Shown here: one piece after another, positions 1-53,232 of the stretch
How positions within the stretch are numbered: the first letter of the stretch is position 1
How the letters are laid out: the number at the start of each line of letters is the position of its first letter
Source: Candidatus Moraniibacteriota bacterium
GTDB lineage: Bacteria > Patescibacteriota > Minisyncoccia > Moranbacterales > GCA-2747515
Direction: 5' to 3'
Length of the DNA: 53,232 bases
NCBI GenBank assembly: GCA_038208115.1
Contig: JBBQZC010000002.1
Location: 1 to 53,232, forward strand
The notes under the pieces: generated by a model
The model's input: only the letters and a program-made list of their open reading frames with translations
Told to the model about the DNA's origin: nothing
Database searches by the model: none
Made by a program: the position numbers and the translations under genes

Positions 1-108
1 TTCATTGAGTTTTTGTGTGATGGGTTTGTACAAAAAAACACTTGCAACGAGTACAAATGTGATGATCGCGAATGAGACGATCAAAAGAGTTTTGTTTTTT
101 TGGTTCAT
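1..108 (-). CDS. N-terminal fragment of a membrane-anchored/secreted protein (runs off window start)
   Basis: ATG at 108 gives MNQKNKTLLIVSFAIITFVLVASVFLYKPITQKLNE, a basic N-terminus plus hydrophobic helix; frame open to the window edge. Confidence 0.6.
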   Translation of the reverse strand, partial: MNQKNKTLLIVSFAIITFVLVASVFLYKPITQKLNE

Positions 109-171
109 AGAGTTATTATTTTTATTTATGGGTTTATTATATCACATAAAAAAATTTTCGCAAAAAAATCC

Positions 172-903
172 TTACTTGAATTGTCCTCCAAATAAAATCG
201 CTGACACACTTGTTGCAAGATTAAGACTTGATACCCCTTTTTGCATTGGAATTGAAATAATGTGATCAGCTCGCTTCTTAAGATTTTCCGTTATACCATC
301 TCTTTCCGTACCAAAAATCAAAACTGCATTTTTTGCAATATATATTTCTTTCACATTCTCCCCATCAGCATCACATGCATAAACTTTACGATTTCCAGCA
401 ATGACGTCTACTGACGGCACGTGCAAAATCGGCAACGCCCACTGTAAACCTGCTCCGGCACGTATTGCCATCATATGCCATGGGCTGATTTCGCCACTGA
501 TAGCAACTGCGCCAGCTCCATATGCAGCGGCAACACGCACCACTGCACCCACATTATCAATATCGCGTGGATTTTCAATAAATATAATTTGCTTATCCAC
601 AATATCCGCAACTGTATATTGCGGTTTTTCTGCGATTGCGACCAGACCCGTACGTAACGAATCTGAAACAATCTCACTAAATACATGATAATCAATCTCT
701 ACTACTATTTCAGCCAATAAATTTACATCATCCTGTGAAGCAATTTTCTCCATCAAATCTAATACTCGTTTTTTATTATCTGTTACAACAGAAAGAAATT
801 TTGCTCCAAAACGAGATGCATGTTTGAATGCATGAATACCCTCCACTACAACAGTATCTTCTTTACCTTTTTTGGATTTTTCATATACCTCCTTAATATT
901 CAT
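172..903 (-). CDS. TrmH/SpoU family RNA 2'-O-methyltransferase
   Basis: SPOUT motifs ENPRDIDNVGAVVR, LIFGTERDG, ISIPMQKGVSSLNLATS; start moved to MNIKE (903) to avoid overlap with rlmH. Confidence 0.9.
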   Translation of the reverse strand: MNIKEVYEKSKKGKEDTVVVEGIHAFKHASRFGAKFLSVVTDNKKRVLDLMEKIASQDDVNLLAEIVVEIDYHVFSEIVSDSLRTGLVAIAEKPQYTVADIVDKQIIFIENPRDIDNVGAVVRVAAAYGAGAVAISGEISPWHMMAIRAGAGLQWALPILHVPSVDVIAGNRKVYACDADGENVKEIYIAKNAVLIFGTERDGITENLKKRADHIISIPMQKGVSSLNLATSVSAILFGGQFK

Positions 904-922
904 GATTTTTGACAATATTAAA

Positions 923-1354
923 TTAATCACGATGATATGGATGATTGACATTGATCATACTTGCTCGATACAACGCTTCAGAAAGGATAATCATGGCCAT
1001 GTCATGTGGAAAAGTAAGTTTGCTCATACTCCACAATGTCTGTGCACGCGATTTCATCAAAGCAGAATGTCCATCTGGTCCTCCAATCACAAAAAAAATT
1101 TCGCCAATACCGTGCACCGACTTTTCATTGAGAAATTTCGCCAACTCTCGACTCGTGAATTCCGTGCCATGTTCATCTAAAACGACACAATATGCATGAT
1201 CGATCACTTGCAAAACCTTTTCATCTGAAATTGCATCATTCAAATGTCTTACATTGATTTTATGATATCCTCCAAGTCTTTTAATGTACTCAGCAAAACC
1301 TAATTTTGCAAAAGGCAATTTTGGCTCTCCAATTGTAAGAATTGTTATTTTCAT
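923..1354 (-). CDS. rlmH: 23S rRNA (pseudouridine1915-N3)-methyltransferase
   Basis: MKITILTIG start, LDEHG, FVIGGPDG, SKLTFPHDMA, EALYRA, C-terminal HPYHRD. Confidence 0.95.
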   Translation of the reverse strand: MKITILTIGEPKLPFAKLGFAEYIKRLGGYHKINVRHLNDAISDEKVLQVIDHAYCVVLDEHGTEFTSRELAKFLNEKSVHGIGEIFFVIGGPDGHSALMKSRAQTLWSMSKLTFPHDMAMIILSEALYRASMINVNHPYHRD

Positions 1355-1422
1355 CTTTATATAATATCGCAATTACATAAAAAGTGAAAATTCAAGTTAA
1401 TTGTAGACCAAAAAACTGCGTA

Positions 1423-2613
1423 CTATAGAAGGATATTAGTGTTTTGTATTATTTTTTTATAAGTAAAAAAGCTTTTTCTCTTAATTCTCTTTCCTGCATC
1501 ACGATCAATTTCGATGAGACCAAATTTAAAATCATATCCACTATCCCATTCATAACTATCACATAAACTGTAGTGAAAATAACCTCGCACATCAGCCCCC
1601 TGTGCAATTGCACATTTCATTTGCTCAATACACTGCAAAAGAAATTTTTGCCGATCTCTATCATCAAAAACTTTTTCCGTTGGCTTGCCATTTTCAAGTA
1701 TGAAAATCGGCGTATTGAATTTTTTTGCATTTATAAGAACACGATACAAACCAATAGGAAAAATTTTCCACACGTCAGGATGATGCCAATCATTGGTTCC
1801 ATGGAAACCCCATTTACCGCCACTTTTACCAAAAAAGAATTGGTTGCTTGTATAATAATTAATTCCCAAAAAATCACTATATTTACGCAGGCGCTTAATA
1901 AAAAAAGTTACATTACAATAATTTTTAAAACCAAGATAAATTTTTTGTATAATCGTATCCTGTGCACCACTTTCATCGTTCCATAAATGAGTTGATCCAA
2001 CTGGCGTTTCTGGATACGTTTCTTTCCATATTACAAAAGTACGCCGATGTATCGCGATAAGATTTCTCGTAACACAATACGCCTTGATATAATCTTTATA
2101 AAAAGGCGGTCGACTCCCTGACAAATAGCCCGTACGCACATACACAGCTGGCTCATTAAGCACGACAACGATATCAATCCACTCACCCAATGCATCCCGC
2201 ATATACCGCACAAAATTTTCAAATTTTTTGACCACATCTGCTTGATGCATACCAAATTTTTCTTCACACCATATTGGAATACTCCAATGCCACAGACCCA
2301 CAACCGTCTGAATGTTCCGATCATGCAAATCTTGCAATATTTCTCTATAATGCGAAACTGCGTCTGCATCATACCGCCCTTCCTTAGGTTCAACTCGCGC
2401 CCATTCAATGGTAATGCGCAGAGCATTACAGCCAAGCTCTTCTACGTTAGCATGATCATCGTGATAATGATGCCAATAATCATTTGCTGCACCGATGTAC
2501 GGCACAAGACTGCGATGTGCCCATCGAGTCCAATTGCTTTGCGTATCATACCCCTCTGTTTGTGCACCGATATTAATCACGCCCCATAAAAATTTTTTTC
2601 GTTCTTTATACAT
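1423..2613 (-). CDS. Glycoside hydrolase family 1 (beta-glucosidase-like)
   Basis: QTEG, acid/base motif LNEP, nucleophile motif ILENG, GINYY, RGYFHYSLCDSYEW. Confidence 0.92.
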   Translation of the reverse strand: MYKERKKFLWGVINIGAQTEGYDTQSNWTRWAHRSLVPYIGAANDYWHHYHDDHANVEELGCNALRITIEWARVEPKEGRYDADAVSHYREILQDLHDRNIQTVVGLWHWSIPIWCEEKFGMHQADVVKKFENFVRYMRDALGEWIDIVVVLNEPAVYVRTGYLSGSRPPFYKDYIKAYCVTRNLIAIHRRTFVIWKETYPETPVGSTHLWNDESGAQDTIIQKIYLGFKNYCNVTFFIKRLRKYSDFLGINYYTSNQFFFGKSGGKWGFHGTNDWHHPDVWKIFPIGLYRVLINAKKFNTPIFILENGKPTEKVFDDRDRQKFLLQCIEQMKCAIAQGADVRGYFHYSLCDSYEWDSGYDFKFGLIEIDRDAGKRIKRKSFFTYKKIIQNTNILL

Positions 2614-2700
2614 CTATTATTTTTAAATAGTGACCTGTACATATATTGAGTATTACCGATACATGAGCATGATCAGTTTCTTCATGAGTTATCAACACCC

Positions 2701-2826
2701 TCACACCACGACAAATCTTTTTTGCTTCATTATGTGATCACGCTGTGGGCATTGAGAGCAATCCCGTTTGTTGCATAATCCAGAATGTACTACTTCCCAA
2801 TATTCTCTTACAATCACAGCATTCAT
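2701..2826 (-). CDS. Small (41 aa) Cys/His-containing ORF, possible metal-binding microprotein
   Basis: MNAVIVREYWEVVHSGLCNKRDCSQCPQRDHIMKQKRFVVV*, AGGA 6 nt upstream of the ATG, downstream of a consensus promoter. Confidence 0.4.
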   Translation of the reverse strand: MNAVIVREYWEVVHSGLCNKRDCSQCPQRDHIMKQKRFVVV

Positions 2827-2956
2827 CTAAAGTCCTGACTTTTTTTATCAAAACACAGTTGACATTATATAATTTTGACCCTCTTCATTTAAGGTTAATA
2901 TTGTTACTTAATGTAAACAATGATTATTAAATATCTGTTAATTCAAATCTATCACT

Positions 2957-2986
2957 ATTATAAAATTTGTCAATTAATACTGTCAA
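2957..2986 (-). promoter_or_regulatory. Sigma70-type promoter
   Basis: TTGACA-N18-TATAAT on the minus strand. Confidence 0.65.
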
Positions 2987-3000
2987 TTTTTAAGACAATC

Positions 3001-3029
3001 AAAAAAGACACCTTTCGGTGTCTTTTATT
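3001..3029 (-). terminator. Intrinsic terminator (possibly bidirectional)
   Basis: AAAAAAGACACC-TTTC-GGTGTCTTTT hairpin immediately after the stop of 3029..3859. Confidence 0.8.
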
Positions 3030-3859
3030 TAGTAATTCAAAGATAATAATTTTGTTTTGTGCACCTCATTTTCATGCACATCTTCCATTGCAACAATTTG
3101 ATTAAAGTACGTACTCACAGTACCTACCCATCGCTGCACACTTTCTGGAGAATGTTGTGCGCAACTATCTCCACATTTCCAAGGTGTCACCATTTTTGCA
3201 GGTGTGTCTCGTTTTGTATCATATACAAAATGATTAAGACGTTTTGCGATTGTTTCCACTGCCTCTGCAGGAGAACCAAAACACGCATATCCCATAGATT
3301 GTCCACGTGTGCCAGATGATTTATACCCCCAGTAGTTATAGCAATCCACGCCACTCTTAGTTGGTGCATGCACGCCCCATTGACTTTCTTGTCGTGCAAT
3401 ACCCACAATCAGTCCAGCAACCTTTTTATCTTGCAAAGCAATATGTTCAGCCATCACCTCCATTGGATGATCTTTGAGCATTACTGCTAATTCCTGAGCA
3501 AAATGATCTTCTTCTGGCACTTCTACGAGTATCTTTCCTTCAAGACTTAACTGCTGGCATTCTTGATCAACATCCACAAGAGCAATTTTTCCATTCTGCA
3601 CATTGAACATGTCCTTACCAAATACGCATGCAGTATACCTTTGCAAATTCGCAGTTGCCACAGGCTTACTCTCATCAACAGTCGATGACGCATTACCAAC
3701 AACATAAAAACCACTCGCGATTACTACAGCCAATCCTGTAATGACAAAGTATGCATATTTTTTTGTGTATGTACGAATCATGTGTAGCGATGTTGTTAAC
3801 ATCTTAAGCGCCTCTACACGAAGACGCGACATCAGTAACGGTTCTTCATTTATAACCAT
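3029..3859 (-). CDS. Membrane-anchored protein with C-terminal lysozyme/glucosaminidase-like domain
   Basis: Single TM; GIARQESQWG...DCYNYWGY...YACF motif resembles lysozyme-fold peptidoglycan hydrolases; paralog at 15226..16494. Confidence 0.6.
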   Translation of the reverse strand: MVINEEPLLMSRLRVEALKMLTTSLHMIRTYTKKYAYFVITGLAVVIASGFYVVGNASSTVDESKPVATANLQRYTACVFGKDMFNVQNGKIALVDVDQECQQLSLEGKILVEVPEEDHFAQELAVMLKDHPMEVMAEHIALQDKKVAGLIVGIARQESQWGVHAPTKSGVDCYNYWGYKSSGTRGQSMGYACFGSPAEAVETIAKRLNHFVYDTKRDTPAKMVTPWKCGDSCAQHSPESVQRWVGTVSTYFNQIVAMEDVHENEVHKTKLLSLNY

Positions 3860-3993
3860 ACGTTATTTTACGAATAAAACCCCTTTTTTGAGACTTGCTA
3901 AGTAACAAATGTGCGTGTTCATAAAAAAACACACGTAGGAACAAGTGTACTACATATAATCAAAAAGTCAATGAATCTTATCCACAGAAATAC

Positions 3994-4022
3994 AAAAAAC
4001 CCTTTGCTACTGAGGGTTTTTC
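3994..4022 (-). terminator. Probable intrinsic terminator
   Basis: AAAAACCCT-N9-AGGGTTTTT inverted repeat downstream of the photolyase/DUF2103-like pair. Confidence 0.5.
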
Positions 4023-4087
4023 TATTTTTCCAAAAAATTTTTCACGCACCCAAATCATCTATTTGTTTCAAAAAATCACGATGAAAT

Positions 4088-4399
4088 TCACCGTGATTCC
4101 TTACATAACATTTTAAATTTCATCTGAAAATCATCTTTTACTTTTTCAATATTCTTTGAAAAAACTCTAATTTCTTGCACACTCGCACTTCCGCGCACTT
4201 TAACAAAAAGGCAACCTGATTCTTCCCGGACTTTTGCACGTTGCGGGGCTGTGCCTATACCCATTTTAATATGTCCTGCGATGATATTTGTCACATCAGG
4301 ATGCTTCAAAAGATAATCAATGATTGGCTTTGATGCATCAATTACCGTTGTATGTTTACCCCCCATTTTTCCACCACTACGATGATTTTTATTACTCAT
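4088..4399 (-). CDS. DUF2103-like small basic protein
   Basis: GGKMGGKHTTVID N-terminus and KVRGSASVQEIRV resemble DUF2103; 4-bp overlap with the photolyase stop. Confidence 0.55.
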   Translation of the reverse strand: MSNKNHRSGGKMGGKHTTVIDASKPIIDYLLKHPDVTNIIAGHIKMGIGTAPQRAKVREESGCLFVKVRGSASVQEIRVFSKNIEKVKDDFQMKFKMLCKESR

Positions 4400-5724
4400 A
4401 AATTCCTTTTTAATGCTTTTTTGTATACAAGAAATACACGTTCTCTCGCAAAGCGATGCTCAACAATTGGCTTTGGATACTGCTCAGTGTTCAATTCTGG
4501 TAACCATTTCTTTATATATACACTATCTGGATCAAATTTTTTTAATTGGATTTTTGGATTAAATATCCGAAAATACGGAGCTGCATCACACCCACTCCCT
4601 GCTGCCCATTGCCAATTACCCACATTTGATGCTAGCTCAAAATCCAACAGGTATCTGGCAAAATATCTCTCTCCCCATCTCCAATCAATAAGCAGGTGTT
4701 TACATAAAAATGATGCTGCAACCATGCGCACACGATTATGCATATGTCCTGTTGCACGCAGCTCACGCATGCCAGCATCCACAAGTGGATACCCTGTTTT
4801 TCCTTCACACCATGCCATAAAATCTTTTTTGTTATTATTCCATACGATATAATCGTATGGAACTTTAAATGATTTTTGAGTTGTCTTTGGATAATAAAAA
4901 ATAATCATTTGAAAGAAATTCCTCCAAATTAATTCATATAAAAAAGTTTTATCGTGAGATTCTGCTGCCTTACGGGCAATTTCGCGAATACTCACAATTC
5001 CAAAACGGAGATATGGTCCAATGCGCGATGTGCCATGTTCATCACTCGGATATTCCCGTGATTGATTATAGTTTTCCAAAAAAGTTTCATCAATGCGGTA
5101 TTTTGACGCACGGATATGAGAACGTATAAATCCCATGTTTTTTAATTTTATCCACTTTAATGGCTTTTTAATTTTTATAAGATGTGCAAGATAGTCCTCT
5201 GAAGGAAAAATACTATATGGCATTAATTCCTCTGCCATATCAAGCCATTTCTTTTTATACGGAGTATACACAACATACGGCGTGTTATCATTTTTTTTAA
5301 TCTCATCTGGAGCAAATAGTACATGATCTTTATAACACTGAAATACACCATTGTTTATTTCAATTATTTTCTTAATTTTTTTATCTCGCAATCGTGCATA
5401 TGGTTCATAATCTTCATTGACATATACTGAGAGCACGTCATGTTCTTTTGCTAACAAAATAAAAATATCTTCTGGATTTCCATAAAATATGCGTAAATCA
5501 CTTCCATTTTTTTGTAAATCACTTTTTAATTGTAAAACGGCATCGTAAATAAAAGTGACGCGCGCATCATCTTTTTCAAGAAAATCCAAAATATTCCTAT
5601 CAAAAATAAAAATTGACACCACGTGCACATGCTTTTTGAGCGCAAAGTATAGTGCAGTATTATCATACAATCGTAAATCACGACGAAACCACATGACCAC
5701 TTGTTCCTTCGTTTTCTTATTCAT
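4396..5724 (-). CDS. phrB: Deoxyribodipyrimidine photolyase
   Basis: WFRRDLRLYDN, TSRIGPYLRFG, ELIWRNFF, GKTGYPLVDAGMREL, MHNRVRM, NVGNWQW, PYFRIFNP; start moved to MNKKTK (5724). Confidence 0.95.
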   Translation of the reverse strand: MNKKTKEQVVMWFRRDLRLYDNTALYFALKKHVHVVSIFIFDRNILDFLEKDDARVTFIYDAVLQLKSDLQKNGSDLRIFYGNPEDIFILLAKEHDVLSVYVNEDYEPYARLRDKKIKKIIEINNGVFQCYKDHVLFAPDEIKKNDNTPYVVYTPYKKKWLDMAEELMPYSIFPSEDYLAHLIKIKKPLKWIKLKNMGFIRSHIRASKYRIDETFLENYNQSREYPSDEHGTSRIGPYLRFGIVSIREIARKAAESHDKTFLYELIWRNFFQMIIFYYPKTTQKSFKVPYDYIVWNNNKKDFMAWCEGKTGYPLVDAGMRELRATGHMHNRVRMVAASFLCKHLLIDWRWGERYFARYLLDFELASNVGNWQWAAGSGCDAAPYFRIFNPKIQLKKFDPDSVYIKKWLPELNTEQYPKPIVEHRFARERVFLVYKKALKRNL

Positions 5725-5762
5725 AAAGCAATGCAATACTATTGCCAATAAATCACTATTAT

Positions 5763-6113
5763 TTACGTTAAATCGATCGGAAAGTCTAATTGTTCTGATG
5801 GAATACCTTGTGCCAAACCATAGCGTACAGCCGGCTCCCACGACGTTAAATCGTCATGTGCAAGCATAAATGTTTTATCATGAAAAACCACAACCACATC
5901 ATTTCCCCGCCAAAAATGCATATACCACCCAGGCTTGATCTGCTGTGAAAGATTTCCTATATCCTGCAATGACACGTGAACGGTATAAAGATGCCATCGA
6001 CTTACAGGATCTTCATCACCCGAAATATGCATAGACACCACATCCATCGCATTCATTATACGATTATCCTCGAGACTTTCCTCGATGATTGTCCCCTTAT
6101 AATCCTTAATCAT
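5763..6113 (-). CDS. Hypothetical protein
   Basis: 116-aa ORF co-oriented with its neighbours, protein-like composition (WYMHFW, GIPSEQLDF). Confidence 0.75.
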   Translation of the reverse strand: MIKDYKGTIIEESLEDNRIMNAMDVVSMHISGDEDPVSRWHLYTVHVSLQDIGNLSQQIKPGWYMHFWRGNDVVVVFHDKTFMLAHDDLTSWEPAVRYGLAQGIPSEQLDFPIDLT

Positions 6114-6185
6114 ACAACTATCATTTAATGAAATTATACCCGCTCTCTGCGACCAATTGAAATGCTTTTTGATCGCTTTGAATTT

Positions 6186-6565
6186 TCATGATAAATTTTT
6201 TTTTGATATCATATTTGCAATACGCTCAAAATGTTTTGAGGGAAGATTATATGTCAACTTTTCTGGATGAAAATATTCAATAGCATTCACCTCATCTCTA
6301 TATCTGAGTATACCACATGCTTTTTGCATAAAAAAGAAAATATGACATCATTTTTCTTTTTTTACAATACACACCGACTAATCGCACAATTTCAACATCC
6401 AAAACCTATCTCCTCTCGCACTTCACACACAACGCATTCCCACAGTGTTTTGCACTACCCTACCATTCCTCCAGGCAAATCCCACATGTCCATATCACTT
6501 CTGTAACATAATAGCACAGTATCATTTTCATCAAAGATAATTCCGAACGCACCCATTGTAAGCAT
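6186..6565 (-). pseudogene. Degraded NUDIX hydrolase
   Basis: MLTMGAFGIIFDENDTVLLCYRSDMDMWDLPGGMVG*CKTLWECVVCEVREEIG: Nudix box with in-frame TAG at 6455-6457; continues in shifted frames as LDVEIVRLVGVYCKKEKNDVIFSFLC and then DEVNAIEYFHPEKL. Confidence 0.75.
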
Positions 6566-6607
6566 ACTTTTTTAATTTATACACACTACATAACTCCATT
6601 ATACTAG

Positions 6608-6640
6608 AAAAGCAGTATATGTCATTCATATACTGCTTTT
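6608..6640 (-). terminator. Intrinsic terminator of the Ehr-like operon
   Basis: Perfect 14-bp inverted repeat AAAAGCAGTATATG-TCATT-CATATACTGCTTTT 8 nt after the stop at 6649. Confidence 0.75.
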
Positions 6641-6648
6641 ACTGCATT

Positions 6649-8208
6649 TTATAGATCTGTTCCTGAATATGAAAGATTCAAGCTTTTATTGATCAGTGGA
6701 AAATCTGGCACGATATTCCCTGGTCCCATGATTCCAAATAATGCCCAGTTACAAAATGACGGATCACGTGGAAAACAACGTTCTATCAGACCATTTTTGA
6801 TTTGCACAGCACATACAATCTCCCCACGCCAAGATTCGACGACTCCAATCGCAAAACCATCTTTCACCACATATTTACCACAAACGGGCCCGTCATTGAT
6901 ATGTAAAATAAGTTTTTCTAGAAGAATAACCGATTGTTCAATTTCTTTGATACGCATACGAAATCTCGCAAATACATCATGACTTTTCTTCGTGATTACT
7001 GTAATGGGGTATTCCTTATATGCTGCATACGGATGATCTCGTCGCACGTCTCGATTGATTTCAGACGCGCGTGCAGGCAAACCTACTGCTCCAAAAGCCT
7101 TTGCAGCTTCATACGGCAATTCTCCTGTATACTGTAATCGATCTAAAAAGCCTTCACTATCTAGAGCAATGATCATAATATCGTTTATTTCTTTCCATGC
7201 AGTTTGCACAGTAGTTAATGCATTTTTCAAATCATGCTGTGAAATATCTACACAAACTCCACCTGGTACAATCATACCTCTCCAAAAACGATTTCCGCAC
7301 ATTTTTTCAGAAAGACGCATCATGCGTTCTTTGATGCGAAAACCGTTTGCAGCAATAAAACTATAACCCGTGCCCATACCCCCCATATTTGCGAGATCAT
7401 GAATATGCATGGTAATCCTCTCACATTCTGTAATAATCATACGAAGCATATGTGCCCTTTGTGGTACTCCGACATCATTTATTTTTTCCAGAGCCACACA
7501 ATATGCCAAAGCATGTGATGCACTTGCATCACCAGAAATTCTCTCAATAAATGGAAGCCCTTCCTCAATGGTCTTACCTTCCAATAATTTTTCTACTCCC
7601 TTATGTGTAAAAAATAACTTTCCTTCCAAGGTAATTATTCTCTCTCCTGCAACATTAAATCGAAAATGACCCGGTTCAATAATGCCAGCATGGATCGGAC
7701 CAACAGGAATCTCAAAAATACCTTCTCCCTCTACATGATGCATTGGATATGGCACGTGATCCTTTGAAAGTATAGTGTTCCATTTAAAATCTTTGCGAAG
7801 TGGAAATATATTTTCTGGATAATTTTCATGCAGCACGAGTCGACGTAAATCCGGATGACCTATTGGGACAATGCCGAGTAAGTCATTCATATACCGTTCA
7901 TACCAATGTGCTGCCATAATCGTGCGAGTCAGAGATGGATAGCATGGATCGACAGCGGAAACTGTTGCAGACAATTTGACCCACATGTTTTCTGCGTCAA
8001 CCGAAAAAATAGCGTGCACTCCAAAATAGCCAGAATCATTCCTCTCATCAGTTCCAAACAACAAGGAGAGTGGCAATGCATGATCATTCACCAAAATTGT
8101 CGAAATCATTGCGAGATCTTCAGAAGAAACTGATGCACTGATCATGTCTGGTGTCTCAGTTATATTCTGTATTTCGTTATATTTTCTAAGGATTGTCTTA
8201 ATAGTCAT
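6649..8208 (-). CDS. Ehr-type large subunit (HyfG/HycE-like NuoC-NuoD fusion) lacking NiFe-binding cysteines
   Basis: AAHWYER...GHPDLRRL (NuoC part), PVGPIHAGIIEPGHFRF, HKGVEK; L1 site ERISGDASASH and C-terminus DFPLINKSLNLSYSGTDL contain no CxxC. Confidence 0.9.
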   Translation of the reverse strand: MTIKTILRKYNEIQNITETPDMISASVSSEDLAMISTILVNDHALPLSLLFGTDERNDSGYFGVHAIFSVDAENMWVKLSATVSAVDPCYPSLTRTIMAAHWYERYMNDLLGIVPIGHPDLRRLVLHENYPENIFPLRKDFKWNTILSKDHVPYPMHHVEGEGIFEIPVGPIHAGIIEPGHFRFNVAGERIITLEGKLFFTHKGVEKLLEGKTIEEGLPFIERISGDASASHALAYCVALEKINDVGVPQRAHMLRMIITECERITMHIHDLANMGGMGTGYSFIAANGFRIKERMMRLSEKMCGNRFWRGMIVPGGVCVDISQHDLKNALTTVQTAWKEINDIMIIALDSEGFLDRLQYTGELPYEAAKAFGAVGLPARASEINRDVRRDHPYAAYKEYPITVITKKSHDVFARFRMRIKEIEQSVILLEKLILHINDGPVCGKYVVKDGFAIGVVESWRGEIVCAVQIKNGLIERCFPRDPSFCNWALFGIMGPGNIVPDFPLINKSLNLSYSGTDL

Positions 8209-8231
8209 AATTCTTGTATCAACTTAATATT

Positions 8232-9707
8232 CTATGTAATATATAAAAAATCATGCACGATTGCATTAATCACATGCACACCCCTATCCGTTGTAAACCA
8301 AAATGCCATGGCAATAATGATCACAAATTCTACTGCCATGATGGTATGCGTGATTTGCCATTTTTCTCTTCTGCCTTTATTTTGACAATCGTCTTTTTTG
8401 CAAAAGATCATATTGATCGTGAGTGAAAGCATGCCATAAGCAATCACGCTAAGTGCAACAAGCATGCAAATTGCAGTCTTTGGATAAAAAGTGATCGCCT
8501 GCGCAAACAGACCAAATTCACTAACAAAAAGTGCTGAGGGTGGTATGGCAAGAATCATGATTATGCCACATACAAAAAGCGCACTTGTATATTTCAGACG
8601 TATCGACATATTCGTAACCTTTGGAATTTTTGTCGTCTTAAATGCAATCAATATCTCGCCTGCTCCAAAAAACAATGCTGATTTCGCAAAAGTATGTCCA
8701 ATCATATGCATTACACCTGCTGCTGCGGCTAAAGGAGAAAGTCCAAATGCAAATAATATGAGTCCCATATGTTCGATACTCGAATACGCCAACATGCGCT
8801 TATAATTTGATTGGATCAATATCATGAACGCAGACAAAAAGATCGACAAAGCTCCAAAAATCAAAAAAAGATGATTTGTCCATGTCGAATCAACGAGTCC
8901 GGCATCTGCGACATATTTAAAACGCACGATGGCATAAAGAGCCACATTTAGTAATACAGCCGAAAATATGGCAGATATTGGCGATGGTGCCTTACTGTGT
9001 GCATCTGGCAACCATGTGTGCATCGGCACTAATCCTACTTTTGTACCAAAACCAATAAAAATAAATACGAATGATAACTTAATAATGTTTTCTGGTATAA
9101 TATGAGCGTTTTCAATGAGTGAACGAATAAGGAATATATCGCCCCCATGCAATCCACCAACATGTGCTCCATAGCTCAATAACAATAATCCTACAAGACC
9201 CAAGCTGATACCAGTCGAACATAGAATCATATATTTCCATGCTGCTTCAATACTTGTTTTTTTAAGATACAATCCAACCAAAAAAGTAGAGAAGAGTGTT
9301 GTGCCTTCTAATGCTAACCATAGAATTAACAAATTATTTGTTAGCACTGTCACAATCATACATGCTACAAATAAATGAAAAAGTGTAAAATAGATTTTAA
9401 CTTGTTTAAGTGAAACAATTTTTTCTGTAAATTCATGACCGATATATCTCACACTCACAACGAGAGATGTCATATACACAAATGTAATTAGTAAAACAAT
9501 AAGTCCTGAAAAGCCATCTATCATCCACCATGCATTCACCCATCGAACCTGAGCGTGCAAAACAAAAGGCACAGAATACAAAATAAGTAATGTGCTCCCA
9601 AAAACGGTAAAAAAAACACTACTCAAATATATAAATCTTTCCGTTTTTGCAAAGAAAGAACATGTAGCCGCTATTATGAATGGTAGTAAGAAAAAGACAG
9701 GATTCAT
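8232..9707 (-). CDS. HyfF-like proton-translocating antiporter-type membrane subunit
   Basis: LWLALEGTTL, EAAWKY, GFGTKVGLVPMHTWLPDAHSKAPSPISA, KRMLAYSSIEHMG; start moved to MNPVFF (9707). Confidence 0.9.
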   Translation of the reverse strand: MNPVFFLLPFIIAATCSFFAKTERFIYLSSVFFTVFGSTLLILYSVPFVLHAQVRWVNAWWMIDGFSGLIVLLITFVYMTSLVVSVRYIGHEFTEKIVSLKQVKIYFTLFHLFVACMIVTVLTNNLLILWLALEGTTLFSTFLVGLYLKKTSIEAAWKYMILCSTGISLGLVGLLLLSYGAHVGGLHGGDIFLIRSLIENAHIIPENIIKLSFVFIFIGFGTKVGLVPMHTWLPDAHSKAPSPISAIFSAVLLNVALYAIVRFKYVADAGLVDSTWTNHLFLIFGALSIFLSAFMILIQSNYKRMLAYSSIEHMGLILFAFGLSPLAAAAGVMHMIGHTFAKSALFFGAGEILIAFKTTKIPKVTNMSIRLKYTSALFVCGIIMILAIPPSALFVSEFGLFAQAITFYPKTAICMLVALSVIAYGMLSLTINMIFCKKDDCQNKGRREKWQITHTIMAVEFVIIIAMAFWFTTDRGVHVINAIVHDFLYIT

Positions 9708-9735
9708 ATAATCTAATATTAATGATGCAAAAAAA

Positions 9736-11334
9736 TTATTCGACCAATTCACGCAAATCTTCGGTATCAGTACTTCCATATAGGTCATTGATCTGTGCGC
9801 TAAGAATTGCCAAAATATAAGCAGTTGCAACTGTCACAGAAAAAATACCAAACTCAATCATAAGTGGAAGTGAGCCGACTGTCGCAAGTACAAAAACAGC
9901 AATACCGTTTTCAACAATGAGCAGACCAATAATTTGAGAATAAATGTTCCTTTTGATGATCATCATAGCAATGCCGAGAACGATTAGCGAAACCGCGGTA
10001 TATAAAAGAGAATTCCATTCAACTAATCCTATGATCGTGACTTTACGTAATGTAAAATATGTAACAATCAATAAAATGATTGCCAAAAAATAACTCTTTC
10101 CCGGACGTAAAAATGATGGTAAATTTGTAAGACTTTTTTTTGCGTGACTCGCACGATTGATCACGTACGGTACAGCAATTGTTTTCGTGATAATTGTAAA
10201 AGCAGCAAACATCCATAAATGATATTTCTCATCTTCAGGTACCAACGGAACGATTCCCCATGCGATGCCCGCAATAGCAAATGAAGAATATGCATAATAT
10301 CGCAAAATTGCCTTTAATCGGACACGACCAAATAATAAAACAACGCAAATTATTGTGAGCAATGAAAATAAAATATGATTCTGAAAAGCAATATTATTTA
10401 CCGACGAAATAATCGCAATCAGCATACCCAAGATACCAACAACAAATGCTATCGAAAAATATTCTGACATGCGATAAAAACGCATTTTTGCAAGCATCGA
10501 TTCTACAAATCCCAACGTAATCATTACACATATAATCTTTATCATACTGTATAACAAACCACTCAACAGCAAACCAAAACTCCATGATTGTACATCAATA
10601 ACAGAATGCGGGAAAATAAAGTTTGTGATTAAAAGAGCAAATATTGTCAATTTTATACTGGAAGCATATTCCAAGAATGCAAGATATTTTCCAGAATATT
10701 CCAAAATCATAGCCTCATGCACCATAGTGAGCTCTAAATGTGTCGCAGGATTATCAACCGGATATCTCGCATTTTCCGCCAATGCAATCAACCCAAGTGC
10801 TATAAGGCTAAGAAAAAGGTACGGTTCTGTAAAAAGATTGACTTTTTGTAGCATCCCGTCAATAGTTGATGATCCAGATACAAAATTGATGGTTGAAAAT
10901 ACCACTATCACGACCGGTTCCAAAAGTGTTGCTATTGTCATTTCTCGACTGGACCCCATACCACCGAAAGCACTTCCTGCATCCAAACCACCTAAAACTA
11001 AGAAAATTGAACCTGTAACCAGAACTCCAGAAATAATAAGGAAGTCACTCATAAACGCAATGTGCGTATTGATAAAAATAACTGGCACAATAACAGCGAG
11101 AGCCAGTGCACAACCAAAAACGACGTACGGCACGCTGCGAAAAACCCATGATGATGCGTGTGGAATAATCATTTCTTTTTTGAGCAATGTACTAAGTGTA
11201 ATATATGGCAAGAACGGCGAAGCACCATGACGACCTTGTAAACGCGCCTTGATCATTCGTACAAGTCCAGTGGCAAATGGAGCAATTGCTAAAATAAAAA
11301 TTATTTGTATCAGGATTGCTAATAATGAGCTCAT
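9736..11334 (-). CDS. Fused HyfC (NuoH-like) - HyfE membrane subunit
   Basis: N-half KARLQGRHG, GSAFGGMGSSRE, AENARYPVDNPATHLELTMVHEAMILEYSG (HyfC); C-half SQIIGLLIVENGI (HyfE); one 532-aa frame. Confidence 0.85.
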   Translation of the reverse strand: MSSLLAILIQIIFILAIAPFATGLVRMIKARLQGRHGASPFLPYITLSTLLKKEMIIPHASSWVFRSVPYVVFGCALALAVIVPVIFINTHIAFMSDFLIISGVLVTGSIFLVLGGLDAGSAFGGMGSSREMTIATLLEPVVIVVFSTINFVSGSSTIDGMLQKVNLFTEPYLFLSLIALGLIALAENARYPVDNPATHLELTMVHEAMILEYSGKYLAFLEYASSIKLTIFALLITNFIFPHSVIDVQSWSFGLLLSGLLYSMIKIICVMITLGFVESMLAKMRFYRMSEYFSIAFVVGILGMLIAIISSVNNIAFQNHILFSLLTIICVVLLFGRVRLKAILRYYAYSSFAIAGIAWGIVPLVPEDEKYHLWMFAAFTIITKTIAVPYVINRASHAKKSLTNLPSFLRPGKSYFLAIILLIVTYFTLRKVTIIGLVEWNSLLYTAVSLIVLGIAMMIIKRNIYSQIIGLLIVENGIAVFVLATVGSLPLMIEFGIFSVTVATAYILAILSAQINDLYGSTDTEDLRELVE

Positions 11335-13316
11335 AATGCAGTTATTAATGTAATGATCAATGCAAACAAAAGAAACAATATGTAATATTGAATACGCCCA
11401 CTTTGGATTAAACGCACTCTTTCAGCTACGATAAATAATCCTTTCGTAATCGGTGCATACAGAACATCAATCCATATCGGACGCAGATACAATGCAAAAA
11501 AGCTCTTTCTAATCCAGGGATTTGTTTCGACTATAGCTTCTGACCGAATCGTTTTTTCTCTTCCTATGAACGTCAAAAAGAAAAAACGAATTGGTGCTGA
11601 AAACGCCGTTGCACTATATTGCATACTTACATCAATCGGCTGTCCACAATCCCATGTATGATATTTACGTTCTTTGTGATTTTTTAATACAATTTTATTG
11701 ATCATATACACCAGAGATCCAATCGCAAAAACGATCACGGCCACAAAAATCGAAGTAATATTCATTGGCTGTGGGGAAATATTACTAGCGGTTGCAAATG
11801 ACTGTATATATACACTTATCTGCAAAATAATAGGCTGTGCAAATATACCGAGAACGAGAACTGTCATGCCCAAAATTATGATAGGCACAATCAACAAAAT
11901 ATCAGTTTTTTCGGACCTTTTGTCTATAGAATGATGCGGTAATCCCAACATTGATATACCAAAAATTCTGATCATCGCAAAAATTCCCAACCCACCAATA
12001 AGTCCTATAGCAACAAGAGTACTGAGAAGAAGAATAATGTCATACGGAGCATCATGTAAAGAACGCAGCAAGGATATTACGCTTTGTATAAATCCCCACT
12101 CTCCATAAAATGTACCAAATGGTGGCAAAGGCAGTGAGCCCAATATAACAATCAGAAAACCAAAGCTAAATATCGGCATAACTTTAGCAATGCCACCCAT
12201 CGCATCAAGACTTTTTGTATGAACACGATTTATGATCACGCCACTGCTAAGAAATAATGCTGTTTTAAATAATGCATGATTGATTGCATGAAACATCGTA
12301 AACGCGATTAATCCATATGCTATAACTTCATGAACATTTTGTGATAAATAATACATTGCCAAACCAAGCATGGCAAAAATAATACCCATATTTTCAATAC
12401 TACTATACGCGAGGACTCTTTTTATATCTCTTTCAATTACTGCATAGAGCACACCGACAAGTCCCGATAAAAGACCGAGAAATATCACAATAAGTGCAGC
12501 AAATCGAGGTATATGATACATCTCGAGCATGATCATTATAAAGCCATATACAGCAACTTTAAGCATAAGACCACTCATTAACGCCGATATATTACTCGGT
12601 GCCTGCGGGTGCGCTTCTGGAAGCCACACATGAAAAGGTACCAATCCAGCCTTTGATCCAAAGCCAAACAAGAACAAAAGAAAAACAAAATATTGTGATA
12701 CAACAGATAAATTTTGTGAAGCATTTTGTATTTGATCAAAATCAAATGATAGCGAACCTTTCCCTAAAATCAAAAATCCTGCCAAAATCGCCGATGCCCC
12801 AATGTGCGTCATAATTAGATATAAAAAAGCTGCTTTAATCGACTCTGACTTTCGATCAGATAGCACTAAAAAAAATGAAGAAAAAGACATTACCTCCCAA
12901 AAAAACAAGAAAGAAAAAGTCTCATGGGAGATAAGAACCCCTTGCATGCCTAAAACAAAAAATGCCATCAAGGATGCCACCATAGATGGGTTGTATGTTT
13001 CTTTATAAAGAGAGAGGTACTGAAGACTGTACACACCCACAAGTGCGGAAACTCCGCATAATACAGTAAAAAATACGGCGGAAATTGCATGTAATTGTGG
13101 TGCAAAATGGAAAAACCATTCAACATCCATCAAAATAATATGTTGACCTGAAAACTGTGTAAAATAAATAATGCCCACAGTAAAACCGACTACATTTGCT
13201 AATACAAATAGCTTCGTTGCATTTTGAAACTTTTTTTGAAACAAAACCAGTAAGCCAGATAAAAATAATCCAACGAAATAGAATATGATGCCATAGATAA
13301 TATATTGCTCCCACAT
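11331..13316 (-). CDS. HyfB-like (NuoL/MrpA family) antiporter-type membrane subunit
   Basis: FLFFWEVMS, GFGSKAGLVPFHVWLPEAHPQAPSNISALMSG, KRVLAYSSIENMG, NHALFK, TWDCG, IQSGRIQYY. Confidence 0.9.
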   Translation of the reverse strand: MWEQYIIYGIIFYFVGLFLSGLLVLFQKKFQNATKLFVLANVVGFTVGIIYFTQFSGQHIILMDVEWFFHFAPQLHAISAVFFTVLCGVSALVGVYSLQYLSLYKETYNPSMVASLMAFFVLGMQGVLISHETFSFLFFWEVMSFSSFFLVLSDRKSESIKAAFLYLIMTHIGASAILAGFLILGKGSLSFDFDQIQNASQNLSVVSQYFVFLLFLFGFGSKAGLVPFHVWLPEAHPQAPSNISALMSGLMLKVAVYGFIMIMLEMYHIPRFAALIVIFLGLLSGLVGVLYAVIERDIKRVLAYSSIENMGIIFAMLGLAMYYLSQNVHEVIAYGLIAFTMFHAINHALFKTALFLSSGVIINRVHTKSLDAMGGIAKVMPIFSFGFLIVILGSLPLPPFGTFYGEWGFIQSVISLLRSLHDAPYDIILLLSTLVAIGLIGGLGIFAMIRIFGISMLGLPHHSIDKRSEKTDILLIVPIIILGMTVLVLGIFAQPIILQISVYIQSFATASNISPQPMNITSIFVAVIVFAIGSLVYMINKIVLKNHKERKYHTWDCGQPIDVSMQYSATAFSAPIRFFFLTFIGREKTIRSEAIVETNPWIRKSFFALYLRPIWIDVLYAPITKGLFIVAERVRLIQSGRIQYYILFLLFALIITLITAL

Positions 13317-13327
13317 ATGTATAATGA

Positions 13328-13870
13328 TTATTTTATTTTTTGATATTTCAATATCGAAAGTACACCATGTAAAATTTCTATCGGCGTTGGTGGATCACCG
13401 GGAATTTTCAAATGAACTGGTATGACATTTTCTACTGGACCTACGATTGCATAAGAGTCTTTCCACATCCCTCCTGTGCATGCACCATCACCAATTGCAA
13501 CAACAATGCACGGTTGCGGGACTGCTTCATATGTTGTACGCAAAGCATATTCCAAATTTCTTGTTACGGGACCAGTGACAAAAAGCATATCTGCATGACG
13601 CGGTGAAGCCACAAAACTCAATCCAAATCGATCAATATCATAATAAGCATTATTTAGTGCTGTCAATTCAATCTCTTCCGCATTTGTCGATCCAGCGTCA
13701 ACAGCGCGAATACGCAATGAACGACCAGCATATAATTGATCAATAATTTTTTTTATTTCACTACCAAGAACTTCCAATGCCTCATTATCATTTGATTCAA
13801 AAAATATTTCTTTTTTTTCAATAACGCTCTTTTTAAAGAGCAAAACACGTAATAACGACAGGGCTTTCAT
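13328..13870 (-). CDS. HyfI/NuoB-like small subunit with substituted Fe-S ligands
   Basis: RSLRIRAVDAGS, YDIDRFGLSFVASPRHADMLFVTGPVT; ligand positions read GSTNAEE, GDGAC, PGDPP. Confidence 0.88.
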   Translation of the reverse strand: MKALSLLRVLLFKKSVIEKKEIFFESNDNEALEVLGSEIKKIIDQLYAGRSLRIRAVDAGSTNAEEIELTALNNAYYDIDRFGLSFVASPRHADMLFVTGPVTRNLEYALRTTYEAVPQPCIVVAIGDGACTGGMWKDSYAIVGPVENVIPVHLKIPGDPPTPIEILHGVLSILKYQKIK

Positions 13871-13969
13871 AAAATTATTTTGAGAAAATCAGCGAGAATA
13901 AAAAAACGGATCAATCCGAAATCTTAAAAGATTCATTCTTATATCAAAAAATGTCCACACACATCACAC

Positions 13970-13998
13970 ATATTACTCCTACATAAAGCCACTGTCAA
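13970..13998 (-). promoter_or_regulatory. Putative promoter of the Ehr-like operon
   Basis: TTGACA-N17-TAATAT about 100 nt upstream of the small-subunit start. Confidence 0.5.
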
Positions 13999-14106
13999 TA
14001 CACTTCGATCCACAAAAATACGTCACCTCATTTTTACTTCCTCCCAAAACTTTAAATTAGAAAAAAAATAATTCACACCTCATGAGATGATTTTGAAAAA
14101 TCATGA

Positions 14107-15132
14107 TCAATTAACAATTTCCATTTCCATTGTTTCAGCATTCAAAACGACAGACATAACGTTCATATATGCAACCATATCATCATGATCATTTTTCACG
14201 ATTTCTTGCGTTAATTTATTTAAATATATAGCACGTTCCTTTGCTCGATTTTTTTCTGCAGCATCAGAGTATACTGCTGAAGAAAGCAGAACAAATCCAT
14301 TATGCGTTTTTTTCACTCGTAGATTTTCTTTGATAATCCCAATTGCTTTTTTTATAGGTTCTCCAATATTTGGGTCATACGGACCCACGATTAAGGCAAT
14401 ATTCGGTGTATGCAACCAATCAAAACCCTTTCCCACAGCCATTATCCACTCACCATGCACGAGTTGCATCAAAGGCTTTCCAGTATTTATTGTTTCTTTG
14501 ATACAACAAATATTTCCTTGTACCAAGGGGATAAGGTCATGCAAAATTCTTTCTGGCATTGATGGATATAGCCTATGGAAGATAATACGTAATGACTTTT
14601 CAGTATCATCATTTATACTGGATACATCTAGGATATTCCCATTCTCTCCATGAAAGATGAGTGCATCTTTATCAGTTTCTAGCCCCACAAGTATTGGAAA
14701 AACCACGCCATTATCCTTGCCATACGTACGCAAGATTTGTTTACGAAAATTTTCTGTAAAACGTTTGGACTCTTCACAATCATAATTAAAACCCGCACAA
14801 CCACGATGTTCCTCCCCTTGAGAGTAATGATATGTCACGAGCACGAGAGTACGATTGCCATGTGCAACCGCTTTTTTGACATGCTGATCAAATGACTCAT
14901 TAAGTAACGGCCACCCGAGATCGAATCTCCCACCAATATTGCGAAATGGACGCATGATGCCAAGCGGCGTTCTCGTCACTGTCGGCATATGAATCCGACC
15001 ATCCATACATTTAAATACTATAACATTTGTAGGATGTTGTGATAAATACAATTCTCTTTCCAATCGCTGACTCTGAAACATTTCAGAATGTTTCTTATTG
15101 AGATCAATGAGTATCTTTTTACTTTTTTCCAT
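14107..15132 (-). CDS. Beta-class carbonic anhydrase, CsoSCA (carboxysome shell CA)-like
   Basis: FKCMDGRI (Cys ligand plus Asp-x-Arg dyad) and YHYSQGEEHRGCAG (His...Cys ligands with CsoSCA-like long spacing). Confidence 0.75.
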   Translation of the reverse strand: MEKSKKILIDLNKKHSEMFQSQRLERELYLSQHPTNVIVFKCMDGRIHMPTVTRTPLGIMRPFRNIGGRFDLGWPLLNESFDQHVKKAVAHGNRTLVLVTYHYSQGEEHRGCAGFNYDCEESKRFTENFRKQILRTYGKDNGVVFPILVGLETDKDALIFHGENGNILDVSSINDDTEKSLRIIFHRLYPSMPERILHDLIPLVQGNICCIKETINTGKPLMQLVHGEWIMAVGKGFDWLHTPNIALIVGPYDPNIGEPIKKAIGIIKENLRVKKTHNGFVLLSSAVYSDAAEKNRAKERAIYLNKLTQEIVKNDHDDMVAYMNVMSVVLNAETMEMEIVN

Positions 15133-15186
15133 TTAATTAAATTAAATTCTTTATGAATTAAAAATACAACAAAAAATTTCTTTTTT

Positions 15187-15214
15187 ATTGTATTGCATTT
15201 ACTGACAATGTCAA
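15187..15214 (-). promoter_or_regulatory. Putative promoter of the carbonic anhydrase gene
   Basis: TTGACA-N16-TACAAT about 55 nt upstream of the ATG. Confidence 0.45.
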
Positions 15215-15225
15215 CGTCAACGTAT

Positions 15226-16494
15226 TTAGTTTGTAGATAATTTACTATGATATGAATCCACCACATTGATCCAGCGATCAACGCTTTCCTGTGAATGTCC
15301 ATCGCATGTACTACCACACTTCCACACGACAAGCCTACTTGCTGTCTTGCGATCATATTCATAAATGAGCTCGTGGATTCGCTTGCCAACGCTTTCGACA
15401 GCATCCTGACGTGAATTAAAACACGTATGCCCACCAGTACCCATCAGTTTTCTCACACTACGATAGCCCCAATAGTTATAGCAATCTTGTCCATCAAGAA
15501 CCGGCACATGCTCACCCATTCCACTTTCCTGTACAGATATTGCAATTAAATATTTTGCAACCTCTGGATCCTGCTCGAGGATATATGGAAGCATTTTTTC
15601 TATTGGATGTCCTGCTGTGACCTCTTGCGCGAGTTCCTCGAGAGATTTTGTACTAACGATTTCTTTTATGTCTTCATTTACTGCTTTAACTGCACTATCG
15701 ATAGAATTTGTCACAACTTCTTTTGTAGGCAAACCACTTTCTCCTTCTGTAGTGTTTTCTTTTGCTACAATATCCGCCATTATTATTGAGGGCGTACTTT
15801 GTTCAACAGCTTCTTGTACAGCAACAGCTTCAATCTTTGGATCAATAATCGTTTCATTTTTCTCAATAGCACTATCAGTCGCATCATCATTTTTATCATT
15901 CACACTAACAATTGGCTCAACTTTTGAATCTTCAAGTACAATTGTTGTTGCTTTATCATCCGTGCCAGCCATCACATCTTCAGCATCCTGCGCAAATGCA
16001 TTAGCACCAAGATTTTTATAGATCATACTCATTGATACCATACCGACGATCATTGCACCCCCAAGTGAAACCTGATACATACGCAATGGTGACATACTAA
16101 TACGCATTGCCGCACGATATTGTGACATCGTGTCAAATACGCGGGCTGTATGCAAACTGATCTTGCGATACTGCATTTCACCCACGGTGTATTTCTTCAC
16201 ATAACGTACATATGCACTATCAAAAGACAAGACTATATCTCTGCAATTTTCTTGCTGCTGATCAAAGGACGTACCATATTTACGAGAATCTTGCGTAACA
16301 AAAAAATCTGTACGCTCACCTCCGAGAAGTAAGGCAGATATATTATTTTCATGGTTTTGTTGCATTACATCCTGTAATTCTGATAAACTGATTTCACATC
16401 TCTTTGCGCATGACAAACCATCTGTAAAAACTTTTTTTCTATTTTTTATTATTTTGTTCGCATATAAATGCGAGTAATCCGCTCCTATATCCAT
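15226..16494 (-). CDS. Membrane-anchored protein with acidic linker and C-terminal lysozyme/glucosaminidase-like domain
   Basis: One hydrophobic segment, D/E-rich linker, then AISVQESGMG...DCYNYWGY...HTCF...WKCG, homologous to 3029..3859. Confidence 0.6.
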   Translation of the reverse strand: MDIGADYSHLYANKIIKNRKKVFTDGLSCAKRCEISLSELQDVMQQNHENNISALLLGGERTDFFVTQDSRKYGTSFDQQQENCRDIVLSFDSAYVRYVKKYTVGEMQYRKISLHTARVFDTMSQYRAAMRISMSPLRMYQVSLGGAMIVGMVSMSMIYKNLGANAFAQDAEDVMAGTDDKATTIVLEDSKVEPIVSVNDKNDDATDSAIEKNETIIDPKIEAVAVQEAVEQSTPSIIMADIVAKENTTEGESGLPTKEVVTNSIDSAVKAVNEDIKEIVSTKSLEELAQEVTAGHPIEKMLPYILEQDPEVAKYLIAISVQESGMGEHVPVLDGQDCYNYWGYRSVRKLMGTGGHTCFNSRQDAVESVGKRIHELIYEYDRKTASRLVVWKCGSTCDGHSQESVDRWINVVDSYHSKLSTN

Positions 16495-16608
16495 ACTCCA
16501 ATATTATATCACACTTGTGCAAAAAGTATGCAATACAAATTTTTTACTCCTTATTTATATTACTGCTGAAAATTTTTTAACCAGATATTCTTTGTAATCG
16601 AAAATAAA

Positions 16609-17073
16609 TCAAAAACCTTTCGCCAAAAGAATTTTTGATTTTTTTGCCGCAATCTTACTATTGACATTATGCCAAGAGATTTTTTCTATGTCGCTAAATT
16701 TTATCCATTTACTTTCCGTATGTTCATTGCTAATTTTTACGTCTTGTTTGCCAATCAATCGACAGAGAAAAAATACCGAATACTTCGGCGGATTCTCTAT
16801 TCCCCATCTGGCAACGTGAACAGGTGTAATAACTTTGATTTTGAGACCTGTTTCCTCAAGCACTTCACGTTGCAAGCCTAGCTCAGGCTGGTCATCAACA
16901 TCAAGTCTGCCACCGGGGAACATCCACATTTCTTTGGTGAATTCTTTGTTTAGAGGCAATCTTAAAATCAAAAACTCTCTTCGTTGATTTACAATAACAC
17001 CATATTCACCCACATTACATTTCAGTCTTTTCATATGTGACAAAGTTATTAATTTATTTCCGATAACGTTCAT
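16609..17073 (-). CDS. NUDIX hydrolase
   Basis: Nudix box WMFPGGRLDVDDQPELGLQREVLEETGL, and SNEHTESKW. Confidence 0.9.
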   Translation of the reverse strand: MNVIGNKLITLSHMKRLKCNVGEYGVIVNQRREFLILRLPLNKEFTKEMWMFPGGRLDVDDQPELGLQREVLEETGLKIKVITPVHVARWGIENPPKYSVFFLCRLIGKQDVKISNEHTESKWIKFSDIEKISWHNVNSKIAAKKSKILLAKGF

Positions 17074-17099
17074 TTATAAATGACGCTTGTACCAACTTA

Positions 17100-17680
17100 A
17101 TCGGTACTTTCTTTGAGTTTAGCATTTTTGTTTCAATATTTGAAGACATTCAGTTGAACGCTATCAGAGATGTAAAATGTGTGTGAAGTAAAAATGACAT
17201 TTCCTCAAGATTAAAATAGAGTTGTTTTTACTGAGCCGCATACAAGTTTTTATACAAGCGCATTTTTAATAATTTCCTACTTCTCTGCAAATTAAAATAT
17301 AACGTTTAGAATGTGTTTTGATACCTCTGTCTGAGATATTTTACGTGATGCAGTCCTCTTTTTTTTAAAATCACCGCCTTCCTGCCAAAAATTTGTAATT
17401 TTTGAGCATCCTTTAAATTAATTTTGTCGACTTCACTTACTTTTTGGGACAAGAAAAATTCCCCTTTTATCAAGCAACCGAAACATTTCAGTCGGACTAA
17501 AATCAGAATGCCTACAAGAAGTTATGTAAAACATATTGTCAGAGAATTTTATTTTTTCATCATCCATTATAAGGAAGCGAGCATTATTGATCTTCGAATA
17601 GAGCAGGTTTTTCTTTGTCATACCTACCATACCATCAGAAATATCAACGCCGATTACGAGTTGCAAATTTTGAGTAATTT
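17100..17680 (-). pseudogene. Degraded class I SAM-dependent methyltransferase
   Basis: Fragment VIGVDISDGMV...ARFLIMDDEKIKFSDNMFYITSCRHS...GIFL lacks motif I and a proper start; downstream frames give VSEVDKINLK and EEMSFLL, interrupted by stops and frameshifts; boundaries approximate. Confidence 0.55.
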
Positions 17681-18522
17681 CAGCACCTTTTCTCCACTTT
17701 TTTTGAGTCACTCTGCAGTTTGCGATATATCAAAAAACCACAACATATCACTATAGCGACTATCGATAATAACTGCCCCATCGTCAAGTTTAACAGCACA
17801 AATCCGAGATGTTCGTCAGGTGCACGATAATACTCGATCACAAAACGAAATAGTGAGTATGTCATGAGATATAACACACTCATCGTTCCTACTGCATAAT
17901 TCTTATTACGCAATCGCCACATGATAGCAAATAAAACCAATCCTTCAAAAAATGCTTCATATAGCTGTGATGGATGCCGTAGCACGGTCTCTCCATTAAA
18001 ATACATACCCCATGGTGATGTGGTGATCCGTCCCACTAACTCCTCATTAAAAAAATTTCCCAGTCGTCCAAACATGTATCCGAGAGGAACTACTGGAACG
18101 ATAAAGTCACTAAGTTGCAATGCATCCACATTTTTTTTGTATGCAGTATAAAAAATTGCTATCGCAACACCTAATACACCCCCATGAAAACTCATGCCAT
18201 ATATACCAATCCATGTATGGGTAGCAAAATCATATGGAGAGATAATTTCGAGTGGCCGTTTTGCATAATATAAAAAATCATAAAAAAGCACATATCCCAA
18301 GCGACCACCTATTAAAGCCCCTACCAATGTATTTACGACAAAATCTTGTATGAATTCAATAGAATATTTACCCTCGTTTTTTTTCAGTCGATACACCAAA
18401 AGTCGATACCCTACATAAAATGCGGTAAGCCACATCAGTGAATACCAATAGATAGATATTCTGCCTATCGAAAAAGCTATGGGATCTATATAATTTGGTA
18501 AATCATGATACGATATGTCCAT
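17680..18522 (-). CDS. lgt: Prolipoprotein diacylglyceryl transferase
   Basis: GGRLGYVLFY, GMSFHGG, GRLGNFFNEEL, RHPSQLYE, RFVIEYYRAPD. Confidence 0.96.
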   Translation of the reverse strand: MDISYHDLPNYIDPIAFSIGRISIYWYSLMWLTAFYVGYRLLVYRLKKNEGKYSIEFIQDFVVNTLVGALIGGRLGYVLFYDFLYYAKRPLEIISPYDFATHTWIGIYGMSFHGGVLGVAIAIFYTAYKKNVDALQLSDFIVPVVPLGYMFGRLGNFFNEELVGRITTSPWGMYFNGETVLRHPSQLYEAFFEGLVLFAIMWRLRNKNYAVGTMSVLYLMTYSLFRFVIEYYRAPDEHLGFVLLNLTMGQLLSIVAIVICCGFLIYRKLQSDSKKVEKRC

Positions 18523-18543
18523 TTTTTCTACTACAGAATGAAA

Positions 18544-19623
18544 TTATGCATTGAATGTTTCCAATTGCTTTTTGAACTCAATGGCATAGATCTTCCACAA
18601 TGCGATCATGAGCGCCATAACTATTGGACCAACGATAAAACCGATAAATCCAAAAAGTTGCAGACCACCTAGCGTAGCAAAAAATACTGCAAGTGTATGC
18701 ATCTGTACGTCCTTTCCTACCAATTTTGGTCGCAAAATATTATCGATTGTCGATACAAAGCCTCCAATAATGATCAAAAATATTCCTTGCCATACATATC
18801 CCAGCAGTAACATGATGATTGCAGTTGGAAAAATCACAAATCCTGCACCGACCGCAGGTATAACACTAAAGACGATCATGATCACAGTCCACAATATTGG
18901 TGATACTACGCCAGCAATGGCAAACGCTATACCTCCAATCGACCCCTGTATACACCCAATCACGACAGTACCTTTTAACGTTGCTCGTGCCATTGAAACG
19001 AATTCTTTGATTAATTTCGTCTCATGTTCATTACGCATTGGACTAATTTCCATAAATGCACGCATGATCTTCTTCCCGTCAATAAAGAAATAAAACAGTG
19101 TAAAGAACATGACAAAAAATCCGACAATACCATTGATTAATCCATGATACGCTTTTTGAAAAAAAGCGATTGATGTGTTTGCAATATTTTTTACAATGTT
19201 TGCAATTTCTGGTCCACTGACATATTCATTTAGTCGTTCCAAAGGAATACTGAGAATTGGTGCCGTAGTGATCATCGTAATAATACGCTCAATTGATTGT
19301 TGTGTAGTTGAGTTTTCCGTTGTGCTTTCAGTTATCACATGAGAAACCTCATTGACGATCAAGCCTGAGACAAACAAGATCGGTAAAATTATAGTGAATG
19401 CCACAACACACAGCATCACGGCAGATGCAATAAATGGACTGCCTATTTTCTGTGAAAGATATTCATATGGACGAACAAAAAGTACTGAAAATAACGCCGC
19501 AATAAATATCGCGCTCAGAAAAGGCTTAATAAGCAAAAATCCAGCCACTGTACCAACTGCAAGGATAGCAAGAAAGAAGTAAATATTGAGATTCTTTAGT
19601 ATCATATATTTATAAACAAACAT
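18544..19623 (-). CDS. AI-2E family transporter
   Basis: Multi-TM; FYFFIDG, QGSIGG, IDNILRPKLVG, GGLQLFGFIGFIVGP. Confidence 0.88.
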   Translation of the reverse strand: MFVYKYMILKNLNIYFFLAILAVGTVAGFLLIKPFLSAIFIAALFSVLFVRPYEYLSQKIGSPFIASAVMLCVVAFTIILPILFVSGLIVNEVSHVITESTTENSTTQQSIERIITMITTAPILSIPLERLNEYVSGPEIANIVKNIANTSIAFFQKAYHGLINGIVGFFVMFFTLFYFFIDGKKIMRAFMEISPMRNEHETKLIKEFVSMARATLKGTVVIGCIQGSIGGIAFAIAGVVSPILWTVIMIVFSVIPAVGAGFVIFPTAIIMLLLGYVWQGIFLIIIGGFVSTIDNILRPKLVGKDVQMHTLAVFFATLGGLQLFGFIGFIVGPIVMALMIALWKIYAIEFKKQLETFNA

Positions 19624-19684
19624 TAATATCTACACTTTAGCAATGCTTAGCCAGAATGTAAACAGCTACATGTTCGCTCCACGA

Positions 19685-22393
19685 CTATTTGCGATTAGTA
19701 ATTAAATCACTATTGGACGGTGTGATAAGCAAAATACTTTTACTAACCTCAAATATGATTACCTCCATCAAAGTAATGGTGCTAATCAAAAGCCATGTAT
19801 TTGCATCGAGTGGTGTGGTCCCGAGAAATTTGTTTATGACAGGAATATAAATACCAACAATCAATAATACAAATGACGCTAATACCGATATATTTACATA
19901 TTTATTATCAAAAATATCTTTTCGAAATATGAATTGACGCATACTTCGTATAACGTATACAAAAACCAAGGAGTCAAACGCAATTAGTGCAAAAGTTGCT
20001 GTGCGAGCAACATCTATATCTTTTGTAATTGAATACATCATCCAAAAAACACTAGTAGCAGCTATGCCCGACACAAAAAATACAATTATTATAAATTTCT
20101 TGTAAACATGCGATATGATTGGGTCTTTTGGATTTCGCGGTGGCTCACTCATCAATTTTTTACTATCGTACTCAGTTGTTAGTGCAATATTTGGAAAACT
20201 ATCCTCAATCATATTGATCCACAATATCTGCAATGGCAAAAGAGGTAGTGGCCAACCAAAAAGTATCGCAACAAAAAAAATAAATAATTCAGAAAAATCA
20301 TCTGCAACAAGATAAATAAACACACGTCGAATATTTTCATATATCACACGTCCCTGTTCGATCGCATGAATAATCGTGCTGAAACTGCTATCAATCAGAA
20401 TAATATCAGATACTTCTTTGGCAATGTCAGATCCCTCACCAATACTAATGCCCACATCAGATGCCTTGAGTGCAGGGGCATCATTGATGCCATCACCAAC
20501 CATTGCCACAACCTCTCCATTTTTTTGGAGGGCACGCACGATACGAATTTTGTGTTCAGGTAAGACGCGTGCAAATATTTTTGTGTATATGACACGTTTT
20601 TGCAGTTCAGCATCTGTCATATTATCAATTTCCATTCCTATACATGTATTATGGTCGGCAACATTGTGCCCGAGCTCCGCCATGATTGATTGTGCAGTGA
20701 CAACATGATCACCAGTAATCACAATTAATTGAATGCCTGCTTTTTCTGCTTTCTGCAATGATTCCTCCACATCATGTCGCAATGGATCCTTCAATGCTAT
20801 ATAGCCAACCAGAGACATGGCGTTGTAAAGATTATCTTTTGATAATCGGTCATACGTATCTCGAGTGAGTATGCGTTCGCTACATGCTAACACACGCAAT
20901 CCTTTTTGTGTCAATTCTTCAAATGTTTTCATCAATCGATCTCCCTCCAGAGAATTAATTGGCATCCGCACATTATGCACATCAATAAACGAAACTTTTT
21001 TTAACACTTGTTCTGGTGCACCCAGCATCATGACTCGCACTTTATCACCTTCCCATGCATGAACACGTATCGCGTATTTATTTTCTGATTTAAAAAATTC
21101 TTGATCTATCAACTGATAACGATTTCTAAAATCATCCACGTCAATACCAACCTGCATAGCAGCCAAAAGAAGTGCACGATCTGTTGGTCGCCCATGAACA
21201 GTCAATTGCTCCATTTCATCCTTCACATTTTCAATATATGCGTCATTAACGATAGATGCAATCGTGAGTGCTTTGACATGTCCCATGAGATCCTTATTCT
21301 TAATATGAATCTTCATTCGATCCCCCTCAAAATCAAAAAGTTCATTAGACCCTGTCAAAATATGACTCACAGCCATTTCGCCTCTTGTCAAAGTGCCTGT
21401 TTTATCTGTACAAATTGTTGTGATAGCACCCATTGTTTCACTTGCATTCAACTTACGCACTAGCGCATGTCGACGTGCTAAGCGTCTCATGCCAAAAATC
21501 AAAATAATCGTCACAGCTGGTAACAAACCCTCTGGTATAGCACTCACAGTCAGAGCGGTAGCTGCCAAAAAAATATCCTTGATGGATTGACCTCGCAAGA
21601 CTCCAATTAAGGCAAAAAGTGAAATAGCACAAAAAATCGTAGCACCTATCCTCACAGACAATTCTGCAAATTTTTTCTGCATCGGTGTTTTGATATATTC
21701 CGTGATCTGAACATAATGCGATATCTTGCCTATTTCGGTATCAATACCCGTTGCTGTTACAACATACAGTGCATGCCCCTGGGTTACACTAGTACCAGCA
21801 AAAACCATGTTCATTTGATCTGAAACAATGACATCGCCATCGATTATTTCTACCGATTTTTCCACATCATGCCATTCTCCGGTCAAAGTCGATTCGTTTA
21901 CGTAAAAATCTACTACTGATATCAATCGTCCATCTGCTGAAATGTGATCGCCAGCGATGAGATCTACGATGTCTCCCACTGCAATATCCTCAGATAGTAT
22001 TTTTTTCTTTTGTCCAGAACGAATCACACGCACATACTGTCTGATGCTTGAACGCAACTTTTCGAGTGATTTTTCGGCTTTGTTTTCTTGAAAAAAACCA
22101 ACAACTGCATTTAACAATACGACAAAAATGATAAATCCGGCGTCAATTATGTGATCAATAAAAAAGGAGATAACCGACGCAATAATCACGATATAGATCA
22201 ATGGATTATTGAATTGACGTAAAAAAATTCGTATCTGTGATAACTTTTTTGTTTGTGGTAAAACATTCTTGCCAAACGCATTGACACGACCAGACGCATC
22301 AAAATCACTCAAACCTCTTTCATTAGTTTGAAGGTGTAATAACGATGCACTTAGAGACATCATATAATATGGCTTTTGCACAAATTTTTTCAT
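19685..22393 (-). CDS. Cation-transporting P-type ATPase (type IIA-like)
   Basis: IPEGL, phosphorylation motif DKTGTLT, DPLR, TGD, FARVLPEHK, GDGINDAPALK, QILWIN. Confidence 0.93.
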   Translation of the reverse strand: MKKFVQKPYYMMSLSASLLHLQTNERGLSDFDASGRVNAFGKNVLPQTKKLSQIRIFLRQFNNPLIYIVIIASVISFFIDHIIDAGFIIFVVLLNAVVGFFQENKAEKSLEKLRSSIRQYVRVIRSGQKKKILSEDIAVGDIVDLIAGDHISADGRLISVVDFYVNESTLTGEWHDVEKSVEIIDGDVIVSDQMNMVFAGTSVTQGHALYVVTATGIDTEIGKISHYVQITEYIKTPMQKKFAELSVRIGATIFCAISLFALIGVLRGQSIKDIFLAATALTVSAIPEGLLPAVTIILIFGMRRLARRHALVRKLNASETMGAITTICTDKTGTLTRGEMAVSHILTGSNELFDFEGDRMKIHIKNKDLMGHVKALTIASIVNDAYIENVKDEMEQLTVHGRPTDRALLLAAMQVGIDVDDFRNRYQLIDQEFFKSENKYAIRVHAWEGDKVRVMMLGAPEQVLKKVSFIDVHNVRMPINSLEGDRLMKTFEELTQKGLRVLACSERILTRDTYDRLSKDNLYNAMSLVGYIALKDPLRHDVEESLQKAEKAGIQLIVITGDHVVTAQSIMAELGHNVADHNTCIGMEIDNMTDAELQKRVIYTKIFARVLPEHKIRIVRALQKNGEVVAMVGDGINDAPALKASDVGISIGEGSDIAKEVSDIILIDSSFSTIIHAIEQGRVIYENIRRVFIYLVADDFSELFIFFVAILFGWPLPLLPLQILWINMIEDSFPNIALTTEYDSKKLMSEPPRNPKDPIISHVYKKFIIIVFFVSGIAATSVFWMMYSITKDIDVARTATFALIAFDSLVFVYVIRSMRQFIFRKDIFDNKYVNISVLASFVLLIVGIYIPVINKFLGTTPLDANTWLLISTITLMEVIIFEVSKSILLITPSNSDLITNRK

Positions 22394-22434
22394 ATGTGTT
22401 TTTATTTTTCACTCACATGCCTGATATATATCAT

Positions 22435-24591
22435 CTATTTCCCCAACACAATCACATAATCCGCCTTATAGGTGCCTGTAATATCGACTGATTCTTCTAT
22501 TTTTTTATCACTATATTTTTCAGGGATCAGTGCTAATAAAGTATTAGCATTTTCTTTATTTTCCTTATAATATATAACCACTCCACTATAATCATTTTTC
22601 GCATTTTGAGGTGACTTCATGTTATAATTCTTCTCTTTAAATATATCAGAAACAGCGCCAGCAGCGCCAACTGCAGCACCTGCATTTAAAACTTGAATCG
22701 TTATATCTTTTGGTTCAATGTTGTTTTGTGTTTTTTGAATTTCTCCTGTGGTAACATTTACGTCTTCATCTTTTTTGGTATCACCAACAACCTCCACGTT
22801 ATTTTCTGAAACCTGTTTTTGTTCAGAGATCTTCTCAGTCACAACAGATTCTTCTTTGATTAATTTTTCAACAGATACTACGCTTTTTGATTTTTTATAC
22901 TCAATAAATTTTGTTGTTCCAAACCATATACCAGCACTCACCGCACATAATGTTATAATTGCAATACTAACAATACGTATATTTAATTTTTTTTCTTGCA
23001 ACTCCATCTCTTCTATATATGCTGCTTCATCATCGCGCATCCACTCTATATCAATTGCACGCGTTGTCGGTTCTGCAGATGGTTGGATTAGTGTGCTTTC
23101 TTCAGATGCATATATTATTTTTTTATTCACTGGAGTCTGCATTTGTTTTTTTACAGGTGTTTCTTGTTGTACATCAGTATTCATATCTGCGACAAGACGC
23201 TGAGGGTTTTGCGCTAATGGAATATTTTGTGACTTTATGATTGGACTCGCGTATATTTTTTGTTCACTGTTGATAGATTGTTCTTGTTGTGAGACGTTTA
23301 CCTTACTATCTTCTTTTTCTTCAGAGCTTTCTGCATTATCGCTTGTGTCATTATTCATATCATGAGGACTTGCCTGTTCTTCCTTTGGAACATGGATTGT
23401 TTCGCCAGATATCAAAATATACGGGGGATCGATTTTATTATTTGCTGCCAAATCTTTCCACGCAATATCATATTTCTGCGCGATGGAGATAATATTATCT
23501 GCATCCTGAACAATATAAGTTCCTGTGAATAAATTTTCTTCTTTTTTCTTTTTTCTAAAATTAAACATATTTTTATTTATATACTTATATAATAATGCAC
23601 AAATCATACAAAAACAAATCCCAACCAAAATAACTGTGATTAACTGCACTGGCCACACAAACATTGTAATCGGCAAACTACTCACAATCACTTCATGACC
23701 GTTCTGATCTGTATAGATAATGTTACTCAAAACGCGTACTTTTCCACCGCGAGGCAATGTGATAATCATCTTATTATCGTCTATTTCTCCAGGTAAAATA
23801 TTTCCTGACCCCTCAAAATTCATCATTTCTCCAATCCATAAAGATTCGACCGATACATTATATGCATAGGACACTTTTTCTGTACCAGTATTCGCAATCT
23901 TTATAAATGATTGATAACTATTTTTCGATCCGCTATGTAATAATCGATTCACACCAGAATATTCTATACTTTTTTCCATGCGAAACCCACTAAGATCTAA
24001 TTTTGTAATATTCTTATCAGGTACGCGATATGCTATATCAATTTTCTTGATCACTGCATTATTGTCTTTTGCCTGTGCAATTATTATAATCGCCTCATGA
24101 TCTTTTTCATCTTGTGCGATTTCGACAACGAAGGGTATTTTCACTGATTCTTTAGCTGCGATATCTACTTCCAAGATAGCGTGTCCTTCACACCACGAAA
24201 GATCACCATTCTCACTCTTTGCACAAAAATTAGCGATATCTCCATTATTTTGCTCTAATACATTTTGGGTCATCTCGTCTAATGTGCTATCAAAAAAACG
24301 TGTTTTCTCCACCAAGCTCATAACCCCTGCATCCTTCGCTTTTCGACCTTCACTATCAGTTATATATACAACATATCGCTCCTTCTTATCTCCCACATTA
24401 TCTATTTGTAACGTCGCATTACTTTTTGAACCTAATTGATAATCAAAAAGCATTCTATCGGTATCCTGTCCATTTATGAAAATACGAATGTTTGAATCGT
24501 CCACAGCAAAAACACTCACTGGGAAAAATATTAACGTGAAAATGATACAACACACATAATACATAACGCGAATCACTATTTTATTTAACAC
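22435..24591 (-). CDS. Membrane protein with LysM domain and C-terminal LytR_C-like domain
   Basis: Signal peptide (GTG start 24591 inferred), TM, LysM (YIVQDADNIISIAQKY...NNKIDPPYILISGETIHVP), second TM, LytR_C (IQVLNAG...ADYVIVLGK). Confidence 0.75.
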   Translation of the reverse strand: MLNKIVIRVMYYVCCIIFTLIFFPVSVFAVDDSNIRIFINGQDTDRMLFDYQLGSKSNATLQIDNVGDKKERYVVYITDSEGRKAKDAGVMSLVEKTRFFDSTLDEMTQNVLEQNNGDIANFCAKSENGDLSWCEGHAILEVDIAAKESVKIPFVVEIAQDEKDHEAIIIIAQAKDNNAVIKKIDIAYRVPDKNITKLDLSGFRMEKSIEYSGVNRLLHSGSKNSYQSFIKIANTGTEKVSYAYNVSVESLWIGEMMNFEGSGNILPGEIDDNKMIITLPRGGKVRVLSNIIYTDQNGHEVIVSSLPITMFVWPVQLITVILVGICFCMICALLYKYINKNMFNFRKKKKEENLFTGTYIVQDADNIISIAQKYDIAWKDLAANNKIDPPYILISGETIHVPKEEQASPHDMNNDTSDNAESSEEKEDSKVNVSQQEQSINSEQKIYASPIIKSQNIPLAQNPQRLVADMNTDVQQETPVKKQMQTPVNKKIIYASEESTLIQPSAEPTTRAIDIEWMRDDEAAYIEEMELQEKKLNIRIVSIAIITLCAVSAGIWFGTTKFIEYKKSKSVVSVEKLIKEESVVTEKISEQKQVSENNVEVVGDTKKDEDVNVTTGEIQKTQNNIEPKDITIQVLNAGAAVGAAGAVSDIFKEKNYNMKSPQNAKNDYSGVVIYYKENKENANTLLALIPEKYSDKKIEESVDITGTYKADYVIVLGK

Positions 24592-26443
24592 TTGTATTTT
24601 GCAATTCCTGGTCTCCATTACTCGAATCAATAGAATCAGATGAGATCTCAAACTTTGTTTTTGTAAACTGATCAACACCAGACATTTTTTGCGTATTAAG
24701 AATTTTTAGTGGAACACCAATTTGATTAATGCTTGGTACGACACTTACATCAAATGTCATTGTGCGAGACTCTTTGGTAACACCCGTCCCATGTGGCACG
24801 TCACCCACATTCCACGTCAATTCATTCGTGCGCTCATTGAAAATCAATCCTTCTTTATTTAGACTTTCAAATTTTATTTGTGTTGGCAAAGGTATTAAAA
24901 CTGAGACACCTCCAATATCGTTATTGATACTATCAATTTTCATTGAAACCGTATATATCGTTTTTTCACCCACCTTCAATGCTTGTGATCCTGCACTATA
25001 GGTCAGATTCTTATTAAAAACCACTTTTGCACCAACAGGGATTGTCAAAACATTACTGAGAACTGATTTATTTTCTCGCAATTCCGATGGAATGCTCTCG
25101 CTATCGATTGTCGCTATCGAAGATATGGCAAAATTGAAGTCCTTTTCACTACTGATTGGCAAATTTTTAAGTACAGGTACGCTAAAATATATTTCACCAG
25201 ACGCATTCGGTTCCACTAATTTGAGAGCTGGAACATCTGATGCCTTCCACGTTATTCTCCGATTTGTCTGATCATAGTCACCACCATTACCCAATTCTAA
25301 TAGCTGATAATCTAATGCATTCCCTTCAAGATTCAACGTAACGATCACATCGCGTAACGTAACACTGCTATTATTGATATACTGCAGCGTATATGTCAAC
25401 TGATCGCCAGCATAGACGACAGACTTATTTTCCTTGATGCTTTGTTGTATGACAAACGGTGATTGAGTTACTCGTGGCGCATAATTTGCTTTGGCATATT
25501 CCACAGATTCTGAGGAAGTGTCTTGTGCAAGCACGCGCATTTCAAAAGCATACACTGAACCACCTACGACATTTAAACCTCCACGCACATTTACAATCGC
25601 TTCTCCTTTAGCAGGAATTTTATCAATAATCCACACATTGCCATAATTTGGTGATGGGAATGCGTTATTGATTGAAAATGCCTTTGGCATATCCACCACA
25701 AATTTTAATTTTGACACTTCTTCATTGCTCGTATTGCGAATTTTGAATACGATATTCATCAAATTACCACTGACAATCTCACTCGGTGCTTCCACATCGA
25801 TCACGATGGGTGACGATGACATTGTCGTTGCAGCTCGGGCATCTGTAGTATATTGTGCATTCGTTTTTTCTGGAGCATATCGGAGAGAACCTGCAATTGC
25901 ATTAACAGCATCAGTCGGTCCCGTAAAATATCCTGCCAGAACAAACTTACCACTCTCATGTCCATCAATGTCACCGATTGAAATTATACCCTGATTATCA
26001 CTCGTACGTTCAAAATGATCTTGTTCTTTTGTTGGCACAAAATAATCTCCAAATTGAACCAATATTTCAGCATTCAAAAGTTGCGCTCGATTATCATTAT
26101 TGTATACAAAAGTAATCTCTGTGATCTTATTACTATCGATTATTTGTGGAGCTTCCATCATCAGTGATACACGTTCTTGCGAGAAAAATCCATATTGAAA
26201 ATATACAAAAAATGCAACCAACAAAAGAACTACACAAAGAACACCGATGAAAATACCACTGATAACAATTGCTTTTTTCCGTGTTTTTTTTACGACTTCT
26301 TTTTCTCCATATTTTTGCCACGGCTTTTCTTCTACTGTTTCCTCTTTTGACTGCCACACATCATAAACCGTTGTATCATGAGGTCGATTTATCACTTTTG
26401 AATCACGCTCTTGCAGATCTTTTTCTATTTCACTAAGAGACAT
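24581..26443 (-). CDS. Membrane-anchored beta-rich protein with DUF11-like Ig domains
   Basis: Single N-terminal TM then repeated beta-sandwich patterns (GDQLTYTLQYIN, LTWNVGDV). Confidence 0.65.
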   Translation of the reverse strand: MSLSEIEKDLQERDSKVINRPHDTTVYDVWQSKEETVEEKPWQKYGEKEVVKKTRKKAIVISGIFIGVLCVVLLLVAFFVYFQYGFFSQERVSLMMEAPQIIDSNKITEITFVYNNDNRAQLLNAEILVQFGDYFVPTKEQDHFERTSDNQGIISIGDIDGHESGKFVLAGYFTGPTDAVNAIAGSLRYAPEKTNAQYTTDARAATTMSSSPIVIDVEAPSEIVSGNLMNIVFKIRNTSNEEVSKLKFVVDMPKAFSINNAFPSPNYGNVWIIDKIPAKGEAIVNVRGGLNVVGGSVYAFEMRVLAQDTSSESVEYAKANYAPRVTQSPFVIQQSIKENKSVVYAGDQLTYTLQYINNSSVTLRDVIVTLNLEGNALDYQLLELGNGGDYDQTNRRITWKASDVPALKLVEPNASGEIYFSVPVLKNLPISSEKDFNFAISSIATIDSESIPSELRENKSVLSNVLTIPVGAKVVFNKNLTYSAGSQALKVGEKTIYTVSMKIDSINNDIGGVSVLIPLPTQIKFESLNKEGLIFNERTNELTWNVGDVPHGTGVTKESRTMTFDVSVVPSINQIGVPLKILNTQKMSGVDQFTKTKFEISSDSIDSSNGDQELQNTSVK

Positions 26444-26576
26444 ATTTGTATCTTTATTATTTAAAAGACAAAGAAAATATCCTTCCTTTTATTATATTTA
26501 TCACCAATACATTTGACGCAACTAAAAAAATACACCCTATGTATAAGCACTATTATTATAACAGATTTTCAACAAA

Positions 26577-27317
26577 TTACCGCATGACCCATCTCTCGAT
26601 ATCATCCACAACACGAAATAATTGTGTATTTACTCTTCTATGAACTACTAATTTATGTAATACATCGAAATGATTATCACAAATGACGCGTAAAGATTTA
26701 ATCGTATCTACATCAATATACAGACAATGCTGAAAATTCTTCACACAGACATCACAAAGCACGCCACCATGATATGCGCTAAATCCATTTTGTGTACCAG
26801 TCATTTTATCGTGACACAAACAACATGATTTTACATGAAATATATATCCAAGCCGACCAAATAACTGTACCGCAAAAGCATTTGTCATCCAATCCATTTT
26901 TTCTGTGATATCGTCGCAGTATTCATAGGTTGATAGATGTTCTATATGATGCAAATACATCGACAATAAAAGAAATATTTCTTGGTCAGGCTCATGTTCA
27001 CGCACGCTAGACAAAAATAAATGCCGTGCTTTGTCAATGCAACTTAATGCATAGTAATGACTTCGCAAAGAAGAAAAATATTCTTCTGCGACAGCACCTG
27101 CCAGTATGCCATATCCATTTTTCTTTGCAATTGTGATATGTGTTAACATAAAATCCTCCACTTGTGACGCCAATCGTGCATCACTCTTGCGAATGGACCG
27201 TGCAAGCACACGCATCAAACCATTTTCATGCGTATAAAATGTATAAAAACGATCTGTCTCACCGACATCTCTTTTATCGAGTGTAATTGCATGATAATTT
27301 TGTTTGACATCCATCAT
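26577..27317 (-). CDS. recO: DNA repair protein RecO
   Basis: GETDRFYTFYTHENG, ARSIRK, Zn finger CCLC...GGVLCDVC. Confidence 0.9.
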   Translation of the reverse strand: MMDVKQNYHAITLDKRDVGETDRFYTFYTHENGLMRVLARSIRKSDARLASQVEDFMLTHITIAKKNGYGILAGAVAEEYFSSLRSHYYALSCIDKARHLFLSSVREHEPDQEIFLLLSMYLHHIEHLSTYEYCDDITEKMDWMTNAFAVQLFGRLGYIFHVKSCCLCHDKMTGTQNGFSAYHGGVLCDVCVKNFQHCLYIDVDTIKSLRVICDNHFDVLHKLVVHRRVNTQLFRVVDDIERWVMR

Positions 27318-30206
27318 TTATTTTTTGAGAGAAATCGTGATCTGCATTCCATCAATGTCACACACTTCTGTGAGATCGCTTTCCTCGAGATTTTCGTTTT
27401 TAATATTTTGTGCCAATACTTCATGCGCGATAAGTTCCTGATGTTTAGCAAACACATCACTACAGCCATAAATGCCAACTGCAATGCGATCATCTACATT
27501 ATAATCTGCTTTTTTGCGCAGTTGTTGGATGTGACGGATAATCTCACGCGCTCGTCCTTCCAATTTTAGTTCAGGAGTAATTTCAGTATCAATCATAACA
27601 TTTTCAGCATTATCTCCAAGCTCCACTCCTCTGACATTCAACTCTTCCATAAGAATATTGCTCCATTCAGTCTTCTCTATCGTTTCGTCAAAAAAACGAT
27701 GATATTTCTGACCAAGAATCACTTTCGTCAAAGGTTGACGAACTTTGATTCCATTTTTGGCACGTGCCTGCAAGCCTAGTGTAACAATTTCACGAAGATC
27801 ACTCATGTTTTGATTCAAATCTTCATCAATTAATTTTTCATCTGCAATTGAAAAATCTGTCAAATGTACAGAATCTCCACCAGTGAGATTCTTATACATT
27901 TCTTCAGCAATAAACGGTGTAAATGGTGCGATCGCCTTGGATAGCTCCACCAGCACATAATGCAGTGTCGCATACGCACATTCTTTATCACCATCATTTT
28001 CACTCTTCCAAAAACGATTACGACTGCGACGAATATACCAGTTTGAGAGGTCATCGATAAATTTCATGATCGGCTTTGATGCATTTGGAAGATCATATTT
28101 TTGCATTTCTGCATCAATATTTTTTATCAATTTGTGTAAACGAGAAACGATCCACTGATCAAGGACATTATCACTTTTTACCAACTTACCATCCTGATTT
28201 GGTTTCCACCCATCGACATTTGCATACATCACAAAAAACGAATAGCTATTCCAAAGAGTCCCAAGCTTTCTCTGCACATCTGCTACATCTTTATCTATAA
28301 GAGCGAAGTCCTCTCCATTAAGAAGTGGCGAACTCACGAGTAAATATCGGAGTGCGTCAGCACTAAACTTTTCCAATAATATCTTTGGATCAGTATAATT
28401 GCCATATGATTTTGACATCTTGCGGCCATCATTACCAGCAATCGTCCCCGTCACAACAACGTTTTTAAATGCCTCCTCACCAAATAGCCCAATTGATACT
28501 GCATGCATATAATAAAACCACGCACGCACTTGCCCCACATACTCCACAATGAAATCTCCAGGAAAATTTGCTTCAAATTTTTCTTTGTTTTCAAACGGAT
28601 AGTGGAATTGTGCAAATGGCATGGAGCCAGACTCAAACCAACAATCCATTACTTTATCAATCCGCTTCATTGTAACACCATCCATCTCAAAAGTGATTGC
28701 ATCCACATACGGCAGATGATAATCTGGGATTTCCTTGCCGGAAAGTTCTTTGAGCTCTGCATAACTACCAACAACTTTTTCGATAACTGCACCATCAGCT
28801 TTCATGCCTCGCCATACAGGGAGTGGTGTCGCCCAAAATCGATCACGACTCAAATTCCAATCCGGCGCCGTATCAATCGTATAGCGAAAACGTTTATGTT
28901 TGATATGTTCAGGAAACCAATTGATGTTTTCATTTTTTGCAAGCATTTCTGTTCTCTGTCCCGCAATATCCATGAACCAACTTGGATGTGCACGATACAT
29001 AAGTTTCGTATCACACCTGTGACAATGTGGGTACTCATGTTGAATATATGCAATCTTGAGTACCACACCTTCTCGCAAAAGTGTCTTCGCGATCTCCTTA
29101 TTGATCTCCCAGACATGTTGTCCTACCCATCGCCCATCCCTATATAAACCATTATCATCTACGGTATTTACTAATGGCAAATTTTCTTTCTTTGCAAGCA
29201 CATAGTCATCTTCACCAAACGCTGGTGCGATGTGCACAATACCTGTACCATCTTCCTCTCCAACAAAATCTGCTCCGAGAATTCGATGTGCAGTTTCACC
29301 CTGATCATCAAAAAGTGGTTTATATCTTTTGCCCACCAAATCAGTGCCACTGATAGTGCTAATTACTTTATAATCCAATGGTTGTTTTTTTTCATCGATC
29401 AATACTTTCTCCACTAGCTTTTCCGCTATAATAAGCGTTTCACCATCGAGAGAAACTTTGGCGTATGTGAGCGTAGGACTGATTGCAAGTGCAGTGTTTG
29501 CTGACAGCGTCCACGGTGTCGTCGTCCATGCGAGCATGTATGTATTTTCTTCGTCCTCAAGCGCAAACTTCACATACACAGATGGATCTGTTACGTCACG
29601 ATAACTATTATCCATAGTCACCTCTGCCTTGGAAATCGGCGTGGCACATCGTGGACAATAGAGAAGTACTTTTTCACCTTCATAGATCTTTCCTTTTTCA
29701 TAGAGCATTTTGAATGCCCACCATACACTTTCCATATACTCCCGATCCATCGTTTTATATGCACCTTTGAAATCCACCCATCGTCCGATGCGCTCAACTG
29801 TGTCCTCCCATTCGGTACTACCTTGCACCATCGCTATATGACATGTCTCGATATATTTCTCGAGACCGACTTTTGCCACGTCACGTTTGTCTTTGATACC
29901 AAGTTTTTTTTCTACCAAATTTTCTGCAGGGAGTCCATGACAATCCCATCCCCAACGACGCTCGACACGTTTCCCTTTCATCGTCCAATATCGTGGCACC
30001 ACATCCTTAATGATCGATGAAAGTAATGTGCCATAATGTGGCACGCCAGTAATAAAAGGGGGTCCATCATAAAACACATATGCATTGTCAGCACTGCGTG
30101 CTTCCACAGATCTTTCAAAGGTCTTATCTTCACGCCAAAACTGCATCACATCATGTTCCATCTCTGCATATTTTTTACCCTGCTCCACGTCATTGAAATT
30201 TTTCAT
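27318..30206 (-). CDS. ileS: Isoleucine--tRNA ligase, type 2
   Basis: FYDGPPF, GWDCHGLP, AWTTTPWTL, DGTGIVHIAP, DWNLSRDRFW, KMSKS, LSNWYIRR; IleRS2-type C-terminus without the Zn finger. Confidence 0.96.
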   Translation of the reverse strand: MKNFNDVEQGKKYAEMEHDVMQFWREDKTFERSVEARSADNAYVFYDGPPFITGVPHYGTLLSSIIKDVVPRYWTMKGKRVERRWGWDCHGLPAENLVEKKLGIKDKRDVAKVGLEKYIETCHIAMVQGSTEWEDTVERIGRWVDFKGAYKTMDREYMESVWWAFKMLYEKGKIYEGEKVLLYCPRCATPISKAEVTMDNSYRDVTDPSVYVKFALEDEENTYMLAWTTTPWTLSANTALAISPTLTYAKVSLDGETLIIAEKLVEKVLIDEKKQPLDYKVISTISGTDLVGKRYKPLFDDQGETAHRILGADFVGEEDGTGIVHIAPAFGEDDYVLAKKENLPLVNTVDDNGLYRDGRWVGQHVWEINKEIAKTLLREGVVLKIAYIQHEYPHCHRCDTKLMYRAHPSWFMDIAGQRTEMLAKNENINWFPEHIKHKRFRYTIDTAPDWNLSRDRFWATPLPVWRGMKADGAVIEKVVGSYAELKELSGKEIPDYHLPYVDAITFEMDGVTMKRIDKVMDCWFESGSMPFAQFHYPFENKEKFEANFPGDFIVEYVGQVRAWFYYMHAVSIGLFGEEAFKNVVVTGTIAGNDGRKMSKSYGNYTDPKILLEKFSADALRYLLVSSPLLNGEDFALIDKDVADVQRKLGTLWNSYSFFVMYANVDGWKPNQDGKLVKSDNVLDQWIVSRLHKLIKNIDAEMQKYDLPNASKPIMKFIDDLSNWYIRRSRNRFWKSENDGDKECAYATLHYVLVELSKAIAPFTPFIAEEMYKNLTGGDSVHLTDFSIADEKLIDEDLNQNMSDLREIVTLGLQARAKNGIKVRQPLTKVILGQKYHRFFDETIEKTEWSNILMEELNVRGVELGDNAENVMIDTEITPELKLEGRAREIIRHIQQLRKKADYNVDDRIAVGIYGCSDVFAKHQELIAHEVLAQNIKNENLEESDLTEVCDIDGMQITISLKK

Positions 30207-30282
30207 ATCTCTGTATACTTATAAATTAATTTACATTACCACGTCATACCATTTATTCTCTAATATAATCATCATACAGCAT

Positions 30283-31386
30283 TTATCCCGCCCAATACCA
30301 ATTTACAAATAAATATGTATTGAGAGCCATGAGCATGCTTGAAATAATGATCCATATATATCGAGAGGTATCATTTTTTATTGACGCCCCCACGATAAAT
30401 ATCGGAAACAATACCAATATATACCTCCCTATGCTCATGAGCGTCCCTGACGCAACCGCCACGCCGATTGTGCTCACCATATAAAATGCATACGGATATT
30501 GCTTTCGATACACGAGATATGTTGCAACCGTTAATCCAAAGACCACATAAATAATATCGAATGACATATTCGCCAAAGCAGCATGTGTCAAAAATATGAA
30601 GTGATCGTGATTTACATGAAATGATCTACCCCATGCACTTTCAATCTCAAAAAACAATAATGGATCCCCAAAACGTATCCAGTGAAATAAAAAGAATAAT
30701 CCAGTCCCAATAGGGATGAGTAGCAGTGCCGTCGATTTCTTATATACATCTTTAGCAAAACCTTCATTGATGAAAAATTGCATCACAAGCGGGACAAAGA
30801 GCAATAAACCCGTGACACGCGTCAATGCAGCTAGTAGACCAATTATGCCCGCATAAAAATATTTCCGATCCAAGCAAAAATAAAAAGCAAGCAAAGAAAG
30901 AAAGAGGAAAAGCGATTCCGTGTAAACTGCATTCAAAAAGAATGCCGTAGGAAAAATAAGTAACAGAAAAACAGTTAAAAATGGATTTGCCTCTTTGTGA
31001 AATTTTTCCACTAAATGAAACAATATTATGCACGCTAAAATTAAAAATATACTACTAACAATCCAGCCAGCCAAGATCAAATTTCCCCCAATCATAATTG
31101 CGATCATTTTTATAAGAAATGGGTAGAGAGGAAAAAATACAATATTTGACAGCGAAGCAACTTCCCGTAATTCATATCCGTTTTTGACAATGTCCATATA
31201 CCAATTAGAATCCCAACGTGCATGCATATTTATCACGTTCCATGATTGATCTTGTGTGTATTTTTCTACAGGAATCCACGAATACGCGTCATCCGGACTA
31301 AGATTTAATCGATTCAGTGCCAAAAGCCCAATGATATTTACTATCACTAACCATCCACCCACTAAGATTAAAACTTTTTTAAACAT
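30283..31386 (-). CDS. GT-C fold membrane glycosyltransferase (PIG-V/mannosyltransferase-like)
   Basis: ARWDSNWYMDIVKNGY, FFPLYP, YTESLFL, LTRVTG, GRYILVLFP; multi-TM. Confidence 0.85.
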   Translation of the reverse strand: MFKKVLILVGGWLVIVNIIGLLALNRLNLSPDDAYSWIPVEKYTQDQSWNVINMHARWDSNWYMDIVKNGYELREVASLSNIVFFPLYPFLIKMIAIMIGGNLILAGWIVSSIFLILACIILFHLVEKFHKEANPFLTVFLLLIFPTAFFLNAVYTESLFLFLSLLAFYFCLDRKYFYAGIIGLLAALTRVTGLLLFVPLVMQFFINEGFAKDVYKKSTALLLIPIGTGLFFLFHWIRFGDPLLFFEIESAWGRSFHVNHDHFIFLTHAALANMSFDIIYVVFGLTVATYLVYRKQYPYAFYMVSTIGVAVASGTLMSIGRYILVLFPIFIVGASIKNDTSRYIWIIISSMLMALNTYLFVNWYWAG

Positions 31387-31393
31387 ATATAAT

Positions 31394-31640
31394 AAAAAAC
31401 CTTACGCAAAATAATGCATAAGGACGATTCGCACCGTGGTACCACCTTAATTTAGCAATCAGTAAGACGTATTTAGTAACATTTCATCATCTGTTACTAG
31501 CTGATCATTACTAACCGCTCTTTATTGCAGCTTTTACGGGCTTACCCGATGGAATTTACTAAATCCGAATACCAGATCTTTCTATCCATATCCTACCGCT
31601 TATGAGGCAGCTCCGATGGTGATAACCATCGTCAAAGGAT
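31394..31640 (-). promoter_or_regulatory. T-box riboswitch, Ile (AUC specifier), with intrinsic terminator
   Basis: T-box sequence AAUUAAGGUGGUACCACGG...UCGUCCUU (31452-31420); terminator CCUUAUGCA/UGCGUAAGG plus U6 (31423-31394); short hairpin CGAUGGU-UAUC-ACCAUCG with AUC at 31623-31621; upstream of ileS. Confidence 0.85.
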
Positions 31641-31887
31641 TTTGATATTTGTATGTTCAGATTACATCACAAATCACTTTTTTGCAATGTGCAAATCATA
31701 TCCTCATGATTTCATTTTGCTAGCGTCACGTAGATGCAAAATATTAAAAAATGAAGCAAAAAATCTCTCAAACAATTTGCATCCATTATCAGCATTGGAA
31801 TTGGTATCTTCAAAGAGCAAAACTTCTGTTCACTCGACAGAATTTTTATCTCCTTCTTCCGATTTTTTCACATAATTATTTATAAGC

Positions 31888-31917
31888 TTGACAAAGATAA
31901 CCTTTATCATCTACCAT
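31888..31917 (+). promoter_or_regulatory. Putative promoter
   Basis: TTGACA-N18-TACCAT upstream of 31966..32439. Confidence 0.4.
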
Positions 31918-31965
31918 AAATGTTGAGGAAAAATTACCAGTTCAACTACACAGGAGAAAGGGGAA

Positions 31966-32439
31966 ATGAAAAACAAAAAAGCGTTATGCGTCGGCCTGTA
32001 TGACAATGAGTATAGTTTAATATTAAAACTTTTACTCATAAAAAAAGGTATTTTCACATCTGTACTAAGCGTTGGCATAGATCGCCATGCGCACAATGAA
32101 TTAGATTCATCTCAAGCAGTAAAAAACATCGCTTTAGATTTGGGGTTTGTGCTCGTTCAGCACACTCCAGCCCACCACAATACTATCAAAGAAGCCAAAA
32201 AAAATGGTCACATAGTATTTCATCATCAACCTACGTACATCTCTGAAGTTGCAGACATCATTGATACGTTTGATGCGATCTTTACACCCTATCGATCAGT
32301 TCATGATCAACTGATCGAAAAATATGGTGCAGATCCCACAAAAATATCGATCATCTGTTCACCTGCTGGCATTAAGACTGGAACCAGTCTGACAGTAACC
32401 TATCCTCAAATACACATGGAGGTACAGCAAAACGTGTGA
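31966..32439 (+). CDS. Hypothetical protein
   Basis: Strong SD (AGGAGAAAGGGG), own promoter and terminator; no recognised family. Confidence 0.65.
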   Translation: MKNKKALCVGLYDNEYSLILKLLLIKKGIFTSVLSVGIDRHAHNELDSSQAVKNIALDLGFVLVQHTPAHHNTIKEAKKNGHIVFHHQPTYISEVADIIDTFDAIFTPYRSVHDQLIEKYGADPTKISIICSPAGIKTGTSLTVTYPQIHMEVQQNV

Positions 32440-32459
32440 GAAAACTCTCACTCAAAATC

Positions 32460-32494
32460 GGCGAAATGCGCTTTAGCGTTTCGCCTTTTTATTT
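32460..32494 (+). terminator. Intrinsic terminator
   Basis: GGCGAAATGC-N6-GCGTTTCGCC followed by TTTTTATTT. Confidence 0.75.
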
Positions 32495-32743
32495 TAACAC
32501 TTTATGTACACCGCTTCTCGATCTCTTAAAAAATATGCCCAACGGCATCCGATGGTTCGAACTCAATTCTCTCCTCACTAATCCAAATTACATAATTGTT
32601 CTTTATTTTTATTCATTTCTGTCTGCAATTTCATCTATATATCTACAAAAATACCGTTCATCACAAATATATCATCGATTTGTAAATTTTTTTAAACTTA
32701 TCATAGACGTTTACATACAAAAAATGATATACTTTTTTAAGAC

Positions 32744-33247
32744 ATGGAAAATCATCAAGAAAAAAATCAGAAAAAAAACACATCCAAACTTGAAAACTTG
32801 GCTTTTAGAGCGACACACCATATCGGATCCATCACATCACTCATCATCCATTCAATTCTTTTTGTGGGAATTTTTGCATTACAGTGGATCAACTTTTCAT
32901 TTGACCAGATCTTACTCATCCTCACAACAGTCGTGTCACTCGAAGCGATTTATCTCGCCATATTTATCCAAATGACAGTCAATCGTCATGCGAGTGAGTT
33001 AGCCGAAATCAGTGAGGATGTGGAAGATATTAGCGAAGATGTGGAAGAAATCTCCAAAGACATCGATAATATCCAGGAAGACATGGAGGATATCAGTGAG
33101 GATGTGGAAGAGATCGGCGAAGGGATGGAAAGAGATGATGAAAAACTAACTGAAAATCACAATACAAATCACGAACGTATCATACATATTGAGAGCGTAC
33201 TCACAAATCTCCTCGCAGAAGTTCGCGAACTCAAAGATAAAAAATGA
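32744..33247 (+). CDS. DUF1003-like two-TM protein with acidic coiled-coil tail
   Basis: GSITSLIIHSILF, LLILTTVVSLEAIYLAIFIQMTVNR, then ISEDVED heptads. Confidence 0.75.
   Translation: MENHQEKNQKKNTSKLENLAFRATHHIGSITSLIIHSILFVGIFALQWINFSFDQILLILTTVVSLEAIYLAIFIQMTVNRHASELAEISEDVEDISEDVEEISKDIDNIQEDMEDISEDVEEIGEGMERDDEKLTENHNTNHERIIHIESVLTNLLAEVRELKDKK
33008..33133 (+). repeat. Six degenerate 21-nt tandem repeats encoding acidic heptads
   Basis: ATCAGTGAGGATGTGGAAGA occurs twice exactly; units encode ISEDVED/ISEDVEE/ISKDIDN/IQEDMED/ISEDVEE/IGEGMER. Confidence 0.8.
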
Positions 33248-33264
33248 TTTTCAAACACATTATA

Positions 33265-33543
33265 TTATATGTTCTTTTTCTTCCTTGTCCACACTTTTTC
33301 GATATAGATCTTGCGCCACCACACACGCCCGACAAAAAAACCAATCAAAGACCCGAGAAATAACACGTCCTCTTGCGTCGACAAGCCCATGAATGTTTCA
33401 GTACTCATATAGCCGGACTTAATCTGACTAAACTCCACAAGAGCGTAAACAACAAAGCTCACAAGAAATCCCAAAAGGGTTGATGCACACAGATAGACAA
33501 TTCTCTTGAAATTATTTGCGTCCCCCACTTCACCAAATAACAT
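33265..33543 (-). CDS. Small two-TM hypothetical protein
   Basis: Two hydrophobic helices, C-terminal GRVWWRKIYIE. Confidence 0.7.
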   Translation of the reverse strand: MLFGEVGDANNFKRIVYLCASTLLGFLVSFVVYALVEFSQIKSGYMSTETFMGLSTQEDVLFLGSLIGFFVGRVWWRKIYIEKVWTRKKKNI

Positions 33544-33562
33544 AGTTTTAATAAATTTATAA

Positions 33563-33823
33563 TTAATCCTTTATTTTTCCGATCAACTGTAATTTCGCTA
33601 ATCGTGATAGTTTTTTGATACGCAGCTCTTCCTTAGTAGCAGAAGAACGATCTTTGCATTCTTGCGCGTAGACCAATTTTACTGGTCTACGTGCAGAAGT
33701 GTACTTCGCACCTAATTTATCACCATTATGCTCTGCAACTCTGCGCGCTACATCAGTTGCTATACCAGTATACAGAGTTTTGTCAGCACATTCAAGGATA
33801 TAGAGATAATACATATCACACAT
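33563..33823 (-). CDS. GIY-YIG nuclease family protein (YhbQ/UPF0213-like)
   Basis: YLYILECADKTLYTGIATDVARRVAEHN, GAKYT, RPVKLVY, ELRIKKLSR. Confidence 0.92.
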   Translation of the reverse strand: MCDMYYLYILECADKTLYTGIATDVARRVAEHNGDKLGAKYTSARRPVKLVYAQECKDRSSATKEELRIKKLSRLAKLQLIGKIKD

Positions 33824-33828
33824 TCATC

Positions 33829-34308
33829 TTAATTTTTATCTCTTGCAGATCTCATCCTAGGAATCAACTTTGGTACACGATCTTTGTATATTAGATATTC
33901 ATTCCCAAATTTTTCAATCAGCGATCTTTCCTCTCTCTCCATCCAATATAATAAAACAAACATCAGCCAATGTGCACCAATCAAAAATCGCACATCAGGA
34001 TAAAAGAAAAAAATTGACCAACATAGCGCAATATCAGCTGAATAGATCGGGTGGCGCACTTTGTCATAAACACCGCTGGTTACGAGATGATCAATTTTAT
34101 CCACAGAATATGGCGCTCTGCGATGAACAATTATCGCACCAATAAAAAAATACATCCAATACAAAATCGCTGGAATAATGAGAAATGACGCATATATATT
34201 ACGTGGAAATATAAACCGTGGCGATACAAAATAAAACACAATTAGAAGTCCACTAACCACGATGAGCCACATCAACACAGGGCTCACCAATTTTTGTTTC
34301 ATATTCAT
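33829..34308 (-). CDS. Isoprenylcysteine carboxyl methyltransferase (ICMT/PEMT) family protein
   Basis: LVTSGVYDKVRHPIY, EERSLIEKFGNEYLIYKDRVPKLIP. Confidence 0.88.
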   Translation of the reverse strand: MNMKQKLVSPVLMWLIVVSGLLIVFYFVSPRFIFPRNIYASFLIIPAILYWMYFFIGAIIVHRRAPYSVDKIDHLVTSGVYDKVRHPIYSADIALCWSIFFFYPDVRFLIGAHWLMFVLLYWMEREERSLIEKFGNEYLIYKDRVPKLIPRMRSARDKN

Positions 34309-34423
34309 ATTGATTTCTTTTGCTATAATATTATTTCATCTATTAAGTATAGCAGAAATCACTTATACGTAATTCATACCTCAGAGCGTCAATTTTAACG
34401 ATGAATCTTTAAATCCCTGTTCA

Positions 34424-34843
34424 CTATTTTTTGTGAGACACCCTCTCCTTTATTGTAAAAATCCCAAACATTAGAATACTGACGATGACAAAAAATATTC
34501 CCATCCAGATAGAAACAGATTCTTTGGTTGTTGGTCCAATGTCAAAATAGTAATGAGATGTAACTGGCGAAATTATCACCCAGATTATATCAGTAAAAAA
34601 CCACACTACTGCAAAAACTAACCATTTTTTGAATGTTTTATCTGAGATGAAAAATGTAAGTATTGAAACGATAAAGATACTCAGTGATGTAATTAATAAC
34701 GGTTCAAAAATCATCTTAGAATAATGACTAAGCATGCAATAACTTCGTGTTTCACTGGAACAAATTGTTCCATTTACAATTAATATAAGCAATATTAAGC
34801 TACAACCAAAAAATATACTTTTTTTCTTACCTACTTTATTCAT
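34424..34843 (-). CDS. Four-TM hypothetical membrane protein
   Basis: Hydrophobic 139-aa ORF starting 5 nt after the lipase stop. Confidence 0.7.
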   Translation of the reverse strand: MNKVGKKKSIFFGCSLILLILIVNGTICSSETRSYCMLSHYSKMIFEPLLITSLSIFIVSILTFFISDKTFKKWLVFAVVWFFTDIIWVIISPVTSHYYFDIGPTTKESVSIWMGIFFVIVSILMFGIFTIKERVSHKK

Positions 34844-34848
34844 AAATT

Positions 34849-37800
34849 TTATTTTAATCTAATTATTTTTTCTATCAATTTTTCTTTAGTCAACAGACCA
34901 TAAAATCCTGTTTGTGGTAAACCGCGTTCTTTCTGAAACTGTGTAATTGCATTTTGTGTTAGCGCATCATTTTGTCCATTTATTTTTTCTGCATCAATAT
35001 ATTCCAATTGATTAAGTGCTTTTTGGACAATCAAACAGCCTTCAACTGTATTTATATCTGCGCCCTGAATTTCTTCTGGCGTCACATACCAAACGATGTC
35101 CAAAACATCGATCTTTTTAATTGCCTTGCTCCGTTCCGTATCAGGATTAATCACACTGATAGTGCGTAACGTGTCAGTTTTAATTTTAAGCAAATCTTTC
35201 ATACAAAATGTTGCTGTAATTTTTCTGTGTGACTCTCTTTCTAAATCTTTAGCTGTTCTGCCTCCTATTTTTATTATAGCATCTTTATCAAAGTGTTTTC
35301 CAGTGAGTATAAGTTTGAGTTTTGTAGGGCAGCTCTGACTCTTTGTCATGTATTGATATGCTTTCCATGAATCGATTGATGCTTTCACTGATTTTTCTGC
35401 ACCTACTGATACTTTTTTTTCTGGATCAGCATCAGTATTAACATCAGAATTATCATCAAAATCTAACGTACGATCATCCTCATCGTCAAATGTTGCACTG
35501 CCATTTATCTGTGGGGTAATCGTATAGTCCACTGTACCATCTCCATCGTAATCTGCTGTGAGTGCAGTCATATCTTTGATGCCATCTGCTGGCACAGTGA
35601 AGTTCACTGTCGTATCAGCACTGACAGGGAGACTTTCAAAAGTTGTATTATCACCATCACGTTCACCATTTTCTGTTACATATACTTCCTGGATATTAAA
35701 AGTATACGATCCACTATCATATCCATCGAGCTCTACGCGCACATCATCATCCGTTCCCCATCCGACAAATTTATGCTCACCAAAAACTTCATAATAGCTA
35801 TTAGGGATATTTTCTTCAATCATTACAACCTCTTCTCCATCAACTATCATTGTAGTAGGGCCTGTATGATTACCATGCTCATCATAAAGATGGATGTCTA
35901 ATGGTGAATAGAGAGACATTCGAATACGTGGATTTTCCATTTCTTCATGCTCTTGTGGTCGATATGAAGAAAAATATTGTAGCAAGTTTTCTGGGACAGT
36001 ATGTTTTTCAATAAGATATGAAATTAATATTCTAAGATTTTGCATCTCTAAAATATCTCCATGTTTTCTATCTATTGTAAAACCTAAATTTGATTTATTA
36101 TACCTAAACAAATCCAACCAATACTTCTCAACATTTTCAGCGGTCGGAATCATAAGAGAGCTTGGAGTCACTACGACATCATCTCCATCCACTGTGTATT
36201 TTGGTTCATAAACTGCAGCTGGTTCTTCTTTGCAATCTGCACGCACAATACCAAATTCTGTCACGTTATCTTTGCACACACTTTTATTTATTTCTGTATA
36301 CTTCACACCACTCATTGTATCCAACCCCCATCCACCAATTTGAATAAGTTTTATATTTTCTGGCGGTATCCATGTGTCAATATTATCATGAATCTCTTCT
36401 GCTTTATTTAATATTTTTTCATTAAGGACATTTGCACCTACGAGATTATCACGATCTGGTTTTGGTCGCATGTCTTTTTTTCCGAGAACAAATTTTTTGA
36501 ATTCATCGTAATTATCGATGTGATCACCGTATGCGTCTTTATAGCGTTTATAAATCGTATTTGTAGCGTCAAAATTAATAATCGGCTCTTCTGCACGATC
36601 AAAATATTCCTTTGACGGCAAAAGTCCATACGCACCTGGCATATTTTCACCCATCTCTCGCGCATCGGCATCATCCACAAATCGAGAAAAAAACGGTAAC
36701 GCTTCATCATATCCATGTAAAAGAGATGTAATTGCTTTTGGTGTTCCCATTTGTGGCGCACTCACAAAGATTACATTGTCGATCAAATATGACTCCTCTT
36801 TTTTGTCCAATTCTTGTACCAACGCCTTTCCCAATAATCCACCATTTGAGTGTGCAACGATTGTCACTTGCCCACTGACAGATGTACTTGCGAGTCGCTC
36901 AATCTCCGCTACCGCACTTCTCACTTCATTATCTGGATACAACGTACCGTTTTGTGCAATGTCTGCAACATCTTTACGCCAGTCATATGCATAAAGAGAA
37001 AAATCAGTAATAATATGTCCATTTTTCAGACTTTCCAAATCTTCTACAAATTCATCATAAATACCAGAAATAGCATATGCATTTTCGATCACATCCTTCG
37101 TATAAATATTATTCATACTTTTACCATCTTCATCCATAAGCAACTTCGTAGCGTCTTCATCGTTATCAGGGAGCCACAATTTATTTTCATTATCCGCATC
37201 ATATAACCGACTCGCTTTTATGCCTGGAAGGAACAGAACATTTGAGGCCATATCGGGTGCCTGACGCCACCCATCCAATGTGAGATTGCCATAGACACGC
37301 TCTCCTTGTGCATATAAATCATTTTCTCTTTTTGGTCCTGTATTATGACCATACCAATTGTTTTTTAACTCAACTCTATTGTCGTCAAAAAATGACTCCT
37401 GATAATCTACACTGATTGTGCACTCATGCGAACAATTTTCACTGCGCGTCATCCATGGTAAGTCTGGATCATTATTTATGCACTCACTATAACAATCCTC
37501 AAAAAATTCATTATATAGTTCATTTTTTTTAACGCGAGATCTTACCGCTACATTATTTTTGTTGTTTTGAAAATTTGAGTTGATAATATGCAAAACATTT
37601 TTTTCACCAGTGTTTTCATCAATTTCCATATCCACAACAACATCCGCGAATTCGTTATTTTCAAATGTACAATTTGACATGCGCACATTTCCTAGATGGA
37701 AATAAATCGCTGGTGATGCTTTGAGTGGATACTCTCCATATGGATCGTAATATTCTGCTGGCTGTTCTGCATATGCAGAATTAATGAATGACGGAATTTG

Positions 37801-38325
37801 AAAATTACTTTTTACCATGGCAGGACAAGTGTAATCCCCTTCTTCCATATCAATATACGTACCCATTTCACGAAATGTAACATACGAAAAAATTGATTCA
37901 TTTGCACCATAGGAATTTTCTTTGAATGATATTGTACCAGACGCTCTTCTATTACATTCTGGATCAAAGTCACCATATTTATTTGTGTTAATTGGCAATT
38001 GTGTGATTGTAATTGGATTTTGTGCAGTACCCTCAGCAATGACAAATGAGAGATCATAGAGTGTGAGATTTCTCATCGCTATAGTCGAACCTGGTTCAAT
38101 GTATATATATGCACTATGAAGAACATAAATATTTTCATACATACTCAAGTCAGTATTACTATTCCATGTAACACTTTCATCTATATAGAGATCTTCCAAT
38201 GGTTGCGACGACTCGTCTTCGGCGTAAACAACAGTTGAATAATTATAAAAATCTAAACGCAAAGGAGCGCCTATAGTCAAAATAACGAGAATAACAGATA
38301 CCCACCTAATCATAAATCTGCTCAT
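34849..38325 (-). CDS. Large secreted LCAT/PGAP1-like lipase/acyltransferase with C-terminal peptidoglycan-binding domain
   Basis: Signal/TM, beta-helix-like N-region, VLFLPGIKASRL, YAYDWR, nucleophile elbow VAHSNGGL, DGDDVV, HGDI; C-terminal ITQFQKERGLPQTGFYGLLT. Confidence 0.8.
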   Translation of the reverse strand: MSRFMIRWVSVILVILTIGAPLRLDFYNYSTVVYAEDESSQPLEDLYIDESVTWNSNTDLSMYENIYVLHSAYIYIEPGSTIAMRNLTLYDLSFVIAEGTAQNPITITQLPINTNKYGDFDPECNRRASGTISFKENSYGANESIFSYVTFREMGTYIDMEEGDYTCPAMVKSNFQIPSFINSAYAEQPAEYYDPYGEYPLKASPAIYFHLGNVRMSNCTFENNEFADVVVDMEIDENTGEKNVLHIINSNFQNNKNNVAVRSRVKKNELYNEFFEDCYSECINNDPDLPWMTRSENCSHECTISVDYQESFFDDNRVELKNNWYGHNTGPKRENDLYAQGERVYGNLTLDGWRQAPDMASNVLFLPGIKASRLYDADNENKLWLPDNDEDATKLLMDEDGKSMNNIYTKDVIENAYAISGIYDEFVEDLESLKNGHIITDFSLYAYDWRKDVADIAQNGTLYPDNEVRSAVAEIERLASTSVSGQVTIVAHSNGGLLGKALVQELDKKEESYLIDNVIFVSAPQMGTPKAITSLLHGYDEALPFFSRFVDDADAREMGENMPGAYGLLPSKEYFDRAEEPIINFDATNTIYKRYKDAYGDHIDNYDEFKKFVLGKKDMRPKPDRDNLVGANVLNEKILNKAEEIHDNIDTWIPPENIKLIQIGGWGLDTMSGVKYTEINKSVCKDNVTEFGIVRADCKEEPAAVYEPKYTVDGDDVVVTPSSLMIPTAENVEKYWLDLFRYNKSNLGFTIDRKHGDILEMQNLRILISYLIEKHTVPENLLQYFSSYRPQEHEEMENPRIRMSLYSPLDIHLYDEHGNHTGPTTMIVDGEEVVMIEENIPNSYYEVFGEHKFVGWGTDDDVRVELDGYDSGSYTFNIQEVYVTENGERDGDNTTFESLPVSADTTVNFTVPADGIKDMTALTADYDGDGTVDYTITPQINGSATFDDEDDRTLDFDDNSDVNTDADPEKKVSVGAEKSVKASIDSWKAYQYMTKSQSCPTKLKLILTGKHFDKDAIIKIGGRTAKDLERESHRKITATFCMKDLLKIKTDTLRTISVINPDTERSKAIKKIDVLDIVWYVTPEEIQGADINTVEGCLIVQKALNQLEYIDAEKINGQNDALTQNAITQFQKERGLPQTGFYGLLTKEKLIEKIIRLK

Positions 38326-38527
38326 ATATTATAAATGATAGTTATTATACATAGATAATTATCTCAAAAAGAATAATTGCAATATCCTATTTTTCTGCTT
38401 GATTAGGAATTACGCAATACACATTAGATTGTTTTATATTTCAATCTAATAGCGAGATAGATATGACAAAATAGTATCATACACAAGATGAAAAAATACG
38501 AAAATTTAGATTAACTGAAGATTAACT

Positions 38528-39199
38528 CTATAATATGCTTTTTTCTTGAAAACTATAGAATCTATTTTTAGTAATAATAATATGATCAATAATCTCTATA
38601 CCCATGATTTTTCCTGCCTCTTTCAGTCTATTTGTAACCATGACATCATCATCTGACGGCTCTGTGTCTCCTGATGGATGATTATGTGCTACGATAATCG
38701 ATGCCGCTAAATGGTCAATTGCAGATTTGAATACTTCCCGAGGATGAATGAGACTCGCATTAAGTGTTCCAATTGATACAGTTTCTTTGTATATCAATTG
38801 ATTTCTTGCATTGAGATAAAGCACAACAAAATGCTCTTTTCGCGCAGTACGCAATTCCTGCAATTGTGCTACTGCATCTTTGGCACATACAATTGTTGGC
38901 AAATTATTATCTTCTACCTCCAATGCTCTTTTGGTCAACTCAAAGGCAGCCAAAAGCAAACACGCCTTAGCTGGACCAATACCATTAATTTCCGATAAAC
39001 TCTTAAAATCAAGTGCAAGCAGACTTTTAGTAGGGAACTTTTTCAATATATCACGAGAAACGTGCATCACATCTTTTCCCTCTATTCCTGTCCTGAGCAA
39101 AATAGCCATAAGCTCATAATCTCGCAAGCCGGCTGCGCCTTTCTCTATCATTTTTTCACGTGGCATCTCATGTTTTGACAAACCTTTAATCTTAGACAT
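38528..39199 (-). CDS. radC: RadC/JAB domain protein
   Basis: PREKM, ELMAILLRTG, GIGPAKA, HPREVF, HNHPSGDTEPSDDD, DHIII. Confidence 0.93.
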   Translation of the reverse strand: MSKIKGLSKHEMPREKMIEKGAAGLRDYELMAILLRTGIEGKDVMHVSRDILKKFPTKSLLALDFKSLSEINGIGPAKACLLLAAFELTKRALEVEDNNLPTIVCAKDAVAQLQELRTARKEHFVVLYLNARNQLIYKETVSIGTLNASLIHPREVFKSAIDHLAASIIVAHNHPSGDTEPSDDDVMVTNRLKEAGKIMGIEIIDHIIITKNRFYSFQEKSIL

Positions 39200-39404
39200 A
39201 CATACTATTTCTAAAAAATACATCAGCATTGTACCCCTTTTTCATTTTTTTGCAAATTAATATTAAAAAACATTTTCAGTTTCAAAAAAAATTAATATAT
39301 TCTAACTTATGCCCTTGCAAGAAATACAGTGTTTAGCACAGTAATAAGCACCTAAACAAAAATAAAATCCATCGATGCACGCATCAATGGATTGTTGAGA
39401 TTTT

Positions 39405-40049
39405 TCAAACCTCTATTTTTACAGGTTCTTCCATTTTTGTGTCCGATGGGCGAACTTCTGCACTGCTTTGCTGAGCGCACCACCCTTCATCAGCTAGTAT
39501 CTGAAGAGAGGCAAGCTTAGTGATGAGAGCATTCTCAGATATTTCGAGGTTCCTGATCATCTCTTGAGATTTGCTGAAGAATATGTCAGTAAATTGCCCG
39601 ACATTTACAAGACCCTCATCATTGTACGAAGCCACCACGATGCTAAGCGCACCAGAAATTTCACTCATTTGTGGGCTGTTCTTACCGCAGGCTTCCCTCA
39701 CGATATCGATCATGTAATCGATATTTATACTCAACTCCCAAAAACCATCTCGATTCCTGAGCATAAACTGATCACTTGCGATCTCTGATTCGATCCTCCG
39801 AGTGAAATACTTCATGACATATGGCGCATCCAGGGTATAGCATCTGCAGATTGCCATTATCGTTCTGACAATTGATTTGATCTGTGGATCACGTTTTTTG
39901 TGATAATGCGCAACAATACAAATATCTCGATCTCCGATTCGGTTGACGAGACACCACACGAACCATCCAGTGATCCCTATGATTAAAAGCAAACCCACTA
40001 CAGCAACCACATACTCACTTTTTGCATACTCATTGAAAAATTCTATCAT
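39405..40049 (-). CDS. Single-TM hypothetical protein
   Basis: SD AAGGGAG before MIEFF, N-terminal TM; consensus promoter upstream, hairpin at about 39365-39393 downstream. Confidence 0.7.
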   Translation of the reverse strand: MIEFFNEYAKSEYVVAVVGLLLIIGITGWFVWCLVNRIGDRDICIVAHYHKKRDPQIKSIVRTIMAICRCYTLDAPYVMKYFTRRIESEIASDQFMLRNRDGFWELSINIDYMIDIVREACGKNSPQMSEISGALSIVVASYNDEGLVNVGQFTDIFFSKSQEMIRNLEISENALITKLASLQILADEGWCAQQSSAEVRPSDTKMEEPVKIEV

Positions 40050-40121
40050 GACATTCTCCCTTCTTGCGATTTGAATTTTATCCTGCAAATACTACAATTA
40101 GTAAACGAACAATAACTTGAT

Positions 40122-40150
40122 ATTATAGCAGATTTTAGCACATTTGTCAA
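40122..40150 (-). promoter_or_regulatory. Consensus sigma70 promoter with extended -10
   Basis: TTGACA-N17-TATAAT with TGn before the -10. Confidence 0.75.
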
Positions 40151-40225
40151 TTTTTCTATGCTATTTCTGCTCCTTTTCCTGGATTTATTGTTTGCAAAAT
40201 ATTCTATTTTTTTATGCGTTAATAC

Positions 40226-40259
40226 AAAAACACTCCAAATTTCAAGATGGAGTGTTTTT
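40226..40259 (-). terminator. Intrinsic terminator
   Basis: AAAAACACTCCA-N10-TGGAGTGTTTTT after the stop of 40278..40778. Confidence 0.75.
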
Positions 40260-40277
40260 AATTGATTTTTTTATAGA

Positions 40278-40778
40278 TTAGCAACAACCTTTTTCACTAT
40301 CACATGTTCCGCCACAACAACCCTCTTCATCGTCACATGCACAGAGATCCAAATTCATGAGACCGCTCTCTTCAAATTCTTCTTCATACTTCTCGCGGAC
40401 AGATTCATATAATTCTACGAAGTCTTCCTCTTTCATCTCTTTGAGAGCATCTTCACTCACTAATGAAAATATCTCTTTGATCGTCAATCGTTCGATCAAC
40501 TCTTCCCAGAATGCATCGTCATCATATTCCTCGATCACACGTTCTACATTTTCATCAGACTCCAATTCTCGTGACGGAAAAAACTGGCCTTCACTTTCCT
40601 CGTCAGTTTCAGCCAAATGCTCTACACCAAAATCTTTTGCATGTGAAAGTATATATTCTTGGATATCTTCATATTCTGCGATTGCATCATCCGTTCGATC
40701 TGCATTTGCCATCCAGTTTCCCAAATACACCACTTTGATCAATTGTTCATACTGCTCCTTCGTAAATTCGATATTCAT
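40278..40778 (-). CDS. Highly acidic hypothetical protein with Cys-rich tail
   Basis: E/D-rich; ends CACDDEEGCCGGTCDSEKGCC. Confidence 0.8.
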   Translation of the reverse strand: MNIEFTKEQYEQLIKVVYLGNWMANADRTDDAIAEYEDIQEYILSHAKDFGVEHLAETDEESEGQFFPSRELESDENVERVIEEYDDDAFWEELIERLTIKEIFSLVSEDALKEMKEEDFVELYESVREKYEEEFEESGLMNLDLCACDDEEGCCGGTCDSEKGCC

Positions 40779-40969
40779 AGATGTATCGTATTTATTAAAT
40801 TATCGTAATTAGGATTATAGCACACTTTCATTTTTTTGCACGCATATATGCGTACTTCATAAAAAGCAAGATAGTAAATTATTTTCATGCTTTTTATTTT
40901 AAACTTTTACCTGTAATAATATACATCATTGATTACAAGTAATTTTTTCATTATGTTTTTACAATCTTG

Positions 40970-41860
40970 TTACCAGCTACCACTTGATCCACCCCCACCA
41001 GAGCTTCCGCCACCGAATCCTCCGAATCCCCCTCCACCCGAACTGCTGCCTCCGCCGAATCCACTACCGCCAGACCACCAGTGATCGGATCCTCCTTTTG
41101 TGACCACACGTGAAACGATATAATCAAATATCAGACCTCCTACTCCCAAAATTCCTGCATACCACAAACTACTGCTCAGCGAGCCTACAAAAAAACCAAT
41201 CAATCCTCCTATAATCGCACCAAACAATCCTCCAGCCCAATACGATTTACTACGCCCAAATATCGCACCCAGATAAACAAAACTAAACAGCAAAAAAACA
41301 ATAACGTTTATCACCCATTCGCTACTTTTTGAAAACGTGCTTTCTGTGGATTCATTTTGATTAGATGACGAAATAGTTTCACCACCTATACCTGCGATTA
41401 TTCGATCTACTGATCCATCAATACCTTTATAATAATTACCTTCTCGAAATGCAGGCTTCATGATGTCATTTATGATCCAGCTGGATTGCGCATCTGTGAT
41501 CTTTTCTTCCAGTCCATATCCCACTTCAATACGCATCTTCCGATCTTCTAAAGCAACGAGGATTAGGATACCATTATCTTCTTCTTTTTTCCCAATATTC
41601 CATGCATCAAAAAGCGCAACGGCGAAGCCTTCGATTGTATCATCTTTCACATGTGGGATAAGCACAACGGAGATTTCATTACGTGATTCTTTCTCAAATT
41701 GCACAAGCTTGTTCTCCAAGGATACTTTTTGCTCACTGCTCAATGTCCCAGTATAATCATTGACAAATCCTGTTGGATTACCGAGATCATAATATGCACT
41801 TACTGATAAAGTGAGTGTGAAAAATAAAAATACTGAGATGTATATTAGACGGGAAAACAT
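40970..41860 (-). CDS. TPM domain (YgcG-like) membrane protein
   Basis: VNDYTGTLS, WNIGKKEEDNGILILVA, RIEVGYGLE, Gly-rich tail ending GGGGSSGSW. Confidence 0.92.
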   Translation of the reverse strand: MFSRLIYISVFLFFTLTLSVSAYYDLGNPTGFVNDYTGTLSSEQKVSLENKLVQFEKESRNEISVVLIPHVKDDTIEGFAVALFDAWNIGKKEEDNGILILVALEDRKMRIEVGYGLEEKITDAQSSWIINDIMKPAFREGNYYKGIDGSVDRIIAGIGGETISSSNQNESTESTFSKSSEWVINVIVFLLFSFVYLGAIFGRSKSYWAGGLFGAIIGGLIGFFVGSLSSSLWYAGILGVGGLIFDYIVSRVVTKGGSDHWWSGGSGFGGGSSSGGGGFGGFGGGSSGGGGSSGSW

Positions 41861-41864
41861 TTTT

Positions 41865-42428
41865 TTAATTGTTTTGCAGATTTACTTTTGGTGCATTTTC
41901 TGATCCTTGTGTTGCTTCAAAATAGTTTCTCTGTGAAAATCCGAGTGATGAAGCAATCCATTTTGCAGGAATTCTCTTTGTCATAATATTGAAATCTTTT
42001 ACTGCATCATTATATCTCTTCCTCTCAACACTAATCCTGTTCTCTGTACCCTCAATTTGTGTCATAAGCGTTTGCACGTTCTCAGATGATTTTAACTCAG
42101 GATAGTTTTCCATAATTACCAAAAGTCGTCCCAAAGCACCTTCAACTTGTGTTGCAGCTTCTGCTTTCTGATCACTGTTTCCTGCACCTGCATATTGCGT
42201 TCTCGCCGTGGCAAGATCACCAAATATTTTTTGTTCCTGTGTCATCACGCCCTTAACTGACTCTACAAGGTTTGGGATAAGATCAAATCTTCGCTGATAT
42301 TGCGTCTCAACTTGTGCCCACTGATTATCGATAGTTTCGTTTACTGTAATAAGCGTATTATACGTTTTCCAAATATAACCACCGATGATAATTACGATGA
42401 CGGCAACAGAAATTAATACTTTATTCAT
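41865..42428 (-). CDS. lemA: LemA family protein
   Basis: QWAQVETQYQRRFDLIPNLV, ENYPELKS, EGTENRISVERKRYN. Confidence 0.95.
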   Translation of the reverse strand: MNKVLISVAVIVIIIGGYIWKTYNTLITVNETIDNQWAQVETQYQRRFDLIPNLVESVKGVMTQEQKIFGDLATARTQYAGAGNSDQKAEAATQVEGALGRLLVIMENYPELKSSENVQTLMTQIEGTENRISVERKRYNDAVKDFNIMTKRIPAKWIASSLGFSQRNYFEATQGSENAPKVNLQNN

Positions 42429-42510
42429 AGATTTATTGTTTATTAATGTATTATACTAAAATTGTACCATAATTTCACATTTATGTATTGTGTGTCATTT
42501 TATAATTTAA

Positions 42511-42544
42511 AAAAGCATTGTTTGAATTATTTAAACAATGCTTT
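42511..42544 (-). terminator. Intrinsic terminator
   Basis: AAAGCATTGTTT-N8/9-AAACAATGCTTT inverted repeat after the stop at 42557. Confidence 0.65.
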
Positions 42545-42556
42545 AAAACAAGTACT

Positions 42557-43120
42557 TCATCTCACAAAAAACCGTTTTTTTGAGAGATGTTTCAAAATAA
42601 TTTTTTTGGCTATTTCGAGGTGCACAAGATGTCCATAGTTATCCCGCTGTAACGAGGAGAGGTGTCCCATGACAAATTGAGCATTCTCAGAAGAATGAGA
42701 TTTGTGAATTATTCCCTCAATATCTTGCAGTGAAAAAATTCTTAAGTTATTATAATGTGTAAGCTGACATTGTGTTGAGCAATATCCATGCGATGTTTCT
42801 GATTGTGACATTGGAAGCATGAAAAAACGCTTACATTTTCTGAATCTATCACAAAATATGCAGTGCCCACGACAATCGTCGAATTGCTTTTCACAGCAAT
42901 ATCTGTCCACACAAATATGACATGTGCGAGTATTTCTTTCCGCTTCTTCACGTAAAGCATTTTTTCGCCATTCACACGAAAGACTTTTTTCACACGCAAC
43001 ACAAAGAATTTCATTACTCACGCCCTTCTCACGAATAACGCACCTGTATACCTCAGCACATTTCATGCACCGGGATACGATCGTGACATTTCGTGCACGA
43101 ATATAATCTTCTTTCTGCAT
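42557..43120 (-). CDS. Cys-rich orphan with four Cx2Cx5C repeats
   Basis: GGAG SD before MQKED (43120); 16 Cys; own consensus promoter and terminator. Confidence 0.65.
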   Translation of the reverse strand: MQKEDYIRARNVTIVSRCMKCAEVYRCVIREKGVSNEILCVACEKSLSCEWRKNALREEAERNTRTCHICVDRYCCEKQFDDCRGHCIFCDRFRKCKRFFMLPMSQSETSHGYCSTQCQLTHYNNLRIFSLQDIEGIIHKSHSSENAQFVMGHLSSLQRDNYGHLVHLEIAKKIILKHLSKKRFFVR

Positions 43121-43178
43121 GATATTCTCCGATTTTTTTTGAGATTTATGCCACATTTTTAAATTTACATGATTCACA

Positions 43179-43207
43179 ATTATAAACTAACAAAGCTATT
43201 TTGTCAA
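43179..43207 (-). promoter_or_regulatory. Consensus sigma70 promoter
   Basis: TTGACA-N17-TATAAT; its position makes the ORF-track start at 43177 unlikely. Confidence 0.7.
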
Positions 43208-43261
43208 ACAAAAAAAGCCATTCTTGAGACTTTTTTAAATCTTTATCAAAGCTTCACCAAA

Positions 43262-43579
43262 TTACCTTTTTGCCAACTTATCAAGTATTTCTTGAAATTC
43301 CTCATCAGTTGCGTCATCCCCTATCAAGCAAGTGGCCGTGTTTCTTTCCCAATATGGGAGTGTTCGCATATTCTTACGTGTAATACGCTCTGCCAATTCA
43401 TTGTCCATGTCGGGAAATGTGCTCTGAAAAAATCGCACACCACATTCAAAAATCTCAGCGCAACTTTTTACACAGCCATTTGCATCCGCGCAATGCACAC
43501 ATACTGGACCTTCGATTCCATGAGCACCAATGTCCGTTGCAGTTTCAAGGGGCATCGTGCATGCAATACAATTCATCAT
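43262..43579 (-). CDS. Putative zinc-ribbon domain protein
   Basis: CIACTMPL...CVHC...LPYW pattern. Confidence 0.7.
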   Translation of the reverse strand: MMNCIACTMPLETATDIGAHGIEGPVCVHCADANGCVKSCAEIFECGVRFFQSTFPDMDNELAERITRKNMRTLPYWERNTATCLIGDDATDEEFQEILDKLAKR

Positions 43580-43656
43580 ATTATTACATTAAGAGATTAT
43601 ACAATATATATATAATATCATATTTTCAGCAAAATATTCTTTACTTTTTTTTCACA

Positions 43657-44829
43657 TCATTTTTTCATCATCTTTTCATACACAGCAATTGTTTCTTTTG
43701 CCGTTTTCAACCAATCAAAATCCTTTGCTCTCTCAAGTCCCTTTTTGCGATATGTGTCACGTAAATCTTTATCATTTGCAAATTCGATCATTGCTGCTGC
43801 AATCTCTTTTGTATCGATAGGATTGATTAATCGAGCTGCATCCTTGACGATTTCCGGCATAGAACCGACATTACTCACGATTGCAGGCGCACCTGTCGCA
43901 AATGCTTCTAGGACTGTCGTACCGAATCCTTCATATAATGATGGCAAGACAAAAAACTGCGCATATTTAAACAAAGGCACTAACTCATCGCCAATCACAT
44001 ATCCAGTGAATCTGACATCTTTTGTCAACTGCAGGTCATACACAAAATTTTTGATATCTTGTGCCAACCATCCTGGCTTCCCAGCAATAAGTAACTGATA
44101 ATCACATTTTTCTTCTGCATTTTTTTTACTGCGATCCTCTTTAAAAAGAGAAAAAGCGTGAAGAAGACGCGTAATATTTTTTGACGGCTCTATCGTACCA
44201 AGAAAGAGTATATATTTTTTTGTGATGCCAAACTTTTTGGGAACAATCTTGCCATTGTCGTTTACAATATCAAAAAAACGCTTATCCAAACCGGAATAGA
44301 TTACAGTCATTTTTTCTCCAACATTCTTCCTGATTTTCATTGCATCATTTTTAATCTGCTCTGACACAGCAATAACATGATCTGCTTTTCCCAGCATAAA
44401 TCGTGTCACAATATTTGTCCTCATGCCTGATGCTTTTTTATAACATTCTGGAATACTATATACCCCTAGATCATGCAGTGTTACGACAACTTTTCCACGA
44501 TACGTAGTAGGGATACGTGTTTCTGCAGACATTACATGCAATACATCCAGGTTTTCTCGCGACAACACAGCAGATGCAAGTATTTCACTATATGCACCAG
44601 GTAAATATTTTTTATAATCTGAAAAAGGGTAAAATATGATCTTTACATTTTCTCGTGCAAATTTACGGACATCTTTTTGTCGCACGCGAAAATCAAAAAA
44701 TATGACATACTCATTTTTTTTATCATGTTCCAAAAGATGACGAATCAATTGATAAGCATAATGACCTGCACCAATCGCATCATTTTTTTTTGGGTTAAGG
44801 ATCGTTCGTGCATCTATTCCTATACGCAT
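43657..44829 (-). CDS. Glycosyltransferase family 4
   Basis: MRIGIDAR, VVTLHDL, LGTIEPSKN, PSLYEGFGTTVLEAFATG. Confidence 0.93.
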   Translation of the reverse strand: MRIGIDARTILNPKKNDAIGAGHYAYQLIRHLLEHDKKNEYVIFFDFRVRQKDVRKFARENVKIIFYPFSDYKKYLPGAYSEILASAVLSRENLDVLHVMSAETRIPTTYRGKVVVTLHDLGVYSIPECYKKASGMRTNIVTRFMLGKADHVIAVSEQIKNDAMKIRKNVGEKMTVIYSGLDKRFFDIVNDNGKIVPKKFGITKKYILFLGTIEPSKNITRLLHAFSLFKEDRSKKNAEEKCDYQLLIAGKPGWLAQDIKNFVYDLQLTKDVRFTGYVIGDELVPLFKYAQFFVLPSLYEGFGTTVLEAFATGAPAIVSNVGSMPEIVKDAARLINPIDTKEIAAAMIEFANDKDLRDTYRKKGLERAKDFDWLKTAKETIAVYEKMMKK

Positions 44830-44847
44830 ATGTATGATGTTAGTAAA

Positions 44848-46566
44848 TTACATTTTTTCTGGCGTTTGAATACCTAGCAAATACAAACTGTTTTTTATGA
44901 TTTGTGCAGTTGCCATTGTGACAGCTACGCGATATGCTGTTTTTTGAGAATCACTTTTATCGATAATCGTTGTCGTCGCATAAAAAGCATTAAATAGTCG
45001 GGCACAATCGATTACATAATTTGCAATATAGTGCGGTGCGTGATCTTGACTTGCGCGCAAAACGACTTCAGGAAATTGTACAAGTGTTCTTTCCAGCTCC
45101 ACGCTATTTTTGCATGATTCGCTCCAATGCGGTACAATTTTTTCATTTTGTGCTTTTGTGATCACAGATCGACATCGTGCATATGTATATTGTACATATG
45201 GACCACTATCTCCATCAAATGACAACGCCGATTGTGCATCATACATAATATTCTTTCCTGTATGTTGTTTGAGAATATTAAACTTGATTCCTGCGACTGC
45301 GATCATATTGACCGTTGCATCTTGCATGTCATCCATCGCCCGCTCACTCATTTTTGCCTTTGCAACCGTTTGTGCGTCCGTGATCAGAGATTCCCCTGTG
45401 ATCACATTTCCTTTGCGTGAAGACATCTTGCCAGTAGTCAGCTGCATCATGCCATGAGCAATGTGCGTAAGCTTACCTGTAAATGAGGGGTCTATGAGTT
45501 CAATCGCCTTTTTGATTACTTTGAAATATTCTTCTTGCTCTACCGCAGTTGTAATAATATATTGATCAGAAGGGTATGTTTCTTTTTTGATCATAGCAAG
45601 TCCGACATCTTTTGCTTCATATGTCGGCAATCCTTGTGTTGTGATGAAAACTCGTTTATGTAAACCGTATTTTTCTCCATCAAAAATTATAGCTCCTTCA
45701 CTCTCTTCAAAAATATCTCCCATATGTTCACGAACGATTCTCTCCCCCCTTTTCCATGTATCACTTTCAAAATAATAGACATCAAATTTCGTCCCCAAAA
45801 TCGCATAGATTTCCTCAAATCTTTCAAGCGTCCTACTGCGTCCGATTGCATATAATCGCATGAGATCATCATTGCTACATGTATAAATCGCTTTATTGAT
45901 GGCATGAATTTCCTTTTTTGCAGTTTCATCCGTTTCATAGGCCACATGTCCTTTTGCGTACGCTTTCCCAATCTCATCAATATTAGTGATATCATACCCA
46001 AATTTCTGAATTGCCCATAACGATTTTGCCACATGTGGTCCGACGTCACCCTGATAATTTGCACGAATAACGTTTGCCCCAGAAAAAGCGATAATACGAG
46101 ACAGTGATTCACCAATCGTATTACTCATAAGATGTCCGATATGGAACGGCTTAAAAGGATTTGGCTGTGTATATTCGATCATGATTGCTTGACCATTCAA
46201 TGCATTATTATTACCATAACTGTCATTTTTTTCATTGATCTTTTGCAATTCTTCTATCAAGACTGATTGTTGCAACGAAAAATTGATATATCCTGGAGAA
46301 ATTGCTGTGATTGATTCGATAAAATTGTTTTTTTCCACATGCAATTCCGCTGATAGCTCCTCCATGATTATAAGGGGTGAACGCTGAAGAATCTTTGCCA
46401 AAATGAAACAGACATTTGTCGTCCAATCTCCATGCACGATACTTTTTGGACGATCTACAATAATCAATGGCACGTCAAAACTATTCCAGTTTCCACTTTC
46501 TTGCAATCGAATAATCGCATCATTAATCATCTCTTCTACTATTTTTTTCATAGCATTTATCAGCAT
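44848..46566 (-). CDS. argS: Arginine--tRNA ligase
   Basis: GDWTTN, PGYINF, EYTQPNPFKPFHIGH, KMSSRKG, GPYVQYTYAR, LGIQTPEKM. Confidence 0.96.
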   Translation of the reverse strand: MLINAMKKIVEEMINDAIIRLQESGNWNSFDVPLIIVDRPKSIVHGDWTTNVCFILAKILQRSPLIIMEELSAELHVEKNNFIESITAISPGYINFSLQQSVLIEELQKINEKNDSYGNNNALNGQAIMIEYTQPNPFKPFHIGHLMSNTIGESLSRIIAFSGANVIRANYQGDVGPHVAKSLWAIQKFGYDITNIDEIGKAYAKGHVAYETDETAKKEIHAINKAIYTCSNDDLMRLYAIGRSRTLERFEEIYAILGTKFDVYYFESDTWKRGERIVREHMGDIFEESEGAIIFDGEKYGLHKRVFITTQGLPTYEAKDVGLAMIKKETYPSDQYIITTAVEQEEYFKVIKKAIELIDPSFTGKLTHIAHGMMQLTTGKMSSRKGNVITGESLITDAQTVAKAKMSERAMDDMQDATVNMIAVAGIKFNILKQHTGKNIMYDAQSALSFDGDSGPYVQYTYARCRSVITKAQNEKIVPHWSESCKNSVELERTLVQFPEVVLRASQDHAPHYIANYVIDCARLFNAFYATTTIIDKSDSQKTAYRVAVTMATAQIIKNSLYLLGIQTPEKM

Positions 46567-46652
46567 TTAGTACATCAACTCTACCATGCAATGACTAAAA
46601 AAGAAAGAGTTCATTATTACATAAACGCCTACATGCACGATGTTATAATTCT

Positions 46653-48083
46653 CTATATTTCCTCCACAATCACCATATTAGTTGTTCCCTCCTTGTCAAA
46701 TGGAATACCAGCAACGATTACGATCTTATCGCCTTTTTTAGCATAACCGTTTTTTTCAACAAATTTTTTAGTATATGCAACTGTTTCTACAACAGTAGTA
46801 AATCTTTTCACCATATGCGCAAAACATCCAAATGATAATTGTAAATGACGCACTGTTTGGTCATGCGGTGTCAGCGCGATCAATTTACATGATGAGCGAT
46901 ATCGCGTTATTTTGCGTGCACTGAATCCAGATTCTGTCAGAGCTACGATTGCAACAGCATTGATGTTTTTGGCCATTTGTATTGCACTTTGCGATACAGC
47001 ATTTACTGTTCGTGATGCATGTTCTTGAGTGTCTTCTATGAGACGTGATGTAATTTCTTTTTCCGTTCTTATAGCGATTTCATTCATCATGCGAATTGCT
47101 TCAACTGGATGATTACCCACTGCACTTTCCGCAGAGAGCATAATCGCATCAGCACCATCCAAAATCGCATTTGCTACATCTGTTACCTCTGCACGCGTCG
47201 GCACTGGCGCATGAATCATGGACTCTAACATTTGTGTTGCAACGATTACTGGTTTACCAACTATATTACATTTCTTGATGATCATTTTCTGTAGATGCGG
47301 CACATCACATGCAGGCATTTCTACTGCAAGATCTCCACGCGCAACCATGATACCATCTGCGACAGTAATGATGTGATCGATACAATCAATTGCCTCTGGT
47401 GTTTCGATTTTTGCAATGATTTTGGCTTGTGATTGATATTTTACAAGTATTTTCCTGAGATCCTCCACATCTTTTGCACTTCGCACAAACGATAGCGCCA
47501 CAAAATCAACCTTATTTTTAATACCAAATTCAATAACATCTTTTTTATCCTTTTGCGTCAAGGCACTACAACTCAACCGTGCTCCTGGTACATTTATGCC
47601 ACGACGTGAACGGATCATGCCACCAACAATAACTTTTGTCTCAATTTCCGTTTTAGTTGTTTTTATTACAATTAATTTTTTTGTCCCATCATCAAGTAAA
47701 ATAGATTGTCCAATGCCTACTTCCAATGGAAGTTTTTCATAGTTTACGAAAACACGATCTTTATCACCGATCATTTTTTTTGTTGAAATAACAAATTTTT
47801 GTCCAACGATCAATTCAATACTTCCATCAATAAAATCCCCAATGCGGATTTTCACACCACCTAAATCCTGCAGGATTGCGATATTCTTTTTTGTTTTTTT
47901 TGCAGCATCATAAACCTTTCGCAATCGTTCATTATGTTCAACATGATCCCCGTGTGAAAAATTCAATCGCACAACATTCATACCTGCTTTCATCATCTTT
48001 TGTAATCTTTCTGCTGTCTCAGAAGCCGGTCCTACTGTTGCTACTATACGCGTTTTTTTATCATCATTTTTTTCCATATTCAT
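46653..48083 (-). CDS. pyk: Pyruvate kinase
   Basis: TRIVATVGPAS, RLNFSHG, IIAKIE, DGIMVARGDLAVE, ATQMLESM, PTRAEVTDVANA. Confidence 0.97.
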   Translation of the reverse strand: MNMEKNDDKKTRIVATVGPASETAERLQKMMKAGMNVVRLNFSHGDHVEHNERLRKVYDAAKKTKKNIAILQDLGGVKIRIGDFIDGSIELIVGQKFVISTKKMIGDKDRVFVNYEKLPLEVGIGQSILLDDGTKKLIVIKTTKTEIETKVIVGGMIRSRRGINVPGARLSCSALTQKDKKDVIEFGIKNKVDFVALSFVRSAKDVEDLRKILVKYQSQAKIIAKIETPEAIDCIDHIITVADGIMVARGDLAVEMPACDVPHLQKMIIKKCNIVGKPVIVATQMLESMIHAPVPTRAEVTDVANAILDGADAIMLSAESAVGNHPVEAIRMMNEIAIRTEKEITSRLIEDTQEHASRTVNAVSQSAIQMAKNINAVAIVALTESGFSARKITRYRSSCKLIALTPHDQTVRHLQLSFGCFAHMVKRFTTVVETVAYTKKFVEKNGYAKKGDKIVIVAGIPFDKEGTTNMVIVEEI

Positions 48084-48111
48084 TACTTATACTTATAAAA
48101 AAATCAATTTA

Positions 48112-48426
48112 TTATACAACTGCTAATCCATGTGCAATCCATGCATTAATACCTCCATCCATATTCACAACATCAAATCCTGCGTCTCGTAATATTCCAC
48201 ATGCATATTGTGAACGATTGCCACTTGCACAATATATGATAATCTTTTTATTTTTATCCACCTCATTCATATCCACGATAAGTCTATTAAGTGGGATAAG
48301 TTGAGCACCGTCAATATGCACATGCTGATATTCTTCTTCTGAGCGAACATCCAACAGTGACACTCTATCATGAGATTTCTCTAATATATCTTTTGCTTCT
48401 TTGGGCGATATTGACGAAATTTTCAT
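48112..48426 (-). CDS. Single-domain rhodanese
   Basis: LLDVRSEEEY...HIDGA, active-site YCASGNRS, MDGGINAW. Confidence 0.92.
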   Translation of the reverse strand: MKISSISPKEAKDILEKSHDRVSLLDVRSEEEYQHVHIDGAQLIPLNRLIVDMNEVDKNKKIIIYCASGNRSQYACGILRDAGFDVVNMDGGINAWIAHGLAVV

Positions 48427-48442
48427 AATAAAAAATCACAAA

Positions 48443-48973
48443 TTACGATTTATGCTGATTCCATGGCATCTTAATGAGCACTTTAGTCATAAGACAATTA
48501 CCACTAAAGCCCGCATAGATAAGTCCTACACTCATGCCTAATGGGATGAGCAAAAATAATTCATGAACAAGATATGATGCGATGATACTACCTGACACAG
48601 CCATACCCACAACAAGCAAAACTTGTTGCATAAGTGGGATGCGATTTTTCCCTTTGCCAATTGTTGGTAATTTTTCAATCTTCCACCCATTCAGACCGTT
48701 TGAAATATCAAAAAGATTCACAATGCCATTTTCTTCCAATATCTGACAGGCCATTGCTGATCTATTTCCACTTGCACAATAGACATACACATTCTCATAT
48801 CCTTTCAACTCTCCTACATGACTTTTAAGTTGATCCAAAGGAATATTAATCGAATGTGCGATACGATCCATATCATGCTCAGCTTCTGTACACACGTCCA
48901 CACAAATGTATTTCTCAAGTCCTTCCTTTTGCGTAATATTATAAAAATCACGCGGTGCAATGTGTTGAATCAT
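48443..48973 (-). CDS. Rhodanese-DUF2892 fusion (YgaP-like)
   Basis: YCASGNRS plus a C-terminal two-TM segment ending GFSGNCLMTKVLIKMPWN. Confidence 0.88.
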   Translation of the reverse strand: MIQHIAPRDFYNITQKEGLEKYICVDVCTEAEHDMDRIAHSINIPLDQLKSHVGELKGYENVYVYCASGNRSAMACQILEENGIVNLFDISNGLNGWKIEKLPTIGKGKNRIPLMQQVLLVVGMAVSGSIIASYLVHELFLLIPLGMSVGLIYAGFSGNCLMTKVLIKMPWNQHKS

Positions 48974-49109
48974 ATTTTTTTTAAAGCATTTATCATATTT
49001 ATTCTATCATATGGACTTTTGTTCAAATTTGCAATACGATAGCATTTTTACACTTACTGTTATCCACAGACCGTCTTTGACAAATGAATGAGATTCTGTT
49101 AAAACCAAG

Positions 49110-49358
49110 GTACGCTTCGTATCTTTAAAAATAAATTAATTATACAAAAGAAGAATTGATGCATCATTCTACCAAACAAAAAGATAGCCTCACGATATTT
49201 CGAACACTTGTGAGATGTTGGTAGCGAATACATGCGCGTGCCACGGACATACAAAATACATATACAAATAAAAAATACGTTGTGCACGATGAAACAATAA
49301 AAGATATAAAGCGTATTCAAAAAACGACTCCTACGGGTGAGGGGTCGTTTTCTTTTTT
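49110..49358 (+). ncRNA. Candidate structured non-coding RNA of unknown family
   Basis: Upstream TTGACA-N17-(TGt)TAAAAC; 17-bp 5'/3' closing stem (49110-49126 with 49300-49316); internal stems; terminator hairpin plus U-tract. Confidence 0.5.
49321..49358 (+). terminator. Intrinsic terminator
   Basis: AAAACGACTCCT-N7-AGGGGTCGTTTT-CTTTTTT; the G-U pair and longer U-tract favour the plus strand, though it could also terminate the converging MBL gene. Confidence 0.75.
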
Positions 49359-49384
49359 GCAAAGAAATTTCTATGTAGCTTATC

Positions 49385-50752
49385 TCAGAAATTAATATCT
49401 TGTACGTCACCTTGTCGTGGCACAACCGTTTCAATTTTGTATTTTTCTCTTATTTTATGTGCAAGAAATTGTGCAGATGGATATTCTCCCATCGCGACGA
49501 AGACTTTTTCGAGAGTATGTGCGCTGCTCGCAACATAGTCAATGAGATTATTACTATCTTTATGTCCAGAATACCCTTGAATGCTCTCTATCCGTGCATG
49601 AATACGCATCCATTTCCCATCAATATAAACCTTCCCTTTTTTCTTCTCTTGAATTTCTCGTCCGAGCGTACCAAATGCTTGATAACCAATGAATAAAATT
49701 GTGTTTTTACTATTACCGAGTAATTCTTTTTCATGCAATTGTATACGTCCTCCATTAGACATGCCGGAACTAGCAATTACAATTTTAGGATTTTCTTTTT
49801 TGTCTACCATATATGATTCTGCCACATTTTTAACGATGACAAACTGCGGAAAATCGAATATATCATCTCCTCGCTTGATCTCATCTTGCACGCGTAAATT
49901 GTATAATTTTCTATATCGCCGAAAAATCTCTGTGACACGCTGTGCAAGGGGCGCATCGAAATACACCGGCATTTCTGGTACACGTTTATGTTCAACAAGT
50001 TTATTGATCTCATATAGTAAAATCTGTGCACGTTGTAGCGCAAATGTCGGTATCAGAAGCGTGCCTTTTCGTTGATAGTTATTCCGAATCGCCTGCGCCA
50101 AGAGTTCTGTCCGTCCACGACGGCTCTCGTGGTTACGATCTCCATATACACTCTCCATCAAAAGATAATTTGCTCCAATTATTTTTTCTGTATCAGGTAA
50201 GATCAATTCTGGAGAATTACCCAGGTCTCCTGAAAAAACAATACGTCGCCCATCTCGTTCACACATCACCATCGCACTCCCAAGGATATGCCCAGCATCA
50301 TAAAATTCAGCCATAACCCCATCACCGAGTACAAATGGCTGATGATATTCGATACCCCGCCAAAGCGCCAACGCCTTTTCAATATCATCACGATCATAAA
50401 GCAAAGGGCAACCAAGTCTATCAGCTTCTTCAGTTAATATTTTTAGCGCATCATCAAACATCACTCGCGACAGATCCCTCGTTGCAGGTGTAGAATAAAT
50501 CACTCCACGAAATCCATCGTGTATAAGCTTTGGGATTTTACCGATATGATCCGCATGCGCATGCGTTACAATGAGCACATCCATATCTGCTGGATCATAA
50601 GCAAAAGCATTATCCCGTACATTGCATCTTCCACCTTCTTGGAGCAATCCGCAATCGATGAGTATTTTGCGTTGTCCCACATTAAACAGAAAATTTGCCC
50701 CTGTGACAGAACCTGCTCCACCATGAAATGTAATTGTTGATTTTTTCATCAT
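49385..50752 (-). CDS. MBL-fold beta-CASP metallo-hydrolase (RNase-like)
   Basis: IDCGL, THAHADHIG, AGHILGS, FSGDLG, MESVYG, YSGHKD. Confidence 0.92.
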   Translation of the reverse strand: MMKKSTITFHGGAGSVTGANFLFNVGQRKILIDCGLLQEGGRCNVRDNAFAYDPADMDVLIVTHAHADHIGKIPKLIHDGFRGVIYSTPATRDLSRVMFDDALKILTEEADRLGCPLLYDRDDIEKALALWRGIEYHQPFVLGDGVMAEFYDAGHILGSAMVMCERDGRRIVFSGDLGNSPELILPDTEKIIGANYLLMESVYGDRNHESRRGRTELLAQAIRNNYQRKGTLLIPTFALQRAQILLYEINKLVEHKRVPEMPVYFDAPLAQRVTEIFRRYRKLYNLRVQDEIKRGDDIFDFPQFVIVKNVAESYMVDKKENPKIVIASSGMSNGGRIQLHEKELLGNSKNTILFIGYQAFGTLGREIQEKKKGKVYIDGKWMRIHARIESIQGYSGHKDSNNLIDYVASSAHTLEKVFVAMGEYPSAQFLAHKIREKYKIETVVPRQGDVQDINF

Positions 50753-50819
50753 ATTTTTATTTTTTTCTTCTAATATAATACCAGGCTCACAGTGATCATC
50801 AGTTGATTTCTGTAAATAT

Positions 50820-51062
50820 TTATTCTCGTCTCAAACCGATCCTATCCAATAACAGTGCCATCGGACAATATCCTGTAAGTGCAAAGCTCATGAACATAAA
50901 CCCAATAAAAAGTGTAAAATAAAGCCATCTCTCATCAACAGCTAGTGCGAGAAATACTGATCCAAAAATAAAGAACCCCCCAATCAAATACACTGCACGA
51001 GGAATATGCCAATATCCCACACACAGACGATAGTGTTTTTCCTTTTCTTCTGTCATAATCAT
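50820..51062 (-). CDS. DUF2892 small membrane protein
   Basis: Two TM helices and FALTGYCPMALLL motif. Confidence 0.8.
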   Translation of the reverse strand: MIMTEEKEKHYRLCVGYWHIPRAVYLIGGFFIFGSVFLALAVDERWLYFTLFIGFMFMSFALTGYCPMALLLDRIGLRRE

Positions 51063-51088
51063 GATTTACAACTTATATGATCATTATA

Positions 51089-53232
51089 TCATATTTTCTC
51101 TTTTTTTTCTGAATTCTTTTTCCATGCATCTTTCTCGACAGCGTAATAGATCACAGGAAAAACGACAAGCGTAAGCAAGGTCGAAACTGTCAAACCAAAT
51201 ATCAATGCCCATGCAAGACCTTCCCATACAGGGTCAGAGACAATCGTGAGAGAACCCAATATTGCAGTAAGTGAGGTGAGAACAATCGGTAGTAATCTAA
51301 TACGACCAGTTTCCACAAGTGCTTTTTCCAAAACAATTCCTTTTTCGTGCAAAGGTTCTAGGTATTCGAGAAAAATTACTGAATTTTTAACAGACAATCC
51401 TGCCAAAGCAATCACTCCGATCATGGATGTTGCAGTAAAATATGTTCCTTTAACAATTTGTAGAAAAGCAAATCCTGGAAAAACACCAATGAGTCCCAAG
51501 GGGATACTCACCATGATAAGTAACGGGATATAAAATGATCGTATCTTTGTTGCAAGAACAAAATAGATCATGAAAATCGCAATGCCCATTGCAATACCGA
51601 GATCCCGAAATGCATCCAATGTTAATTTCCATTCACCATCAATTTCAATAGAATATTTTTCTCCTGTATTAACATCCGCATATGTTGCACCGAGAAGCGA
51701 CCATTCCATAAGATGACTCTCCCTTTCAGGAATGTGATAATTCTTTAAAATTTTCAGAAAATCGATTGTAGCATATACGACACTTCTATCACTCATTTCG
51801 CCAGAAACGTATGTCGTTTTTTGCCTTTCATCTGTGACAATTGGCACATCAAATGTCTGATTAGATATATGCACCAGATCTTTCAATGGCACAGCTATGC
51901 CATTTTGTGATATGACGGAAAGTGATGATAACACATCAATACTGTCACGATCCTCTCCCGTTAAACGTACTATAATGTATTCTTGCTCTGAATGATCAAT
52001 ACTTTTTTGATCCGCATGATACGTCCCAACTTGTGCACCTGAAATCGCCGTATGTACTGTTGAAGCGATTGACTGTGGCGATACGCCGAGCAATTGAGAT
52101 TTTTCTGTGTCGATCTGATATGTATAATGCAAAATATAGTCTGGTTTTGATACATCGATATCTACAACTCCAGAAATATTCTCCATAAGACGTGCAACAT
52201 CCATCGCAATCATATCTCGTATACGATCATCGCTTCCTTTGATTTTCAATAAAAATGTCGCTAGCACTGGTGGACCAGGTGGGTCTTCGACAACACGCAC
52301 CTGTAGACCTGAATTACTTTTTATATAATCTTTTACATCACTACGAAAGTGGCGAGCAATGTCTTCAGAAGAAACTGATCGATCTTCATGTGACGAAAGA
52401 TTTACACGCAACGTAGATTGCTGTTCAAATATGCGCATCGTGCTCCCTCGAAATAATCCATTAAAATCTACGACTGCAGCACTTCCAATGAAATATTCAA
52501 TTGTTTTAACATCTTCTTGCGCAATTAAAATATCACCAATATACTCTGCATGCTGTTTTGTTATTTCTGCCTTCGTACCTTCCGGAAGATCAACATATAC
52601 ATAAAATTGATCACGATCTGCTTTAGGAAGCATGCGAAATGGCACAAGTGGTGTTAAAGGCAATATAATTGATAAAATAAATATAATGCCAGCGCCACCA
52701 ATCATCATATGATATCTCTTCTTTTTTGCTAATATATACGTCAAAAAATTTCCATAATACTGTTCAAATTTTGCGAACCCTCGCAAAAAAATATGTGGTT
52801 TTTTTTCTAAATGATCCGATCTGGTAAATACAAGAGCAAGAAATGGATTGATTGTCACAGACAGAATGAGTGACGCAAAAAGTGCGACTGGTACAAAAAA
52901 TGGGATTGGACCCATATATGGACCCATCATACCCGTCACGAATGCCATCGGCACAAACGCCAGTGCCATCGTCACTGTCGAAAGAGATAATGCTGAACCA
53001 ACCTCATCAACAGCACGTACGATTACTATGCGCTTATCTTCTCCTGGATATAAACGAAAATATCGCGCAATATTTTCGATTACAACAATTGCATCATCTA
53101 CCAATAATCCCAATGAGAGTATCAATGCAAAAAGCGTAATACGATTGACTGTTTCGCCCCACAATAGACCCACTCCAAATACCACCAAAAGCACTAACGG
53201 AATTGATAAAGCTGCAACAAATGAATTACGCA
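51089..53232 (-). CDS. RND (AcrB/AcrD/AcrF family) efflux transporter permease, 5' end outside window
   Basis: TM4 GLLVDDAIVVIENI, GPIP, PPGPPV, TM10 GLSVKNSVIFLE, RLLPIVLTSLTAILG. Confidence 0.92.
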   Translation of the reverse strand, partial: RNSFVAALSIPLVLLVVFGVGLLWGETVNRITLFALILSLGLLVDDAIVVIENIARYFRLYPGEDKRIVIVRAVDEVGSALSLSTVTMALAFVPMAFVTGMMGPYMGPIPFFVPVALFASLILSVTINPFLALVFTRSDHLEKKPHIFLRGFAKFEQYYGNFLTYILAKKKRYHMMIGGAGIIFILSIILPLTPLVPFRMLPKADRDQFYVYVDLPEGTKAEITKQHAEYIGDILIAQEDVKTIEYFIGSAAVVDFNGLFRGSTMRIFEQQSTLRVNLSSHEDRSVSSEDIARHFRSDVKDYIKSNSGLQVRVVEDPPGPPVLATFLLKIKGSDDRIRDMIAMDVARLMENISGVVDIDVSKPDYILHYTYQIDTEKSQLLGVSPQSIASTVHTAISGAQVGTYHADQKSIDHSEQEYIIVRLTGEDRDSIDVLSSLSVISQNGIAVPLKDLVHISNQTFDVPIVTDERQKTTYVSGEMSDRSVVYATIDFLKILKNYHIPERESHLMEWSLLGATYADVNTGEKYSIEIDGEWKLTLDAFRDLGIAMGIAIFMIYFVLATKIRSFYIPLLIMVSIPLGLIGVFPGFAFLQIVKGTYFTATSMIGVIALAGLSVKNSVIFLEYLEPLHEKGIVLEKALVETGRIRLLPIVLTSLTAILGSLTIVSDPVWEGLAWALIFGLTVSTLLTLVVFPVIYYAVEKDAWKKNSEKKEKI

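What the first reader, a model, noticed from the sequence alone, without database searches (positions are those of the whole stretch)
6649..15132. Cofactor-free Ehr/complex-I-like membrane complex next to a CsoSCA-like carbonic anhydrase: candidate new CO2/bicarbonate-coupled ion pump
Seen: a co-oriented beta-carbonic anhydrase (CMDGR, H-x9-C) lies 236 nt upstream of a five-gene operon. The operon has two intact antiporter-type subunits (HyfB, HyfF), a NuoH-HyfE fusion, a NiFe-less large subunit and a small subunit missing its Fe-S ligands. There is no ferredoxin-like (NuoI/HyfH), flavoprotein or maturation gene in the locus. Established: Ehr complexes lack the NiFe site and have no known substrate; DAB/MpsAB (beta-CA-like DabA plus NuoL-like DabB) and cyanobacterial NDH-1 with CupA/B couple complex-I-type membrane subunits to CO2 hydration. 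Inference: with no redox centre left, this complex may work with the CA, either as a pmf-driven inorganic carbon pump or as a device using fermentative CO2/HCO3- for ion translocation or pH control in a non-respiring CPR cell. Caveat: the two units each have a putative promoter, so the linkage may be chance.
Basis: partly seen in the sequence, partly recalled or inferred. Interest (0 to 1): 0.85.

Follow-up and report, generated by a model that had tools for sequence, protein, structure and literature searches.

The report
Carbonic anhydrase beside cofactor-free Ehr complex
A small groundwater-type bacterium keeps a carbonic anhydrase next to a complex-I-like membrane machine that has lost all its redox metal sites, and the same pairing recurs in distant bacteria, which gives two proteins of unknown role a shared, testable job in handling protons, ions and CO2/bicarbonate.

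Summary
On the minus strand lie a 341-aa CsoSCA-type beta-carbonic anhydrase (the published but unstudied "CsoSCA2" family) and, 236 nt downstream, a five-gene Ehr operon. The large subunit lacks all four NiFe cysteines. The small subunit lacks its Fe-S ligand set.

CA-Ehr adjacency is not chance. It recurs in four gene arrangements, with different CsoSCA2 subclades, in CPR bacteria and in Beta- and Gammaproteobacteria. Where both genes occur in one genome they are usually neighbours: 9 of 14 in a 151-genome order sample, 5 of 5 in a 251-genome proteobacterial sample.

But the two are separable. Five close relatives carry the CA without any antiporter-like gene. Most Ehr operons have no such CA. 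The Ehr operon has its own conserved promoter.

In CPR the commoner neighbour of both is the F-type ATP synthase operon (atp-CA-Ehr, atp-Ehr-CA, atp-Ehr, atp-CA). In other phyla CsoSCA2 sits with DabA/antiporter operons and SulP transporters.

Best reading: an autonomous cytoplasmic CA cooperating with a redox-dead ion translocator in proton/ion/bicarbonate homeostasis. A true CA-coupled pump is not excluded. No physical contact is shown.

The parts
14107..15132 (-). CsoSCA2-type beta-carbonic anhydrase, 341 aa: two short N-terminal helices, a catalytic domain with C42/D44/R46/H102/C112, and a degenerate second domain
   Evidence: Pfam PF20686 26.5 bits, above the cut-off of 21.5. Invariant residues in 39 of 39 sequences. 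AF2 pLDDT 92.6. Foldseek matches to CsoSCA at TM 0.71-0.74.
15187..15214 (-). promoter-like site upstream of the CA gene (TTGACA-16-TACAAT)
   Evidence: Consensus scan, 11 of 12 positions. Pattern match only.
13970..13998 (-). promoter-like site of the Ehr operon (TTGACA-17-TAATAT, preceded by GGAG)
   Evidence: Scan, 10 of 12 positions. A TTGACA with a GAGTA-containing second element is present in all 7 CA->Ehr loci aligned, though the two most diverged are offset in the alignment. It is also present upstream of ehrS in several atp->Ehr loci.
13900..13918 (-). small hairpin (CGGAT/ATCCG) followed by T7 in the Ehr leader; possible attenuator
   Evidence: Coordinates. Equivalent hairpin plus T-run seen by eye in 5 of the 7 aligned loci; the two same-genus genomes have a different hairpin before a short, interrupted T stretch. 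Also in L120, L126, L127, L130. Not tested by folding.
13328..13870 (-). EhrS, NuoB/MbhJ-like small subunit without the [4Fe-4S] ligand set
   Evidence: PF01058 at 79 bits. Alignment to 6cfw_J. Same losses in all 25 CPR EhrS sequences aligned.
11331..13316 (-). HyfB/HycC/NuoL-type antiporter-like subunit, 661 aa
   Evidence: PF00361 at 174 bits; NF005086 at 472 bits, below its cut-off of 667. Best solved relatives are HycC 7z0s_C, MbhH 6cfw_H and MrpA 7qru_A. E141, K222, H229, H236, K253, K299, H343, H347, K351 and E406 are invariant in 20 sequences.
9736..11334 (-). NuoH-like domain fused to a HyfE/NuoK-like domain, 532 aa
   Evidence: PF00146 on residues 8-305, PF00420 on 443-530, NF008556 on 325-530. 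Separate genes in type-B CPR and proteobacterial operons.
8232..9707 (-). HyfF/NuoN-M-type antiporter-like subunit. The ORF is open to 9830; the likely start is M42 at 9707.
   Evidence: PF00361 at 167 bits; NF005044 at 335 bits, below its cut-off. Start inferred from orthologs of 491-494 aa.
6649..8208 (-). EhrL, NuoC+NuoD/HycE-like large subunit without NiFe cysteines
   Evidence: PF00329, PF00346 and PF00374. Alignment to 7z0s_E. R-x-S-G-D and L-S-Y-S-G motifs (the R-x-S-G-D core and the S-Y of the second in all 55; minor variants in the rest of the second motif) in the 55 EhrL sequences aligned.
6608..6640 (.). 14-bp hairpin with T-run just after the EhrL stop; likely end of the operon
   Evidence: Terminator-like scan. 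Pattern match only.

Best explanation
The locus holds two separable units that work in the same cellular business.

Unit 1 is CsoSCA2, a compact non-carboxysomal CsoSCA-type beta-carbonic anhydrase with a complete zinc site. It most likely acts as a free cytoplasmic enzyme that keeps CO2, HCO3- and H+ in fast equilibrium.

Unit 2 is a CPR-type Ehr complex. Its modules are NuoB-like, NuoC/D-like, NuoH-like, NuoK-like and two antiporter-like subunits. It has no NiFe site, no Fe-S ligand set and no electron-input module. It therefore cannot be a redox enzyme. It most likely works like an Mrp-type secondary H+/cation translocator.

In this lineage both units belong to a gene neighbourhood centred on the F-type ATP synthase. 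I infer that they serve proton, ion and bicarbonate homeostasis of a non-respiring cell. The ATPase and Ehr would move H+/cations, the CA would supply or absorb H+ and HCO3- at the cytoplasmic face, and a SulP transporter encoded elsewhere in the genome could move the anion.

Shown: gene identities, loss of cofactor ligands, conserved channel residues, and recurrent gene linkage.

Inferred: ion translocation by Ehr, CA activity, the direction of fluxes, and cooperation without a stable complex.
For: Identity of the parts.

Charged residues of the antiporter-like subunit are invariant in 20 sequences and align with HycC, MbhH and MrpA.

Linkage in the order sample of 151 genomes:
- CA in 23 and EhrL in 35 (24 of the window's type A).
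- Both in 14, all type A. Chance expectation for both is 5.3.
- Neighbours in 9 of the 14, apart in 3, and unresolved at contig ends in 2.

Linkage in other samples:
- Phylum sample of 401: both genes in 2 genomes, adjacent in both.
- Proteobacterial order sample of 251: both in 5, all within 4 kb.
- Four arrangements and several CsoSCA2 subclades are involved.

ATP synthase link:
- atp->CA->Ehr in 2 genomes, G776 (loci L007 and L121 are the same contig) and G208 (L082).
- atp->Ehr->CA in L141 and L142.
- atp->Ehr in 10 loci.
- atp->CA in 8 loci.

Autonomy of the CA:
- 0 of 5 CA-bearing relatives have EhrL or PF00361. The PF00361 control rings in 13 of 14 known genomes.
- The Ehr operon has its own conserved promoter.

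Own genome (96.8% complete):
- No RuBisCO and no Pro_CA.
- Only weak ATP-grasp hits.
- A SulP gene on C20 and the atp operon on C14.
- HyfB and HyfF are the only antiporter-like genes found with these queries.
Against: - No experiment or expression data bears on any step.
- Ion translocation by any Ehr has never been measured, as far as the papers I read say (PMC10284858, PMC6349859, PMC7304191, passages).
- The peripheral arm is kept under strong conservation. The R-x-S-G-D and L-S-Y-S-G motifs replace the NiFe cysteines in all 55 EhrL sequences aligned. A plain Mrp-like antiporter would not need that arm, which hints at a chemistry or a ligand I have not identified.
- A merely 'thematic' link does not easily explain why the CA sits directly at an end of the Ehr operon in four arrangements.
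- In Nitrosomonas the CA is the last gene of a DabA/antiporter operon with a 25-nt gap. That looks more like a subunit than a free enzyme.
Confidence: 0.45

Rival explanations
1. Vectorial carbonic anhydrase. CsoSCA2 docks on an antiporter-like subunit or on the vacant peripheral arm of Ehr, so that CO2 hydration or dehydration is coupled to H+/Na+ movement. This would work like DabA-DabB or CupA-NDH-1 but on a redox-dead complex-I frame. It is the first reader's pump.
For: - Recurrent adjacency in four arrangements.
- CsoSCA2 is the last gene of an antiporter-DabA-3x antiporter operon in 13 Nitrosomonadaceae-type loci.
- 31 of the 80 best CsoSCA2 loci have a PF00361-type neighbour, either Ehr or DAB-type.
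- DabA's closest structural relative is CsoSCA (PMC13684180, passage).
- SulP heads the CA-linked proteobacterial Ehr operons in 5 of 5 complete loci. Among 19 Ehr loci without the CA it lies directly upstream in 3, with a distant SulP-like match beside a fourth.
Against: - CsoSCA2 occurs without any antiporter-like gene in 5 of 5 close relatives tested.
- About 10 of 24 type-A Ehr genomes in the order sample, and 75 of 80 in the proteobacterial sample, have no CsoSCA2.
- The transcription units are separate, and convergent in Betaproteobacteria.
- No evident need for carbon concentration in this genome.
Confidence: 0.2
2. No functional link. Both are patchy accessory genes that tend to land in the same permissive spot, for example downstream of the atp operon. 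They stay together by inertia.
For: - Both genes are sparsely and independently distributed.
- In CPR each is found alone directly after atpC.
- In three genomes with both, G755, G672 and G780, they lie apart. They also lie apart in Nitrospiraceae G407.
Against: - The pair stays together where it is not next to the atp operon: the window, G669, G695, G738, G759.
- Adjacency recurs in Proteobacteria, where no atp operon is near.
- Different CsoSCA2 subclades sit on either side of the operon.
- Co-occurrence with type-A Ehr is 14 of 24, against 9 of 127 in the other genomes. These genomes are kin and not independent.
Confidence: 0.12
3. Ehr is still a redox or chemically driven enzyme whose partner or ligand is encoded elsewhere. 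It would bind at the conserved S-G-D / S-Y-S-G pocket, and the CA would be incidental.
For: - The former NiFe pocket is strongly conserved in 55 EhrL sequences across three phyla.
- Proteobacterial and Nitrospira EhrS keep all four cluster cysteines.
- Others have proposed formate dehydrogenase-Ehr complexes in other phyla (PMC6349859, passages).
Against: - All 25 CPR EhrS sequences aligned lack the cysteine set.
- No NuoI/E/F/G-like or Fdh gene lies in the locus or in the flanks of the other CPR Ehr loci scanned.
Confidence: 0.06

Closest known systems
[quoted passage not shown] 2020 (PMC7304191, passages read)
   Same: Group-4-hydrogenase-like large subunit without NiFe cysteines, NuoB-like small subunit, NuoH-like and antiporter-like subunits, and function unknown.
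   Different: - The CPR form has also lost the small-subunit Fe-S cysteines, which proteobacterial and Nitrospira Ehr keep.
- Here NuoH and HyfE are fused.
- The link to CsoSCA2 and to the atp operon appears neither in the passages my term searches returned from that paper nor in my literature searches. 'ATP synthase', 'antiporter' and 'carbonic anhydrase' each occur 0 times in its main text. Its supplements could not be seen.
CsoSCA2 (non-carboxysomal CsoSCA homologs; Scott lab review, PMC9164163, passages read)
   Same: Short N-terminus of two helices, active plus defunct domain, all active-site residues, and reported presence in Moranbacteria, Nitrosomonas oligotropha and Sulfuricaulis.
   Different: That review calls the family unstudied. 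It only notes csoSCA2 near cbbLS in Sulfuricella. 'SulP' and 'hydrogenase' occur 0 times in it. The neighbourhoods found here (Ehr, DabA/antiporter operons, SulP, atp operon) are additions.
DAB (DabA-DabB) vectorial CO2 hydration pumps (PMC13684180 and 10.64898/2026.03.13.711513, passages read)
   Same: A beta-CA-fold protein genetically tied to NuoL-type proton-channel subunits. DabA's nearest structural relative is CsoSCA.
   Different: - The CA here has no PF10070 match and is a third of DabA's size.
- The membrane partner is a whole Ehr, not one DabB.
- The units are separately transcribed, and the CA also exists without any membrane partner.
Cyanobacterial NDH-1MS with CupA/CupS (recalled, not read here)
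   Same: A complex-I-type membrane arm combined with a CO2-hydrating protein.
   Different: NDH-1MS is redox-driven by ferredoxin through intact Fe-S clusters, and CupA is not a beta-CA. The complex here has no redox centres.
Mrp-type multisubunit cation/proton antiporters (solved relatives 7qru and 6z16 matched)
   Same: Two antiporter-like subunits plus a NuoK-like subunit, with no redox chemistry.
   Different: Ehr keeps NuoH-, NuoB- and NuoC/D-like subunits, which Mrp lacks. No MrpE/F/G-like genes are seen.
E. coli formate hydrogenlyase / Hyf and Pyrococcus Mbh (7z0s, 6cfw)
   Same: These are the best solved relatives of every subunit, with the same gene families.
   Different: They carry a NiFe site, Fe-S clusters and a NuoI-like subunit. 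All are absent here.

Membership tests
Ehr complex | Large subunit homologous to group 4 [NiFe]-hydrogenase / NuoD but lacking the two CxxC NiFe motifs | tested here: met
   Alignment to HycE 7z0s_E (E 1.6e-72): RISGDA and LSYSG at the two motifs. Same in all 55 EhrL sequences aligned.
Ehr complex | NuoB-like small subunit, NuoH-like subunit and antiporter-like subunits in one operon | tested here: met
   PF01058, PF00146, PF00420 and 2x PF00361 in five co-oriented genes with gaps of -4 to 28 nt.
Group 4 [NiFe]-hydrogenase (Hyf/Hyc/Mbh/Ech) | Four NiFe cysteines in the large subunit and a [4Fe-4S] cluster in the small subunit | tested here: not met
   0 of 4 NiFe cysteines. 3 of 4 cluster cysteines replaced and the fourth displaced.
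Respiratory complex I | N2 cluster in NuoB, NuoI, and an electron-input module NuoE/F/G | tested here: not met
   Cluster ligands are lost. No such families among the locus genes scanned. The whole genome was not searched for NuoE/F/G/I.
CsoSCA2 (non-carboxysomal CsoSCA-type beta-CA) | CsoSCA catalytic-domain match with Cys-Asp-Arg-His-Cys active-site residues | tested here: met
   PF20686 above its cut-off. C42, D44, R46, H102 and C112 invariant in 39 of 39 sequences.
CsoSCA2 (non-carboxysomal CsoSCA-type beta-CA) | Two-domain fold (active plus defunct) with a short two-helix N-terminus instead of the ~140-aa Rubisco-binding N-terminal domain | tested here: met
   AF2 model has helices 2-21 and 23-32, then two alpha/beta domains. 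It aligns over about 360 columns to CsoSCA chains of 457-471 aa. The family description is from PMC9164163.
CsoSCA2 (non-carboxysomal CsoSCA-type beta-CA) | Carbonic anhydrase activity | not testable with these tools
   No member has been assayed according to PMC9164163 ('yet to be studied').
Carboxysomal CsoSCA | Equivalog-level match, and a location in a cso locus with Rubisco and shell genes | tested here: not met
   TIGR02701 at 27 bits against a cut-off of 241. No RuBisCO large subunit in the genome.
DAB pump | DabA (PF10070) paired with a DabB NuoL-like subunit | tested here: not met
   The CA matches only PF20686. DabA is found next to CsoSCA2 in other organisms, for example L043 at E 1e-224, but not here.
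Mrp antiporter | MrpA/D antiporter-like subunits plus MrpB, C, E, F, G, with no NuoB/D/H homologs | tested here: not met
   The antiporter-like and NuoK-like parts are present. NuoB-, NuoC/D- and NuoH-like subunits are also present, and no further small membrane genes lie in the operon.

The most novel reading that the evidence does not exclude
CsoSCA2 is a docking carbonic anhydrase for NuoL-family proton channels. With the cofactor-free Ehr it would form a third kind of vectorial CA machine, after Cup-NDH-1 and DAB. In that machine CO2/HCO3- interconversion replaces redox chemistry at a complex-I frame. In CPR it would be wired to the neighbouring F-type ATP synthase, either spending ion-motive force to control internal bicarbonate and pH, or harvesting CO2/HCO3-/H+ disequilibrium from fermentative decarboxylation for ion translocation.
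Probability: 0.17. Interest if true: 0.92.

Novelty: new variant of a known kind. Interest (0 to 1): 0.64.

Why it matters
Ehr complexes have been known for over a decade with no substrate. CsoSCA2 was flagged in 2022 as widespread and unstudied. CPR bacteria have an ATP synthase but, as a rule, no respiratory chain.

A conserved atp-CsoSCA2-Ehr neighbourhood, plus SulP-Ehr-CsoSCA2 and DabA/antiporter-CsoSCA2 operons in autotrophs, ties these three loose ends to one theme: protons, ions and inorganic carbon.

It also turns them into bench questions that can be answered with existing assays. These are rescue of CA-free E. coli, complementation of antiporter-deficient E. coli, and vesicle transport.

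If the CA proves to be coupled to the complex, it would show that the complex-I architecture can run on acid-base chemistry alone.

Tried and rejected
- Complex prediction of HyfB-like (1-661) with the CA (5-341), each with its alignment: verdict 'no answer', score 0.00, controls not run. This is neither for nor against binding. Only this one pair could be tried. EhrS/EhrL and HyfF were not tested.
- Expression: no RNA holder was listed for the 8.5-kb stretch. The one DNA holder may be the source sample.
- Rfam: 0 matches at gathering score in the whole window.
- Sequence search of the CA against solved structures: nothing significant, best E 0.058. The fold search was needed.
- I looked for another CA or a constant partner next to the CA-less type-B CPR Ehr operons. 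Ten flanking proteins gave VTT, HlyD, HTH/SocA, L10 and GPI matches, or nothing. No partner emerged.
- I looked for a constant partner of the betaproteobacterial Ehr. The flanks are housekeeping genes (metG, apbC-type, dcd, recG, dnaE).
- I considered that the ATP synthase might be Na+-coupled, which would make a Na+/H+ role for Ehr natural. The c subunit on contig C14 has its carboxylate followed by Ala-Ile and no helix-1 Gln at the position I recall for Na+ ligands. That signature is from memory and was not tested, so I draw nothing from it.
- I first read all proteobacterial cases as convergent. Re-reading one search shows that Sulfuricaulis (L052, L071) is co-oriented, Ehr->CA.
- Literature searches. 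'Ehr' + 'energy-converting hydrogenase' + 'carbonic anhydrase' gave 0 papers. 'CsoSCA2' gave 3 papers, one irrelevant. Searches gave nothing describing a CA-Ehr, atp-Ehr or DabA-CsoSCA2 link. Subscription papers and supplements were not searchable. Marreiros et al. 2013 on Ehr is recalled and was not read. The supplements of PMC7304191 (its Fig. S6 and context data) and of PMC9164163 may show neighbourhoods that I could not see.

Full report
**What is in the window.**

Six co-oriented genes lie on the minus strand between 15132 and 6649.

The first encodes a 341-aa protein.
- Its only family match is Pfam CsoSCA_cat: 26.5 bits against a cut-off of 21.5. The carboxysomal equivalog model reaches only 27 of 241 bits.
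- In alignments of 18 and then 39 homologs, C42-M-D44-G-R46, H102 and C112 never vary.
- An AlphaFold2 model built on the 39-row alignment has mean pLDDT 92.6 and pTM 0.91.
- Its best structural matches are the three solved CsoSCA entries: TM 0.71-0.74 on the query, E about 1e-17, 16-18% identity. The match covers both the catalytic and the degenerate domain. Ordinary beta-CAs match only half of it.

After a 236-nt gap come five tightly packed genes:
- a NuoB-like small subunit;
- a HyfB/HycC-like antiporter-type subunit;
- a NuoH domain fused to a HyfE/NuoK-like domain;
- a HyfF-like antiporter-type subunit, whose likely start is at 9707 rather than 9830;
- a NuoC+NuoD-type large subunit.

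Residue-by-residue alignments to solved relatives show the cofactor losses.
- All four NiFe cysteines of HycE are replaced in the large subunit.
- Three of the four cluster cysteines of MbhJ are replaced in the small subunit, and the remaining cysteine is shifted by two positions.
- The HyfB-like subunit keeps the Glu/Lys/His chain that it shares with HycC, MbhH and MrpA. E141, K222, H229, H236, K253, K299, H343, H347, K351 and E406 are invariant in 20 sequences.

No electron-input or maturation gene lies among the neighbours scanned.

**Both parts are already named in print.**

The CA belongs to the family that a 2022 review called CsoSCA2. From the passages I read, that review describes:
- non-carboxysomal CsoSCA homologs with a roughly 40-residue two-helix N-terminus;
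- an active and a defunct domain, with all catalytic residues;
- presence in Moranbacteria (nine genomes), other CPR phyla, Nitrosomonas oligotropha and Sulfuricaulis;

That text never mentions SulP or hydrogenase-like genes.

The CPR Ehr clade was noted in 2020 as monophyletic and lacking the metal-binding cysteines (PMC7304191, passages). 'ATP synthase', 'antiporter' and 'carbonic anhydrase' do not occur in its main text. Other papers call the function of Ehr unknown or propose a formate dehydrogenase partner (PMC10284858 and PMC6349859, passages).

**Is the CA-Ehr neighbourhood more than chance?**

The CA family is large: 2082 hits at E <= 1e-3. A scan of one genome per species found 562 encoding loci, and I examined the best 80 with 10-kb flanks. 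I used tblastn with the window's proteins, my own ORF calling and clustering, and Pfam scans of cluster representatives. This gave recurrent contexts:
- (a) Ehr operons next to the CA in 11 of 80 loci. Three are CPR loci arranged like the window. Six are Betaproteobacteria-type loci where the operon (sulP-hyfB-nuoH-hyfE-hyfF-ehrL-ehrS) runs head-on into the CA gene. Two are Sulfuricaulis loci where the CA follows ehrS on the same strand.
- (b) DabA (PF10070) with four antiporter-like genes in 20 loci. In 13 Nitrosomonadaceae-type loci the CA is the last gene of that operon, 25 nt after the preceding gene in N. oligotropha.
- (c) A SulP/STAS transporter directly upstream in about 10 Nitrospira-type loci.
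- (d) The F-type ATP synthase operon directly upstream in eight further CPR loci, and downstream in one.

I then sampled whole genomes.
- Phylum sample, 401 genomes. The CA occurs in 6 and a full-length EhrL in 10. Both occur in 2 (the window's genome and G208), and in both they are neighbours.
- The window's own order, 151 genomes. The CA occurs in 23 and EhrL in 35. The 35 split into 24 of 'type A' (63-100% identical to the window's) and 11 of 'type B' (40-44%). Both genes occur in 14 genomes, all type A, against 5.3 expected by chance. They are neighbours in 9: six as CA->Ehr and three as Ehr->CA. They lie apart in 3 and are cut by contig ends in 2.
- The order around Sulfuricella, 251 genomes. 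EhrL occurs in 80 (two of them unpublished genomes) and the CA in 11. Both occur in 5, and in all five they lie within 4 kb.
- One Nitrospiraceae genome has both genes, far apart.

These genomes are kin, so the counts are not independent. But the arrangements differ.
- The CAs beside Ehr belong to several subclades. They are 27-42% identical to the window's in the Ehr->CA genomes and 33% in G208, and all have the catalytic residues.
- On the quick CA tree, the label 'next to Ehr' needs at least 2 changes in Proteobacteria and at least 3 in CPR on starred branches. One of the CPR rows is a very long branch.

I conclude that the linkage is real and was assembled or kept repeatedly.

**The two units are nevertheless separable.**

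- Five genomes whose CA is 74-78% identical to the window's in four, and 60% in the fifth, have no EhrL. They also have no Proton_antipo_M gene at all, while that family search rings in 13 of 14 control genomes.
- Conversely, 10 of 24 type-A Ehr genomes in the order sample, all 11 type-B genomes, and 75 of 80 proteobacterial Ehr genomes have no CsoSCA2 at the thresholds used.
- The ehr operon has its own promoter-like element. TTGACA, 17-18 nt, then GAGTA-n-n-AT is found in all seven CA->Ehr loci aligned and in several loci where ehrS follows atpC. It is followed in many by a small hairpin and a T-run in the leader.
- In Betaproteobacteria the CA is transcribed towards the operon, not with it.

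**The commoner neighbour in CPR is the ATP synthase.**

Type-A Ehr operons start directly after atpD-atpC in 14 of the 26 type-A genomes I could inspect.
- In two of these the CA lies between atp and Ehr.
- In two the CA lies after ehrL.
- In ten there is no CA beside the pair.
- Eight further CPR loci have the CA alone after atpC.
- None of the seven type-B loci fetched has either neighbour.

In the window's own genome the atp operon lies on another contig (C14). The CA-Ehr pair has moved as a pair, as it has in the two same-genus genomes and in G738 and G759.

**What the genome says about need.**

The genome is 96.8% complete.
- I found no RuBisCO large subunit, no ordinary beta-CA, and only weak ATP-grasp matches for CPSase_L_D2, the ATP-binding domain family of carbamoyl-phosphate synthases and biotin carboxylases.
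- There is a SulP/STAS transporter on contig C20.
- HyfB and HyfF are the only antiporter-like genes found with these queries.

A carbon-concentrating role therefore has no visible customer here. A role in acid-base and ion balance does.

**Cofactor state across the family.**

- In 55 EhrL sequences from CPR, Proteobacteria and Nitrospira, the two NiFe motifs are replaced by conserved R-x-S-G-D and (N)-L-S-Y-S-G-x-D.
- All 25 CPR EhrS sequences lack the cluster cysteines. Three type-B sequences keep one.
- All 30 proteobacterial and Nitrospira EhrS sequences keep the full set of four.

So 'Cys-less small subunit' marks CPR Ehr in general, not the CA-linked ones. The CA associates with both states. 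The conserved polar pocket at the former NiFe site is unexplained.

**How it most likely works.**

I commit to the following, at about 45%.
- CsoSCA2 is an autonomous cytoplasmic carbonic anhydrase.
- The CPR Ehr is a redox-dead H+/cation translocator, working like Mrp.
- Both are accessories of the ATP synthase-centred ion economy of a fermentative cell. The CA buffers and supplies H+ and HCO3- at the inner face of the membrane.

In the autotrophs the same logic reads as follows. SulP imports bicarbonate; BicA-type SulP proteins are Na+-dependent as I recall. Ehr keeps the ion gradient. CsoSCA2 delivers CO2 to a non-carboxysomal Rubisco.

The Nitrosomonas operon and the closeness of DabA to CsoSCA in structure (PMC13684180, passage) speak for it. 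The autonomy of the CA speaks against it.

Chance or hitch-hiking I put at about 12%. A hidden redox or ligand partner I put at about 6%. The rest is unknown.

**Novelty.**

Both parts are known kinds. What I did not find in print is the set of links reported here:
- the link between CsoSCA2 and Ehr;
- the atp-CsoSCA2-Ehr neighbourhood in CPR;
- the sulP-ehr operon with CsoSCA2;
- the DabA/four-antiporter/CsoSCA2 operon.

Supplements and subscription journals were not covered. I rate the finding a new variant of a known kind, with moderate to high interest, because it gives two orphan families a common, testable hypothesis.

Noticed in passing
window 13900-13998 (- strand); also L137, L138, L007, L009, L120, L126, L127, L130: The ehr operon has a conserved promoter-like element (TTGACA, 17-18 nt, GAGTA-n-n-AT). 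About 40-90 nt later comes a small GC hairpin followed by a T-run, before the ehrS start. It looks like a leader attenuator. No Rfam family matches.
   Followed up: partly
L036:487-11020 (Nitrosomonas oligotropha Nm75) and 12 similar loci: A six-gene operon: antiporter-like (490 aa), DabA (1103 aa), three more Proton_antipo_M proteins (522, 539, 501 aa), then CsoSCA2 25 nt later. This DAB-type system is much larger than the DabA-DabB pair described in the papers I read.
   Followed up: partly
L025:11028-20606 (Sulfuricella) and L046, L067, L070, L114: A SulP/STAS transporter is the first gene of, or just upstream of (2.6 kb in L114), the proteobacterial Ehr operon in all 5 complete CA-linked loci. 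Among 19 Ehr loci without the CA it lies directly upstream in 3, with a distant SulP-like match beside a fourth.
   Followed up: partly
window 6649-8208 (EhrL residues around RISGDASASH and NLSYSGTDL); 55 sequences: The former NiFe-binding motifs are replaced by strongly conserved R-x-S-G-D and L-S-Y-S-G-x-D across CPR, Proteobacteria and Nitrospira. This suggests a conserved polar or acidic pocket of unknown ligand.
   Followed up: no
loci L095-L114 and L094 versus CPR loci: Proteobacterial and Nitrospira EhrS keep all four [4Fe-4S] cysteines, whereas every CPR EhrS has lost them. 'Ehr' therefore covers both a one-cluster form and a cluster-free form.
   Followed up: yes
window 15226-16494 (-), 3095-3571 (-); own genome C33:8485-8964: The 422-aa protein upstream of the CA has no Pfam or NCBIfam match. 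Its C-terminal part of about 160 residues recurs in two other genes of the genome (37-42% identity). A 53%-identical ortholog sits upstream of the CA in both same-genus genomes.
   Followed up: no
window 18544-22393 (-): An AI-2E/UPF0118-family transporter and a P-type cation ATPase lie 3.4-7 kb upstream of the CA, so the wider neighbourhood is rich in ion transporters.
   Followed up: no
own genome C20:13342-15114 (+) (L115:1343-3115): A 590-aa SulP/STAS transporter is encoded in this small CPR genome. It is a possible bicarbonate or other anion carrier.
   Followed up: no
L001, L003, L011 (record titles): Some records carrying CPR-type loci are titled Micavibrio sp., Bdellovibrionales or Gammaproteobacteria. 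L001 is the same contig as G695:C12, which the genome tool places in the window's own genus. These bin labels are probably wrong.
   Followed up: partly
L127 (G705:C5:73300-86000): Here the type-A Ehr operon has ATP synthase a-subunit-like matches on both sides: 62% identity upstream and 33% downstream. This may be a second, divergent atp cluster.
   Followed up: no
L049:2462-13487: A further order of the same parts: SulP, then CsoSCA2, then one small gene, then the atp operon.
   Followed up: no
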